DNA of 60,784 nucleotides, the filler included, from Dugesia japonica (taxonomy: Eukaryota), in the NCBI GenBank assembly GCA_001938525.1. It is 6 parts of 6 records of this genome, joined end to end, with 100 filler letters (N's around TTAATTAATTAA, not from the genome) between each part and the next. Parts side by side here need not be neighbours in the genome. Positions count along the whole stretch, not along the records: positions 37,091 to 45,726 come from MQRL01623526.1; 5 more parts are not named here. One strand, 5' to 3'. How positions within the stretch are numbered: the stretch's first letter is position 1; each line of letters starts with the position of its first letter. Made by a program: the position numbers and the translations under genes. The notes under the pieces were generated by a model. That model was not told the DNA's origin and did no database searches. It worked only from the letters and a program-made list of their open reading frames with translations. Below, piece by piece: positions 1 through 60,784 of this stretch.

Positions 1-536
1 GGCCCATTTACTGAATTTACGGCGTATTTCAAAGTCTGCCGGCTTTATTTGTTGAGTTATTTGAATCTTGAATGTCTTAAAATGAAGATCCTTATGCACA
101 ATTCTGAATAAGGTTGTTCTTGGAATGGATCGTTGTTGTGAATGACGACGGATTGACGTTTTTGGTTTCTCACTCACACTACAGCTTACAGCTGCAATAT
201 TTGTATCTGAGCGACCACTTTTATGATATTCTTGGCGTCGTTCATCTTTTATCTACCCCCTTTTGATAAATTGTTTGATAACTTTTTGAATTGTCACATG
301 TGACCGACAACTTTCTCTTCCATATTCAGACTTAAATTTTCCGTGAACTTCGACATAACTTTCGCTGTATTTAAAATATTTTTTTATTATAAATACTTCT
401 TGTTCAATGGTATAACGATTCATTTTTAAAAACCTCATGAATTACTATTGCTTATTCAATAATTATTGATTTAATAAAACAAAACATAAATAAATGGAAT
501 TAAATTTAAAATGTAACCTTAAAATGGAACACCCTG
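1..536 (-). mobile_element. Tc1/mariner-superfamily (rosa/maT-like, DUF4817 HTH) transposon, 5' part, decayed
   Basis: Minus translation MNRYTIEQEVFIIKKYF...RG*IKDERRQEYHKSGRSDTNIAAVSCSVSEKPKTSIRRHSQQRSIPRTTLFRIVHKDLHFKTFKIQ with a stop and a frameshift; terminus TA|CAGGGTGTTCCATTTT at 538-521. Confidence 0.8.
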
Positions 537-857
537 TACAACATTCATTATTAGAAAAAAAAGTTAAAATATTATTCAACGAAAATTTAACATAAAATGA
601 ATTATTAAATGAAAAATGAGATTTGAAAATTAACAATGGAATAAATTAGTTTTGAAATGATTTTTGGTATTTAGTGTATGGTGTTAGGTAAATCTTCCAA
701 AGATAATTTACTTTCGATATCAGAACTAATAATTTGAGATATATTATTATACAAAAATTAAAGATAAATATTAAAATAAACACGTTGTAAAAGAATGCAT
801 TTTTCTGATAATAATTATTTTAATCTATTTTTATTCTTCGTAATTATTTATGTCTTT

Positions 858-1530
858 ACATCCCCCAACATTTTTCTCCAAACGCTTTCCATTTTCTCCT
901 TGTAAAACATGCCGTCTTCCATTTATTTTTCAATTATTCGATAAGGACCTTCAAATCTTTCTTGGATTTTATTTCTTGTTTCTACCTTGACGAGGACGCA
1001 ATCTCCTACTTTGAATTCTTTAAAAGTAGTTACTTGTGAAATTTTTCTTTAGTTCTCTCTGAAACATCTGACACGTACCACTTTTCTCTGCTAATTTTAT
1101 TACCGAATACAACATCACTGGGACTCTTTTCAATTGTCTTCATCTTTATGAAATTCATCGTAAATTATATTTTCGGCCATATCTCTGTCCATCTGATGTT
1201 CATCTCTCAAAAGTAGTGGAATTAATTAAATTTTAAATTTTCCTTAAATTTCTTCAAATTGCCTGTTTTCACTGTGATGATAGAAACTCGAAAAGCAAAG
1301 TTTAATGCCTAGTTTCTTTGCAAACTCTATCATAACTATGGATTCAAATGCTTTTCATAAATCTAGTCTTATCTTTCATACCCATCCAAATCTCAATATC
1401 CACTTTTCAAAGTAGCTTTTCATACTGTTCACTCGTCTTGTCTAGGCCATGTTATATGAACCAGATATTTACTAATCAGGTCTGGTATTCCAAGAAAATG
1501 TTTTTCCGTCCATTTGTTTTTATAAATATT
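858..1530 (-). mobile_element. Ty3/Gypsy integrase core + GPY/F region, PPT and start of 3' LTR (decayed)
   Basis: Minus: KWILRFGWV*KIRLDL*KAFESIVMIEFAKKLGIKLCFSSFYHH and EFKVGDCVLVKVETRNKIQERFEGPYRII; purine tract GGGGGA followed by TGTAAAG at 866-854. Confidence 0.8.
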
Positions 1531-2067
1531 TTTTGACAATTTATTATTCATTTTAATTGTTATAATCTATTTCTAACTAGATTAATAATTTATAAATTGT
1601 TATAAAATACATATTTTATTGTTTGAATTTTTGTTTATTCCACATTTTACAAAGTGTTACATTTCATTTAAAAATATTTTTATTCTAAAACCCAGATTAA
1701 TAATTTAAATAAAATCCTTAAATGTGTTGAATTGTATTTGTAGTATATTAAATACATATGATTCTAAAATTATTTAATAAAAATAGTTTAATGTAATTTT
1801 GATGCTGTTTGGAAATTGTTGTAAATATTAGATAGTTTACAATTTAGAAGCATATTATCTCATTATTTCAATATGCCTAATTCGCAATTAGAATTATTCA
1901 GAGAATAATTGTTGAACTAAACAATTTATCGTATTAATCAATAAAACAAATTAAAAGCTTCCATCAAAATATTGTTTTTCTTTATTTTTTTATATAATAT
2001 AATTTGTATTTTTTTAGTTTTTGGTATTATTTTGAATTTTAAACTTTGTCTTTCTCAGAAAAAAAGT

Positions 2068-2185
2068 CAATTCCTAACGAAGACAAATTCGAAATACTAC
2101 CAAGAACTAAAAATAATAAAATATATATTCAAAAATTAAAAAAAAGAAAAACAGTATTTTAATCGAAGCTTTTAATTAAATGAAA
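2068..2185 (+). repeat. Hammerhead-motif-bearing short repeat (Penelope-terminus-like), copy A
   Basis: CAATTC-CTAACGA-AGACAAATTC-GAAA plus tail TTTTAATCGAAGCTTTTAATTAAATGAA, shared with 48360 and 54036. Confidence 0.5.
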
Positions 2186-2251
2186 ATTGAAATATTCAGT
2201 TTACTTTTATCATTAAAATCTTAAATCTCATTTAATAATAGCAAAGAGTAC

Positions 2252-4228
2252 CTTTGATAATTTGTCTGATGTTGGAGAACTTATTGATGTTTTGCCTTTT
2301 GAAGGAGAATTCGAATTTGAACTACAAATACGTCTACTACTTGAAACATCATATGATGATTGTTTTGTCAATTTAGAACCGGTCATTGGAACATCTAAAT
2401 GCTGATTTTGTCCATCCACCGAAGTTCTGATAGATTTTCTTTTAAAAGGTTTTGGATTAATATCGGAATACGTATCATTTTGAGAAAGTAAATTATCTGC
2501 CCCAGTTGAATAGATCATCGTACTCTTTCTCAAATGACGAAGATCCGTACTGCTTGTACTTACAAGTGGGTCAGGATAGAAATTTAATTTATTGCCATAG
2601 AGTGAGGTTTCCGGTTGTTTCATATTTTCAAATGAACTTCTAATGTGATAATTATAATTTGATGAAGAAGGTCTTTGATTATAAAATGCATTGTTTTTAA
2701 GAGGTTGTTTGCTATCATCTATTCGAGTATCAATAGCAATTTCACAAGACCGCTGTTTTGTGATTGGAGTTCTAGAGTATGTTCCACCGTATCTTGTTGG
2801 AGATAAATAATCAAGATTATTAACTGAATCCGAATTTTTTTCTCGAAACAATTGAGAATCTTCAGTAAATGCATAAGGATTGTCTGTCGATCGATGATCT
2901 CTTAGATCCATTGAAGGTTGACGATTTAATAATTTCTTTTTTGGGGATGATTTCACAAAACTCTGACGTCTTGTGTCTAATGGAGGCTGTGTGTTAATTA
3001 AATTTGAATGCGAAGCACCTAGATTTGATCCAAATCTTAATTGTGATTTATCATTTGAAAGTTTCTCATTTTTAATCATATATTTATCTTCACAATAACT
3101 CGAAGACCTTCTTTCGTTGTTTCGTTTATTTGGAAGTTGATTCCAATAATTATCTTCGATATTAGTTGGAGAATCACACGATTTTTGTCTGTAATTAGCT
3201 ATTTTATATTTTTGAGCATAGGAAAATTCCTCACTGATTACTGGAGGACTTTCACAAGATCTTTGTTTTGACAGCGGTACTCTATTAGCGTATCTATTTA
3301 CACTAAGAAAATCCTGACATTCTGATTCTTTATTAGTATTTTCATAATCAGTACTAGTTGTAGATTCAATCGATAAATGTTCAATACCAATTCTAACTTC
3401 AGAATTACCATATTTATTTTGAAATGATTGCTTTCTTGATGAACTATGAGAATCCCTGTGAGATCTTGAGTATGATTCCTGAAGAGGTCGATAATTAGAA
3501 GAAGAATCAAAATAAGTATTTATTTCACAAGACTTCTGTCTTTTTATTTGATCTATTTGTAAATTCCTTGATTTATTAGAATTATCCATTATATCGAATT
3601 GATAATTTGTACTAGCAGATTCCCAAGAATTTTGTTTAAGCAATGGTGACACTTCAATTTTTTTTGGAGATCTGTATCGCTGATTGACAAAATCTGTCAC
3701 TGTTAAATTCAAGGAATTATCGTTTTGATAAGTAGACAAACGTTGTGAAGCAAAACGAGTATTTAATTCTCCCACTGTACCAGACGACTCTTTGAAAGAA
3801 AGTCTGGGATTATGACTACCTGTTAAACGTTGATTGTAAGCAGAATAAAATCTATGATCGTTTTGATGATAATTTAAATCAAATTCTCCATGTATTTTAG
3901 ATGAATCTTTAGTAATATCAGACCGTTCAATAACTCGAACATGTCGATAATGATTCATTTGTTTGATGTCATCTTTAACAAATCCAAAACACGAGTTTCT
4001 AGTGTTTTTCCAGTCACCGCGATATTGTATTGGGTTACTTGAATGCTCCAATTGCAGAATAGCTGTCGTTAATTTAGATATAGATCTTGTTGATTGGCTG
4101 TATCTTCTAGACTGTATAACATCTAACTTGTTAGGAAAATATTCTACTGTTCCTTCGTGACTTGACCATTGTTTTGTAATATGATTTATTCTTGAAGAAT
4201 GTGCCATTTGATAAAGAAGTATTTGCAA
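2252..4228 (-). CDS. Large exon of an unidentified Ser/Asn-rich intrinsically disordered protein
   Basis: 666-codon uninterrupted ORF in very AT-rich DNA; probable donor AAG|GTAC at 2252/2251; first ATG gives MAHSSR; no recognisable globular domain. Confidence 0.8.
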
Positions 4229-4868
4229 TACACTAGGCTTTCAGTTCTATGAGCAACTTACTTGAAAAATCTAACTCGTAATAATAATTATCTGTAGATT
4301 AATTCCGGAGCAGAGTTAGTAATAAAAAAAACCTGTTGTGTTTACATGTTTTAAATAACTACATAAATGAGATATATATTTATTATTTGATTTAGTATCG
4401 CGTAGGAGTTCGTTGGAATGCTTAGATGAAAGTGTGTGATGTATCTACAATAACATCATGACTAGAATAACAGAATATTTCCCATTTAATAATTTATTAA
4501 TACTGCTAAAGTTGCATTAGTGTGTTTTCTAATTTCATTTAATTTCTGACATGCATTCAGTGTGAAACAAACAGCATTATAGTCATTTGAATTTTTTTTA
4601 TTTTAGACTCGTATCTTAATTGAATACATAAATGTGATTATTATTATTTTCGTTTTTTCCCCTAAAAACTGTTATTAATAAATTTTCTAAAATCGTTTTG
4701 ATCATTTATAAATTTATATGAATAGAACGTTTTAATTATGTGATTATAACTAATTCATTAAATTATATAATAAGTTAAATTCAGCTAAATTTTGTATGGA
4801 AATTTAATTCATTTAAAAAATAAAAACTTCGATCAAAATTTGTATTTTTTGGATTTTGAAAATAATTC

Positions 4869-5930
4869 CATCAGGTAACCAAAAAAGTGCGTTTTTTTAT
4901 AAACAGATTTATGAATATTTTTGAAGTTATTATTATAGATGGCGTATGTTTTTCTTTTTATATGATTTAGTATTAATCCATCTTTATTTTAATCAACAAA
5001 ACTTTTCATATATTTTTTGAAATAATATTTAAAAATAATTTCAAATGGACACGAATAAATCCTTAATTCGAGCTTGCTTATTATATGAATTCCAACTGCG
5101 CGATAAAACTATTGATGCGGCCCGAAAAATATTTATCGCGTTTGGTGATCATACCGTAAGTTGCGGAACAGCACAGAAGTGGTTCAAAAGATTTTCTTCA
5201 GTAGATCACAGCTTGACAGACGAAGTACGATCTGGGAGACCAATGGTCATAAACAACGATGATATTAAGAAAGTTGTTGAGTCAAACTCAACCGCAGCGT
5301 GCTCAGAGCTTTCAAATCTGTTCAATGTGAGTGATAAAAGCATTCGATTGCATCTTCACCAAATGGGAAAAACTTGAAAGTTAAGCAAATGTGTTCCACG
5401 TCAATTGTCTAAAGATAACAAATCAAGCCGTCTTAGTATTTGTTCTGCAAACTTAATACCCAATAAAAATATTCTTTTCTGGATAGTTTGCGTCGAAAAA
5501 TGGATATTATACTCCAATTCAAAGCGTTCCTTTCATTGGTTATCATCAACTGATCCAATGCCTCAAACTCTTAGGGCTTCATTGCATCCAAAAAAGATTT
5601 GGTAGGTTTGATGGACAACAGCCGGTACCATTCATTATGAGTTTTTGGAAACTGATCAAACCATAACTTCTGAGTTATAATGTGAACAGCTACAGCGAGT
5701 ACAGGAAGCAATCATAAAGAAACAGCCTTCTTTGATCAATCGAAAGAAAGTGGTATTCTTACAGGACAATGCTAACCCGTGAAAACATTTCCGTACTTGT
5801 CTGAGAATTTTTACCCAACCCTCCATATTTTTCTGTCATTTTGACAAGTGATTATCACTTTTTCTTGGCTCTTGACAACTCTATAAGGCATAGGCAGTTT
5901 TAAACTTGAGTGAATCTAAGTTATCTGAAT
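4869..5930 (+). mobile_element. mariner (DD34D) transposase pseudogene
   Basis: HTH ORF 5045-5377, then CVPRQL (WVPHEL), CVEKWILY (TGDEKW), FLQDNANP (HDNARPH), PPYFSVILTSDYHFF (YSPDLAPSDYHLF); stops and frameshifts; TIR-like TCAGGTAACCAAAAAAGT at 4871. Confidence 0.92.
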
Positions 5931-6129
5931 AAAATGATTCAACTTATTCTTAAAAAACATCCCATATAAATATTTAGTTGTCTGTGCTACCGATATTAAA
6001 TACAATAATTTTAATTACATAAAGTTTTGGGCTCGTCCTAAATCACACCTATTTACTTCTTTAGAATGTCCTCGAAAATCGATAAACCAAATAGAGGTAA
6101 AATATTAGATAAACAGCAGGTCGGTCGCT

Positions 6130-7200
6130 TCGAGCTCAAGAAAGTTCGCAAAGAATCAAAGGAAGTCCAAGATGAAAGCCTGACAATAAAGACAAAGAAA
6201 TCTGTCTTACCAGAACAATTGAGTGTAAGCTATTGGTGTGAGTTATCCTTATTTTAACTACAATAGAATGTTGACAGAGATCGTCAAACGTTATGCAGAC
6301 TGTGAATTTTTTTTCCTGCAAATATCAAAACCCTACGGAAAGAATACGGCACCAAGCAGACAAATGTCGAGCCAGATTGCGTGATAATGGAACAAACCAA
6401 CTTTGGATAACCATAGCGGTGGACGTGTTTAATAAATGTATAAAATAGTCTTATGAAACGTTTTGTTCTAAATGACAAGAAAAAGAAGTGAGTATCAATA
6501 TCCTTAAGACGATTTTCTAAAGATGGGTTACCACAAAGATCCACATAGACCATGGGGTAGATGAACAGCACACGAGGTATTGAAAATGTTCTCCGGGCTT
6601 CAGGGTATCTAGCTTTAGAAGATATATTGAGATAGCAAATAAAACAAATAACAAGGAACCATCTATATGAAAGTTAATAATATCAAAAAACCTCGAAGCC
6701 CAACAATGCTAATGATTTTGAAACCAGAACTTCTGGTATCCATTTCTGGATTTTAGTTCTTCATTAGTTATGAGTTATAAGAGTTCCTCTTCTAAATTTA
6801 ATGAATCTGCTGTATTTTCATTTGCGAAGGAATCTAAAACTCAACTCTGTGCATTCACGTTTTAAATATCCTGGAATAAATACGAAGAACATATACGTTT
6901 TGGCAGTATGTAGGTAACCCTTCTTGTTTTGCAGAGACTGCTGATAGTAGGCAGATATGTCCTCACTGGAACAGATGCTCTCGCTCAAGCAATATGTCCA
7001 ATAAATTTTTGCAAATTTAGCATATGCTAATTCATTGACTTTCTCCCAACTCTGTGAAATTTTTGTTTTTTCCAAAATTTCTAAACGTGTTGCAAAAGCA
7101 TATTGAAAAATCCCATTTGACTTGATAATTCGATTGTCATCAAACTGCTTTGTTGTTAATGAAATGAATTCGATTGTTTTAACAACACCATCTAATTACG
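6130..7200 (-). mobile_element. Possible highly decayed non-LTR (R2/NeSL-like) post-RT region
   Basis: Coding-like composition; RLEILEKTKISQSWEKV...GYLHTAKTYMFFVFIP and a degenerate CCHC-like stretch near 6200-6320; weak resemblance only. Confidence 0.3.
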
Positions 7201-8470
7201 AATTCATAAATTGGTAATAGTTGTATTCAAATTATGGGCAGTCTAAAAAAGAAATTTTTACTTGCTGTTGGTATATGAGAAATATTCTATTTCGGGAATT
7301 GATTGACTCTATACTTCAAAATATGATGAAGATTCACTGGTATTCCCTCCAGATTATAGAATACAATAGGTAATTCATACCAGAATTTTCAACTTAAATT
7401 ACACTTACTACATGTTGCTTATTAGACGAGTTTGGAGTACTCATCGGATAATCAATATCAAAATTCAACTACACAAGAAATTTTATTCAAAAACAAAACT
7501 ATAAACATAAATTTGCTTTTTTCAAACAAATTTAAAAATTAATATTTAAAAGCAAAAAATATCAAATATCAGCATTTTTTAAATATTTGAATTTTCAAAT
7601 TTTATTATTACCAAATTTTAAAATACACTAAAAAATACTTTTCAATTAAAAAAATTTAATACACATTGAAATTTTATATTCAATACACATTCTAAATTTT
7701 TCATACCCTATTTGTACACAATTTGTTTTTAAAAATTTATTATATAACTTATTTTTCTGATACAAATTTCAAATACAAATTTGATTTTAATAAATTTCGC
7801 TTTAAAACACAAAAATTTAAATCTGTTTTAAAAAACTATCTTATAATGCTCCTATATATTTTACGGTAAAATGGTAGTGATCTCGAACTGGATTAACTAT
7901 TTTCTTTTTACACGATTGAGACGTTGTTGCTGCTTTGAACAATAGTTCTTCTGAGAGGGTATCTTTATTTGTTATTTCCAAATTTTTATGTAGTACGGAT
8001 ATTTGATGTTTTTGGTATTTTCTCTTTCATCTTTAAAAATTAAAAACACAATCATATCCAATAAATTTACTTTGTTTATAAAATATTTTACGAACAACAG
8101 TTCAGTTGATATAGGCAAATGTTCTAATGATAATTAGGATAATTTTTTAAAATTGATTCGAAATCAGGATTGTAAAGCATACCTCTGTTACAAAAATGTC
8201 TTCTTTAATCATAAATATTTATTTATTAAATAAACTAATTTGGATAANNNNNNNNNNNNNNNNNNNNNNNNNNNNNNNNNNNNNNNNNNNNNNNNNNNNN
8301 NNNNNNNNNNNNNNNNNNNNNNNNNNNNNNNNNNNNNNNNNNNNNNNNNNNNNNNNNNNNNNNNNNNNNNNNNNNNNNNNNNNNNNNNNNNNNNNNNNNN
8401 NNNNNNNNNNNNNNNNNNNNNNNNNNNNNNNNNNNNNNNNNNNNNNNNNNNNNNNNNNNNNNNNNNNNNN

Positions 8471-9452
8471 CTATTAAGTTTTATTCCAACACATTTGAAA
8501 TTAATTAATTAATTAAAAATTATGACTGGAAGAACCATGATCGATTTGGTTCATTAGATGTAACCTATCTATATGAATCAATTCACATTGCAGAACCTGA
8601 AAATGTCATCGATGTTGTAAGTGATTTCTTTGAAAGATATAAAGAATGAACAGATATTCCAAAGATCACCAAAAATTATTTCAAATCTTTTATCAATTTA
8701 TGTTCTCTGGCAGTATTTTTATTGGTGAACCACTTTTTAAACAAAAAAGTTGTCTAGCAATGAGTAACAATTTGTCTACAATTTTAGCAATAATTTATTT
8801 GAACTTAATTGAAAAAAAATTATTCTTAAAGCTAAGAAGAAGATACATCTATGGTTTAGATATATAGATATTTTCTTTGTTACTAATTCTCCTTTAGAGA
8901 ATATTTTGAAACTAGACAATAGTATAAATGATAACATAAAATTTACTTTAGAGAAGTCAATCGATTTGCAGATTCCTTTTCTGGACACCTAAATCCAAAA
9001 GAAACCTGGTGAATTATTTACTTCCCAGTTATATATGAAACCATTTCACATTGGACATATATTACTCTGGAGTAGTAATACTATCATCAGGCAGAAAATT
9101 GGAATAATCAAGGGCGAGAGAATAAGAGCTGAAAGACTATCTTCAAATGAAGAAATGAGATTGACTTCCCTCACGTTGATAAAAAATAAATTTCTAAATA
9201 ATGGTTATCGAAATAGAATTGTATTTAAGTATTTATCCTCGAATACAAAATTTAATATGATCAAACAAAAGACAAACACAGTAATCAAATTACCCTTTAT
9301 TAATGAGAAATGTAGCCAAATCATGCAAAATGTAAAAAAAACCTCAAATAAAAACCTCAAAACTCAAACATAATTCATAAATTAATATTTAAAACGCAAG
9401 CACCTTTGGGTATCCAATTACAGAAACCAATACAGAATTTTTGTGGTCCCAA
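8471..9452 (+). mobile_element. Penelope-like retroelement reverse transcriptase pseudogene
   Basis: GSLDVTYLYESI; FKQKSCLAMSNNLSTILAIIYL (Q..GLAMG.PLS); WFRYIDIFFV (YIDD decayed); NIKFTLEK...IPFLD; YMKPFHIGHILLWSS; FLNNGY. Confidence 0.88.
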
Positions 9453-9552
9453 NNNNNNNNNNNNNNNNNNNNNNNNNNNNNNNNNNNNNNNNNNNNTTAA
9501 TTAATTAANNNNNNNNNNNNNNNNNNNNNNNNNNNNNNNNNNNNNNNNNNNN
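9453..9552. other. Artificial contig-joining spacer
   Basis: 44 N + TTAATTAATTAA (stops in all six frames) + 44 N; same spacer at 18165-18264, 27799-27898, 36991-37090, 45727-45826. Confidence 0.97.
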
Positions 9553-9839
9553 ATAGATTTTTGAAGGTCATTTACCGTTTTATTTATTTAACTCAGTTAA
9601 ACAAAAGTAAATAAATAATTTCCATAAAATCATAAATCATCAATCATTTTAAATTTAATATAATTAAACAAAATTAATTTAATTTTAATTTAAAATTTAT
9701 TAATTAAAAACTTATTAATTAAAATCTTATGAACTTTAAAAACATTTTCAAACCAATAAAATCTTAAAAGTTTTTAAGAATATATAAAACTATATAGATA
9801 ACTTATAAAATTCTATTATATTCTAAAGAAACCTTATTA

Positions 9840-10165
9840 AAACTTTGCATTATCATGCATTTTTTATTGTTTCCATTGCATTAATGTCACACAAATATGA
9901 CTCATGTTCTTTGTTTAATTGAATTCATGTTGTATTTTCCTTGTTATAGTTGCATTAATGTTGCATTTTATTTCTTATAGTTGCATAAGTGTTACAATTT
10001 TCTTATAATCGATTTCATATTGCATTTCCTTTGTTATAGTTACATTTTCCTTGTTATAGTTGAATTAGTGTTGCAATTTCATTGTTATAGCTGAATTCAT
10101 GTTGCAGTTTCTTTAGTATAATTTCATACGTGTTGCATTGTCTTTGTAATGATTGTATTCATTTT
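9840..10165. repeat. Degenerate tandem repeat (GTTGCATT / TTCCTTGTTATAGTTG units)
   Basis: Recurring TTGTTATAGTTG and GTTGCA(T/A)TT words; similar in style to the TGCA-rich tracts at 28050-28100 and 29580-29630. Confidence 0.6.
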
Positions 10166-11030
10166 AATAGGGGAATATAACAACATGCCTCCCCTCATCA
10201 AAATAAAGTAATTTTTTATTGTATTTGTTTTAATTACTGGGTGTTTTTTAAAGAAATTGTACAATTTGTTTTACTTTTGTGTTTTTATTAATTTTTTTCT
10301 TTAAATTTTTTTTTTGAAATTTTTTTTTTAATTTTTGTTTTAATTTTTTTTTATTTTTCCTTTTTACTGTTTTTTTTTAAAAGTCATTTAATGTCACAAG
10401 TAACACTTTCAAATAGAGAATTAAAAAGTAAGGAAGGAATGCTCATACACTTCTATACTAAAATGCTTCCTTCTGGTCGAAAAATAGGAACAAAGAAATT
10501 TAGTTTTTTGAAGACAGAGTCAAGTAGAAACATGATATCGCAGCGAACTTTAAATTGTTTGACGCACAATCAGACCACAGACAAATTGGTGTACGAAAAT
10601 ATTTCTACTGACGTAATTATAAAAAGTTATTAAACAAAGAAATTTAAAAAAGGGGATAAAATCCATCATTTTTAATTTTTTAAAATTGTTTCTTGTACAA
10701 TTAGTAAAGAATTAAAAACCATCTATACATTGTTTAAAGGATTAGTTTGAGAAAATGTATACTTTACGAGAAAATCACATAAGAAAGAACAAAGGACTTT
10801 TAAAAANTATTTTTAAAATGAATCTTTGGCATCATTTCTTTATCAACATGTATCAAAGTTTATATCATTTGAATGGTAATAAGAAGAAAAATACGTGCGT
10901 CATGTTTTCTAAACCATTTGACGAATAAGTAGCGAGTATTTTGTCATTTAAACATTATACATGAATAAAAAATGAATAAATTAACTACTGACAAAGTGTA
11001 AATAGGTAAAATTTATTTTAAGAAGATTAC

Positions 11031-11294
11031 TTCTTTAGAAATAACATCATTTGGTGGCATATCAATTATGTTCTCATCAATAATGACATCATTTGGTTGT
11101 GCATCAATCATTTTCTCGGTAATAATATTATCATTTGGTTGCGAATCGTTCATCTCTTCCTCTGTTGATGCATCTATTTCAATTATTTCTACATCATATT
11201 CTTGAAAATCATCTACTATTAAATAAATTTTTAGATCAATATTAGTTATTATTATTACCTTGATTCGATGAAGTTATATGTTCAATCATATCGT
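11031..11294 (-). CDS. Two phase-compatible exons (11259-11294, 11031-11212) of an acidic protein with 14-aa repeats
   Basis: tag|ACGAT...CAAG|gt...46-nt intron...tag|ATGAT...GAA|gtaat; reads DMIEHITSSNQDDFQEYDVEIIEIDASTEEE-MNDSQPNDNIITEK-MIDAQPNDVIIDEN-IIDMPPNDVISKE. Confidence 0.6.
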
Positions 11295-11459
11295 CTATAA
11301 TATTATACAAATGCATTACTAATCAGTTGTTAAGTTTATATCAATTCTTTGTTTATCATTAATTTTGGTTGCTTAGCATGTATTTATGATCCATACATGG
11401 ATTAATATGTATAAAAGTTTAATATTCCCACAGGAACCTTTATTATTAATATTTTAAAT

Positions 11460-13180
11460 ATATGAGTATGTTAGCTGTATAATGTATATTATATGACTAT
11501 ATTTGGTTTATTGTATCTTTTAACTAGTTATATTGATGTATTTGTATGTATTTAATGTTATTAGTGAGTGTATTATATGAAATTATTAGGTTTTTGCATG
11601 TATTATATCACTATATTATGTTAATTGTATGTATTATAAGACCCTATTAGGCTTAGTGTATGTATTAGGTTTAATATATGTATGATAATTGTTAATTGAA
11701 TGTATAATATCCCTTGGTTTTCTGTGTATAAGACTGACTTATCTTACTGTTTATGAAGCTCTATTGGAATTTTGTATCAGACTCTAATGAAATCTATGTT
11801 ATGTTTGTAAAAATTACCCATACATCTATGTTATGTTTTAAATTAATACATATACATATATACTATGTTTGAGAATATAACATAGATATTTATGTTATAT
11901 TTGTAAGTTGTGCAGATTAAATGTATTAATATGTATACGAATTAGGTTTTTCAGGAACATATAGTAAATATTTAGAAATAATTACATGACATCTGGTAAA
12001 TTTTTAAAAAATATTTAAGGAACCTTTAATAACTTTACAAAAATTATCGGCTCTCTGGTAAATTTTTGAAATAATTTAGGGACATCTATTAACTTTTTGA
12101 AAACATTACTAGATCTCTGGTAACGTTTTGAAATAATTACCGGATCTCTGATAAATCTTTTAAAATAATTACATGACATCTGATAACTTTTTATTGAAAT
12201 TTTCTGAAATTTTAAAACAATTGTTTAATAAGCTCATATAAAAGCATATAATTACTCTATAAACCTATGAATCTTATAAAATATATATAATTACCATATT
12301 TAACCCTATAAAAGCATAATGAGAATATATAAAACCATACATTTACTCTATAAAAATCTTATAATTCTTATAAAAAGCAAATTAATAACAAATAAAACCA
12401 CATAAATACCCTATAGAAACATAAAAACCCATCAATTATATAAAACTCTATTAAAACCCTATAGTTACCTTATAAAATCCTATAATAACCAAATCTTTAC
12501 CTTATAAAACCTTATAATGACTCTATAATTATCTTAGAAAACTTTATAATAACCATATAGAAACATATAATAACCTTATAAAACCCTATTAAATCATACA
12601 AAAACCAAATTAAAACATATCAACCATATAAAACTCTATTAAATTCATATAATTACCATATAATTACCATATGAAACTCTATAATTACCTTGTGAATCCA
12701 ATAGGACTATATATAACCCTATAAAAGTATATAAAAACCCTTATATTTACTTAGTAAACGAGCTTTTGTATACTTACATTCCTATTTGTAAACCTAAAAT
12801 GTGTTTGTTAATTTGCACAAGTATGATTCACGATCTTTATTCTAGTTTCACTCGTGTTGCAATGTCTTTGTTTGACTTGCATTTTGGGTGTACATGTATG
12901 ATTCATAACCTTTTTAAACATGTATTTGTGTGTATGTATTGGTTCATTGTAAGTGTATTAATTTATTATGGGATAAAAAACTTAATATAAGTTCAATAAT
13001 ATTTTATAAAACTATAAAACCCTAAAAACACTCATACAGCTATATAAAAAAGATTCATATAAAACCCATATAGATAATATTTAACCTTATAATAACCATA
13101 TAAAACTATATAAAAACCCTAAAATGACCATATAAGCCTATATAAAACTCATATAATAACCCATATAAAATTATGCAAAA
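11460..13180. repeat. Low-complexity degenerate repeat tract with strand-skew switches and central TCTGGTAAATTTTTGAAATAATT repeats
   Basis: TG-rich 11460-11950; repeats 11980-12200; CA-rich (AAACCCTATA) 12230-12750; skew alternates again to 13180. Confidence 0.55.
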
Positions 13181-13490
13181 CCAAATCATATTTCATCACT
13201 CAATTTTGCTTAGTAATCAACCATTTGCATTGTATTATGATCGTTGTTAGTATACGAGTTAAATTGTGTATGAATTTAGTTTATTATGCGCATGCTAAGA
13301 TTTTGTACATGTATTGTTCATTACGAATAATTATTGTTTTTTCAAAATGAATTTTTTTTCTTTTAAAAATGACTACAGTTAATTTCTTTTTAAATTACCA
13401 CAACGTAATATATTTTAAAAATGTGTGTCTAAAATTTCTCTGTCCATTATATTTATAGATCTAAATAAATTTGTCACTTTTGTAATAATT

Positions 13491-13683
13491 ATGTATGATA
13501 AAATTATTAAAGAAACAGCTCTTGCTATGCTTGAAGATGGTTTACCGTTTGTGGAAATTTCAAATCACATGAAAGTATCAGTTTCAACTTTATTTAGGTA
13601 GAAAAATGTCAATCAACCAACAAATAAAACCTCTTCAGAGCAAATTAAGAAAATTTTAGAAATAAATTTAAAAACAAAATTCA
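13491..13683 (+). pseudogene. N-terminal helix-turn-helix of a transposase-like protein
   Basis: MYDKIIKETALAMLEDGLPFVEISNHMKVSVSTLFR*K: HTH signature ending in a presumed W->stop. Confidence 0.5.
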
Positions 13684-13849
13684 ANNNNNNNNNNNNNNNN
13701 NNNNNNNNNNNNNNNNNNNNNNNNNNNNNNNNNNNNNNNNNNNNNNNNNNNNNNNNNNNNNNNNNNNNNNNNNNNNNNNNNNNNNNNNNNNNNNNNNNNN
13801 NNNNNNNNNNNNNNNNNNNNNNNNNNNNNNNNNNNNNNNNNNNNNNNNN

Positions 13850-14230
13850 TAAAAAATTTTCCCAACTAAATACACAGGGAAAATGTATAGCCACTTTGCC
13901 GTCTAATAAGCTTGAAAAATTTTCCCAACTAAATACACAGGAAAATGTATAGCCACTTAATCCTATTACATAAAATTTCACCGATAAAATTGATCTTATG
14001 ACATAATTTGTGTGCAAAATTTGTTCGCCGCCTATTTACATTAGAAAAAGTATAGCCACTTATGTANNNNNNNNNNNNNNNNNNNNNNNNNNNNNNNNNN
14101 NNNNNNNNNNNNNNNNNNNNNNNNNNNNNNNNNNNNNNNNNNNNNNNNNNNNNNNNNNNNNNNNNNNNNNNNNNNNNNNNNNNNNNNNNCTGAATGTGTG
14201 CTGGCTCTGACTGCCACTATCTATCTACTA
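13850..14230 (+). repeat. Dispersed repeat with CCCAACTAAATACACAGG / TATAGCCACTT subrepeats
   Basis: Inverted copy at 45290-45726; both end in GCCACTATCTATCTA. Confidence 0.75.
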
Positions 14231-14309
14231 TATTTCAATAAGATTAAAATTGTAAATAAAAATTATTGTTTAAAATATTTTTATTGCTTTTTCTTATTTG
14301 TCAATTTTG

Positions 14310-14530
14310 TAAATCGAGACGACAAAGCTCGTGCCCCAATCGTGCTGTATGCTACCAACAGAGCAAAGGAAATTGCGGATGCTCATTGAGTATAGAGTTA
14401 GTTTGCCTGAACATGACTGGGTTGTGAATTTAGGACACAAGTTTAATTTATTCAGTATAGGCCGGAATCATAATATGGTCAAGGAAACTTGGAAGCTGTG
14501 TTTTACGGGACCAACATGCATAGCAGTCTT
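14310..14530 (+). mobile_element. Zator-like (TP36/ISAzo13-related) transposase fragment
   Basis: DDKARAPIVL; IEYRVSLPEHDWVVNLGHK; FTGPTCIAV resemble DDKARVPIG...EYRVxLPDHDWVV...YSGPTYIAI. Confidence 0.5.
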
Positions 14531-16029
14531 GATTTTGATCTTCTGTATACTCTATCCACTTGTTTACTGTATTTACTGGTATCTATATCCCTTGCTAAAT
14601 TCTGTAAAATTTATAAAACTTGGAGAAATTAGGGTAATTAATGGAAATTTAATATACCTTAATAAAATTGGCCCATATTATTACATTGTTTTCTACTATT
14701 TTACTATAACCATTGGTCTACTGTTTAAATGCAACTGTTAAACTCTACGATACAAATACAATAGAGCACATCTAATNAATGCTTTAAATCTATTAAACCT
14801 ATTATATTCGATGAAGTTTAGTGAAATTAATTAAATGTAATTAAATTTAGTGAAATTAATGGAAATTTAATGAATCTTAATAAAATTAGTCTATATTTTA
14901 ATTACGGGTCTGTGAGTGGTTTTGAAACGAGTTGAAATTTTTGTTCTTTTATTGAGAATTATTTTTTAAAAAATCTCTCATTCGATAAATTGGAAGTCAC
15001 AAATTAATCAAGAAATTAAAATAAATTGAATTAAGTTTTGGTACAAAACTTATGTGTAGCTAAAGATTAATTCAAATATTTTTTTTATAAAAATATTTAT
15101 ATAGATTAAAATTTTTAAAATTAATTATTAAATATTTTAATAGCAAATGATGTTTTGTTAAAAACCTTTTGTGAAAGTTTTTTTTAATGAAATTTCGAAA
15201 ACAGATAATTATTTGCTTAAATATTCGAAGTATTTTAAATAAAGTTTTAATTTAAAATTTAAAATTTATTAGAAAATAATTCCAAATTAAAGCATGGATT
15301 TTAATTTGTTTGTTTAAACCAGTGATGATGTTATAGTTTATATTTTAAAAAATTAATGGAGTTAAATTTTGATGTTAATGATTCCATTAGTTTTCCAAAC
15401 TCTCCTAACATGGTGGCAGCGGTAAACACTGATGCAATCACAGAAAGATTGTAGACAAAAGTATTTTGCATAGGCGATGATCTAGAAAAGTATTGTGGGT
15501 ATTTTCTTGATAAAATATTGTGGGAGTATGAAACCCACTAATGTCAAATCAGTATAACTACTGATTGTGTTTTCATAATATTCAGACATTTTAATTGAGG
15601 AAACCTCTCTCTTTGAGTGGCTTTCCNTTCTTAAATAAACTCATACTTATAAGGTATAAGTGTAGAATATTGTTATACATAAAAAATAAAGTTATTTAAA
15701 GGGTGTATTTTATTTGTTTATATAGACGATAATACATATTAAACTATTTATATTTTGATTAATAATATAATTTATGTAATATCTGTACTTACATACACAT
15801 AAACAATCACAGAGATTTGAATAAAAAAAATTTATCGAACCATAAACATTTTTGTTGAGTTAAATACCCAACAGTAGAGAAATTAATACCAGATCTAAAT
15901 GGCGGAGTAGAATGTCAGAATACTTTTGGATATCTTCTGCAAAAAAGTGCATAGTAGACATCAATAATCATAGAGAAAGATTTGTTTGCAACATCGAGTC
16001 AAAATTTGGAAGACAAATACAGACGAGTG

Positions 16030-17380
16030 AACGATTGAAACATGCAATTGAAGATTCTAGAAATTAACAAAGATCATAGATTGACTGCGATTATTCAGAA
16101 TATCGAGGATGTATTTATGGCGGATAAATTGGACATTGGATGCACACGCTTAACAAAGTATCGAATAAAGGAGGTCCAATCAACAGAAAACCGTATCGCC
16201 AACCAATGAATCAAGAGGAGAAGATTGAAGAGGCCATCAAGAATCTATACGATAATAGTATCATACGGAAGTGTAATTCGCAATAGAATACACCATTAAT
16301 ATGTGTTTTGAAAAAGGTAAAAGGATATACAATAATGCTTAGACTTTAGAAAGTTCAATGCAATAACAGAAAAACAAGCTGTTCCTATGCCAAATGTGGA
16401 CGAAATGATTGATGCTTTGGAAGGTACACAGTATTTTAGCTCAATAGGCTTGGGAAATGCATACTACCAAGTAGAACTCAGTGAAGATTCTCAAGAAAAG
16501 ATGGCTTTTTCGACCAAACAAGGGCAATTTTGTTTCCAATAGAATGCCTTTTAGAATTGCAGCAGCATCAGGTATGTTACAGGAAATGATGAATAAAGTA
16601 ATCGGGAAAATAAAAGGAGCAATGGTTTATCTAGACGAAATTCTCATATTTACCGAAACAAAGGAGCAACACTATGAAATAATCAATAGAGTATTAAAAG
16701 AAATTAAAAAGGCTAGTCTAAGAGTTAATCAGAGAAATTTCAATTTATGTGAAAGGAGATCCAATTTTTGGGACACATTATCAGTAAAGAAGGTGTCAAG
16801 ACAGATCCAACTAAAATAGAAGCAATTAAGAACTTTGATAAATCAAAATGCGTTAAGAAAATAAGAAGCTTTTTGGGAATTGGCAATTACTATCGAAAGT
16901 TTATTTAAGATTATTCAAAGAAAGTTAGATTACTGGAACAGCTGTGTAGTGGGCCAAGTAACAAGAAAATGGAATGGGCGAATGAAGTAGAAGAAGTTTT
17001 TAATGGAATGAAAGAAGCACTAATGATGTCTCCAATATTATGTTTTCCAGATATAAATAGAGAATTTATTTTAGAAACAGATGGGAGTTTCGATAGGATT
17101 GGGGCAGTACTATCTAAAAAGATCAACAATGGGCAAGAAAGAGTAATTGCATATGAGTCATACGCAATGACGAGTCACGGAAAGAATTTCGCGCAATTTA
17201 TTACTTTTGTATTCATTTCAAACAATACTTATACGGGAAGAGATTTATCCTCAGAACATACAATAAAGCCATCAATTTTATGCTAAATACCAAGAAGCCA
17301 ATTACATCGCAGTTCCAAACCTGGATTAATTATTTCAACAGTTTAGATATAAAATTTAAATATAGAACAGGCTCGCTTCA
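16030..17380 (+). mobile_element. Ty3/Gypsy pol (RT + RNase H) pseudogene
   Basis: KPYRQPMN; DFRKFNAIT; NAYYQVEL; AFSTKQGQF; RMPFRI; MVYLDEILIF (YxDD decayed); RSFLGIGNYYRKFI; FILETDGSFDRIGAVL; HFKQYLYGKRF. Confidence 0.93.
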
Positions 17381-17384
17381 TATA

Positions 17385-18164
17385 TAATTTGTTTGATTAT
17401 CATAAGTATTTCCGGAGTAAACAATTTCTTTTATCCAATGTGGTGCATGGTATGTGATTAATTTCTATCTTTTAAACATACACCTATACAAAATATGTTC
17501 TAAATTATATTCGCAATCAAATAGTATCATTTGCAAAAGAATATAATAAGTTTTTACCGAGAACTTCGTAGATCAAGGTCAAATGATCCAGTGCGCTAGT
17601 ACTTTTATCTTTGAAACTAAAAATTTTTAAATAGCAAACTCTTTTCAAGAAATGTTCAGAATTTTATTTTGAGTTCAACAATATCAAATTTACTTGATTA
17701 TCATAAGTATTTCTCGAAAAGTAATGTTTTATCCCAGGCTTGACATGTCACCTGGTCATTTTCTACATTTCGATCCAAGCATATTTACACAGTAAACCCT
17801 ATACAAAATATCTTCTGAATTTTATTCTGAATCGAAAAGTTTTATTTGTGAAGCAATATAATACATCTTGACTGAGAAATTCCTAGATCAAGGTCAAGTG
17901 ATCCAGTAAGGTTGTACCTTTTTCTTGGAAACTAAAAATATTTTTCTAGCAAACTCTTTTCAAGAAATGTTCAGAATTTTATTTTGAGTTCAACAATATC
18001 AACAATAAAAATGGACCAAAAAATGTCGAACCGAAAATTCGAATTTTTGACCTTTCTGAGCAAAACTTCGACGGTTACAACCCGTATTCAAAAATTCTTT
18101 TATTCCTAATTCGTAACGACCAATCAAAATTCTACATTCCTGGATCACTCAAATTACTAGATCA
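17385..18164 (+). repeat. ~315-bp tandem-repeat family, probable non-autonomous DNA element
   Basis: GATCAAGGTCAA at 17571 and 17886; same units and terminal AAATTCGAATTTT..GACCTT..TGAGCAAA segment at 21420-22465. Confidence 0.75.
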
Positions 18165-18479
18165 NNNNNNNNNNNNNNNNNNNNNNNNNNNNNNNNNNNN
18201 NNNNNNNNTTAATTAATTAANNNNNNNNNNNNNNNNNNNNNNNNNNNNNNNNNNNNNNNNNNNNATTTGTATTTTAACATACTTTATTTCTACAGTTTTA
18301 TTTACAGTATTATATATATTTAAATTTACAATTGATATGTTTGCATTTATTTTGAGCTATGGGAATTTCAATTTTTATATTTTTATTTTCTTAACTATTA
18401 CAATACGAACATTTTAAATTTGTCTTCAACAAATATTTTATTCCACATATTATAAAATTAAAAAATAAGACTTAGAATA

Positions 18480-19625
18480 AAATGTTTATGCACAAATCAA
18501 AATAGAGAAATATCAGCAAAGAGATATTTTAACACAAGAACTGATATTTTAGAAAAATTTTAAAATATTTTAGATGAATGAATAAGGGAAGCCGAAAGAG
18601 ATGAGTCTGGATTAATGTTATTAAATGTAAGCCAGATTTTGATGTTTGTATCTGAATATATTTCCTCAGTAGGTGGGTCAATTTTAAAATTACCATTTTA
18701 TAGAAATTCAATTANNNATTTAGAAAATGAGGATAATAAATCTTTCTTATGATATTTTTTAAAATTTATTGAAATAACAGGGAACATCGAATTAGAATCT
18801 TTAATAGAAAATTTATTAAATGATTATTCAATTACTCATACTATTTCATTAGATTATATTGAAAAATTATAAAAATGATAACATTAAAGCAAAAGCAGAT
18901 AAGTTAAAAACAACTAAATCAGTTGTAAGAGAAAATTTACAATGGGAAATAATTGAACATGATAAAATACTCTATACAAATTTATTTTATTATGAGCATA
19001 AAAATGTCTTTATTTATTGTAAACTGTATTTTTTTTAAATAAAAGTCAATTTAAAGCATCCCCATCTCAAAAAGCTAACAGTTTAGATTATTTAGACATT
19101 GGCCTCTAGATTTGCAAAAGGGTTCATCATAAACAATTTTGATTATTTAGGAAGATTTTTTACTATTTAATAAATTTTATTTTAAAAATAAAGTATTTGT
19201 AGTTTTAGTTGAAGATTTTGAGGTTTACATGGTTATACAATGAAATATTAATAGATAGCCCACCATAAAATATTTTCCTAAAGGATAATTATGTACAATT
19301 TAATAAATTTTATTTTAAAAATAAAGTACATGTAGTTTTAGTGGAAGATTATGAGGTTTACAATGTTTTGCAATGAAATAATAATAGATATACATTCTAT
19401 TAATAGATGATGTTAAATAAATTTTTCAAATTTAATGTCTTCAAATGTATGAAGCTGATCCAGCATATTTTTACTCAGCTCCGAGATTTACGTAGTTAGC
19501 TAGATTAAACTATAAAAATGTAAAATTAAAATATTAGATAGTAGAAACAGATAACATGTTATTATTTTTTGAAGAAGGAGTAAAATGTGGAGTCTTTGGA
19601 GAGACATTAGTAATTCCTAATAATA
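18480..19625 (+). pseudogene. Polinton/Maverick (adintovirus) protein-primed DNA polymerase B relic
   Basis: ERDESGLMLL...SVGGSILKLPF...NLENEDNKSFL* (GSSYIxLP...INxxNxDNKCFLW) and YEADPAYFYSAPRFT*...NMLLFFEEGVKCGV (LDPAHYxxAPG...FxExGIRGG); large deletions; local ~110-bp tandem duplication at 19165-19390. Confidence 0.8.
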
Positions 19626-19626
19626 T

Positions 19627-20140
19627 GTACTGGTCGATTATTCCAAGAATGTATTTTTTTCGTTCACTTGTTTCCCACATTGGCTCACATATATCAATAT
19701 CACTTCAAACAAATTGGTAGCTTGTAATCTCTTTGTCTTCTCTTTATTTGCTGTCATCACTTCTTTGATCTTCTGATAAATTTCACAATCACGAACTATC
19801 TTCTATATTTGGCTCCATAAATTCTTCGCAATGTATTTGTTTCTCATATATTCGTACACCTTTCCAAATTCTGCATGACATAAAAATTTATGTATTTCTT
19901 CTTATGTCTTTCTTTTCCTTTGTCCAAACCCAAATAAGTGGGGTATTACATAGAGAGTTGCATTTCCGGATAATGTTATTTTCAAAAAGGTTTTAAATAG
20001 GTTCTTAAATTTTATATTCTAAGTTCATTGGTTGTCTGTACGGTTTTACATTGATTGATTCACCACTTGTGATTATTTTGTGACTTGTCAGATGAGTGCA
20101 TCCTACATTACATTTATCTATCATAAAAGCATTTTTTTCG
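19627..20140 (-). mobile_element. Internally deleted Gypsy pol (RT N-terminus fused to integrase zinc domain/core start)
   Basis: GCTHLTSHKIITSGESINVKPYRQPMN; IHKFLCHAEFGKVYEY...IVRDCEIYQK; DICEPMWETSERKKYILGIIDQY. Confidence 0.85.
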
Positions 20141-21419
20141 GTTTTTTTTTCAATATATTTTTTATTTTTTTATTTATCTTTTTTGCCTGAGTAGCAGGTA
20201 GAGAATTAAAAGGTAACATAGAAATGTGTAATGAACTTGTATCGTAAAATAATTCCTTCCCAATTAAAAACGTATTCAAAATACTTAATTATTTTGATTG
20301 TGTAATAGGTTACGTAATCAATTTTTAAAAAAATTTGCAGTTATTTTTTTGTTTTCTCTACAATAACTATCGGACAGTCACAAATTTAGTATCAGTAGAC
20401 GCGCAATGTTATTCATTTAATAATTTTGTCGGACAGACCCTTCAAAAGTTATTAAATATTTAAATTAAAAACCACCGCCATTTTGAAAGATATTGACTCG
20501 AAATTTGTGGCAATCTTCTTAAAATTAAAAACTACCTATACATCACCTAAAGTACCTGTATCAAAAAATGCTTCAATTCGCCACAAAAAATATGTCAGTT
20601 GACATGTCTCACTACTAAAAGTCAAACAAATTTGGTATTCTTAAACTCAGAATTAAAAACTAAACATATTTCCCATAAGGTGTGTTGTACAAATATTCTT
20701 GGTTCTCAAAATAATATATAATTATATAATTAATTATAAATTATTATTAAAATAATAATAATTTTTAAAGTATTTTTAGACAGTAAAACTCAGAATAAAA
20801 AACTGAACATTTTGTATATAGGGTTTGCTGTAAAAAATGCTTCCTTTTAATAATTTTATTTCATGTGTTAATTGCAATTCATTGTTATTAAATTTCAAAA
20901 GTTTAAGATTTTTATTTGAAATTCATGATTTTTCGAGTAAATGTCGAATTTTAATGATTTTATAAATACAAATTTTGATTTACTTTTGAAAATAAACGTT
21001 AAATTTTTTACAAACTATTTATATTGAAAAACTGAAAAAACTGAAAATAATAATATTACATTGATAAAAAATTAAAACCATTGAAATATTGCTATAGTAA
21101 CACATGTAAAATTTTAATTTTCGAAAATGTAGAAATTTACAAAATAAAAACAAATTTAAATTACAAAACTTATTCATTTCAAATANTTTTTCTTAATAGT
21201 ACATATTTTTCTAAACATAATTAGGTTAGATTAGATTAATAGACTACAATTAAATTAAATTATTGTAATAAATTAAATACTTTACTTGAATTGACTGATT
21301 TTAGCATATACTATGACAAAATACTATCTATGGGTGGTGTTCATTGGTTTACAATTTCCACTACTTTACTATATCTACTAACTTACTGTATTCATTTGCT
21401 TACTCTAACTCTTTGTTTA

Positions 21420-22465
21420 CTGTATCACAACAAACCCTATAGGAAATATGTTTAGAATTTTATTTTGAATCGAATACTTTAACTTTCATGATCAAACAAC
21501 GAGTTTTGGCAGAGAAATTTAAAAAACAAGGTCAACAGGGCCAGTGCGCTCATACCTTTTCTTGGAGAACCAATCATATTCACATAGCAAACCCTATAAA
21601 AAAATGTTCACCTTTCAATTCTAAGAAGATCCATATAAAATTTGTTTGATTATCATAAGTATTTATAAAGTGCGATTTTTCATATTCGGTGGGTCCTGGT
21701 AACCGAGAATTTTTTATCTTTTGAACGAAGCATATTTGTACAGCAAACCCTACACAAAATATGTTCAGAATTATATTTTGAATTGAATGCTATCATTTTC
21801 AGATTTATAGGATAAGTATCGGTCGAGAAATTCATGGATCAAGGTCAACAGTGCCAGAGCACTCAAACATTTATCTTAGAAACTAAAAATATTCATGTAG
21901 CAAATAATATAAGAAATATGTTCAGATTTTAATTTTGAGTTTAAAAATACCCATTTTGTAATTTTATCATAAGTATTTCTCGAAAAAATAATTTTTCATT
22001 TTCACCTAAGAATTTTCTATCTTTTGAACTAAAAATATTTTTACAACAAACCGTACAAAAAACTTGTTTGGAATTTTATTCTGAATTGAATGCTATCATT
22101 TTCAGTGCAATACAATAAGTATTGACTGAGTAATTTATAAAACAAGGTCAATAGTACAAGTGCGCTCATACCTTTTCTCGGAGAACCAAGCATATTCATA
22201 TAGCAAACCTTATATAAAAAATGTTCACCTTTTAATTCTAAGACGATCAATACCAAATTCGAAATTACACCATAAAATTTGACCGAAAACGTTTGTTTCG
22301 AAAATTCGAATTTTCGACCTTCCTGAGCAAATATTCGGCCGTTCTAACCCGAATTCGAAATTTTTTTTCATATATTCGGAACATCCAATAAAAAAGCTAC
22401 AAATAAAAAAACATCAAAACAACCGAAACAGTCGACGGCAGGGAGGGTCGATGCCATTGCCTCAT
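21420..22465 (+). repeat. ~305-315-bp tandem-repeat family, second locus
   Basis: CAAGGTCAA at 21527, 21840, 22143; homologous to 17385-18164. Confidence 0.75.
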
Positions 22466-22479
22466 ATCTATTTACTCAG

Positions 22480-23260
22480 ATATATACTGTACATGTTGAT
22501 TATTCCAAGAATTTATTTATTCCGTCCACCTGTTTCCCGCATTGGCCCACATATATCTACCACTATTTTGTCGGACAATTTGCTTTAGTATGACCGATCT
22601 TATGACATAACCAACATTCGATATTTTGTTTTTTCTTTATTTGCTCCACATGTCTATTCATTGTTTGATTTACTGGTTTCTGATAATTTCGATTTGTAAC
22701 TCTCGCGTAACTTTTAACTGCATCAACTGGATCTTTATTTTTCTCTACTCGATCTACTAACGTCGGTGTTTCTTCAATTTCTTCTATATTTTCTTGTTTC
22801 CGCAAAGTCACTTCTTCTTTAACTTTTTTGTTATCTTAATAAAAAACTAGCATATTTGCTATCAATTATCACTCAGTAAGATATTTATTTGTAAATAATC
22901 TTTTTACTACATATTTTACATGTTTAAAATAAACTTGGATCTCTTTATTTCTACGTCTGTAGTTAATCAAATTTCGAAAATCTTTGATAACATCTTTCTC
23001 ATTCTCAAATGACATACGTAAACAAGCCTGGAAATCTCCAACTTTTTTTCTATATCTTTACATATTCTTTCAACAAATCTTCATCTAACAAACAAGAGAC
23101 TAACCTCTCCTGCTGTTTCACATAGGTAATGTTTTTAGCTTCAAAATAAAATTCACACCGCTTGATAAATTTCTGAATATCATCTCCTCTGCAGAACATT
23201 TTTAGTAATTGAATCGGTATTAACCACTTACATTTACCGGTAGATCTTTAATTGGTAATT
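22480..23260 (-). mobile_element. Gypsy gag (CCHC knuckle) joined directly to an integrase fragment
   Basis: MFCRGDDIQKFIKRCEFYFEAK; CWLCHKIGHTKANC; then VVDICGPMRETGGRNK..LGII. Confidence 0.82.
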
Positions 23261-24789
23261 CATTTTCCAAATCAAAACTAATTTTTTGAGATATCAATTA
23301 TTTTATTACTACAACTCTGCTATTTTAAAATAATTATAATTGATTGAAACTTATTACCGAATTAACTCACTTTCTATTGGCTAAAAATATTAAATAATAA
23401 TTATTTCCTTATAATGAAAAAATTCTTTATATTCTACTGCAATGATTCAAAAATTACGAACTAGAGAAATTTTTTGAAAAAATCAATGCAATCTAGAAGG
23501 TGACATTAAATTGGAAGAGAATAATCCAGAATGTGGTAAGCCAACATCATGAAAGAATTATGGATATATATAACTACTATTAGCATAGACGAAACTACAA
23601 ACTAAATCACCGAATTCAAACAGAAAAATACACAACTGCTAGATAAAATAGGAAACTAGAAAAACGTATCATAATTCTTTCGCAGACCAGCCACAAAATG
23701 ACAGATATTTTGAAGCATATGCAGATAGAAAAAAAATACTAATAACCAATGCTTGAAGTCCTTGTTAAACACCCCGTACTGTGAAGAAATAGGTCAAGAA
23801 GAGTGTTCCAGGGATCATCACCATTGATGACACTAACCATTGTTATGTAATTGTGAAATCCGATATAGTAAAATAGCTCAGGAAGTAAATAATGAAGACA
23901 GAACTGAAGACAGAAACAACGAAATTTTTGTAAGACGGGATACAGCATAGTTCTGCTGAACTCGGGAATGTTGAATCTTGATGCGGGAGAAGATATCATT
24001 CAGATTTTTTTGGTTACGGGGTATCATCCACTAGATTAAAGATAATCAGTCCAATACCATACAAGAAGAAAGAATCCTTGGGACAAAGGAGAAAAATCGA
24101 GAAGCCTCAAAACCCTACATGCATAAAAAATTAATTTAAAATTTTCTTCTTTATTTGTTAAAATTTGCTTTCCCATCTTTTCACGTTTTATTGAAACAGA
24201 TAAATCTTTATTTTTCCTTTTTTATTTGATTTCTTTAAATTTCTTTCCACTTAATTGACATTTCATTAAATGTTTCTCCATGTTCATCTAATTCTAGGTT
24301 TTTAAAATTTTTCTAATTATTTATTAAATTTACTTGTGTAAAAACATATCGATCTTCTCTGTCATGCAATACTAAATTATGAAATAATTTGCATTAAATA
24401 TTAATTTTAAAATTAAAATATTTAAATTCTCCAAACCTCTCAAGACCTTCAGTCTATGCTTAAATTTTAAGGGTTAAGGTTACAATAGCTTTAAAATAAT
24501 GTGAAAAAATTTCTAAAACCATAATGTTACGATCAATATTTATCAGGATAATTATTAATTTCAATATTTAAATCAATTGTAATTTTTTGATTTCCTTTTA
24601 TATATTCTTTACAATTTTTTTTATAAATACTTTATTTATTTGTACTAAAAATGACTAACATTGAAAAGTTAGTAAAATCATTAAAAACCTATTAGATATG
24701 TTAAATCATCTAATTCAAAATAATGAACGTTCTGAAACAAGTAAATATCGAATTGGTATAATAATTATAACCTTATTAAATATTCTATA

Positions 24790-25240
24790 GGATTACATTT
24801 CATAGAGACGTTTATTTTTNAATCCACAATCCTTTTTCGTCACTTTCGAACATCACTTAAGAATTCCAAAGTTCAAAATTGCTTTTCAAACGGTTGTTTC
24901 ATCCTGTCGTAATAATGCTACCAATAGATATTAATTACCTGATCAACTATTCTCAAAATATATTTTTTCTTGCTCGTTGTTTCTTTCGACACTCCACAAA
25001 TACTCACAATTTCTGTTGAATTACCTGGTTATATTTTCATCACTGTTTCTTTCGTTTTTTTGTGAATGTCTTCGATCTTTGGCAATTCATACAGCTCTGA
25101 ACGACCTATTTAAAAGTGTCTCGCTATAATATCGTTATGACTCAATCTTTTGTTTCCTCAATTGGTTTGGTTTATTGCAACGCACTCACTATTTCTTTTT
25201 AGTTTTCATTTATCTCTTAATTAACCGTGTTCCCTATAAT
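24790..25240 (-). mobile_element. Gypsy integrase fragment, heavily decayed
   Basis: VVQSCMNCQRSKTFT (zinc domain Cx2C); LVALLRQDETTV*KAIL...KDCG. Confidence 0.65.
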
Positions 25241-25379
25241 ATCGCATTGAAAATTTTTAACTTCTGTAAAACACAAAGTAAATGTTAAAAATAATAAAAA
25301 AATATTAGTTGAATAATCTGATAAATATCTGAACATTTAAAAAGATTAATTTTTTTTATTAATTTATAAAATTATTTAG

Positions 25380-25760
25380 ATGTTATCTGGATCGGAATTA
25401 GATAAAAAAGGACACACTTCATTGTTATACGCTAATGGACCCGGTTTCAAAGAACCGCGTTTAAATATAACCAGTGAAACCATAATTACTACAGATTATA
25501 TTTATCCCAGTGGAGTTCCTTTAACATATGAAAGCCATGGTGGTGAAGACATAACTGTTTATGCTAATGGTCCATGGGCACACCTTTTGAATGGTTTACA
25601 CCAACAGTCTTATATTGGTCATATGATGATGCATGCATCATGTGTTGGTGCTTTTAAAAATTCAAATCATTGCAACATATCTTATGTCTCAAATTATTTT
25701 TCTATAAATGTAGTATTAATTAATTTCATTATTTTATTCTTTATGAAACATTGTGTGTAG
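25380..25760 (+). CDS. Alkaline phosphatase (ALPL-like, GPI-anchored), terminal exon
   Basis: Acceptor TTTAG at 25375-25379; LLYANGPG, ESHGGEDITVYANGPWAHLLNGLHQQSYIGHMMMHASC; hydrophobic GPI-signal-like tail; upstream exons not found in the window. Confidence 0.93.
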   Translation: MLSGSELDKKGHTSLLYANGPGFKEPRLNITSETIITTDYIYPSGVPLTYESHGGEDITVYANGPWAHLLNGLHQQSYIGHMMMHASCVGAFKNSNHCNISYVSNYFSINVVLINFIILFFMKHCV

Positions 25761-25999
25761 ATTATCTAATGCACTTCTACATATAGATACTTGTCACTTT
25801 TTGAATTGATAAAAAGTAAAAAATTATTAATTTTAAAGTCTATTGTTTTTNATTCTTTNAAATAAATTAGATAGAATAAATTTAAATAACTTTTGTTTGA
25901 AAAAATTATTACGAACTAAAATAAAGGAATAAATTTAGAAATTATGAAACCATTTTACAGTGAATATATTTTAATTTGGTTTTCGTAAAATTGCTATTC

Positions 26000-27009
26000 T
26001 GTATCATAAAATTCTGATCGATTTCCTCCAGTAGCGAGTTGTAATTTTGATAGGGCTTCTCTTAATCGAAAGATTTGTTGTTGATTATTTTTCATGTTTT
26101 TAAAATCTACTGTTTTATTTGGACAGGTTTTCTGTTACCCATTTAATTCTTGTCTTTTCATCACATTGGTCTTGTTTTCCTTAGTATTTACATTAGACAG
26201 TCTTGCATTATCTATTTTGTACCGACATTGTCTTCCAGAATTGCCATGCTTCCAACAGAAGAAGCACTCTTCCTTATTTATTCGACATTCTTTGATTTAG
26301 TACCCTAGTTTATCACAATTATAAAATTTTTTCCTTGTTGATACTTGGATAGTATCATATTAGTTTTTTTGTTTCCCGGCCATATGATTCGCATCATGCG
26401 TACTCTTGATAATTTATTCCCCTGGTTTCCAATTTTTTGGTTCTGAGCTTCGTTATTGCTTCTTAAATTTTGTTTTCTGATAACCTAGTACGTTTTCTTA
26501 ATTTTCATACTGATTTGGTCCTTTCCTTATTTGGTTATCTTTAGTAAACATCTCTCTTCTGGGTGTCTTTTCATACTGTATTTGCTACAATATCTGTGCC
26601 ACAATCTATCTAAGTGATGATTCTTTTGGCCACACAAACTACAGTATGTATAGTTAACTTTACATTGGTTGGTAATGTGATGTGTTCGCTGAAAAATTTG
26701 AAATTCTATACTTATTTGTCTATTGACTGTTTCTTGGCTAGTAATTTCTTGTTCATTTACTGACTGCCTTATTCCCCATGAAGACAGAAAGTTCGCTTTA
26801 AAACTATGTTCCAAATATTTATATTTATCTTGAAAACTTCTGCTATTAACAATTTCAGGTTTACAATTATGCAGGTAAAGCGAATGATCCAAATTCATAG
26901 TCTCTGATATTGTTTTGATTACTTGCAAAATATTATGAATATTTCTATTTTCCTTAATATTTTCCTCTTTACAATCAAGTATATCAAATTTAGAATTTTC
27001 AAAAATCAT
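26000..27009 (-). mobile_element. gag-like pseudogene with four degenerate CCHC knuckles
   Basis: CSLCGQKNHHLDRL; CSKYSMKRHPEERC; FYNCDKLGY*IKEC; CFFCWKHGNSGRQC. Confidence 0.6.
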
Positions 27010-27096
27010 ATTAGAATAAATTCAAAATAAATTATTATTATTTAAAATATTTATTGCTTTAAATATTTTTTTATTAATAATTAAAGTAATAAAACA

Positions 27097-27115
27097 ATTA
27101 CTACACCATCGAACC
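27097..27115 (-). tRNA. tRNA-Val 5' portion, lying downstream of the 3' portion
   Basis: GGTTCGATGGTGTAGT; GGTTCGA pairs perfectly with TCGAACC of the 3' piece. Confidence 0.75.
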
Positions 27116-27297
27116 GTTGAACAAGTCACAATTTCTTGATTTTTATTACATATAATTTCTTAACGACTAATTTGTTAAATTCAATTAATAATTCATATAA
27201 AAATAAACAAAAATTCAATGAATAAAAATTATTATGAATAAAAATTTGTTGGAAATAATTCATTTAACATTCGTGAAATAATAAAACCACAAAAGTT

Positions 27298-27351
27298 TGG
27301 TTCGACCCGGGATCGAACCGGGGACCTTCTGCGTGTAAAGCAGNCGTAATA
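27298..27351 (-). tRNA. tRNA-Val(TAC), 3' portion (D-stem 3' side to discriminator)
   Basis: ACGnCTGCTTTACACGCAGAAGGTCCCCGGTTCGATCCCGGGTCGAACCA; anticodon TAC at 27337-27335; T-arm/B-box intact; followed by a TTTT terminator. Confidence 0.85.
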
Positions 27352-28102
27352 TTAAAAACTTATATTTAAATATAACACAAGTACAATAAATCTTTTAAAT
27401 TACACAAGATAATGGTCCAGCAAGGGACTTTTAAATAGTCTGAATGTCATCAAAAAAAGTTTTTTCTTGGCTTTTTCTTTGAATACTGGCTGTTGTATTG
27501 CATTTCTTGAATTCTAACCCTGGAATTGTTATATCTCAATTTCTGCGTTCGTTTATTTGTTGAATTTTTGTTATGAAACGTTCTTGAGACAGTGACGCAT
27601 TAATCATTTGATTCTTTGATTGTTTGTTATTGAGATTTGAGAATCACATTCTGCAATACAAAATCGAATTTCTACCTTGGTAGAATGGTAGTTAATACAC
27701 TATGCACTATTTATTCAAAGAAAGTTTTTTAACAGATGATTTTGATTAATGTTTTTATTTATTTACATATTTATATGGTAACAAGTTATTTACATATTNN
27801 NNNNNNNNNNNNNNNNNNNNNNNNNNNNNNNNNNNNNNNNNNTTAATTAATTAANNNNNNNNNNNNNNNNNNNNNNNNNNNNNNNNNNNNNNNNNNNNAT
27901 TTTATTATTTACATAGTTATCGAGTATTTACTTAGTTACCATGTATAGTCTGTATTATTTACATAGTTACGCCATTTGGAAGAATTTTTCTTTTGATTAT
28001 TGCTCTATTTTAATGGTTTAAGTAGTTTTAAAAATTCCCAGGCACGTGTTGGTGTGTTGCAATTGTGTTGCATCTGAGTTGCATGCCTATTGCATTTATT
28101 AA

Positions 28103-29567
28103 TCCTTAACCGCCCAGTAGTGTCTCAGAGACACTGTTTAAATTTCGTTTTCATAGTACATCTAAAGTTTTGAATGTATTCAAAGTAAACTTCATTTAAT
28201 TTATCACTATAGTCTTGTCAACCAAAATTACTAATTGAAGTCATTCAAATGAAATCATTACATTGGCAATTATTAAAAGGTCATAAATGTGACACAAAGA
28301 CCCAGGTCTGTCTGATAGACATAACATATAGTGTTATAAGGTTAACAGTAATAAAATAACCTTGGTGATGTAATTTAATTACACAAATAACTATAAATTT
28401 AATTTCAATAAATTCAATAAATATTGTAAAAAATGTAAGTCAAATCTTATAACTTAACATGAAATAATTTAGACATTTAGAAATTATTAATAATATGGTT
28501 GTAACTGAGAAGGAGCTGCTAATTGTATTACATGACTTAAATCATGATGATAATTCTGACAGTGGCAACCAAGATTTTATCCCAGAAGTAGAAAATGAGA
28601 TTGAAGACAATTTTACAGAGGTTGGATTAGAGAAAAGTTATGAACAGACATGCAGTGACAATGTATATTTCTCAACAGAAGAGAAACATGTTTCAAAATC
28701 AATTGTCCAATATTTAGGTAAGGACGGAACTATTTGGAATGCGAAANNNNNNNNNNNNNNNNNNNNNNNNNNNNNNNNNNNNNNNNNNNNNNNNNNGAAA
28801 AATAGTTCGTGACCCAATCGATATGTTTAATCTATTCATTGACCAAAGCTTTCTGGAAATAATAGTGAAGAAAAAATAAACGCTGTATTCCAGACAATTT
28901 TCAGCCAATTAGAGGACTGAATATTGAAACTTATATCTTTGGATTCAGAAAAGAAATGACCTTAGTTTCATATGTTCCAAAAAAGAACAGAGATGTTATT
29001 TTGTTATCTACTATCTACCATAGCAAACAATTTGACGCTAACAACAAAAATAAATCGGAAATTAATATTTATTATAATAAAACAAAAGGTGGTGTTGATA
29101 CAATGGATCAGTCAGCACATGAATACACAACTCGGCGCAAAACAAATAGATGACCAATAGCGTTTTTCCAAAATATGCTTGATATTGTTGGGAATTAGTC
29201 AGTCCTCATATTCAGAGACGAGGGAAAAAAGGGTTATCTGAGTTCCACTTGAAAGCCATGTAGGAAATTGCAAGTACAAGTCAATAGCAGTTTGAAGATT
29301 CAATCGTAAAAGAATCCACAGTAAAAAGAAAAAGGTATCACATATGCCCGTGTAAAATTGCAAAGAATTCAAAACAATGCTGCAATACATGTAATCAAAA
29401 TGTTTGTCTTGAACATTCTACAAAACAAATTCAATGCAAACAGTGTTCTTCTCTGTAATAAAAATAAATTTTATTATTTTTTGTTATAATTTAAAAGATT
29501 TTCTATGTAGTGTTTGTCAGACACTACCAGGTGGTTTTGGTACAAAAGCTTTCTGGGCGGTTAAGGA
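28103..29567 (+). mobile_element. piggyBac element, internally deleted, both ends intact
   Basis: TTAA TSDs at 28099-28102 and 29568-29571; perfect 15-bp TIR TCCTTAACCGCCCAG; YLGKDGTIW; MTLVSYVPKKNRDVILLST; YYNKTKGGVDTMDQ...RRKTNR*P; C-terminal Cys-rich domain. Confidence 0.93.
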
Positions 29568-30017
29568 TTAAAAATCATAGGCATGTGTTGCTGTATTGCA
29601 TTCATATTGCATCCCTGTTGCATTCATGATATTTATGTATTATATTTTGATATTATTGCAAGATATTGGACAGTTGAAAATTGAAATAAAATTAATTAAC
29701 ATGATAAAATATTCAAAGAGGGGAGTCTTTTTGATATTTACATGATAAAATATATCTATCAAAAAAGTTCAAAGAAGGGAGTCTTTGGGATGTTTACATG
29801 AAAAAATATTCAAATAAAAACGTTTTTTACAAGAAGATAAAAACAGATTTGTTTTTCATAAAAAGCATATTAGCTAGGTAATTGTTTATAAAAAACATAT
29901 TACTAGTGACAAATTTTTATAAAAAACATATATTTGGTGACAATTGTCTATAAAAAATGATAAAAACATGGAACTGTTTCTATACAAAATGATAAAAACA
30001 TAGAACGTTTTAACCTG

Positions 30018-30400
30018 ATATTACACAGTTAATATGTAAATAATATACTCATAAACTCTATAATACAGGCTTACTATGTAAATAATACACACAAAATCCA
30101 TATATTAAACGGTTGCTATGTAAATAATACAAGGTAAGTATACAAATAATACCCACATAAACCTTATATTACACGCTTAATATGTAAATAATATACTCAT
30201 AAACTCTATAATACAGGCTTACTATGTAAATAATACACACAAAATCCATATATTAAACGGTTGCTATGTAAATAATACAAGGTAAGTATACAAATAATAC
30301 CCACATAAACCTTATATTACACGCTTAATATGTAAATAATATACTCATAAACTCTATAATACAGGGTTACTATGTAAATAATACACACAAAATTTTATAT
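30018..30400. repeat. 148-bp tandem repeat (~2.6 copies) built from TATGTAAATAATA subunits
   Basis: AATATGTAAATAATATACTCATAAAC at 30031, 30179, 30327. Confidence 0.9.
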
Positions 30401-31249
30401 AGAAAATCGTCACCACATATAGGTTTTTTTTAAAGAATTGTCACTAGTAACATGTTTTGTTATAGGAATTTATCACTAGTAATATTTTTTTATAGAAAAC
30501 TACCTAACTAATATGTTTTTCATGAAAAAAATTTCAGTTTTTATCATATTGTTAAGAAAAGTTTTTATTTGAATATTTTATCATGTAAATATCAAAAAGA
30601 CTCCCCTCTTTGAATATTTTATCATGTAAATTAATTTTTTTAAATTTTCGACTGTCCAATATCTTGCAACAATATCAATAGGGATGCAATATGAATGCGA
30701 AACAGCAACACGTGCCTGGTAATTTATAAATGCAATAGGCATTCAATTGGGTTGCAATATGGATGCAATAGATATGGAATTAAATTGCAATAGTGATACA
30801 ACACACATTCACTACAAATCATGCGTCTGGAAATTTTTTCAATTTCCCGCCAAAAATAATTTTTTTAAATTTCCCGCCAAAAATAAAATTTTTAAATGTC
30901 CTGCCAAAAATAAATGCAATAGTTATGTAATATGAATGCAACACACCAAAACGTGCCTGGGAATTTTTAAAACTACTTAAACCATTAAAATAGAGCAATA
31001 ATCTAAAGAAAAATTCTTCCAAATAGCGTAACTATGTAAATAATACAGACTATACATGGTAACTAAGTAAATACTCGATAACTATGTAAATAATAAAATA
31101 ATTTTTAAAAATTTATATTTTATTCATTTCACATTAACATAATTATAATAATTATAATTATGATAAGAAATTAAAAAATCAATAATTTTATTGATTACTT
31201 AATTTTATATTATCATAATTGTAATTATTATAATGATGACAATATGAAT

Positions 31250-32010
31250 TAGGATTCTTAATTTCAAATGCATTTATTATATTGAAATTAAGAAAAAATC
31301 AATATCTTTATTGATTTTTTAATTTCATATGTACTTAATTGCATTTAAAATTAAAAATGGAGAATTAAAAATGAAGAATTTAAAAATGGTGAGTTTATTT
31401 CTTTTATATGTTAATTTAATGTAAATTTAGGTAAATCAAATAAAAAGTTCCATTATTGTATGATCTATTATGATTAAAGGTTCCATAGTAATATGGTCTA
31501 TAATATTTAAAGTTCCATATTAATATGGTCTATGATATATAAAGGTTCCATAGTAATATGGTCTATGATATTTAAAGGTTCCATTAATTTGGTAAAAAGT
31601 GTGTTAAAGATGTCTAATATGTGCTAAATAATATAAAAAATGTCATGTATTGAATAAGTAACAGTTGACTTGGAATTTCTTGCCATTTTGCGGATATAAG
31701 TCAAGTCAATTATTGACGATGATGATTGATTGTTTTTAAAACCATTGTAATGGTGTTCAATTTATGTCCGAATGTGAACGAATAGAAACACTGTTACCGG
31801 AGATGCACATACTGTAATCCAGCTTAGCCTAGTTAAAACTACGCAAGTTAATCTATAAGTTAAATTATGAATGGACTCGAATTGGATGCTAAAGACCTTG
31901 ATGGATTCGCTCCGTCAGACTGTACATGTCGGAAGAGATAATCTAATGGTTTTGAAGGAAAACAAGACTGTTACTGAAACAGTGCATGAAAATAATTCTT
32001 AATAATTTAT
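31250..32010 (+). repeat. Dispersed module (hairpin + 33-bp repeats + decayed ORF-like segment), copy 1
   Basis: Colinear with 39700-40440; AAAGGTTCCATAGTAATATGGTCTATGATATTT repeats. Confidence 0.8.
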
Positions 32011-34048
32011 TTCAACTAATTAATATATGAAAAATTAATTAATGTCATATTCTTTAAAATTTCTTTGACTTAAATACCTATAAGCATATGTATTTAGACT
32101 GCCCATACCATGCATAAATATAAAGACTGCGCATTACATGCATAAATATCTTGTAATAATATCTTACATAATATCAAGATTGCCCGATATCTTGTAATAA
32201 TACGAGTTTCAATAGTTTACAATTAAAAATATTCAAGCATTGACATTTGATGAGGTTATCAATGAAAAACAAGTTCTAGAAAGTATTTCAGAGAATCTAA
32301 ATTGTTTTGCTTTATTTCATAATAGTGATGACAAAGAAGTGATTCACCTATTAGAAGGGAAAAGATTTAGAGGGGCTCCAACTAATAAATAAACATAGAC
32401 ACCATCCCGTTACAAGTGCTGGCAAAGTTGAACTAGCTGTGCAATTTCAGCGTGAATTAAACATAATTATGTCACATAATGAATAATCATATAAAGAACT
32501 AAAAAAATTAAATCACAGCATCTGATAACTGATTTGGTATTTAAAACCAATGAAACCAAAGAAACAGAAAATGAAAGTTGTATCCAAGCTATATTTTAAA
32601 AAACATCGCCAATAATATTTTCCAGTGACGAAAGTGAGCGTTCGTCACAAAAAGTAACAAAGAACGGACACGTTAATTATCAAGTTTTGATACTGAATGA
32701 CTAAATAATTATGTTATATGATATGCAATATAAAATATATTTATTAAATAATATATACTTTAAAAATTAAGGTTTGTCTATTGTTTACCAAATCACATTG
32801 AAACTTATCTACCATTTTTATATGAAAACGTCATCTTTTTTTGCACTGTTGTTTTTGGAACGCATCCACCGTGTAAATGAGAATTAGGTATATATATATA
32901 TATATATACATTTGGCTGCCGATTCCACAAATTAAATTAAGGTGCGTCTACAAAATAGACGTAATAATCGTTTACCCAACTTTTAAAATCTTCGTCAACA
33001 ATAACATCAAATCGAAAGTCCACAAAATTTTATTCGAATATTGAAAATATAAACTTTTTCAAAAATGAGTCTTCGACCAAACTTGGAGAATTTTTACAAA
33101 ATTTACATTCATTTATATAGTCATTATACACACTAAATTCAAATACACAAAGACAAGAAATCCAATAAAATGTTTTATCAAATCACAATCTATCCAAAAA
33201 CATCTTGCACTCATGAATCTACCAATGTCACATTGACAAATAAAAAATTTTCAAGATAATTTTTGTACTAGTAAATTTGCCAATAAAAATGATTTAGCGA
33301 TGCTAATTTCCCATTGGTCGCACGTCAACTCTCTCTGTAGAGTAACAAAAAGGGTTCAGGATCTAATCGGCAAAAATTTACATTGACTCTATTTTCTAAT
33401 ATAATTGTTAGAAGCCCTCGTTTACTTTAACTACGAAATTTTTAATATATTTTACTAAGTAATCAAGTTAGTATTTAATCAATTAAAGTTTTAGTAATAT
33501 TTATTCCTCTACGAATCATTTATGTGAATGGCTTCTCATCATTTGAAATGATCCGAGAATTTGTAATTACAGGTCTATTTTCATCTATCGTCATTATTCA
33601 TCATTGTATTAAATGTGTACAAATTACATGAATGTTTTGTCACTTTTCAAGTTTAATTATATATTATTATTACTACTAAAATTTTACAACTTAGATTATC
33701 ACTTGGGATATTCAATATTCATTCATAGATTTTGCCGAAATATTGAACTCTCTATGAAAATAGAAAAACATCGTTTTTGATCTTTGCAATTGAAAATAAA
33801 TTTTTTTTATTAAACTTGTTTTCCAAAATATTTGATTAATAAATAACTTTACACTATCGACAAGATTTTTCTACTAATTACTGATATGTATAATTGAGCC
33901 TTTATTTGGGTCCCTCCAGGTAAGTAGCTATCTTTGTGCTTTGTTTTATAATCACTAATTAATTTGTATTTTATTATATATATAGTAAGATCCAGTTAAC
34001 ATGTGGTAGTCCAGTAAAGTTAAGTAAAATGAATTTTGTAGAAAAAAA

Positions 34049-34119
34049 AGTCGGAGTCGCTCATTTTCCATGACTTCGACTCCGGCCAAAAAAACGCGAT
34101 TCCAACTCAACAGCTCTAC
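34049..34119 (+). mobile_element. hAT-type MITE end (GGAGTCG / CGACTCC motifs)
   Basis: AGTCGGAGTCG...TTCGACTCCGG...CCAACTCAACAGCTCTA. Confidence 0.45.
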
Positions 34120-35281
34120 ACAATTCACTAAGATGATTGTAAAATTTTTCTGGTTTGACTATGTGTTGTAATATCCTACATGGTTTATTGTCGTTATTAG
34201 TGATATGAAAGTAATAGTGGGACTGTAAAATTCGCTTATGTTCCTAATTTGACTTTGAGAAAAAATTTCTTTAAATGCAAGTTAATAGAAGATTCGTTGA
34301 TAAAACAACTTTAAAATAACCGTTATAAAAAATGGATTTTGAACTATAATGAATTATCTTTTCGTTTTAAAATCCTATGGGGTCCATTAACCCTCTCAAA
34401 TTTTCTATGAAATTTGCAGATCTTTTAAACATCTATTAACGGCTGGTACTTTATTCTTCCAAAGTAATTTAATGATTTATTGGAACAGTTCTCTCATTTT
34501 TATTTCATATTTCTTATATAAGCTCTCTTTTTACCAAAATCATTTTACTCCGATAAATTTATTTTTCCACTTTAAAGTAGTTTATAATGATAAAATGTGT
34601 TTAAATTAATAATAAGCATATTGGCCTCTTCTTCTACTAAATTAATACTAAATTAAATAAAAACCAATCTAATCAATCTGTTTTCTTTTCATTATTGAAT
34701 TGATATACTTTCCATTGTTCTTGGTGTATCGTGCTCTCTTGAATCTTTATTTTCATTACTTAATATAATTAAACTGTATGTTTAACTGAATATTTAAATC
34801 AAAAATACGGGAAATTAAAATATTTAAACATATCCCATGTTTTTTTAAAAATTAAGTTTAAATAGAATGATAAAAATTAGTCAATGATGACTTATAATTT
34901 ATAAATTATTCATAATAATTATTTTTTTTCATCTTGTTATTTAAAAAATTACTTCAACTTTACAAGTCAAAGAAAAAACTGTTTCTTTTCTGTAAAAAAA
35001 TTATTATTATGATTATTTTTTTCAAATTTTAGTAATTAATATTTTTATAATCAGAACTCTGAAAGTTTTTTTTTTAAATAAAATTTTCAATATTAACAAA
35101 TAACAATGTTAGCAATTGAGAATATCCACTGAGTAAAAAGCTGTGGAATACAACAAATCTCTCCATGAAAGGTAAATTAAAAAAGTTTGTTTCTCTCAAA
35201 ATATCATCTCAAAATAACAAAATTAAAAATATCTATCTACAAAATTGTTCTATGAGGATTTATTATTAATTTATTATTAAT

Positions 35282-35986
35282 TTAGATTTTCTTATTATCT
35301 TCTTTAGATGATAATTCTTCTTTCAAATCATTATTTATTCCTACGATTTGGATAGGTGCTACAGTTACTCTAGATTTCTTAGACGAAAAGAGAGATCTAC
35401 ATATGCGATTATCGACAGGTTTGTTGACGTCTTCAGAATAATCCAATTTGTTAATGGAATAGTGAGAAGATTCATTATCCGTATCAATATTGTTAGAAAA
35501 TAGATTAATCAATGTAGCTAATTTCGTATCCATATTGTTCATATGATTATTGATGTTGTTCATCTCGGCACTGAATTCATTTTTTACTTGACAGATTATA
35601 TTTTCAATACATTTTTGACAAGTATTGCATCTCGGACAATTGATTTTTGCAGTTGAATTGGATGAATTGCTTTTCTTGATAATTTGAGAATGAGTTTTAT
35701 TAGAATTAGTTTCACATGTACTGTCAGATAAATCACTGTCATCAAAATTTATTTCTTCAATGGGACTTTGATAAATACTTGATTGGATTTTTGAGGCAAT
35801 TAGATGATTCATAGACATTCCTGATTGTTGATCTCGTAGAAATCTGGGATCACTTCGCTTTCTAAATTTTGAAATCAACTTTCGAACTGGATGTTCATTT
35901 GAGAATTTAGATAAAGTAACATCGTCTTTCCGTTTCTCTTGAAGCTCTTTTTCTCTATTCACATCATTTATTTTTCGAAATATAAA
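35282..35986 (-). CDS. eag: EAG-subfamily (KCNH1/5-like) voltage-gated K+ channel, terminal exon
   Basis: Acceptor CTTAG|TTT; FIFRKINDVNREKELQEKRKDD...EHPVRKLISKFRK matches the post-CNBHD calmodulin-binding segment of EAG; C-terminal tetramerising coiled coil VKNEFSAEMNNINNHMNNMDTKLATLINLF. Confidence 0.92.
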   Translation of the reverse strand, partial: FIFRKINDVNREKELQEKRKDDVTLSKFSNEHPVRKLISKFRKRSDPRFLRDQQSGMSMNHLIASKIQSSIYQSPIEEINFDDSDLSDSTCETNSNKTHSQIIKKSNSSNSTAKINCPRCNTCQKCIENIICQVKNEFSAEMNNINNHMNNMDTKLATLINLFSNNIDTDNESSHYSINKLDYSEDVNKPVDNRICRSLFSSKKSRVTVAPIQIVGINNDLKEELSSKEDNKKI

Positions 35987-37385
35987 CTAAGCAACAATGA
36001 AAACATTAAATATGTATTAACATATTCATTAATGTAACAATAATTTTGTCAAAATAAAATCAACTGAAGATAAAATATCTGTTTTGTTAAAATCTTTTAT
36101 TTGGTCATAATTTTCTGTTATATTAATGTTATTTATGAGAATTTATACATACTGGTTTAACCTTTAAATGCATGATTTTTTGAAATTCATTAAACAAAAT
36201 GTTTATTAGAAAATTTATTATTCATACAAACAATAGACAAAAGATTGATTTTATTTTTATTTTCACTTCAATTCATAGACGGACTCTTAAAATAATCATA
36301 AATAATTATACTTAAATATTTCGTATGATAGAAATTTCTATAACGATTCATCTAAGGATTAAAATCAACCAAGAAAAATGCCAACCATATTTTGTTTTAA
36401 ATTATTCGGTATTTTAAATATTTTTCATAGTTTCTATGATTCTCGTCTATTTTTCAGTGTTTTTATTTTATTTTCAGAAAAGATAATATGACTGTTATAT
36501 GAGTTTGGAGAACTCATCGAAGAATTGAATTTACTTCCAAATAATATTTATTCACAAAACCAAAACTATGAATATAAATTTGTTTTATTTTCAAACAAAT
36601 TAAAAAATTTATTTTCGAAACGAAAAATAAAAAATATCAGCCTTTTATTACATTAATTCAGTTTATTTTAGATTTTAATAAATAACGTAAAATTTAAAAA
36701 TACAATAAAAAATATATTTTGTTGAAAATCAGAAATTTAGTAGTTTTACAAATCACAACAAAATTATAAAAATTAAAAATTCTAAAATTTTAATATACAT
36801 TGCGAAAAAATTTTGAATTCAACACAAATTATAAATTTCATAAAAACAAAAATTTTAAAATTCATTTGCTTTTAACGGTTAATTTTAAATTTTATTTTAC
36901 GAATTATTTTAATGATTCAACTTAAATATTTAAAAAATCCGATTTTATATAAATTCTGTTTCAAAATACAAAAAATCTAAATCTGCTTTTNNNNNNNNNN
37001 NNNNNNNNNNNNNNNNNNNNNNNNNNNNNNNNNNTTAATTAATTAANNNNNNNNNNNNNNNNNNNNNNNNNNNNNNNNNNNNNNNNNNNNTGCACACCCG
37101 ACTGTGTCGGGTTTGCAAAGTTTAATCTGATGGTTGCCATGGAGAAGCATTTTATTCAAATGCAGAATTATGACTATTATTTTTGATACTATTGATTGTA
37201 TGTTAAAAATAAATGTATTATTATTTAGTCTTTCTTTTATTTAATTTTTTTTTAGTTTTTTATTTATTGTATTTAGAAATGTTTTTTATAATATAAAATT
37301 AATTTAAATGAAATTAACATTTTTTTCATAAAAATTTATTTCATTAAAAAATAACACAAAGTAAACATTAGGTTTGATAACAAAT

Positions 37386-37843
37386 TTAATTTTTCTTTTC
37401 GATGTTTTTGATTTTCCATTTAACTCCTACCGAATTAATTGATTTCTTGAAGCCTTTAATCTCCACTTGAATCATATATTGACTGTCGTCTTCATATTGG
37501 TTTTCATTTCTTTTTTTAAAGGCTATATAAATAGACTCGTTGACTTCAATTTGACGGCTTAATCTAGCGAACATACCCTTTTGTATATTTCTATCCTTCT
37601 CATGAATTCCAGATAGAAGTAGACTAAATTTGGATCATTTTATTGAAACTTGTTTCTAAAATAAAATATTAATTTATAAAATGAAATAAAAAATAAATAC
37701 TTTGAAGTCTTAGATAATCGGAGTCTTCAAAAAGAACAACTTGTAATTGTGGAAATCAGTAATTTTCTCTAGTTCCACAGTTATTGTTGGCACGTTTTCC
37801 TTAGTTAGTTGGTTTTCTTGAATTTTTGAATTGTAAAAGTCAT
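37386..37843 (-). pseudogene. Two-exon decayed gene, possible OB-fold ssDNA-binding (DUF2738-like) protein
   Basis: 45-nt GT-AG intron 37656-37700, phase 0; YKLFFLKTPII*DFK|KQVSIK*SKFSLLLSG...YMIQVEIKGFKKSINSVGVKWKIKNIEK; one frameshift and two stops. Confidence 0.5.
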
Positions 37844-38064
37844 TAATTGTATGAAAAGCTTTACTTTTGTACTAATTGCGATACACATCTACTCGTTATT
37901 TGCGAGTTCCTATTGGTTAGTGTTTACTTAAATTTATATTATGTTAATATTTCTTTGAATTGTTGCGATTAGCTAATGTTTGCTAAAATTGAAATGATTG
38001 GATAATATTTGTTTTGATTGGTTACCGGGTTTAAATGTTTAAAAATAATTTCTCTTTTACAAAA
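37844..38064. promoter_or_regulatory. Putative bidirectional promoter with CCAAT boxes
   Basis: 220 bp between divergent ATGs; ATTGG at 37912, 37997, 38017. Confidence 0.35.
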
Positions 38065-38578
38065 ATGTCTTTTAACTATTTGGAAAGTTATTTTGAAAAT
38101 CTCGATCAAAGCAGAAGAGTTCTTGGAAATATTGATAACCAGGAAAGATTAGAAAAAATAATTGAAGCCATTGATAACGGAACCATGATTATTAATGACG
38201 AACAGATAGAAGACACAGTTTATAACGAAAATATGGCAGATGCATTATGCATACCCTGACGAAGAAGACGATGCTGTTCATTTTGAAAATATAGACAAAA
38301 GTATGAACATTATTATGGTAAGAGTTTAATTTATTATTATTTTATTTAATTTTCTTTTTTAGATTTAGCGTTGGAGATATTAAATGAAAGGTTTCCAGAA
38401 TTTCTTCATGAATATATATATGCTGTTGACATTGGATGAATATTTTGATCATATTTTGCAGACAACAGCAATTGACATGAATCTAATTATGAACAAATTC
38501 ATCTTGGAACTTCAATCGGCTTTCCGTGACAATGTAAACAAGACCCATTATGACATCTTGAAGGAAAAAATATTTTGA
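38065..38578 (+). pseudogene. Two-exon decayed acidic helical protein gene of unknown function
   Basis: MSFNYLESYFENLDQ...; 45-nt intron 38318-38362 (GTAAG...TTTTAG); KYEHYY|DLALEILNERFPEF...LTLDEYFDHIL...KEKIF*; frameshifts. Confidence 0.5.
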
Positions 38579-39699
38579 AGATAACTGAAAACTTGAAAAA
38601 TTAAATGTTATTTTAATAAATGTTTTATTGGATAATTGTTTCCTTTTATTTATTATTTTTTATAATAAATAAATTAATAAGGTATTTTTTAAATAGTAAA
38701 TTAATAAGTTTTTTTTAGTAATAAAATAATAAATGTTTCTTATTGTAAATAGTTTTTTATTAATGAATCTAATATGTATGCAATAGGGATGCAACACAGC
38801 ATCACATGCATTGGATTTTAATGAATGCAATTGATATGCAATAGGTATGCAACACAGCAGCACGTGCCAGGGAATTTTAAATTTATGCAACAGGCATGCT
38901 ATAGGATTGTAACACAACGAAAATTTCCGCATTTATGGAATATTTTTAAAAGGTATCCTCGATAAATGATTTTTTTAAGAAAAAAATCTATACTTTTATC
39001 ATTTTCCTAGTAAAGGTTTCCTTATCATAAGTGACTGATGAATAAAGTTTTAAAATTTATATTATATTATTATTACCATAATTATTATTGTGAGAAAAAG
39101 TTAATTAGAATCAAAGTTGATTTTGAATTGAAGAATGTTTTAAATTATAAATGCTTAAGTTTTCAGAGTAGTTGTTTTAATAATATAAAAATTACCGTGA
39201 AAACTGATTAGCTAAATTTTAAAGAAAATAGAAGCAAATAAATTGAAAGTATTATTATTATTATTATTTGGAATTAGAGATCTTACTAATGTTCTTGAAA
39301 TATTATTATTGTGTTTATCATTTACTATCTGAATTGAAAATTCTATTATTGTGCAATTATCATGGATATTTGGATTGGAGATTATATTTTTGTTGTGATT
39401 AACATTCATTACTTGGATTGGAAGTTCTATTATTGTTTAACCTTGTTGGAAACGCAATTGTGATTGTTAATTAATTTATTTATTAAATTGTTGAGTGTAA
39501 ATAATATTTGAATTTAATATTATTAATAATTATAATTATTTGCTTCTAAATTGTTAATATTATTTATTGCTAATTATAATTAACTTCACCTCCTTATTAT
39601 TCTGTGTCTTTACCACACTTGCTAAGCAACATAATTGGTAACTACATACAACATGTTAAGGGAATCTGTAGCAACTGACAATAATAATTACAATACTGA

Positions 39700-40440
39700 T
39701 AATTATGGTAATATGAATTAGTATTTTTAATTTAAAATACATTTATGATACTATGAAATTAAAAAATTAATAAATATATTAATTAATAAATATATAAATT
39801 TTTAATTTCATAACACTATAATTGTTTTTGAAATTAAAAATGGTAGGATTATTTTTTTTTCTATGTTAAATTTTTTTAATGTTAACTTAATATAAATATA
39901 CATTTTATATATAAATTTAGGTAAATTTTATTTAAAGGTTCCATAATAATATGGTCTAGGATGTTTAAAGGCTCCATTAATATGGTCAATGATATTTAAA
40001 GATTCCATTGACATGGTAAAAAATGTGTCGAAGATGTCTAATATGAGCTAAATAATATCAAATATTACATGTATTGAAAAAGTATTAGTTGCGTTGGAAT
40101 TGATTACCATTTTGTGGATCTGAGTCTAGTCAATCATTGACGATGATGAATGATTGTTTTTAAACAATTAAGCGTGGTTCTATTTATGTCCGAATCTGAA
40201 CGAATAGAAACACTGCTACCGGATATGCACTTACCGAAAATTGAGCTTAGCCTAGTTTGAGCTTCGCAAGCTGGTTGATAAGTTCAATTATGAACGGACT
40301 CATCCGTGTGCTATCTGATCTAAATAGATTCGTTCTGTTGGACTGTTGTATGGTGGAGGAGGTAATGTAATGGTATGGAAGGAAAACAAAACTGCTACTG
40401 AAAAAATGCATGAAAATAATTATAATTAATTTAAACTAAC
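39700..40440 (+). repeat. Dispersed module, copy 2 (homologous to 31250-32010)
   Basis: Shared ATGTCCGAATxTGAACGAATAGAAACACTG, AGCTTAGCCTAGTT and GCATGAAAATAATT. Confidence 0.8.
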
Positions 40441-41419
40441 TAATTAATAAATTAAGTAAATAATTTAAAATGATACAGGAAAACTTTTTAAATTTCCCGC
40501 AAAAGTATCAAGACTGCCCTCATCGTCTGCAAAGTATCAAGACTGCACCAATATTTTTTATTAAAGAATGCAATAGACATGAAATATGAATGCAATACAG
40601 CAACACGTGCCTGGGAAATTTTTTACTGCCCCAATCTCTTACAAAAAATATCAAGACTGTCCCGTCCTCTGCACAAATACCAAGTCTGTTAAAAATTGAT
40701 TTTTTTTACATAAAACATCATTTTAAACAAGTTAATCATTTTTAATTATAACCAATTGTCTAAAAATGATTACATCACACTCACCCCACAAAAAAATTTC
40801 AATTAAATCTTATAATCCCCGATAATTAATTCTTTTTCAAACCATTTACCTTTCCCCTTCCCAAAAATTTTTTAAAACACACTTATACTACTTACAAACA
40901 TTAACCAGTAAAATTTAACCACAAAAATCAGAAATCAAAGCATAATCGACAACCACCATCCTCCCCATCAAATCAATTTTCAAAAAATCTATCATCCACC
41001 AAAATATAACAACTACCAACAAGCCTTCACCCTCCCAAAAATTACTCCACGATAACTCATACGCCTGTGTCCGCGCGCTACCTATCTTCTAGGTTGAACC
41101 ATTCATCCTACTACATAAGTCCTTTAGACAATGTATAGACAGAATTTTACTCCTAACACAATCATATCATAAAAATGATTTTCTTGATCTCCACATCAAA
41201 AAAATCAATTGAGTCCAATTTCACTCTTACACACACACCATTTCAACTGGACCTACTTTAAATTAACACACAAAAATTTTAAAAAAATCTGATTCAGATC
41301 AAAAATATCTGATCCAGATAAAAATTCATTTGATCAAAACTATTTTGATCCTAAAAGTCTTAGAAAAAACAAGCGCAAAAATACCAGCGTTAATTTATTT
41401 GGGTCGAATTAGACTTTTT

Positions 41420-42433
41420 TGAGATGGATTATAATTATATTATTAGATATATTATGTGTTGACTTAAAATTTTACTGGGTGAATTCAATATCTGAAACGA
41501 GAAATGATGTATGGTTTTTTATAAATGGATCAAAAACTGAATATCCGGATATGAATGATACTTTGTTATCTATACAGATTTTAGTTGTTGATAAATTTGG
41601 AAAAGAATTGAGTGAGAAGTCTGATGTAGCACCGAGCAACTTTGTTTCATATTCTGTTTAAAGATTATATCTTTTCATTTAACAATATCAAAATAGAAGG
41701 AGGGAATGAAACATATATTCTAAAGACTATGATCAAAACCAAGATATCTTATTCCAGGTGTTAGTGTTTAAATTCAAATAAAAATGAGCAACGAATAGAA
41801 TGGGATTAGAAACTGCAACTGAGAAACCAAAATTATTTATTACTTGATGCAAAATTTATGGTTAGACGTGTTCGAGTACTTACAGGCCATCAAATAGGTC
41901 TTGGTAAGCAAAATGCTGTTTATCGAATAAGAACCAATGAAATTGTAGCTTTTGCAATCAGTAAGACTGTACAACATTTTATGAGAAGCAAATCTTTGGA
42001 GATCGTCAATTGCTCAATTTTTTGTTGGTAACATTTCAAAGCAGAGACCGATATAATGGAAGCTATATCAAGCTCAAATTTTGATAAATTTAATGTCATA
42101 TCTATAACTTCATCAAAGAACAACGATTATCGCGAAGCATATAGTCAAGACTTTGAAAGTTATAATTACAGCACATCATAAATATAATCAGTAGTTAGAA
42201 ACATGGGATATCTAAACAAGAAGATGAATTGTGGAATAACACTTCAGAAATTCAGAAACAAACATCCATTTTTTAAATTTGTACTTGCTCCAGATTTTTA
42301 AATTAATCAGTAAGGAAATAAGAGATTAGATATAAAATTCGAAAGTGTTTTGACTACACCAGCATATGTAATAATTTATGGAGTATTTGAAAATGAAATC
42401 CAAATTACATCCAAAATACTAATATTAGTTTAA
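41420..42433 (+). pseudogene. Polinton/adintovirus double-jelly-roll major capsid protein (hexon/PY) relic
   Basis: FFINGSKTEYPDMNDTLL...DVAPSNF..HILFKD; DAKFMVRRVRV...NAVYRIRTNEIVAFAI; CGITLQKFRNKHPFFKFVLAPDF; GNKRLDIKF...VIIYGVFENEIQI; internally deleted and frameshifted. Confidence 0.82.
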
Positions 42434-42529
42434 ACAATGTCGTTGTCTAGAGTTTTCAACATGAAGTAAGATTTAACAAAAATATATAAATTTATTTAAT
42501 TAGTTCAATTCAGATTAATAAATTTGGAA

Positions 42530-42870
42530 AATAATTGCTTGGGTTTTATAATTACAATTATTGTGAGAATAATTGTGGGATTAATCCATTGATCGGATTT
42601 GAGATTTCATTAAAATAAAGAAAAAGATTCAATGAAAAATGTATTTTTAAAGAAATTTAAATTTGCCACACTNTTATTTAATTAGTTCAATTCAGATTAA
42701 TAAATTTGGAACATAATTGCTTGAATTTTATAATTACAATTATTGTGAGAATAATTATGGGATTAATCCATTGATCGCATTTGAGATTTCATTAAAATAA
42801 AAAGATTCAATGAAAAGTGTATTTTTAAAGAAATTTAAATTTGCCACACTTGTCTTCTTCAGAAATGATG
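42530..42870 (-). repeat. Hammerhead-motif-bearing short repeat, minus-strand copy with local tandem duplication
   Basis: Reverse complement TTTCTGAAGAAGACAAG at 42865-42849; tail GATCAATGGATTAATCCCACAATTATTCTCACAATAATTGTAATTATAAAA matches 54139-54190. Confidence 0.6.
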
Positions 42871-42999
42871 ACTTTTTGATAGAATCAATAGGACAATCGA
42901 TCTTTGCTACAAAATTCTTTATCTTTTATCGAAATTTTATTGGTTTATTTAAAGTATAATTTTTTAAAGTATAATTTTTATTAAGATTAAAAAATTATA

Positions 43000-45290
43000 A
43001 TATTAATTATTTTAATTGCTAAAAATCTTTGTCAACCCACAAAAACATCACAACTTGGCTCTAACTGATTCAATGCCCTAAATTCTGGCTCGGTCATAGG
43101 TAATTCAAATAATAATATCAAATTATTGGATGTTCTAAATGAACTACGTGCTATATTAACAAGCTCACTAATCCCAGTTTAACTGTAATAACTCTTATTC
43201 TAACTTGAATAAAACTAGAAATTTAACTTCAGATTATGTTCGTAAAATGGATTCGGATTCATTTTTAAATTTTAAATCTGCTATTTGTTCTGAACCCTTA
43301 GAAAACCCATATATTTAGTCAAGAAAATTAATTCCCAACAATCTACTTCACTTAAANTCAAGCAAATTAATTCCCAACAATCTACTTCACTTAAACACCA
43401 TTGACTTGTTAAATTAATTTAATAACATCAGTAATACTTTAAAAATCACAAATTCAATTCACAGCAACTTCGTGTGTAACGATTCAAATCCCCTCAATAC
43501 CAGCAATCCTTCTTCTAAAATATACGAAACCTTTCCATCTGATATTTTAGAACCCATAACTATTATGAACAACCAAAATAATCAAGCTATTACTGTTAAT
43601 TTAGTCTTAAATAAAAAGCACAATTTTTGCAACAGAAATTATTTAATATTTCTATTTGCTTAGCAACATTCAAAATTGAGTAATTTAAACAAATTCAAAA
43701 AGACTATGTAAATTGTAATTTTAACTCTAATAATGCTAATAAGATTAATCAATTTTAAAGGCAACGTCATTTCTAATACTGAAATACATGACACTAATCC
43801 TGATTTTTCTTGTCAATCTGCTAACGTTAATAAGAAGCCTTGCTTCTACCATCGAAAATTTAATGACAAAGATCGCCATTGCAATAAGCTATGTGGATTC
43901 AATAATACTCCTGCTCTCCAATCAGCTTAACGCACTGTCACTATCTCTAATAAGCTTTCTGATCTTCCACACAACCTTCAAGTAAAGGTATCAACAATGA
44001 TGACGAAGATTTCGATAAAGTTGGTGGAATTTGGAACCCGATGTACTCCACTCAAATGTCTACTTCCCTCCTGAACTCTTATCTATCTATTGATAAAAGC
44101 CTCATCGTAATCAAAGATCGCTTTCCTTTATTGGCTGATCTGCTCTGGAAATGGTGTACTGAATCGACTATAGAATATTTGGTTTCCTTGAGAAGAGATA
44201 GGTTTTTTACTGTGATTTGGCTTCTAGCTTCTCGAAACTACTCAACAGTTATTTTTTGCTTGCCAATCAATTCTCGAGATTTCTCGACATCTTAGCTGAG
44301 ACAATCACTCACTTTGATCTCTCGGGAAACTCTTTATTTGATAACATTCTTAGAATCAGAAATGGCCCCAACGGTGCTAGACCACCAGGCACGTCGATGA
44401 AGATTTCTGCTCCACCTAAAATGGCGCCTACTATTTCAATTGCTGCTTATAAAAATGTGTTTCAAAAATCCTCATTTCGTGAAGTTCTAAAATTCTCAAA
44501 CACTCATAGTAACGAATTACTAAAAACACGCATAGTACCAGTCGATCTCTACGCGCTCTCCTAAAACAAGCTGACTGATAGAAAAATGTCCAACTCCATT
44601 TACTCTATCGGGACATCTATGATGCTTATAGATCGATACTCATTAAACACATCTCTGGCATTCTCAACAGAAATGGAGTCAATAGCAACTCTAAAATTCT
44701 CATTGAATCTCTATCACAGCTGTCATTCAAAATATATCAGCGACAACATCTCCACCTCCTTCATTGAATTTCGACAAGGATGCCCGCTTTCAATGCTTCT
44801 ATTTAACTTTGGCTTAAACTCTATCTTGGATGCTGTCACTCTTCACTCGACACGGGAAAATTCTATCAATGGTTTCCACATAACTGCTCTAGTATATGCA
44901 GATGATTTAGTTCTGCTAGCTAAAAGTACAACTGACCTACAATATATGGCTGATACAGCCCACTATTGAACTCAATGGAGTAGCCTAAAATTCAATAAAA
45001 AAATGTGGTTATCAATCATTACACAACAAACAACTGGTTCAAACCATCAGCTTCGCCGAAAATTATATTTATATTGGTGTTACTGTCAGCAACAATATGA
45101 AGCAATCTCCGTACAATGTTTTCCATAAACTCATCTTAGATTTTGACAGAAAATATCTAATTGACTCTCCTATCATGGCAAAGGATAACTGCTTACAAGA
45201 TAATTCTCGTCTCACTTTCCGTTTAAAGAACTACAATCTTCTCAATCATCATATATATAAAAGCTTTGTTTTAAGTTGGGTTAAGAATAG
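43000..45290 (+). mobile_element. Non-LTR retrotransposon (R2/NeSL/CRE-like) RT pseudogene
   Basis: RQGCPLSMLLFNFGLNSIL; ALVYADDLVLLA; WSSLKFNKK; upstream CFYHRKFNDKDRHCNKLC Cys/His motif. Confidence 0.8.
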
Positions 45291-45726
45291 ATAGATAGTG
45301 GCGCACGTAAGCACCTGTGTGCGAATCCCCCCGCCGTGAAGTAACGAAACGTAACATAATCCTAATGTATTTAGTTGACGATTTGAAATTGCACACTTAT
45401 TAAGTAATATTACATAAGTGGCTACAAATTTTCCTGTGTATTTAGTTGGGAAAATTATTTGCTCACAAATTATGTCATCAGATTTATTTCATCGTCGAGA
45501 ATTTTACGTAATAGGATTAAGTGGCTATCAATTTTTCCTGTGTATTTAGTTGGGAATATTTTTCAAGCTTATTAGACGGCAAAGTGGTGTTACTTTTTTC
45601 CTGTGTATTTAGTTAAGAAAATTTTTTAGGCTTTTTAAACAGTATTATTTTCTAGGCTTTTTAGTTGGGAATTTGCTCCGTGAGGTCGATGAGGTTGAAT
45701 TTTGATTGGTTTTAAGTGGTTTTTGT
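45290..45726 (-). repeat. Inverted copy of the 13850-14230 repeat family with terminal hairpin
   Basis: CCTGTGTATTTAGTTGGG repeats; CGCACGTAAGCACCTGTGTGCG imperfect hairpin next to TAGATAGTGGC. Confidence 0.75.
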
Positions 45727-48359
45727 NNNNNNNNNNNNNNNNNNNNNNNNNNNNNNNNNNNNNNNNNNNNTTAATTAATTAANNNNNNNNNNNNNNNNNN
45801 NNNNNNNNNNNNNNNNNNNNNNNNNNAAATCGGCTTCGCATTCGACTTGTTGGCCACCCTGAAGTATTACAATGGGGTATTTATCATCATTATTCCAGCG
45901 ATTAAATTCTATTGAGAAATTTTGCAAAGAGATAATCTAAATTTAATAGCATAAAAGCTATTACCAAAAAGCACTAAACGAAATTTTATCCCGCAACAAT
46001 GGTTAAAATTAGGTGGTATCATCAGCCAAAATTAGAATTTTGATTGTAAAATTAAAAGTTTATCATTGTTATTAACTTATTGTAAATTCGAATTAATTAT
46101 AGTGTATTATTTTAAAATTAATTTCCTTTAAGGGGAATGTCAACATCACAGTGTGTTTTTCATTAGGTTTATTACTATAATAAATTTGTTACCATTGGAC
46201 TTAGAATAAAAAGTTACCTATACATTGCCTAAAGGGCTACTATCAAAAAATTTTTTATTCTTGATATAATATATAATGATAATAGTTATATATAATGATA
46301 ATATTTGATACCATTCGACTCAGAATTGAAAACTGCCTATACATTGCTTAAAGGACTACTACCTAAAAATGCTCCGTTTGTGAAGAAAAATGAGTTTGTT
46401 TATAGTAGATAGATATGGGCGTACGGGGACCGCACTACAAAGACAAAGTCATTAATTTGACTTAATTGAAACAAAAGTCAATATAACCACTTAATTTAAA
46501 CAAAAATTATTAATTGCGTTTTATTTAAACAAAAAAAGAAATAAAGTCATCGGCACGCATTATAAATAATTCGGCCACTTACGTAATCGGTACACCAAAT
46601 TTTAGACCACTCCAATTCTAGAACAGTAAAAAAATCTTGGAGGGCTGGATCTGTGCGCTACTATCTATCTACCAAATCCTTATCTTCACTCTATTTTTTA
46701 AAAAAGTTAAAATTGATATTAGTCTTTATAACTCGAGCGTTCCGACTAATTCATATACATACAGCCGCATGAAAATGAGAAAGCTCGTAGCCGAGCTATT
46801 TTTTAATTTTCAACAAAAACAATCAGTTGAATTATGTTAAGTATTCCCATAAAATTACGAATATATGAAACCAAAAATAGTGATTCACAATATTTCGAGC
46901 TCTAACCCCATATACTGAAATATATAAAGAAAAACAAAAATCCCGCAAACAATCAAAAAGTTACAGAATCCCGGTCTTAAGAACCAAACTCATCAAAATA
47001 TAGCAGTGATTAAAGCTACGGGATATAGAGCAGAAAATTCGTATTTTTATATTTGGCTTAAATTTTTATCAATGTTCATTATGATAATGCGTTAAATTGA
47101 GGCTGTTTTCTATAATTTTTGTGTTCATTTTATATATATTATATTTTATATATTATATGTATATAAATGTGTAAAACAACGATGGAAAATGTTTAATAAA
47201 AAATAAATAACGCCATCACACCCATTAAATTTAAATTGATAAACAAGTTTGGAACACAAACCAATTGATGTATGGGATTTATTAACAAATCTATTAATAA
47301 TCTTATTCAATTCTGAAAGCTGCTAAGGATCTTCCTTTATTGAAAATTGTTTCTACTTCATGTGATATTGTTAATAGCTTTGGTAATAAATCCTATACAC
47401 ATATTGGTTTGTGTTCTAACCTTGTTTATCAATTTTAAAAAAATGTGTGTGATACCACATACATTGGAGAGACTGCCCGTCATCTCTGTACAAGGGTTCA
47501 AGAGCATAATCGTTTTGGTGGTGGTAGTAAAATTGCTGAGCATTAAAATAAAAATAAAAATAAATGTAAGAAATTTAAAAATTATTGGGAGTGTTGTATG
47601 AGGCGTTAATGATTAGATTTCATAATCCAAGCATTTATGTACAGACGGCTCTTTCGACAAAGTTGATTAGAATTTTTTAGATATCAAAAATTTTTGAATT
47701 TTTATAAATTTTCTTATTTTTTAAAGATTTTTTTCAGTTTTGTATTTTATATTTTCAAAATAATTTTAATTTTATAATTTTGCTTTTAAAAAATTTAATT
47801 CATTATAAAAGTGAAACATTTTTTAAAATATTTGAAAAACGTTTTTTGTTTTTTCGATTTTTATAGGTTTTTAATTTGTAATTTTGAAAACTATTATTAT
47901 AGAAAAAAATTTTATTAGAATATAAAATAAATTTTTTGAAAAATTTTTTAAAATTTAAAAATTACGAATTATGTTTATAGCCATCTTATATTCAGTATAA
48001 TTGCTTGAATCTTTGTTTAAATAATATAGACTGAATAGACTCTTTTTTAAATTTTTGTATGATGATGACGGTTGATCCGTTAAAATATGTAACAATAAAA
48101 TAATTTTTAATAATAGTAAAAAAATTCCATAATTAATAAAAATATTTAATTAAACGTTTGAATGCCCACAAAGTAAAATNNNNNNNNNNNNNNNNNNNNN
48201 NNNNNNNNNNNNNNNNNNNNNNNNNNNNNNNNNNNNNNNNNNNNNNNNNNNNNNNNNNNNNNNNNNNNNNNNNNNNNNNNNNNNNNNNNNNNNNNNNNNN
48301 NNNNNNNTTTCAAAAGTTATTACTACTATAAACATAAATCTTGAATAAATTAAAAAAGC

Positions 48360-48396
48360 CAATTCCTAACGAAGACAAGGTCGAAATATCGAATTG
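48360..48396 (+). ncRNA. Minimal type-I hammerhead-ribozyme-like motif (core variant CUAACGA)
   Basis: Stem I CAATTC/GAATTG; CTAACGA-A; stem II GAC-AAG-GTC; GAAA-TA-TC. Confidence 0.5.
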
Positions 48397-48579
48397 TTAT
48401 CAAATATCAATAAAAAAAAACAAAATTTTGATCGACCTTTTATTTTAAATGAATTCTGTAAAATGATAAATGGTTATGTCCAACAATTATTCGCGCAATA
48501 ATTGCAATTGTAAAACAAATAATATTTAATGATATTTTTTTAAAGCAGTTTTTCGACATCTGTTGTGTTGAAAAACAAA

Positions 48580-49060
48580 CCTTTTGACATACTTCGCAAT
48601 TCGTTCGAATGTATTAACTTGTAGATATTCTTTTAAGGATTTTCGCCTTCTCTTTATATTTGGTATAGGTATAAGGAAGTTTACGTCTTGTAACTTTGAA
48701 TTTCATCAACCTCTACATTATGAGTTTTTTTTGAAAGTTTACTACATCCTCTTGTTGTCAAGTCGCCATAAAATTTCTGCACTAGGAATATTAAAGGAAG
48801 TATAATACATAGAACGTAAACATTTTGAAAGAGNTGTATGAATCTCAGAATTCATACTTCCAGCAAAAATGCTTGCATTTTGGCCACAGAGGCTCTTTGA
48901 ATACCACCATCTCCCTTCAATTTCGTGTCTTATTTTTATTTTCTCCATACGGAGGCGCACACACCGGACAAAGGAAGGTTTGTATCTGTACAAGTCTCAG
49001 TTCTTATGCAAAATCGTAAGATTATGTTTCAGATGTTGTCTTTTTGATCACCGCATGAAA
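48580..49060 (-). mobile_element. Possible Merlin (IS1016/ISXO2-like) transposase fragment
   Basis: Degenerate Zn-ribbon RCVRLRM...EGRWWYSKSLCGQNASIFAGS, followed by a VDE motif and basic segment. Confidence 0.35.
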
Positions 49061-49564
49061 TTTCATAATGAGAGTTTATGTTGAGTATAGGTTCTATAGG
49101 TAATATCTTTTACTTTTTGATAATATCTTTTACTTCTTGGTATAATTTAATTTTGGGATTCGAACCTTCTTTTTTTCAAAAAAACACAGAACAGATACCA
49201 TTTTTAAAATATTTTTTGCATTATAGTTTCCATTGAAAATTGGTCCGATTTTGCAAGCCAACTTTATATTTATTTTTAAAACAAATTGAAAATAACAAAT
49301 TTATTAATTTATTTAATAATTTTTTTATTTTGTTAAACAAGAAAAATCTATAACAATATAATATAAGATCAAAAAATTTTAGTTTGTTATAATAAATTTT
49401 CTTCGTAAAATTAAATATAGTAAACATATCAGCATGGAATTTTGTTGAATTACATTTTAAATTTTTGAATAAATTTACTTAATTTGTTATTCACTAGATT
49501 TGAGTAATTTAAATTAGAACTTTTTTTTTAACAGATTGATTTTTCAAGCAATAACTGTCGACTT

Positions 49565-49891
49565 ATGGAATTATATGCATCAAACAACAACAAATTCTCA
49601 CCAAATGTTCGACAGCAACAATCTAGTATAGATAGAACCAACTTAAATCGGTATTCTAATTTACCAAATACTTTGCCGAATGGCGGAAAATATAATACGA
49701 ATTTAATTAACAATGATCAACGATTATTCACCAATAATATGAATATGAATTCAATGCACCCTATACAAATGGTTCTTGGTGGGAATAATCACAGTAACAG
49801 CAATTCAAATAACAAAAACCCACTTCTAGGTTCACCTTCGATAATCCACAAATCAATTGATTCGGATTTGTTAAATAAAAAAGATAATCAA
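49565..49891 (+). CDS. Asn-rich exon, probable first coding exon of PAN3
   Basis: Acceptor TTTTTTAACAG at ~49534; ATG 49565; donor CAA|GTAAT phase 0, compatible with the exon at 56879; assignment to PAN3 rests on strand and phase only. Confidence 0.55.
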
Positions 49892-49892
<1 letters not shown>

Positions 49893-49960
<68 letters not shown>

Positions 49961-50010
49961 NNNNNNNNNNNNNNNNNNNNNNNNNNNNNNNNNNNNNNNN
50001 NNNNNNNNNN

Positions 50011-50047
<37 letters not shown>

Positions 50048-50082
50048 GTAATAATAATAATAATAATAATGATAATAATAAT
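49893..50082. repeat. (AAT)n microsatellite spanning a gap
   Basis: Near-perfect AAT run starting at the splice donor. Confidence 0.97.
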
Positions 50083-51276
50083 AACATTTATTTATGACGT
50101 GTGGTATAACATTAAAAAGCCTACTACCGTTTTTCACCGCTTATTTTGCGCGCGCACTCTTCAGTTTTTTTTAATAAAATTTCTTTTTAACCAACTTTAA
50201 TAGTTTTTTTTATTTAGTTGGCGCGCAAACTATTTTGTACAATTGCCCGCTATGATTCTACGAATAATTTCCCTTTTGAATTTCAATAGAATCGCACATA
50301 AACCAATAAAAATTCTTATACAAATTTGATGTAACCAGTTTTTTTATAGTGGACATTAAAGTCTAAAGTTAAATTATCTATATTGTTATTTAGTAAGTAG
50401 ATATGAGCGCATGAAACCAACCCCACTCGGAGCCCCTATAAGTCACCAACCTCTCCCCGTTAAACTTTTTTTTATTATTTAATTTTAAAATTTTTATATT
50501 AATTTTAATTTTTAAAATTTTTTTATTTTACTNNNNNNNNNNNNNNNNNNNNNNNNNNNNNNNNNNNNNNNNNNNNNNNNNNNNNNNNNNNNNNNNNNNN
50601 NNNNNNNNNNNNNNNNNNNNNNNNNNNNNNNNNNNNNNNNNNNNNNNNNTTATTTTAAAACTTTTTTCTTTTGTTTTACTTTTTTACACTTTTTTATTCA
50701 TAATACATACACACAATGTACATAGCAAAATATGTACATTGTAGTTTTTTTTCGAAGAAACTTTTTGAACCGTAAATCGAAAAAGTACCACAATTAAAGT
50801 AGGACATATAGTAAGATGTACTTATTTCTATATTTTGAAATTCAAAAGAGCAGTAATAGAGAGTTCAGTCGAACTACTCGTTACTCGACTACTTGAGTAC
50901 TAAATAATTTTTATTTTAGAGTTCTAAACTATTTAAGTAATTCAAATGCTTGAGAATTTTACTTCTCTGATTACAACTTTAATTTGAATGACATCATTAT
51001 TGTTTATTATCAAACAATAAAATTTTCTGATATTTTTTTTACAAAAAACATTTAAATTAAACATTCATATAACATCGCACTGACTTAGTTGCTAGCCTAA
51101 TAATATTTTTATGTTATTTTTGCGAATATCTTAATGTTGTAATGGTTACGAGATAACTGTGTCATNNNNNNCGTTTCTGGAAACCCAATGTTTTAAATAT
51201 TCACCAGTAATATTAATATGAATTCAATGCACCCTATACAAATGGTTCTTGGGAATAATCACAGTAATAGCAATTT

Positions 51277-52142
51277 GGTAACCGGAAAGAACAGAACAAG
51301 ATAAAACATAACAATGAAAAAACAGAACATGGAAGAAACAGAATACGGAAGAAACAGAACATGGAAGAAACAGAACACGGAATAAACAGAATATAGAAAA
51401 AACAGAACTATTGAAAAAAGAAGACCTCATATTTATATTTAAAAGTATGANNNNNNNNNNNNNNNNNNNNNNNNNNNNNNNNNNNNNNNNNNNNNNNNNN
51501 NNNNNNNNNNNNNNNNNNNNNNNNNNNNNNNNNNNNNNNNAAAACAAAATAAACAGAATGAAAATCGAAAAAACAATAAATAAAATATAACATTAACTTT
51601 TTGGGCTAATTTAGTAATTAAAACTAAATCTATTAAATAAAACTATGGCCATTAAAAATGAATAATGCATAAGAACAATAATTTATTGAAGATTGGTCAT
51701 TTGGCGTACAAACTATCTTGTTTTCTTCATATTGATGCCCTTGCACAACTATTGCCGCTTGGTTACTGAGTGTTTCATATTTTTTAATTCTTATTTCTGA
51801 GCGACCTGTATCAGCATTTGCTAATAATAATCGCTGNCAAGCTATATCTCGTCTTAAACCATCTAATAAACTCCATATACTGGGATGACTACAGTGAAAC
51901 ATAGAATTCAATGCATTATGAAAACCTTCGCAAAAGTTTGTAGTTTTCGGAAATTTTTTGGAAACCGCTTCATATTTAAGTATAAATATGAGGTCTTCTT
52001 TTTTTAATAGTTCTGTTTTTTCTATGATCTGTTTTTTCCGTGTTCTGTTTCTTCCATGTTCTGTTTCTTCCATGTTCTGTTTCTTCCATGTTCCGTTTCT
52101 TCCATGTTCTGTTTCTTCCATGTTCTGTTTTTTCATGGAACC
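51277..52142 (-). mobile_element. Non-autonomous MULE with ~170-bp TIRs and a transposase C-terminal fragment
   Basis: TIRs 51277-51449 / ~51970-52142 with 17-bp GAAGAAACAGAACATG subrepeats; 9-bp TSD TAGCAATTT / TAGCAGTTC; PKTTNFCEGFHNALNSMFHCSHPSIWSLL. Confidence 0.88.
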
Positions 52143-53089
52143 TAGCAGTTCAAATAACAAAAATCCACTTCTAACAAAAATCCGTCCAATCCGGGTTCAA
52201 TATCTTAGAAAACCAGCAGCTTTTAATCCAAAAATTTTATTTATCAAAAAATTCCAAATTTTAAATTCTTAAAAGATTATTTATTACATAAAGCTTACAA
52301 GTTATTTATCTTACTATTTCTAAGAGAATAATTTTAAGAAACACAAAAGCATTAAGAGACTTATCCCCCATCGCCGATATAGGTTTTGTGCAAAAATTTG
52401 TAGACATCGAGAATGTTGAAGTAGGTTTCACTATGCATAGCGCGTTATAGAGCATCTCAAGATAAATGGTTCGCTTTTTGGTGTTTTTGAAAAGTAAAAA
52501 CGTATGTGGTAGATTTCCAAATCATCAGAATTAAAGAATTACATTTTACTTTTTTTACACCACATTCTACAAATCATGAAGTTTTTAATCTTTCACATAC
52601 ATATTTTTCACAATTTATGCAGATTTTATTAGTTTTATTTAAATTGCAAAATTTTGTGACTTTGATTCTCGTTTGCTGCATTACATACAGCCAGTCTTTA
52701 TTTAAACGCCGAAGCTTATTTATTGACTGTTTTATTGACCTTATTTTATTTATGTGTAAAAATTTAAATATAATACATATTTCATTTTATTTTGATAAAT
52801 ACGGTAATTTTTAGTTTTTGAAATGGGTGATCTTAAAGAAAAAAGGACAAGAAAAATCATTCCATAGAAAATTAAAATGCAGGTGAACATCTGATAAATT
52901 TTCTTATTTGCCGTTCTTTTTCACTTATCCTAGTTATTTATGTATTAATATGACTTCGTTTAACGCTATTTCGTTTAGCTCTAGAATTTATTGGAACAAT
53001 GTATCCCCTGCGTTAAGCGGGGTCTTATTGTATTAGTATTTTTTTATTGGGATGAGATTTATAAATTATCCGAGTAGAAATGTATGATT

Positions 53090-53600
53090 TATAAAATATA
53101 TTTGAGAAGAGGACCATGCTATCTTTCATCTGTCTTGCCACTGTTGGAAGTTCTTTCTTATTTTTCGAGTGGTTTCAACGAGTGTAATTCTTTTTGCTAG
53201 AAGATTTTTCGCTAATGACATGCTTTTTAAAAAATCTTCCGTGGTTATGTTTCTTCAGTGGACCGTAAATGGTTCCTCTAATTTCAAGACTAAACTCACC
53301 AAGTGAGACCAAAGATTTTCTAGTTTCATCCTTTTCGAGATGCGGAAAACCATTTATTATATTTATATTATCTGTCAGAAGCTAACCAAAATCTTATACC
53401 AAATCTGTCTGGTTTATTAGACATATACTGTGTAAATCTGCATCCAGCTTTTGTTGGAAATAGTTGTTCATCTATGAAAGATGTGGTCCGGGTTTATAAT
53501 AATTTGGATTGTTTTCAATTAATTTGTTCCAAACTTGAAAAACAACGCAAATTTATCTGATTGCAAGCATTGGCTTTACGAAATAATTCATACATGATGC
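53090..53600 (-). mobile_element. piggyBac transposase catalytic-core fragment
   Basis: DKFALFFQVWNKLIENNPNYYKPGPHIFIDEQLFPTKAGCRFTQYMSNKPDRFGIRFW; NGFPHLEK. Confidence 0.88.
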
Positions 53601-53964
53601 ATAATTTGGAAAATTTTCAATTTAATTAAAAGAATTTGTTTTATATTGTTAACCCTTTGACTGTCTTGTGCATCATATGGGGTGCAAAAATTGTATTTTG
53701 AATTTAGTCTTATTATAAACATTTCAACTATTTTGATTTGATGCTGATTGATAACGAGAAATATTACGCGAACCATATGTTATGCACAGAACATCTAACT
53801 AGTAAAAAGTTTAAATATTGCTCAGTGCATCACATTAGGTTCAGAAAATTTGAACAAAATTATTACCGTGGTGATGAAAAACAATTTGCTATGTGGACAG
53901 GCAAAAATATAAAATTATTTTTTTAAAATTATTTTATAAGTGTATTTTTAAAATTATTTGAAGT

Positions 53965-54190
53965 ATTTTATCAAAACGTTGTTTTTTCTTTCTTTTTNNN
54001 NNNNNNNNNNNNNNNNGACAATTGTTTTATTCGAGAATTTCTGAAGAAGACAATTGTCGAAAATTTGATAACTAAAAAGAACAAAGATAAAAAACAACAT
54101 TTTGATAGAAGCTTTTAATTTAGTGAAATCTTAAATGCGATCAATGGTTATTTCCAACAATTATTCTCGCAATAATTGTAATTATAAAAA
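53965..54190 (+). repeat. Hammerhead-motif-bearing repeat with head-to-head inverted partial copy
   Basis: CTGAAGA-A-GAC-AATT-GTC-GAAA at 54041-54062; 53966-54035 is an inverted copy of 54041-54110. Confidence 0.6.
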
Positions 54191-55138
54191 TATTTATAAA
54201 GTAAATAGTTATATGGAAGCCAAAGTATGGTCTGAGAACATACTTATAAATAATGTTTGTTTTATCAGTCAAATAACTGCTCCTGGTAGAGGCAAGTCGT
54301 GCAGTCAATTGTCTGTTCGAATTTTGTATGTAAAGCAAATTCAAAAAATTTTTATAACAAGTTAATTTCATTGCGTGTGGGATAATAATTTTTTTGAAAA
54401 TATAATTAGTCTTCAAAAATGGGTTTTATCCAGTACGATTTTGGTCGAATATAAATTGAGTATGCATTAAAATAATACTTTCAGATTTTGTTATTAAATT
54501 AAAATGTCTATTTTTTATATTCAGTAGAAATAAATTTTTACGTATAAGGAAATTAGTTTACAATTGTTACTTTGAATAATAATTTCAATTCAATTAAATC
54601 TCATTTAGCTATTTAAAGTTTTTAATAAATTTTAGATAATATTATAATTAACTGTACTAAAACAAATACAATCTAAAACATATATTTATTATAATTATTA
54701 TAAATTATTATTTATTATATATAAATATAAATAAAATAACGAATAAGGAGAATGTGAAAGATGTTTATGCGTGCCGTCATATGAAATTGTAATAAATAAA
54801 ACTGTTAATGACTCTGTTACGAATATGTTTCATGACATACATATATATATTTATATTATATTTATATATATATGTATTTTTGTATATTTTTATTATTAAT
54901 GAATTTTAAAATATTAACACTGGCTATTCGAATCGAAATATAAATAACTGGAAATTGTAATGTTAAATTATTTGATATTTAATATCGCGACAGCAGTCAA
55001 ACTGAATTGTTAATGTGTGCTCAATTGAATAAAAACAAACTGTTGGACAAAGCGTGTTATTTATGCAAAAAAGGTCATATTTAAGATGACAATGCACTAT
55101 GATCAGTATACATTAAAAATGAAAGCTTTATAAATATA

Positions 55139-55209
55139 TAGGTGTTCCAAAAAAAATTTCGTTTTTTTAAGTTCCTAACTTATAAAAACATTTTTTTTGG
55201 AACACCCTA
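55139..55209. mobile_element. Tiny Tc1/mariner MITE
   Basis: GGTGTTCCAAAAAAAA ... TTTTTTTTGGAACACC; terminus resembles the TIR at 521-536. Confidence 0.55.
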
Positions 55210-56878
55210 CAAATAATTTTTTTATCGAATCAATATTTGATATATATTAGAATTTTTTGATAAATTATAATTTCCGATTTTTATATTTGATTAACTAATT
55301 TCCGCCATATGTGATATTATTGGAGCTTATCAATTATTGAATTTTTATATCAATGTTTACAGGCAATATGGTTTGAAAAATTTAGAAAGTGATAATAATC
55401 AATAAATTAAAGTAATAATCTATAATATAAGAAATTTACAAATCAATTTCATAAGTGACAGTATGATATTACCTGATGGTGATGTGAAAATAAAATGTGT
55501 TAAAATAAATGATATAATGATATATATGCACACAACATACATACACTTAAAAGTTATTTGAAAACATTTATTTAAATACTATTTGTTAGATGAATCTGTA
55601 ACATCCATCTTTGAATTTAAAAGTGAACACTTTTCATTCCAAGATTTATTCAAGACAAAACAAAACACAAACTATAAATTTTTGTTTTAAAACAAGATCA
55701 ACATTTTTATTTAATTCTGACCAAGTTTTAAAACATTCAAAAACAATAAATTTTATAAAATTATTNNNNNNTAAAATTTTGTAATGAACCAAAATAATTT
55801 TAATCAAATTTTCGAGAATTATTATTTTTAAAAAAATTTCATAATTAACCAAAAATTTTTTTAAATTAATTTTCTAAAAATTTCACCTAAAACGATTTTA
55901 ATACAAATAAAATTATTAAAATGTTTTTTTAAAAATCATTCCAAAAATTATTTATTTAAAATTATTTCAAATTTTAAAATTAATTCAGCAAAAATTATTT
56001 TATTCAACTAAGTTAATAATATTTAATTTTCAAATATTGAAATTTTAAAATTCCTAACTTATTTTATGAAGCTAAGTAAATTATTTATTAAAATATTTTC
56101 GTTAAAATCTCCGGTCGAACTATAAAAAAATTTAACTGTCAAACCATACTTACACTATTTACTAAGTGACATTTGTAATTTAGTAAGTTCTTTTTAAATT
56201 AAATAAATTTTAGATGATTTCGAAACAATGCCCGATGAAAGCTTGGAAGTAACACTTCTGTGCAAATTGATAAAACCCAGATCAAAAAAATATTGTATTT
56301 TTATACTAAATATTTATGAAATTAATAGGATTTTTTCAATTGACAAAAAGATAAATTTACAAATCAATTTCATAAGTGACAGTATGATATTACCTGATGG
56401 TGATGTGTAATAATAATAAAAGAATATTTTTTTATACATTTTTCATTTTTATACATATTTTAAACATTCAAAGAAACTAAAATATAGCAACTTGTACAAA
56501 AATCCTGACAGAGTTAAGGCATTGGGTGAAATATTTTGATAAATTCAGTTCGTTCTAAGCAGTGTATGTATGTCGATGAAACATATTATTTGGAATTAAA
56601 CTGGAATGGCGAGCTACTTAAGGACAATCGGCATATTTACAAGTGTTAACACAAAGAGATCCAAATATACCAATTCAAATATTAAGAATCCTTTAAAATA
56701 ATCCTTTAAATAATTGCCGATCAAAAAATTATGTAACTTCTAAGGTCAATGTAATTTCCAGAGGCTTTTTAAATTGTTGGATTTAATCTAATATGTATTA
56801 TTTACAGTGAAATTGAATTTAATACAATTAATGCATATGTGAAAATAATTTGGTTATAAAATTTCAATTATTCATTAG

Positions 56879-59800
56879 AGAACAGTACCTAAAAATTTAT
56901 CCACAATGTTTTATACTCCTCCTAATTTAAAATCAATCAGTCAATTGCAAAGAGATAATGAATTGGAAAATCCTAAGTGGATTGTTTTTCCTCCCGTCTT
57001 ACAAAGTGCTACTCAATTACGACAAGGAAAACGGCATCTTGTTCATAATAAAAATATGGAAAATGCCATAACTATTGATGATGAATTAAAAAAGGTTTAT
57101 TTGCTATCTTTACTTACATTTTTACATATAAAATATTTAGACACTTATTGACAGAATTAGTGCCTGTTTAGTTAGTGTTAGCATGAAAAATGGTGCTAGT
57201 AAGTTTACATAATTACGTAATTTAAGNNNNNNNNNNNNNNNNNNNNNNNNNNNNNNNNNNNNNNNNNNNNNNNNNNAAAAAATCAATATCAATGAACTTT
57301 AAATAAAATAGAATTTAAAAGTTGTAGTGATTTGAAACAGATCAATTTCAACACTATCAATTTTAATATTCAATCACAACATATTAGGGTTTTATTTAAC
57401 TTACGCCGTGTTTTGAACAAATACACATTTTTACTACATCCACAATAAATAAATTAGTCAAAATATTTTCCTTCACTTTTTTATACTTAAAATCATTTTC
57501 TGGNAAAAGCCGGATTCCTTTTGCGATAAAACGACTTGTTCTTGGAACTAATACACTCAGCAATCCATTTTTGTATCTCTTTGTAATTAGGTAATTGTGT
57601 ATCTCCCAAAGCATATTGCTTTGATATGAAAGGGTAGTATTCGGAAGGGTCAAATCTTTGGAGTAGGTTGGGTAGAACTTCCCAGCCAAATTCCAACGTT
57701 TCTTTTACACACTTTGTGACATGTGGATGAGCATTGTCTTGCAGCAGAATTACTGACTATTGTAGATCGTTTTTGTTTGGTTTTCGTATTCAATTTAATT
57801 AACTATTGTTTGTATCGATTTCCTGTGATGGTTTCATTTGATGATAAAAGCTTGTAATATAACACCTTTATTCCTCCAAATTGGTTTGTTTCCGTGAATA
57901 TTACGTTTGATCTATTATGCTATTTAACTTAGTGTAACAAAATTTAGTAGATCATATTTAGAACATTCAAACGCGGTAAACGGTTAACCTGTTAATGTTA
58001 AAACTTTCGAAAAAATAATAAAAAGGAAAATAATCTTATTAGTGACGGACAAATAAAGAAGCGGATATTTGTAACTTTCAAATATTTACTATCCATCAAA
58101 CAAACAGGTGTAGAATGAGATAGAGCTTTTTCGGCTGCCGGTAAAATCATTACTAAAATCAGATCAAGTTTCAACGACGCAACATTAAATTTTATCTGCT
58201 TTTAACGAGCATACTTTTATGATAATTTAAAATGATAAAAGAAAATTGAGTTCATTAAGTTACTTTTATTTATAATTTTTAGTATATTTTACTTAAAATA
58301 ATGAACTAAATTATTTTTGTATAAAAAATCTATTTTTTTTAAAAGAAATTTCATACGAATTATTATTACAGGTATCCCTCGTATAACACGTTACTCTTAC
58401 AACATGTTTTCGATCCAACGCGATTTAAAAATTGAGGATTATCTGGCTTAACGCCGACTTTTATAATGCGGTTTCAGTACAACGCGAAATTATAACTTAC
58501 ATAACCCGAATTTAATAAACTATTTTTTCTAAGGATATAATAAAAGGAAGTATATATTTATGCTTGTTTTTTAAAAATTTTTTTTAATAAAGTTTTAATT
58601 ATAATTTTGACTTGAAATATACATGTATAATTTATTATTTTATTTAGGAAAAAATTATTTCAACATAACCTTCTACTTTATATGAAAGCTGAGTCTTACA
58701 TATTGAGGAATTTTTCTAGAACATAACCTCCTTTTTTTACGAAGGATACCTGTATTTTGTTTTCAGTAAAAAATTCCACAAAAAGTAATTGTTTTAAATT
58801 TTAGCTGTTAAAAATTAAAAAAAAATCCGGCATTTATCGATTAACCGTTTACCGGTAAATAAAATTTTCGGTAAATTTGCATGCCTTAATCATGTTTATT
58901 TGTGATTAATTTTGTTGTCACAATAAAAATGCTCAATGAAAAAAGAGGTGAAATTATCTATAACATCGTAATTAAAAAAAATAACGGTTAAGAGGTGACN
59001 NATAATTTAAAATTCTTAAAACTTCTAACATCTAACGGTAAGTGTATATTTTATTACCAAACGATTATTTCATAAATTCTAGCAAATATTCTTCATAACA
59101 TTATTTTAACGACATTTTATTGAAGAACAACATTCGAAATTGCCATACTGAAATGAAAGTGCTTTTCATATTGATTATGTAAGTACTAAAATCTCCTGTT
59201 TTCAAGGATTTCCCCAAGAAGTTAATGAAATTTTAACGGGGTTTGCTGCTACATCACATTTTAATTTATTCAGTTAATTACATTTTATTTTTATTCATTT
59301 ATCTTTATTGTCAGTAATGAAAATAAACTTGTTGATCGAGAATAATCTTACATTTTTCATTACATCACTAAAGCAATTGGTTTTATATTTTTAATCGTTG
59401 CGCTCTGCATCTCATACTAAGCTTAAAGAAATCGTTTAATCATTAGGAAATATAAATAAAATTTTATCTATTTAACTATGATTTTATTTATTTTAAAATT
59501 TTAAGAATCACTCGATACAGTTTTACAATACACGGATATAACTCCTATTGAGTTAGTTTATGAAATTCGAAATTCTAAAACATTTAATCGTCCCTCAATT
59601 TGCTATAAGGCTTTTGATACAGCAACTGATCAATTTGTGTTACTTCGTCGTTTTCCTGGCTTTATACTTCAATCAGCCAAAGATTCTCAACTAATTGAAA
59701 GATTTCGCAAAATTAAACATCCAGGATTGATTTCAATTAGTAATGTGTTCGTAACAGAAGCTTTTGATGATAATTGTAAGTTGGGAAATTAAATTCCTAA

Positions 59801-59968
59801 TGTGTTTGATTTATTATTTTTTTCATTAAGCAACTGTTTTTATTATGGAATATTGTCCATGTAGTGTTACTGCTTTACAAACACATGTTAGTGATGTAGG
59901 GAAATTAATTGGATTTGCATCTCCATTTAATATTACCCAACAAGCTCGGCCATACAGTTCATCAAAAA
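56879..59968 (+). CDS. PAN3: PAN3 poly(A) nuclease regulatory pseudokinase subunit; exons 56879-57094, 57141-57198, 59506-59775, 59831-59968; gene continues beyond
   Basis: All GT-AG and phase-compatible; IDDELKK|TLIDR...; SICYKAFDTATDQFVLLRRFPGFIL...KIKHPGLISISNVFVTEAFDDN|STVFIMEY...ARPYS parallels PAN3 CYKA..LRRIHGFRL..KKIQHSNIVTLREVFTTKAF. Confidence 0.9.
57490..57900 (-). mobile_element. mariner (Mos1-like) transposase C-terminal fragment in a PAN3 intron
   Basis: LYYKLLSSNETITGNRYKQ; LLQDNAHPH; FGWEVLP; YSKDL; EIQKWIAECISSKNKSFYRK. Confidence 0.85.
57970..58888 (+). mobile_element. hAT element remnant (dimerisation domain) in a PAN3 intron
   Basis: KYLLSIKQTGVE*DRAFSAAGKIITKIRSSFNDATLNFICF*RAYF; subterminal CGGTAAACGGTTAA / TTAACCGTTTACCG inverted motifs. 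Confidence 0.75.
58369..58752. mobile_element. pogo/Tigger-like MITE nested in the hAT remnant
   Basis: TA|CAGGTATCCCTCGT ... ACGAAGGATACCTG|TA. Confidence 0.85.
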
Positions 59969-60784
59969 GTAAGTTTTATTTAAACTGACAAAATCTAATC
60001 ACTGCAGTTTTATGACATTTTTTATTTTTATTAAAATCGTAAAATTCATACGTTTAAATTTTCTAAAAATTCGTCTGTGTGTGCTGCATATTTGCTGCTA
60101 TAGTGTCTNNNNNNNNNNNNNNNNNNNNNNNNNNNNNNNNNNNNNNNNNNNNNNNNNNNNNNNNNNNNNNNNNNNNNNNNNNNCAGCCTGACTCATACGC
60201 GAGAGAAAAATGATGCACACATGCGACATAAACAGTTAATTGGTTAAATATTGTCAATTACATATTGTTGTAAATAGAATTTAGTGGTCTATTGAATATA
60301 AAATTTATAATACACGCCAGAGTTTCTTAAATTGTTCTCTATCTCAACTCCAATGTTAACTGATAAAACTTAAGTGACCCCTTGATGTTAAATTTTTCAC
60401 GTGTAAAGAATTGATGTGTGAATATTTGAGTTAAATGTTTAAAATATGATTGTAATTTTTTTATTTTAATAAATAAAGAACATTAATTTATTAATACAAT
60501 ACAAAACTGATGAACTTTAAAATGTCCTCAGTGATATCTTTTAATCAAAAAACCTGACATTTGAAAGCGGGCTACTGAAGTTAGCTGTGCATTTAAGTTA
60601 TTAATTAATGATCGAATGATAAAATACATTAAAGGTTGTACAGACAACATTTACATTACTTTTTGCTACAAATTTATCAAGGTTTGCAGCCAATTTTCGT
60701 CATTTAATTCTGTTTGGAGTGCAAAGGATTCTTTTAACTTTTCACTTCTTAATCCAATGTATGTATTGAAAAATTATAGATTCA

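Follow-up and report, generated by a model that had tools for sequence, protein, structure and literature searches.

A split tRNA-Val(TAC) of Dugesia japonica, almost certainly an excerpt of a 255-bp tRNA gene array, lies between repeated flanks

The locus described here raises a simple question: is a tRNA-Val(TAC) of Dugesia japonica whose 3' part lies upstream of its 5' part a working gene of the permuted kind, or is it a broken piece of something else, and in the latter case, what sort of event would have put it where it is found? The window, i.e., the whole stretch of DNA analyzed, is 60,784 nucleotides long (filler included; assembly GCA_001938525.1), and the locus lies in its 9.5-kb piece at positions 18,265 to 27,798 (MQRL01596823.1), an AT-rich sequence of 18-36% GC. 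A preliminary description had placed the 3' part upstream of the 5' part on the minus strand, and direct reading gives that same order: 27351-27298, then 27115-27101. The features of the locus, with positions counted along the window, are the following.

26796 to 27096, no strand assigned: left flank (L), repeated sequence with ~5-25 times the single-copy depth
27097 to 27100, minus strand: TAAT, direct-repeat copy 1, directly after the 5' part and in place of the CGGT of the array
27101 to 27115, minus strand: tRNA-Val 5' part, tRNA positions 1-15, belonging to the next array tRNA (from sequence and contig joints)
27116 to 27297, minus strand: AT-rich array spacer, 182 nt (from T-run count and word depth)
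27298 to 27351, minus strand: tRNA-Val(TAC) 3' part, tRNA positions 20-73 (from sequence reading and an Rfam match)
27351 to 27354, minus strand: TAAT, direct-repeat copy 2, directly before the 3' part, with one T overlapping
27352 to 27798, no strand assigned: right flank (R), a dispersed, diverged repeat at ~13-50 times single-copy depth that reaches the contig end

Read along the minus strand, the 3' part (27351-27298) contains the 3' strand of the D stem, the anticodon arm (anticodon TAC), the variable loop, the T arm, and the acceptor-stem 3' strand, and ends in A73; it is directly followed by AAC and then TTTT; position 27344, in the anticodon stem, is a single unread base and was kept as N. 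The 5' part (27115-27101, minus strand) is GGTTCGATGGTGTAG and supplies the 5' strand of the acceptor stem, U8/G9, the 5' strand of the D stem, A14, and G15. It had been thought to be 16-19 nt long; it is indeed the 5' end of a tRNA, but the exact match is only 15 nt, after which TAAT stands where array copies have CGGT. The companion claim that the GG of the D loop had become AA must be given up, as the letters concerned are flank or duplication sequence (TAAT) and not a mutated D loop. The Rfam tRNA model scored 20.6 bits against 27360-27306, and this falls under the gathering score of 29, as would be expected where only about three quarters of the gene is present. ARAGORN returned no tRNA on the unmodified piece; on the two parts joined in silico, it returned a tRNA-Val(TAC) with a shortened D loop and with the perfect 7-bp acceptor stem that had been described before. 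The T tracts noted after the 3' part are likewise real: the spacer holds six runs of at least four T, the first of which begins at spacer nt 4. Pol III terminates at T-runs, and this first run is the terminator directly after the tRNA.

The origin of these pieces is found in the bulk of the genome. Contigs were built with k=31 from three Dugesia japonica DNA runs (X1, X3, and X4, from three studies) and aligned to 26400-27798 at 85% likeness or more, and the results given here are those of the best-supported alignments listed. Word depth over single-copy sequence at 26400-26493 was 18.8, 12.7, and 11.8 in the three runs, whereas in five bins over 27105-27339 it was 71,824-236,176, 59,255-170,533, and 30,914-55,647, respectively; this is ~2,600 to 13,000 times single-copy, where summed word depth is not a copy number and the fold values are to be taken as orders of magnitude only. 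For the spacer itself (27116-27297), the depth was 30,000-230,000, as against 12-19 for single-copy sequence. The preliminary description had predicted a tandem tRNA-Val array with a period of about 255 bp, and such an array exists, at thousands-fold depth and with a period of exactly 255 bp: a contig leads from 27343 back to 27101 via 12 letters, and the 243 aligned bases plus these 12 make up one head-to-tail period. A loose end in X4 continues behind 27351 with ACCGCTACACCATCGAA (plus strand) and supplies the missing D loop together with the 5' part; taken on the minus strand, the order is 5' part, CGGT, and then the 3' part as it stands at this locus. Loose ends before 27101 show, in the same manner, that other copies continue into a complete tRNA-Val. 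The array unit consists of a whole tRNA-Val of 73 nt and the 182-nt spacer, ARAGORN reads the array form as a 73-nt tRNA-Val(TAC), and the copies follow one another head to tail, each with its complete tRNA and terminator.

Some contigs run from the 5' part into an anticodon arm with AAC, and high-depth variants at 27337 and 27339 account for about half of the X1 depth; the array therefore has both Val(TAC) and Val(AAC) versions. The two versions have the same spacer, and the depth of the array is several-fold different between samples. Xenopus and zebrafish have tandem tRNA gene arrays too. The head-to-tail units with a complete tRNA and terminator resemble the arrays of Entamoeba (PMC2652664) and the human 1q23.3 tRNA repeat (PMC4041453), but the 255-bp, one-gene unit is much shorter than in either, and its thousands-fold depth is closer to that of a satellite. 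Targeted searches of the literature brought up no pertinent description of a tRNA-Val satellite. The exact 19-mer across the tRNA/spacer border occurred in five metagenome contigs, which were GC-rich chance matches of 19-23 nt where likeness ends, and 24-mers had no match in prokaryote genomes or viral contigs.

The feature at the locus is almost certainly an excerpt of this real 255-bp array. Chance origin of the short 5' piece is ruled out because it is continuous with spacer repeat at a word depth of 40,000-236,000, and because other contigs continue from it into the rest of the tRNA-Val. Compared with the array, the unit lacks only CGGT (positions 16-19, with G18 and G19); it is thus 251 of the 255 bp of one period, and both of its borders fall inside the D loop, between G15 and T20. 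Against the majority sequence of the array, the unit shows about five listed differences (three substitutions and two small deletions). At 27266, the window has A, a letter to which only 3-8 depth units correspond, T taking up essentially the whole depth of the array; at 27221-27227, the unit has three extra nucleotides relative to the array. A permuted look is of course what arises in any single array period that is cut inside the gene.

Could the locus nevertheless work as a permuted gene? On that reading, the 3' part, the intervening sequence, and the 5' part would be transcribed together, circularized at a bulge-helix-bulge (BHB), and trimmed, as happens in Cyanidioschyzon. In Cyanidioschyzon merolae, green algae, and Thermofilum, permuted tRNA genes likewise have the 3' part first and a D-loop junction (type I) at 20/21, with intervening sequences of 1-74 bp in known cases (PMC3978253), and the locus agrees with them in having its 3' half upstream of its 5' half on the same strand, a junction near 20/21, and a perfect acceptor stem. 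It departs from them in nearly everything else. The interval is 182 nt, and TTTT only 3 nt after A73, together with five further T-runs, would stop Pol III before it reached the 5' part. The best leader-trailer duplex (ViennaRNA, with the N at 27344 kept unpaired) is -2.6 kcal/mol, and 99.6% of shuffles are as stable or more so, so there is no BHB. Nor do the two halves add up to a complete tRNA, since CGGT with G18 and G19, present in array copies, is absent here, and a permuted copy is not needed because thousands of intact copies of the same gene exist in the genome. Transcript evidence comprises two partial reads in the ~6% covered of a single RNA-seq run, X13, whose library was not of the small-RNA type. 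The locus is therefore not a member of the permuted class: the idea is contradicted on four defining features, it is ruled out by the condition that the preliminary description had itself set, i.e., that a matching tandem array should exist elsewhere, and we give it virtually no chance of being right. That this copy is non-functional as a tRNA seems to us close to certain. Where it does resemble the permuted genes is in their proposed evolutionary precursor, a tandem duplicate from which the outer segments were lost (PMC3978253).

If the locus is one period of the array, the question becomes how a period cut in the D loop came to lie between L and R. Two independent cuts in 255 bp would fall as close together as these only ~4% of the time (our own calculation), which favors one event with a single breakpoint. 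We consider it an evenly balanced proposition that the tRNA pieces form the opposite ends of a single head-to-tail array period held inside a composite dispersed repeat, and the evidence for the composite comes from the flanks. The homology of L with its paralogues starts at 26796 (305 bp), with the same loose end before 26796 in X1, X3, and X4, and outside this position, the L paralogues have another sequence in common. Unique contigs of all three independent runs end at 26915, at the start of the repeat. R belongs to a family with 6-10 contig variants, and its 13-50 times single-copy depth applies to 27352-27762. Both junctions with the unit are found in paralogues: the left one is crossed by a 245-nt contig at 26886-27130 (21 differences, ~91% identity, depth 77) and, at the same breakpoint, by an X4 contig at 27015-27132 (depth 105), while left-junction variants of paralogue contigs have a depth of 159 in X3, and the paralogue left junction stands at 4-12 times single-copy; the right one is crossed by a 744-nt contig (27275-27387; 13 differences, 88% identity, depth 14). 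The copies that cross the junctions differ from the window by 9-12%, so the junctions predate the window locus or were copied from it, and since they recur in diverged copies elsewhere, they were not uniquely made here.

The unit thus probably belongs to a composite dispersed repeat, consisting of R, one period, and L with shared junctions, because its flanks are repeated and both of its junctions occur in other diverged copies. The unequal depths of L-junction and R-junction paralogues among the alignments listed (77-159 versus 14) count against such a composite. At 27083-27102, L copies carrying the junction make up 77 of 94, 159 of 191, and 105 of 123 depth units, the remainder being at single-copy level. 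X3 contains the alleles that the window itself has at 27090, 27091, and 27102 (~9 depth units, near single-copy), and the left junction of the window is therefore real in an independent sample. No direct L-R joint skipping 27097-27351, i.e., no empty site, was present among the joints listed, and the paralogues of L and of R lead on into other sequences. At 27349 or 27360, further R copies depart from the window for unrelated DNA, so the R border may mark where an independent element ends. TAAT is still carried (at the X3 loose end at 27349) by one R paralogue that has no unit, and the 4-nt TAAT repeat may therefore belong to the flank rather than being a target duplication; the same 4-mer would stand at both borders by chance about 1% of the time at the local base composition. 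That a single unit is present at this locus is given by the assembly and not by the reads, because k=31 contigs cannot bridge the 251 bp between the junctions; the unit sits 447 bp from the end of the 9.5-kb contig, and the right border of the composite lies beyond that end. What stands in the window is one diverged composite copy beside a single-copy gene, dead as a gene itself and most likely inherited by duplication or mobilization of the composite rather than made on the spot.

Several further observations concern the repeats and the sequence around them. Several single-copy R paralogues lack 160-275 bp inside 27375-27680, with joints of 27387 to 27641, 27483 to 27646, and others. One of these deletions (27388-27640) is 253 bp, close to the array period; the deleted sequence has no similarity to the array unit. 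A search of the 9.5-kb piece for extra copies of L, R, or the unit gave only low-complexity AT matches. The two flanks have no terminal inverted repeats between them (p=0.14): a 17-nt inverted repeat (16/17) at 27040-27056 and 27384-27400, which lies 41 and 33 nt outside the unit borders, is not significant in its AT-rich context (p about 0.14). No ORF of at least 55 aa was found in 27352-27798. On the other side, an alkaline phosphatase has its last coding exon at 25380-25660 (plus strand; match to Pfam PF00245 over positions 336-422 of the 423 in the profile, E=1.6e-13), and the ORF continues from there into a hydrophobic tail; its closest protein is 62% identical, and its best named relative is a bivalve protein at 40%. 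A 160-aa ORF at 26530-27009 (minus strand) starts 87 nt after the 5' tRNA piece and contains a CCHC-like motif that is broken. A word search for its relatives gave none, its Pfam zinc-ribbon matches stay below threshold, its distal half is single-copy (26635-26775), and its first 210 nt lie inside the repeated L; it is probably fortuitous and is unusable as a transposon marker. Neither this ORF nor the alkaline phosphatase exon has an entry in the gene-position index.

Farther away, at 22566-23247 (minus strand), three open stretches follow one another; a perfect CCHC zinc knuckle (CWLCHKIGHTKANC) closes one of them, and together they probably represent the decayed gag of a retroelement. A segment of 70 nt, 22488-22557, recurs at 19626-19695 (86%). 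Three direct copies of a 178-nt segment, ~310 bp apart and 71-80% identical, occupy 20629-20836 and 21427-22259, with inverted partial copies 600-1,500 bp upstream, as in a foldback or MITE-like cluster; 19149-19390 is a 109-nt tandem duplication with a 133-bp period (87% identity).

For the event that founded the composite, the simplest route would be a circle formed by recombination between neighboring repeats of the array and opened once, in the D loop; the resulting unit-length piece would have been joined into a staggered break, with CGGT lost and TAAT duplicated during the joining. A circle opened once and a staggered break fit the locus because there is one cut plus a short flanking duplication: the terminal partial repeats share one opening point and together make a whole monomer, with 251 nt present and four missing, and a source array of the same unit and period is present in three runs from three studies. 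The preliminary description had proposed excision of a circle and its reintegration, and the one-cut geometry and TAAT speak for that part of its account; the repeated flanks, the presence of the junctions in paralogues, and the lack of an empty site among the joints listed speak against its having happened here. A circle origin of the founding event is accordingly a tentative proposal, more apt to fail than to hold. Nearly as likely, though still doubtful, is the converse: an element would have inserted into the array, with L and R as the ends of this foreign element in the D loop and CGGT deleted. The contig would then show the end of one element copy, one array period, and the start of the next copy; or the two borders of an element-bounded array; or a higher-order block of element plus one period that was subsequently multiplied. 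At the junction, the R family ends in a defined way, with other copies diverging at 27349 and 27360, and for those R copies insertion of an element into the array fits at least as well as insertion of a unit. Moreover, all L copies detected at 27083-27102 have the junction, apart from the remainder at single-copy level, the same-phase borders are explained as well by a single insertion as by a circle, and copy number rises from L (5-25 times) to R (13-50 times) in what may be read as the pattern of 5'-truncated retroelements. Elements specific for tRNA genes, including tRNA-Val, do exist, namely, the Dada transposons (PMC8869645). Set against this, the supposed ends have no terminal inverted repeats (p=0.14, as above), four nucleotides of tRNA sequence were lost at the borders instead of any being duplicated, and no coding capacity was recognized, the 160-aa ORF having no relatives, although an element could extend past the contig. 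The homology of L with its paralogues also ends after 305 bp, at 26796, R copies lie beside non-tRNA sequence as well, so any specificity is not strict, and the TAAT repeat would have to be a 1% coincidence. The narrower claim that L and R are the ends of an undescribed mobile element specific for the D loop of arrayed tRNA-Val (nt 15 to 20) seems to us improbable.

Both routes are compatible with a reading that concerns the assembly, which excludes neither: a longer array of complete genes, at this locus or across two loci, may have been walked only once by the assembler, which would have dropped all complete genes and kept just the period that looks permuted. The 2,600- to 13,000-fold depth of the unit, the repeats on both sides of it, the 447 bp to the contig end, the stop of unique contigs of three independent runs at 26915, and the several paralogous copies of each junction, which offer alternative paths, are all what would be expected of such an artifact. 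However, the unit differs from the array consensus (A at 27266; three extra nucleotides at 27221-27227), which argues against a pure consensus collapse; X3 has the window's alleles at 27090, 27091, and 27102, so the left junction is real; and the borders with their same-phase geometry persist even if the sequence between them was collapsed. We judge the artifact unlikely, though not so unlikely as to be set aside. Local decay is far less probable still. It would have two neighboring tRNA-Val genes lose their 5' and 3' parts separately, with L as a degenerate further unit, and the start of L is indeed colinear with the spacer from nt 10, scoring 44 where shuffles had a mean of 27 and a maximum of 43. 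The similarity of L to the spacer is not above that of other AT-rich windows (38 versus 36), however, and we rejected L as a degenerate array unit on this borderline score. A tRNA remnant one period downstream is also absent (score 15 versus a background of 16-18), two independent cuts would come within 4 nt of the same phase with a chance of only ~4%, and the unit is about five listed sites from the array majority where the flanks are 9-12% from their paralogues.

An array period carried in a composite repeat has parallels in three known systems. Sproul et al. described new Rsp-like arrays in Drosophila in which the first repeat and the last one are truncated and together make up one monomer (PMC7403614), a pattern read as reintegration of extrachromosomal circular DNA (eccDNA). 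The Rsp-like arrays of Drosophila simulans and D. mauritiana share with this locus a source tandem array, short microhomology or duplication at the border, and a euchromatic location near a gene; here, in contrast, the monomer is a tRNA gene plus spacer, there is one period in the assembly, and the junctions are common to diverged paralogues, so the event was not local. Satellites also spread as the central repeats of non-autonomous transposons, cited as one of three euchromatic routes (PMC11610590), and the locus agrees with this in having an array unit between conserved dispersed flanks, internal length variation, and identical junctions; unlike those elements, it has no definable transposon ends, terminal repeats, hairpin-plus-CTRR end, or target duplications. 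Finally, the Dada elements, including Dada-tV in tRNA-Val (PMC8869645, PMC3706591), likewise are foreign sequence abutting a tRNA-Val gene, a member of a multicopy gene family, that is broken at a fixed internal site. They insert at nt 8-13 or in the anticodon arm and produce 6-7-bp duplications of tRNA sequence (PMC8869645), whereas the break here is at 15/20 with a 4-nt loss, neither a transposase nor a terminal inverted repeat was found, and the borders were without a Dada-type 6-7-bp tRNA duplication, the sole repeat there being the non-tRNA TAAT.

What the locus means can be said at several levels. A tempting false positive is removed, in that the locus is not a working permuted tRNA gene in an animal; the fragment is instead a natural example of the stage, tandem duplicate with its outer parts lost, that has been proposed for the birth of permuted genes. 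Were L and R the ends of an element after all, the element would be one that targets a tRNA satellite specifically, in an AT-rich, invertebrate-like genome, with an insertion site and border chemistry other than those of Dada. As it stands, the fragment is a further example of an already known satellite-fragment footprint: single periods of the array, each cut at one point, have come to lie, and been copied, in DNA next to genes, and such one-cut fragments are the footprints used to argue for circle- or transposon-mediated satellite spread. More notable than the fragment itself is its source, as the Dugesia japonica genome has a tRNA-Val gene repeat at satellite-like abundance.

Follow-up and report, generated by a model that had tools for sequence, protein, structure and literature searches.

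Intact vertebrate Mavericks are described as intronless in the accessible text of two accounts of animal elements (PMC8097293, PMC8502044). For nematode Mavericks, the accessible part of a preprint calls the core genes intronless and reads the cargo as host-derived (bioRxiv 10.1101/2022.07.12.499685). Introners in dinoflagellate maverick-polinton-like proviruses are, in the sections available of that report, mostly young insertions of intron-making transposons (PMC11957031). Here we describe a locus of Dugesia japonica (GCA_001938525.1) that points to a Maverick lineage with predicted introns in both a core gene and an accessory gene. The window, that is, the whole 60,784-nt stretch that was analysed, consists of joined records. 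The finding is confined to one 8.6-kb record (37091-45726) with an artificial spacer on each side. This locus is a broken, dead remnant of a Maverick/Polinton transposon, and it is a mosaic. As the original prediction held, the gene pair, the motifs, the C/A-skewed block and the capsid relic all lie on this one contig (Table 1). What we regard as new, each as a prediction, is the assignment of gene A to a Maverick accessory family of ssDNA-binding proteins (SSB) and a protease intron at codon 2 that is common to a clade. A gp2.5-type SSB was undescribed for Mavericks in the literature searched, and Repbase entries or supplements may already record the SSB or the introns.

Table 1. Features of the Maverick remnant, in window coordinates.
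Feature	Position	Strand	Basis and remarks
Gene A exon 2, one in-frame stop	37386-37655	-	Profile match, E 3.7e-8, profile positions 63-152
Gene A intron, 45 nt, GT-AG	37656-37700	-	Sequence; exons abut at profile positions 55/56
Gene A exon 1, one in-frame stop	37701-37870	-	Profile match, E 2.6e-4, profile positions 17-51
Short intergenic region, three CCAAT boxes	37871-38064	.	Shuffle P 0.005
Gene B, acidic, frameshifted	38065-38578	+	45-nt intron 38318-38362; multi-copy
Repeated module, two copies	38748-38881	.	Not a hairpin
High-copy block, 31-33-nt tandem units	39681-40468	.	Second copy 31212-32042, 74%
TTTCCCGC motif and further module copy	40493-40622	.	Motif and module searches
C/A-skewed block, multi-copy	40700-41330	+	Composition; relatives' transcripts from + strand
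Maverick major capsid relic, double jelly roll	41467-42433	+	Homologs; fold of intact relative
Maverick protease start	42461-42542	+	5-nt exon 42461-42465, predicted 38-nt intron 42466-42503, ~13 codons

The capsid relic lacks its first 28 residues and approximately residues 124-163, and it carries many stops and frameshifts. We recovered 44 capsid homologs of ~406 aa, the nearest neighbour standing at 77%. The fold model of one intact relative (P0002, pLDDT 86.7) matched iridovirus, PBCV-1 and virophage capsids (E 3e-16). With the fold shown on this relative, the proposed double-jelly-roll major capsid gene was borne out, and its intact relatives are canonical Mavericks. A capsid scan of viral contigs gave nine stretches, none of them related. 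The longer of 54 related loci read ATPase-integrase-minor capsid-core-capsid-protease, with the polymerase on the opposite strand, and in relatives carrying this capsid the genes stand in the usual Maverick order inside 14 kb. Pfam named the ATPase (PF04665) and integrase (PF00665) in these relatives; from motif, size and order, we take the other genes to be minor capsid, core, protease and polymerase. The capsid and protease at this locus are almost certainly of Maverick origin.

Only the capsid and the protease start are left of the core genes on the record. We observed no trace of ATPase, integrase, minor capsid, core, exonuclease or TBP-like genes anywhere in the record, and no match in the window to a retroviral-type integrase, a packaging ATPase or a minor capsid. 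A protein-primed family B polymerase is absent from the capsid-bearing record; a family B polymerase relic lies on another record (6998-8098). The record contains no terminal inverted repeat; its start lies 300 nt away from gene A, and it may be truncated. It also holds other repeats, and a piece of a LINE reverse transcriptase. Pfam returned nothing above cut-off for the capsid, genes A and B, the C/A block or the SSB family, and PDB sequence searches gave no useful match.

The protease gene is broken off by another repeat shortly after its predicted intron. A matrix of the protease N-terminus ranked this site first of 121,480 positions. The full-length protease profile gave no match at the relic, where only the ~15 first codons remain. 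A contig of depth 107 tracks the window to 42502. In 15 of 24 scorable loci (~11 lineages), a GT-AG intron of 37-47 nt follows ATG plus two nucleotides, whereas the other nine have an in-frame Met at the site and no insert. This test left aside 22 of the 54 loci, in which the capsid match was short of the C-terminus or which were not listed for it. In the capsid tree, a quick version without L043 and the short loci, all 15 intron-bearing loci fall into one clade (SH-aLRT 100), which also takes in the window relic and a single intronless member. Capsids within this clade are only ~50-60% identical. These data suggest that the codon-2 intron is quite likely real, and that intronless core genes, as described for vertebrate and nematode Mavericks, are not the rule for the relic and the other loci predicted to carry it.

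A profile of the accessory family, built without gene A, was run against the 940 ORFs of the window. Gene A exons 2 and 1 ranked first and second, and the exons were collinear with the profile once the intron was skipped. Gene A scored 29.3 bits, above the best of 2000 shuffles (14.6 bits). Gene A and the homolog in one Maverick (L003) are reciprocal best matches, at ~22% identity only; a direct homolog search with gene A gave 14 candidates, none of which scored. The family has members in two Mavericks, L003 and L020, both with ATPase, integrase, both capsids, protease and polymerase, and one of these two homologs bears its own 43-nt intron. The L020 homolog is oriented away from the capsid, as gene A is here. 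The SSB gene was seen in only 2 of the 54 loci, most of which are too short to reach that part, and the SSB alignment was too variable for a locus scan. Judged by its profile matches, gene A is very likely a member of this Maverick accessory family. It is multi-copy, with no further copy on the window's other records. Reads of its relatives were biased toward the minus-strand transcript in three runs of one study (15.2 vs 1.5, 5.0 vs 0.5 and 10.5 vs 2.2).

We modelled the fold of the family on the L020 homolog from a two-row alignment (mean pLDDT 63). The top four fold matches were T7 gp2.5, Enc34 SSB, DUF2815 and ASFV CP312R (Z 8.1-7.2; next 5.6). Against the gp2.5/Enc34-type OB fold, 107 residues aligned at an rmsd of 2.7 and a Z of 8.1, although a Z near 8 can mean a common arrangement. 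An OB fold of this type is predicted for the L020 homolog, gene A being tied in by the profile, and the model suggests that the family probably binds ssDNA. An acidic C-terminal tail is a feature of T7 gp2.5. No such tail was found in L003, L020 or gene A, which end a few residues past the last strand. The L020 protein gave only leads under 0.9 in the protein atlas.

Genes A and B form the expected divergent pair, each with a 45-nt intron. Searched over the entire window and on either strand, a strict 43-47-nt AT-rich GT-AG pattern occurs at only two sites, the introns of genes A and B. Block shuffles of the region had a mean of 0.06 such sites and never two (n = 300). The CCAAT boxes claimed between the genes were also found, three in number (37912, 37997 and 38017; shuffle mean 0.35), and this region is likely a two-way promoter. 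Stops and frameshifts break both genes in this copy. Pfam, profile and homology searches gave no family for gene B, its top score in the protein atlas was an uninformative 0.77, and no link of gene B to Mavericks was found. The linkage of spliced genes to capsid and polymerase elsewhere, proposed for the pair, was seen for homologs of gene A, in L003 and L020, and was not found for gene B. The size match to a 46-nt host intron was not upheld, as that intron measured 55 nt (59776-59830); PAN3, the name given to its gene in the original prediction, is an assumption, and Pfam assigned the gene no family. The check for RNA-seq junctions also failed to bear out splicing: among the read joints listed, none crossed either 45-nt intron or the protease intron. 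About 11 reads of relatives spanned the gene A intron site in X9, yet no joint was listed.

Foldback-family hairpin modules had been proposed on the contig of the gene pair and the capsid. The repeated modules are present, but they do not behave as hairpins: all six of six segments folded no better than shuffles (z -0.2 to +1.5), and the capsid record contains no hairpin-forming modules and no long inverted arms. Long inverted arms occur only on another record (27899-31099). The 15-nt module core was found five times in the window, two of them within the finding, and never in shuffles. The same 15-mer in 13 viral contigs was taken as chance (54-73% GC, no other similarity). The module's 10-nt core occurred in 0 of 54 Maverick loci, and neither the module nor the C/A block showed a link to Mavericks. 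The high-copy block gave no codon-position signal of a coding frame between its two copies. The C/A skew was confirmed (C 0.247, G 0.054); no family was found for this block, none of 316 candidates among longer proteins having scored. Its composition and strand suggest that it is probably an inserted retroelement piece. Of the two regions named as related pieces, both on other records, 27.9-32.2 kb shares the modules and an 841-column block at 74%, whereas the claim fell for 9.5-13.4 kb, since 9.5-13.7 kb has nothing in common with the finding by blastn.

We estimate a probability of roughly 55% that the left part, on the side of genes A and B, and the capsid part derive from one element. In autonomous Mavericks from the relic's capsid clade, SSB homologs are situated to the left of the capsid at a distance of 5-6 kb, and the gene order is therefore accounted for by a simple internal deletion. 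The main competitor, possible though clearly less probable, is that two Maverick-related pieces are nested or adjacent here: a helper-dependent, repeat-rich satellite and a capsid-protease fragment of an autonomous family. Summed contig depth dips between the parts (38016-38194, 39090-39626 and 41238-41416), and at the junction of C/A block and capsid the sole long bridging contig (depth 5.5, 0 differences) is this locus alone. Next to a large inverted repeat at 27.9-32.2 kb, the modules and the 74% block are found again, without capsid or gene A, and the capsid has its 5' end cut and the core gene missing upstream. However, copy number is poorly reflected in summed depth, and the SSB homologs within autonomous Mavericks of the same capsid clade argue against a separate satellite. 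Such a satellite would hold the SSB gene, gene B, the modules and the high-copy block, and the gene identities would be unchanged.

An explanation in which gene A derives from a different DNA virus or was domesticated by the host, gene B belongs to the host or a transposon, and the capsid lies nearby by chance is improbable. The distance of gene A from L003 and L020, similar folds in many giant viruses, and the LINE piece and other repeats on the record would fit this; however, the two family members whose context is known both lie in Mavericks, and gene A is a multi-copy, broken gene confined within the window to this record. One giant hairpin-rich Polinton-like element over all parts and both outlying pieces, as originally envisaged, is very improbable: the modules and block in common with 27.9-32.2 kb and the excess of TTTCCCGC motifs (4 seen vs 0.38 expected) favour it, but its pieces lie on separate records, hairpins and a match to 9.5-13.7 kb are absent, the record has lost nearly all core genes, and same-capsid relatives keep the usual gene order inside 14 kb. 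What stands of the original prediction is a virus-derived lineage with predicted host-type mini-introns in accessory genes, given the gene A homologs in two full Mavericks, one of these homologs with its own intron; a single continuous element was not recovered.

In the intact ancestor, host RNA polymerase II would transcribe genes A and B from the common CCAAT region, and the host spliceosome would excise the AT-rich introns of 38-47 nt. The virion-maturation protease would be made from spliced RNA only, because its start codon lies on a 5-nt exon. During protein-primed strand-displacement replication, the SSB would bind along the strand that is displaced. We tentatively propose, as a reading somewhat more doubtful than not, that an invertebrate Maverick clade needs the host spliceosome for virion maturation, that the codon-2 protease intron arose once and was retained in its lineages, that new sites in accessory genes keep acquiring mini-introns, and that the clade encodes a gp2.5-type SSB. 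The protease intron could be a switch between a resident-transposon and a virion-making state.

The locus itself is dead, and its value is the lineage that it points to. Because Mavericks are annotated as intron-free ORF sets, standard pipelines would overlook a start codon that stands on a 5-nt exon, and likewise spliced accessory genes, or would call the wrong start. The common position of the protease intron argues for a long stay in host nuclei and for selection on the spliced product. This intron would offer a simple RNA marker of virion-module expression, which bears on whether animal Mavericks make virions, and an SSB would fill a gap in the Maverick replication toolkit.

The L020 model shares its OB fold with T7 gp2.5, Enc34 SSB, DUF2815 and ASFV CP312R (PDB 1je5, 5odk, 4klk and 8hw5) over 103-129 residues (rmsd 2.6-3.8), and it differs from these SSBs in its low identity (6-12%) and, along with L003 and gene A, in the missing acidic tail. 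As far as the accessible text of the two accounts goes (PMC8097293, PMC8502044), animal Mavericks/Polintons (adintoviruses) have a double-jelly-roll capsid followed by an adenain-type protease, a layout that the capsid relic and the predicted protease start fit here, and ATPase, integrase, minor capsid and polymerase, as in this lineage's relatives; most of their genomic copies are degraded, like this relic. Unlike the vertebrate elements, this lineage has predicted introns in protease and accessory genes, and the record is without most core genes and the ends. Nematode Mavericks, in the available part of the preprint (bioRxiv 10.1101/2022.07.12.499685), likewise carry spliced genes, which lie to the left of the integrase in a variable region, whereas here a core gene is predicted to be spliced and gene A has a predicted fold of viral type. 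The dinoflagellate proviruses, in the available sections of the report (PMC11957031), also have spliceosomal introns within Maverick-like elements; in contrast to those introners, one predicted intron position is here common to a clade.

The window consists of six records joined at artificial spacers, each made of N runs flanking a 12-nt linker, and its DNA is animal-like (GC ~25%). The original prediction placed the finding on one contig, which was correct because it falls on record 37091-45726; the further pieces it suggested lie on other records, and their position carries no information. We found no terminal repeats in record 37091-45726. A tRNA gene end-like sequence lies on another record.

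Coordinates of features in the window and in related Maverick loci (L numbers)
Feature	Sequence	Coordinates	Strand
Maverick polymerase relic	Window	6998-8098	minus
Artificial spacers, 100 nt	Window	9453-9552, 18165-18264, 27799-27898, 36991-37090, 45727-45826	
Tandem-array region	Window	9553-13400	
Short acidic ORF	Window	11013-11273	
tRNA gene end-like sequence	Window	27300-27350	
Large imperfect palindrome	Window	27899-31099	
piggyBac-type relic	Window	~28105-29570	
Broken gene-like block	Window	32213-32700	plus
Gene A	Window	37386 to ~37870	minus
Gene A intron	Window	37656-37700	minus
Gene B	Window	38065-38578	plus
High-copy block	Window	39681-40468	
C/A block	Window	40700-41330	
Capsid relic	Window	41467-42433	plus
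Protease start	Window	42461-42542	plus
Predicted protease intron	Window	42466-42503	plus
182-nt tandem duplication with protease start, plus very high-copy dispersed repeat	Window	42491-42866	
LINE reverse transcriptase relic, after the duplication/repeat region	Window	43963-45294	
Two tandem minor-capsid-like genes (named by motif)	L021; L020	1423-3475; 5610-7684	
Accessory dual-specificity phosphatase, predicted 46-nt intron	L017	663-1260	
Ubiquitin-conjugating enzyme gene	L020	225-722	
TBP-like gene	L003	2160-2618	

The capsid relic matched 44 proteins, mostly ~406 aa, and covered residues 29-123 and 164-406 of its closest relative with frame shifts. Modelled at pLDDT 86.7, that intact relative matched double-jelly-roll capsids of iridovirus, PBCV-1 and virophages, which bears out the claim of a DJR major capsid relic. 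Scanning metagenome contigs for the capsid gave 54 related loci, the longer of which carry ATPase, integrase, minor capsid, core protein, capsid and protease, with the polymerase on the opposite strand; this is the Maverick/Polinton order. Some also carry the additional genes tabulated. Neither tblastn nor 42 family profiles detected ATPase, integrase, minor capsid, core, exonuclease-like or TBP-like genes in the window, and its polymerase relic is on the first record, not that of the finding.

The two 45-nt introns of genes A and B and three CCAAT boxes were present above chance, as claimed. The host intron cited for size comparison measured 55 nt, not 46 nt. Both genes contain stops and frameshifts. 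Homologs of gene A in related Mavericks were missed by tblastn. Two of these elements (L003 and L020) have a small gene left of a TBP-like gene whose best window match, reciprocally, is gene A exon 2. A profile search seeded with both small genes recovered 78 proteins. Using a profile of 77 of these plus the two seeds, with gene A excluded, of 940 window ORFs exon 2 (E 3.7e-8) came top, followed by exon 1 (E 2.6e-4); 2000 shuffles gave 14.6 bits at best, against 29.3. The two exons meet on the profile at positions 55/56, which makes the 45 nt between them a clean insertion; the L003 homolog has its own 43-nt intron at a different position. The L020 homolog model (core pLDDT ~80, mean 63) matched T7 gp2.5, Enc34 SSB, DUF2815 and ASFV CP312R (Z 8.1-7.2; next 5.6). 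The ranking, abutment and modelled fold make it likely that gene A codes for an ssDNA-binding protein (SSB) of viral type and is spliced.

We observed, 28 nt past the capsid stop, an ATG plus two bases, a 38-nt GT-AG segment and ~13 codons, after which another repeat truncates the protease. These codons scored best of 121,480 six-frame window positions against a matrix of protease N-termini. We examined 32 of the 54 loci; 6 were too short, 2 lacked the motif and 24 were scored. A GT-AG segment of 37-47 nt occurred at identical phase in 15 (~11 lineages), and the other 9 had a plain in-frame Met, with the gap ~45 nt shorter. All 15 fell in one clade (SH-aLRT 100) with the window relic and one intronless member, on a quick capsid tree in which the relic filled only 25% of columns. 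Two changes are enough to explain this distribution: in our reading, a codon-2 intron, its splicing predicted, was gained once and lost once. L008 and L043 have an intronless protease; L008, placed within the intron-bearing clade, is likely a precise loss. A contig of depth 107 tracks the window through this stretch, and therefore sister copies carry it.

RNA data came from 6-26% of each of six runs, and almost all reads derive from relatives <95% identical. For gene A, one study's three runs gave strand-biased reads, two other runs almost none, and the remaining run a weak bias the other way. Among the read joints listed, none spanned either 45-nt intron. By DNA contigs every part of the finding is multi-copy, with depth troughs between parts; the join between C/A block and capsid is real, but contig sequence spans it at no more than single-copy depth.

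The repeated module and the C/A skew were likewise above chance; the modules, described as hairpins, are not hairpins. Gene B, modules, high-copy block and C/A block yielded no family or Maverick link. At 27.9-32.2 kb the modules and the high-copy block are again found together, next to a large inverted repeat, and thus form one repeat family. The palindrome there, which the piggyBac-type relic interrupts, has a 148-nt tandem core along with module copies and a 27-nt TTTCCCGC tandem; it could be a non-autonomous Maverick-related satellite. The broken gene-like block comes after the place where the high-copy block recurs at 74% identity, and has no match in the related loci. Many 31-62-nt tandem arrays occur in window 9553-13400, which has no similarity to the finding.

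The most probable reading is a single element from a Maverick lineage with introns, the middle of that element having been lost (probability ~0.55). An SSB-bearing satellite adjoining a capsid-protease fragment is a possible, less probable reading; the troughs and single-copy junction speak for it, the gene A homologs within two Mavericks against it. For the intact ancestor of the Maverick reading, we infer a working model from knowledge of protein-primed replicon families (portions of bioRxiv 10.1101/2021.03.25.437074 and PMC11886824): the host would transcribe it and splice out its introns, protease would come from spliced RNA only, and SSB would sit on the displaced strand. The locus is a dead mosaic indicating that a real variant exists within a known class of elements.

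Among titles and abstract starts, outside Repbase, supplements and subscription papers, we found no paper reporting splicing of a Maverick protease or the presence of an SSB in Mavericks, and looking up terms in PMC8502044, bioRxiv 10.1101/2023.08.22.554363 and PMC11161782 gave no relevant intron or SSB passage; excerpts of PMC6431247 were a further source. In the passages concerned, vertebrate Mavericks are described as intronless (PMC8097293), nematode Mavericks have core genes without introns and cargo genes with introns (bioRxiv 10.1101/2022.07.12.499685), and dinoflagellate elements contain introners (PMC11957031).
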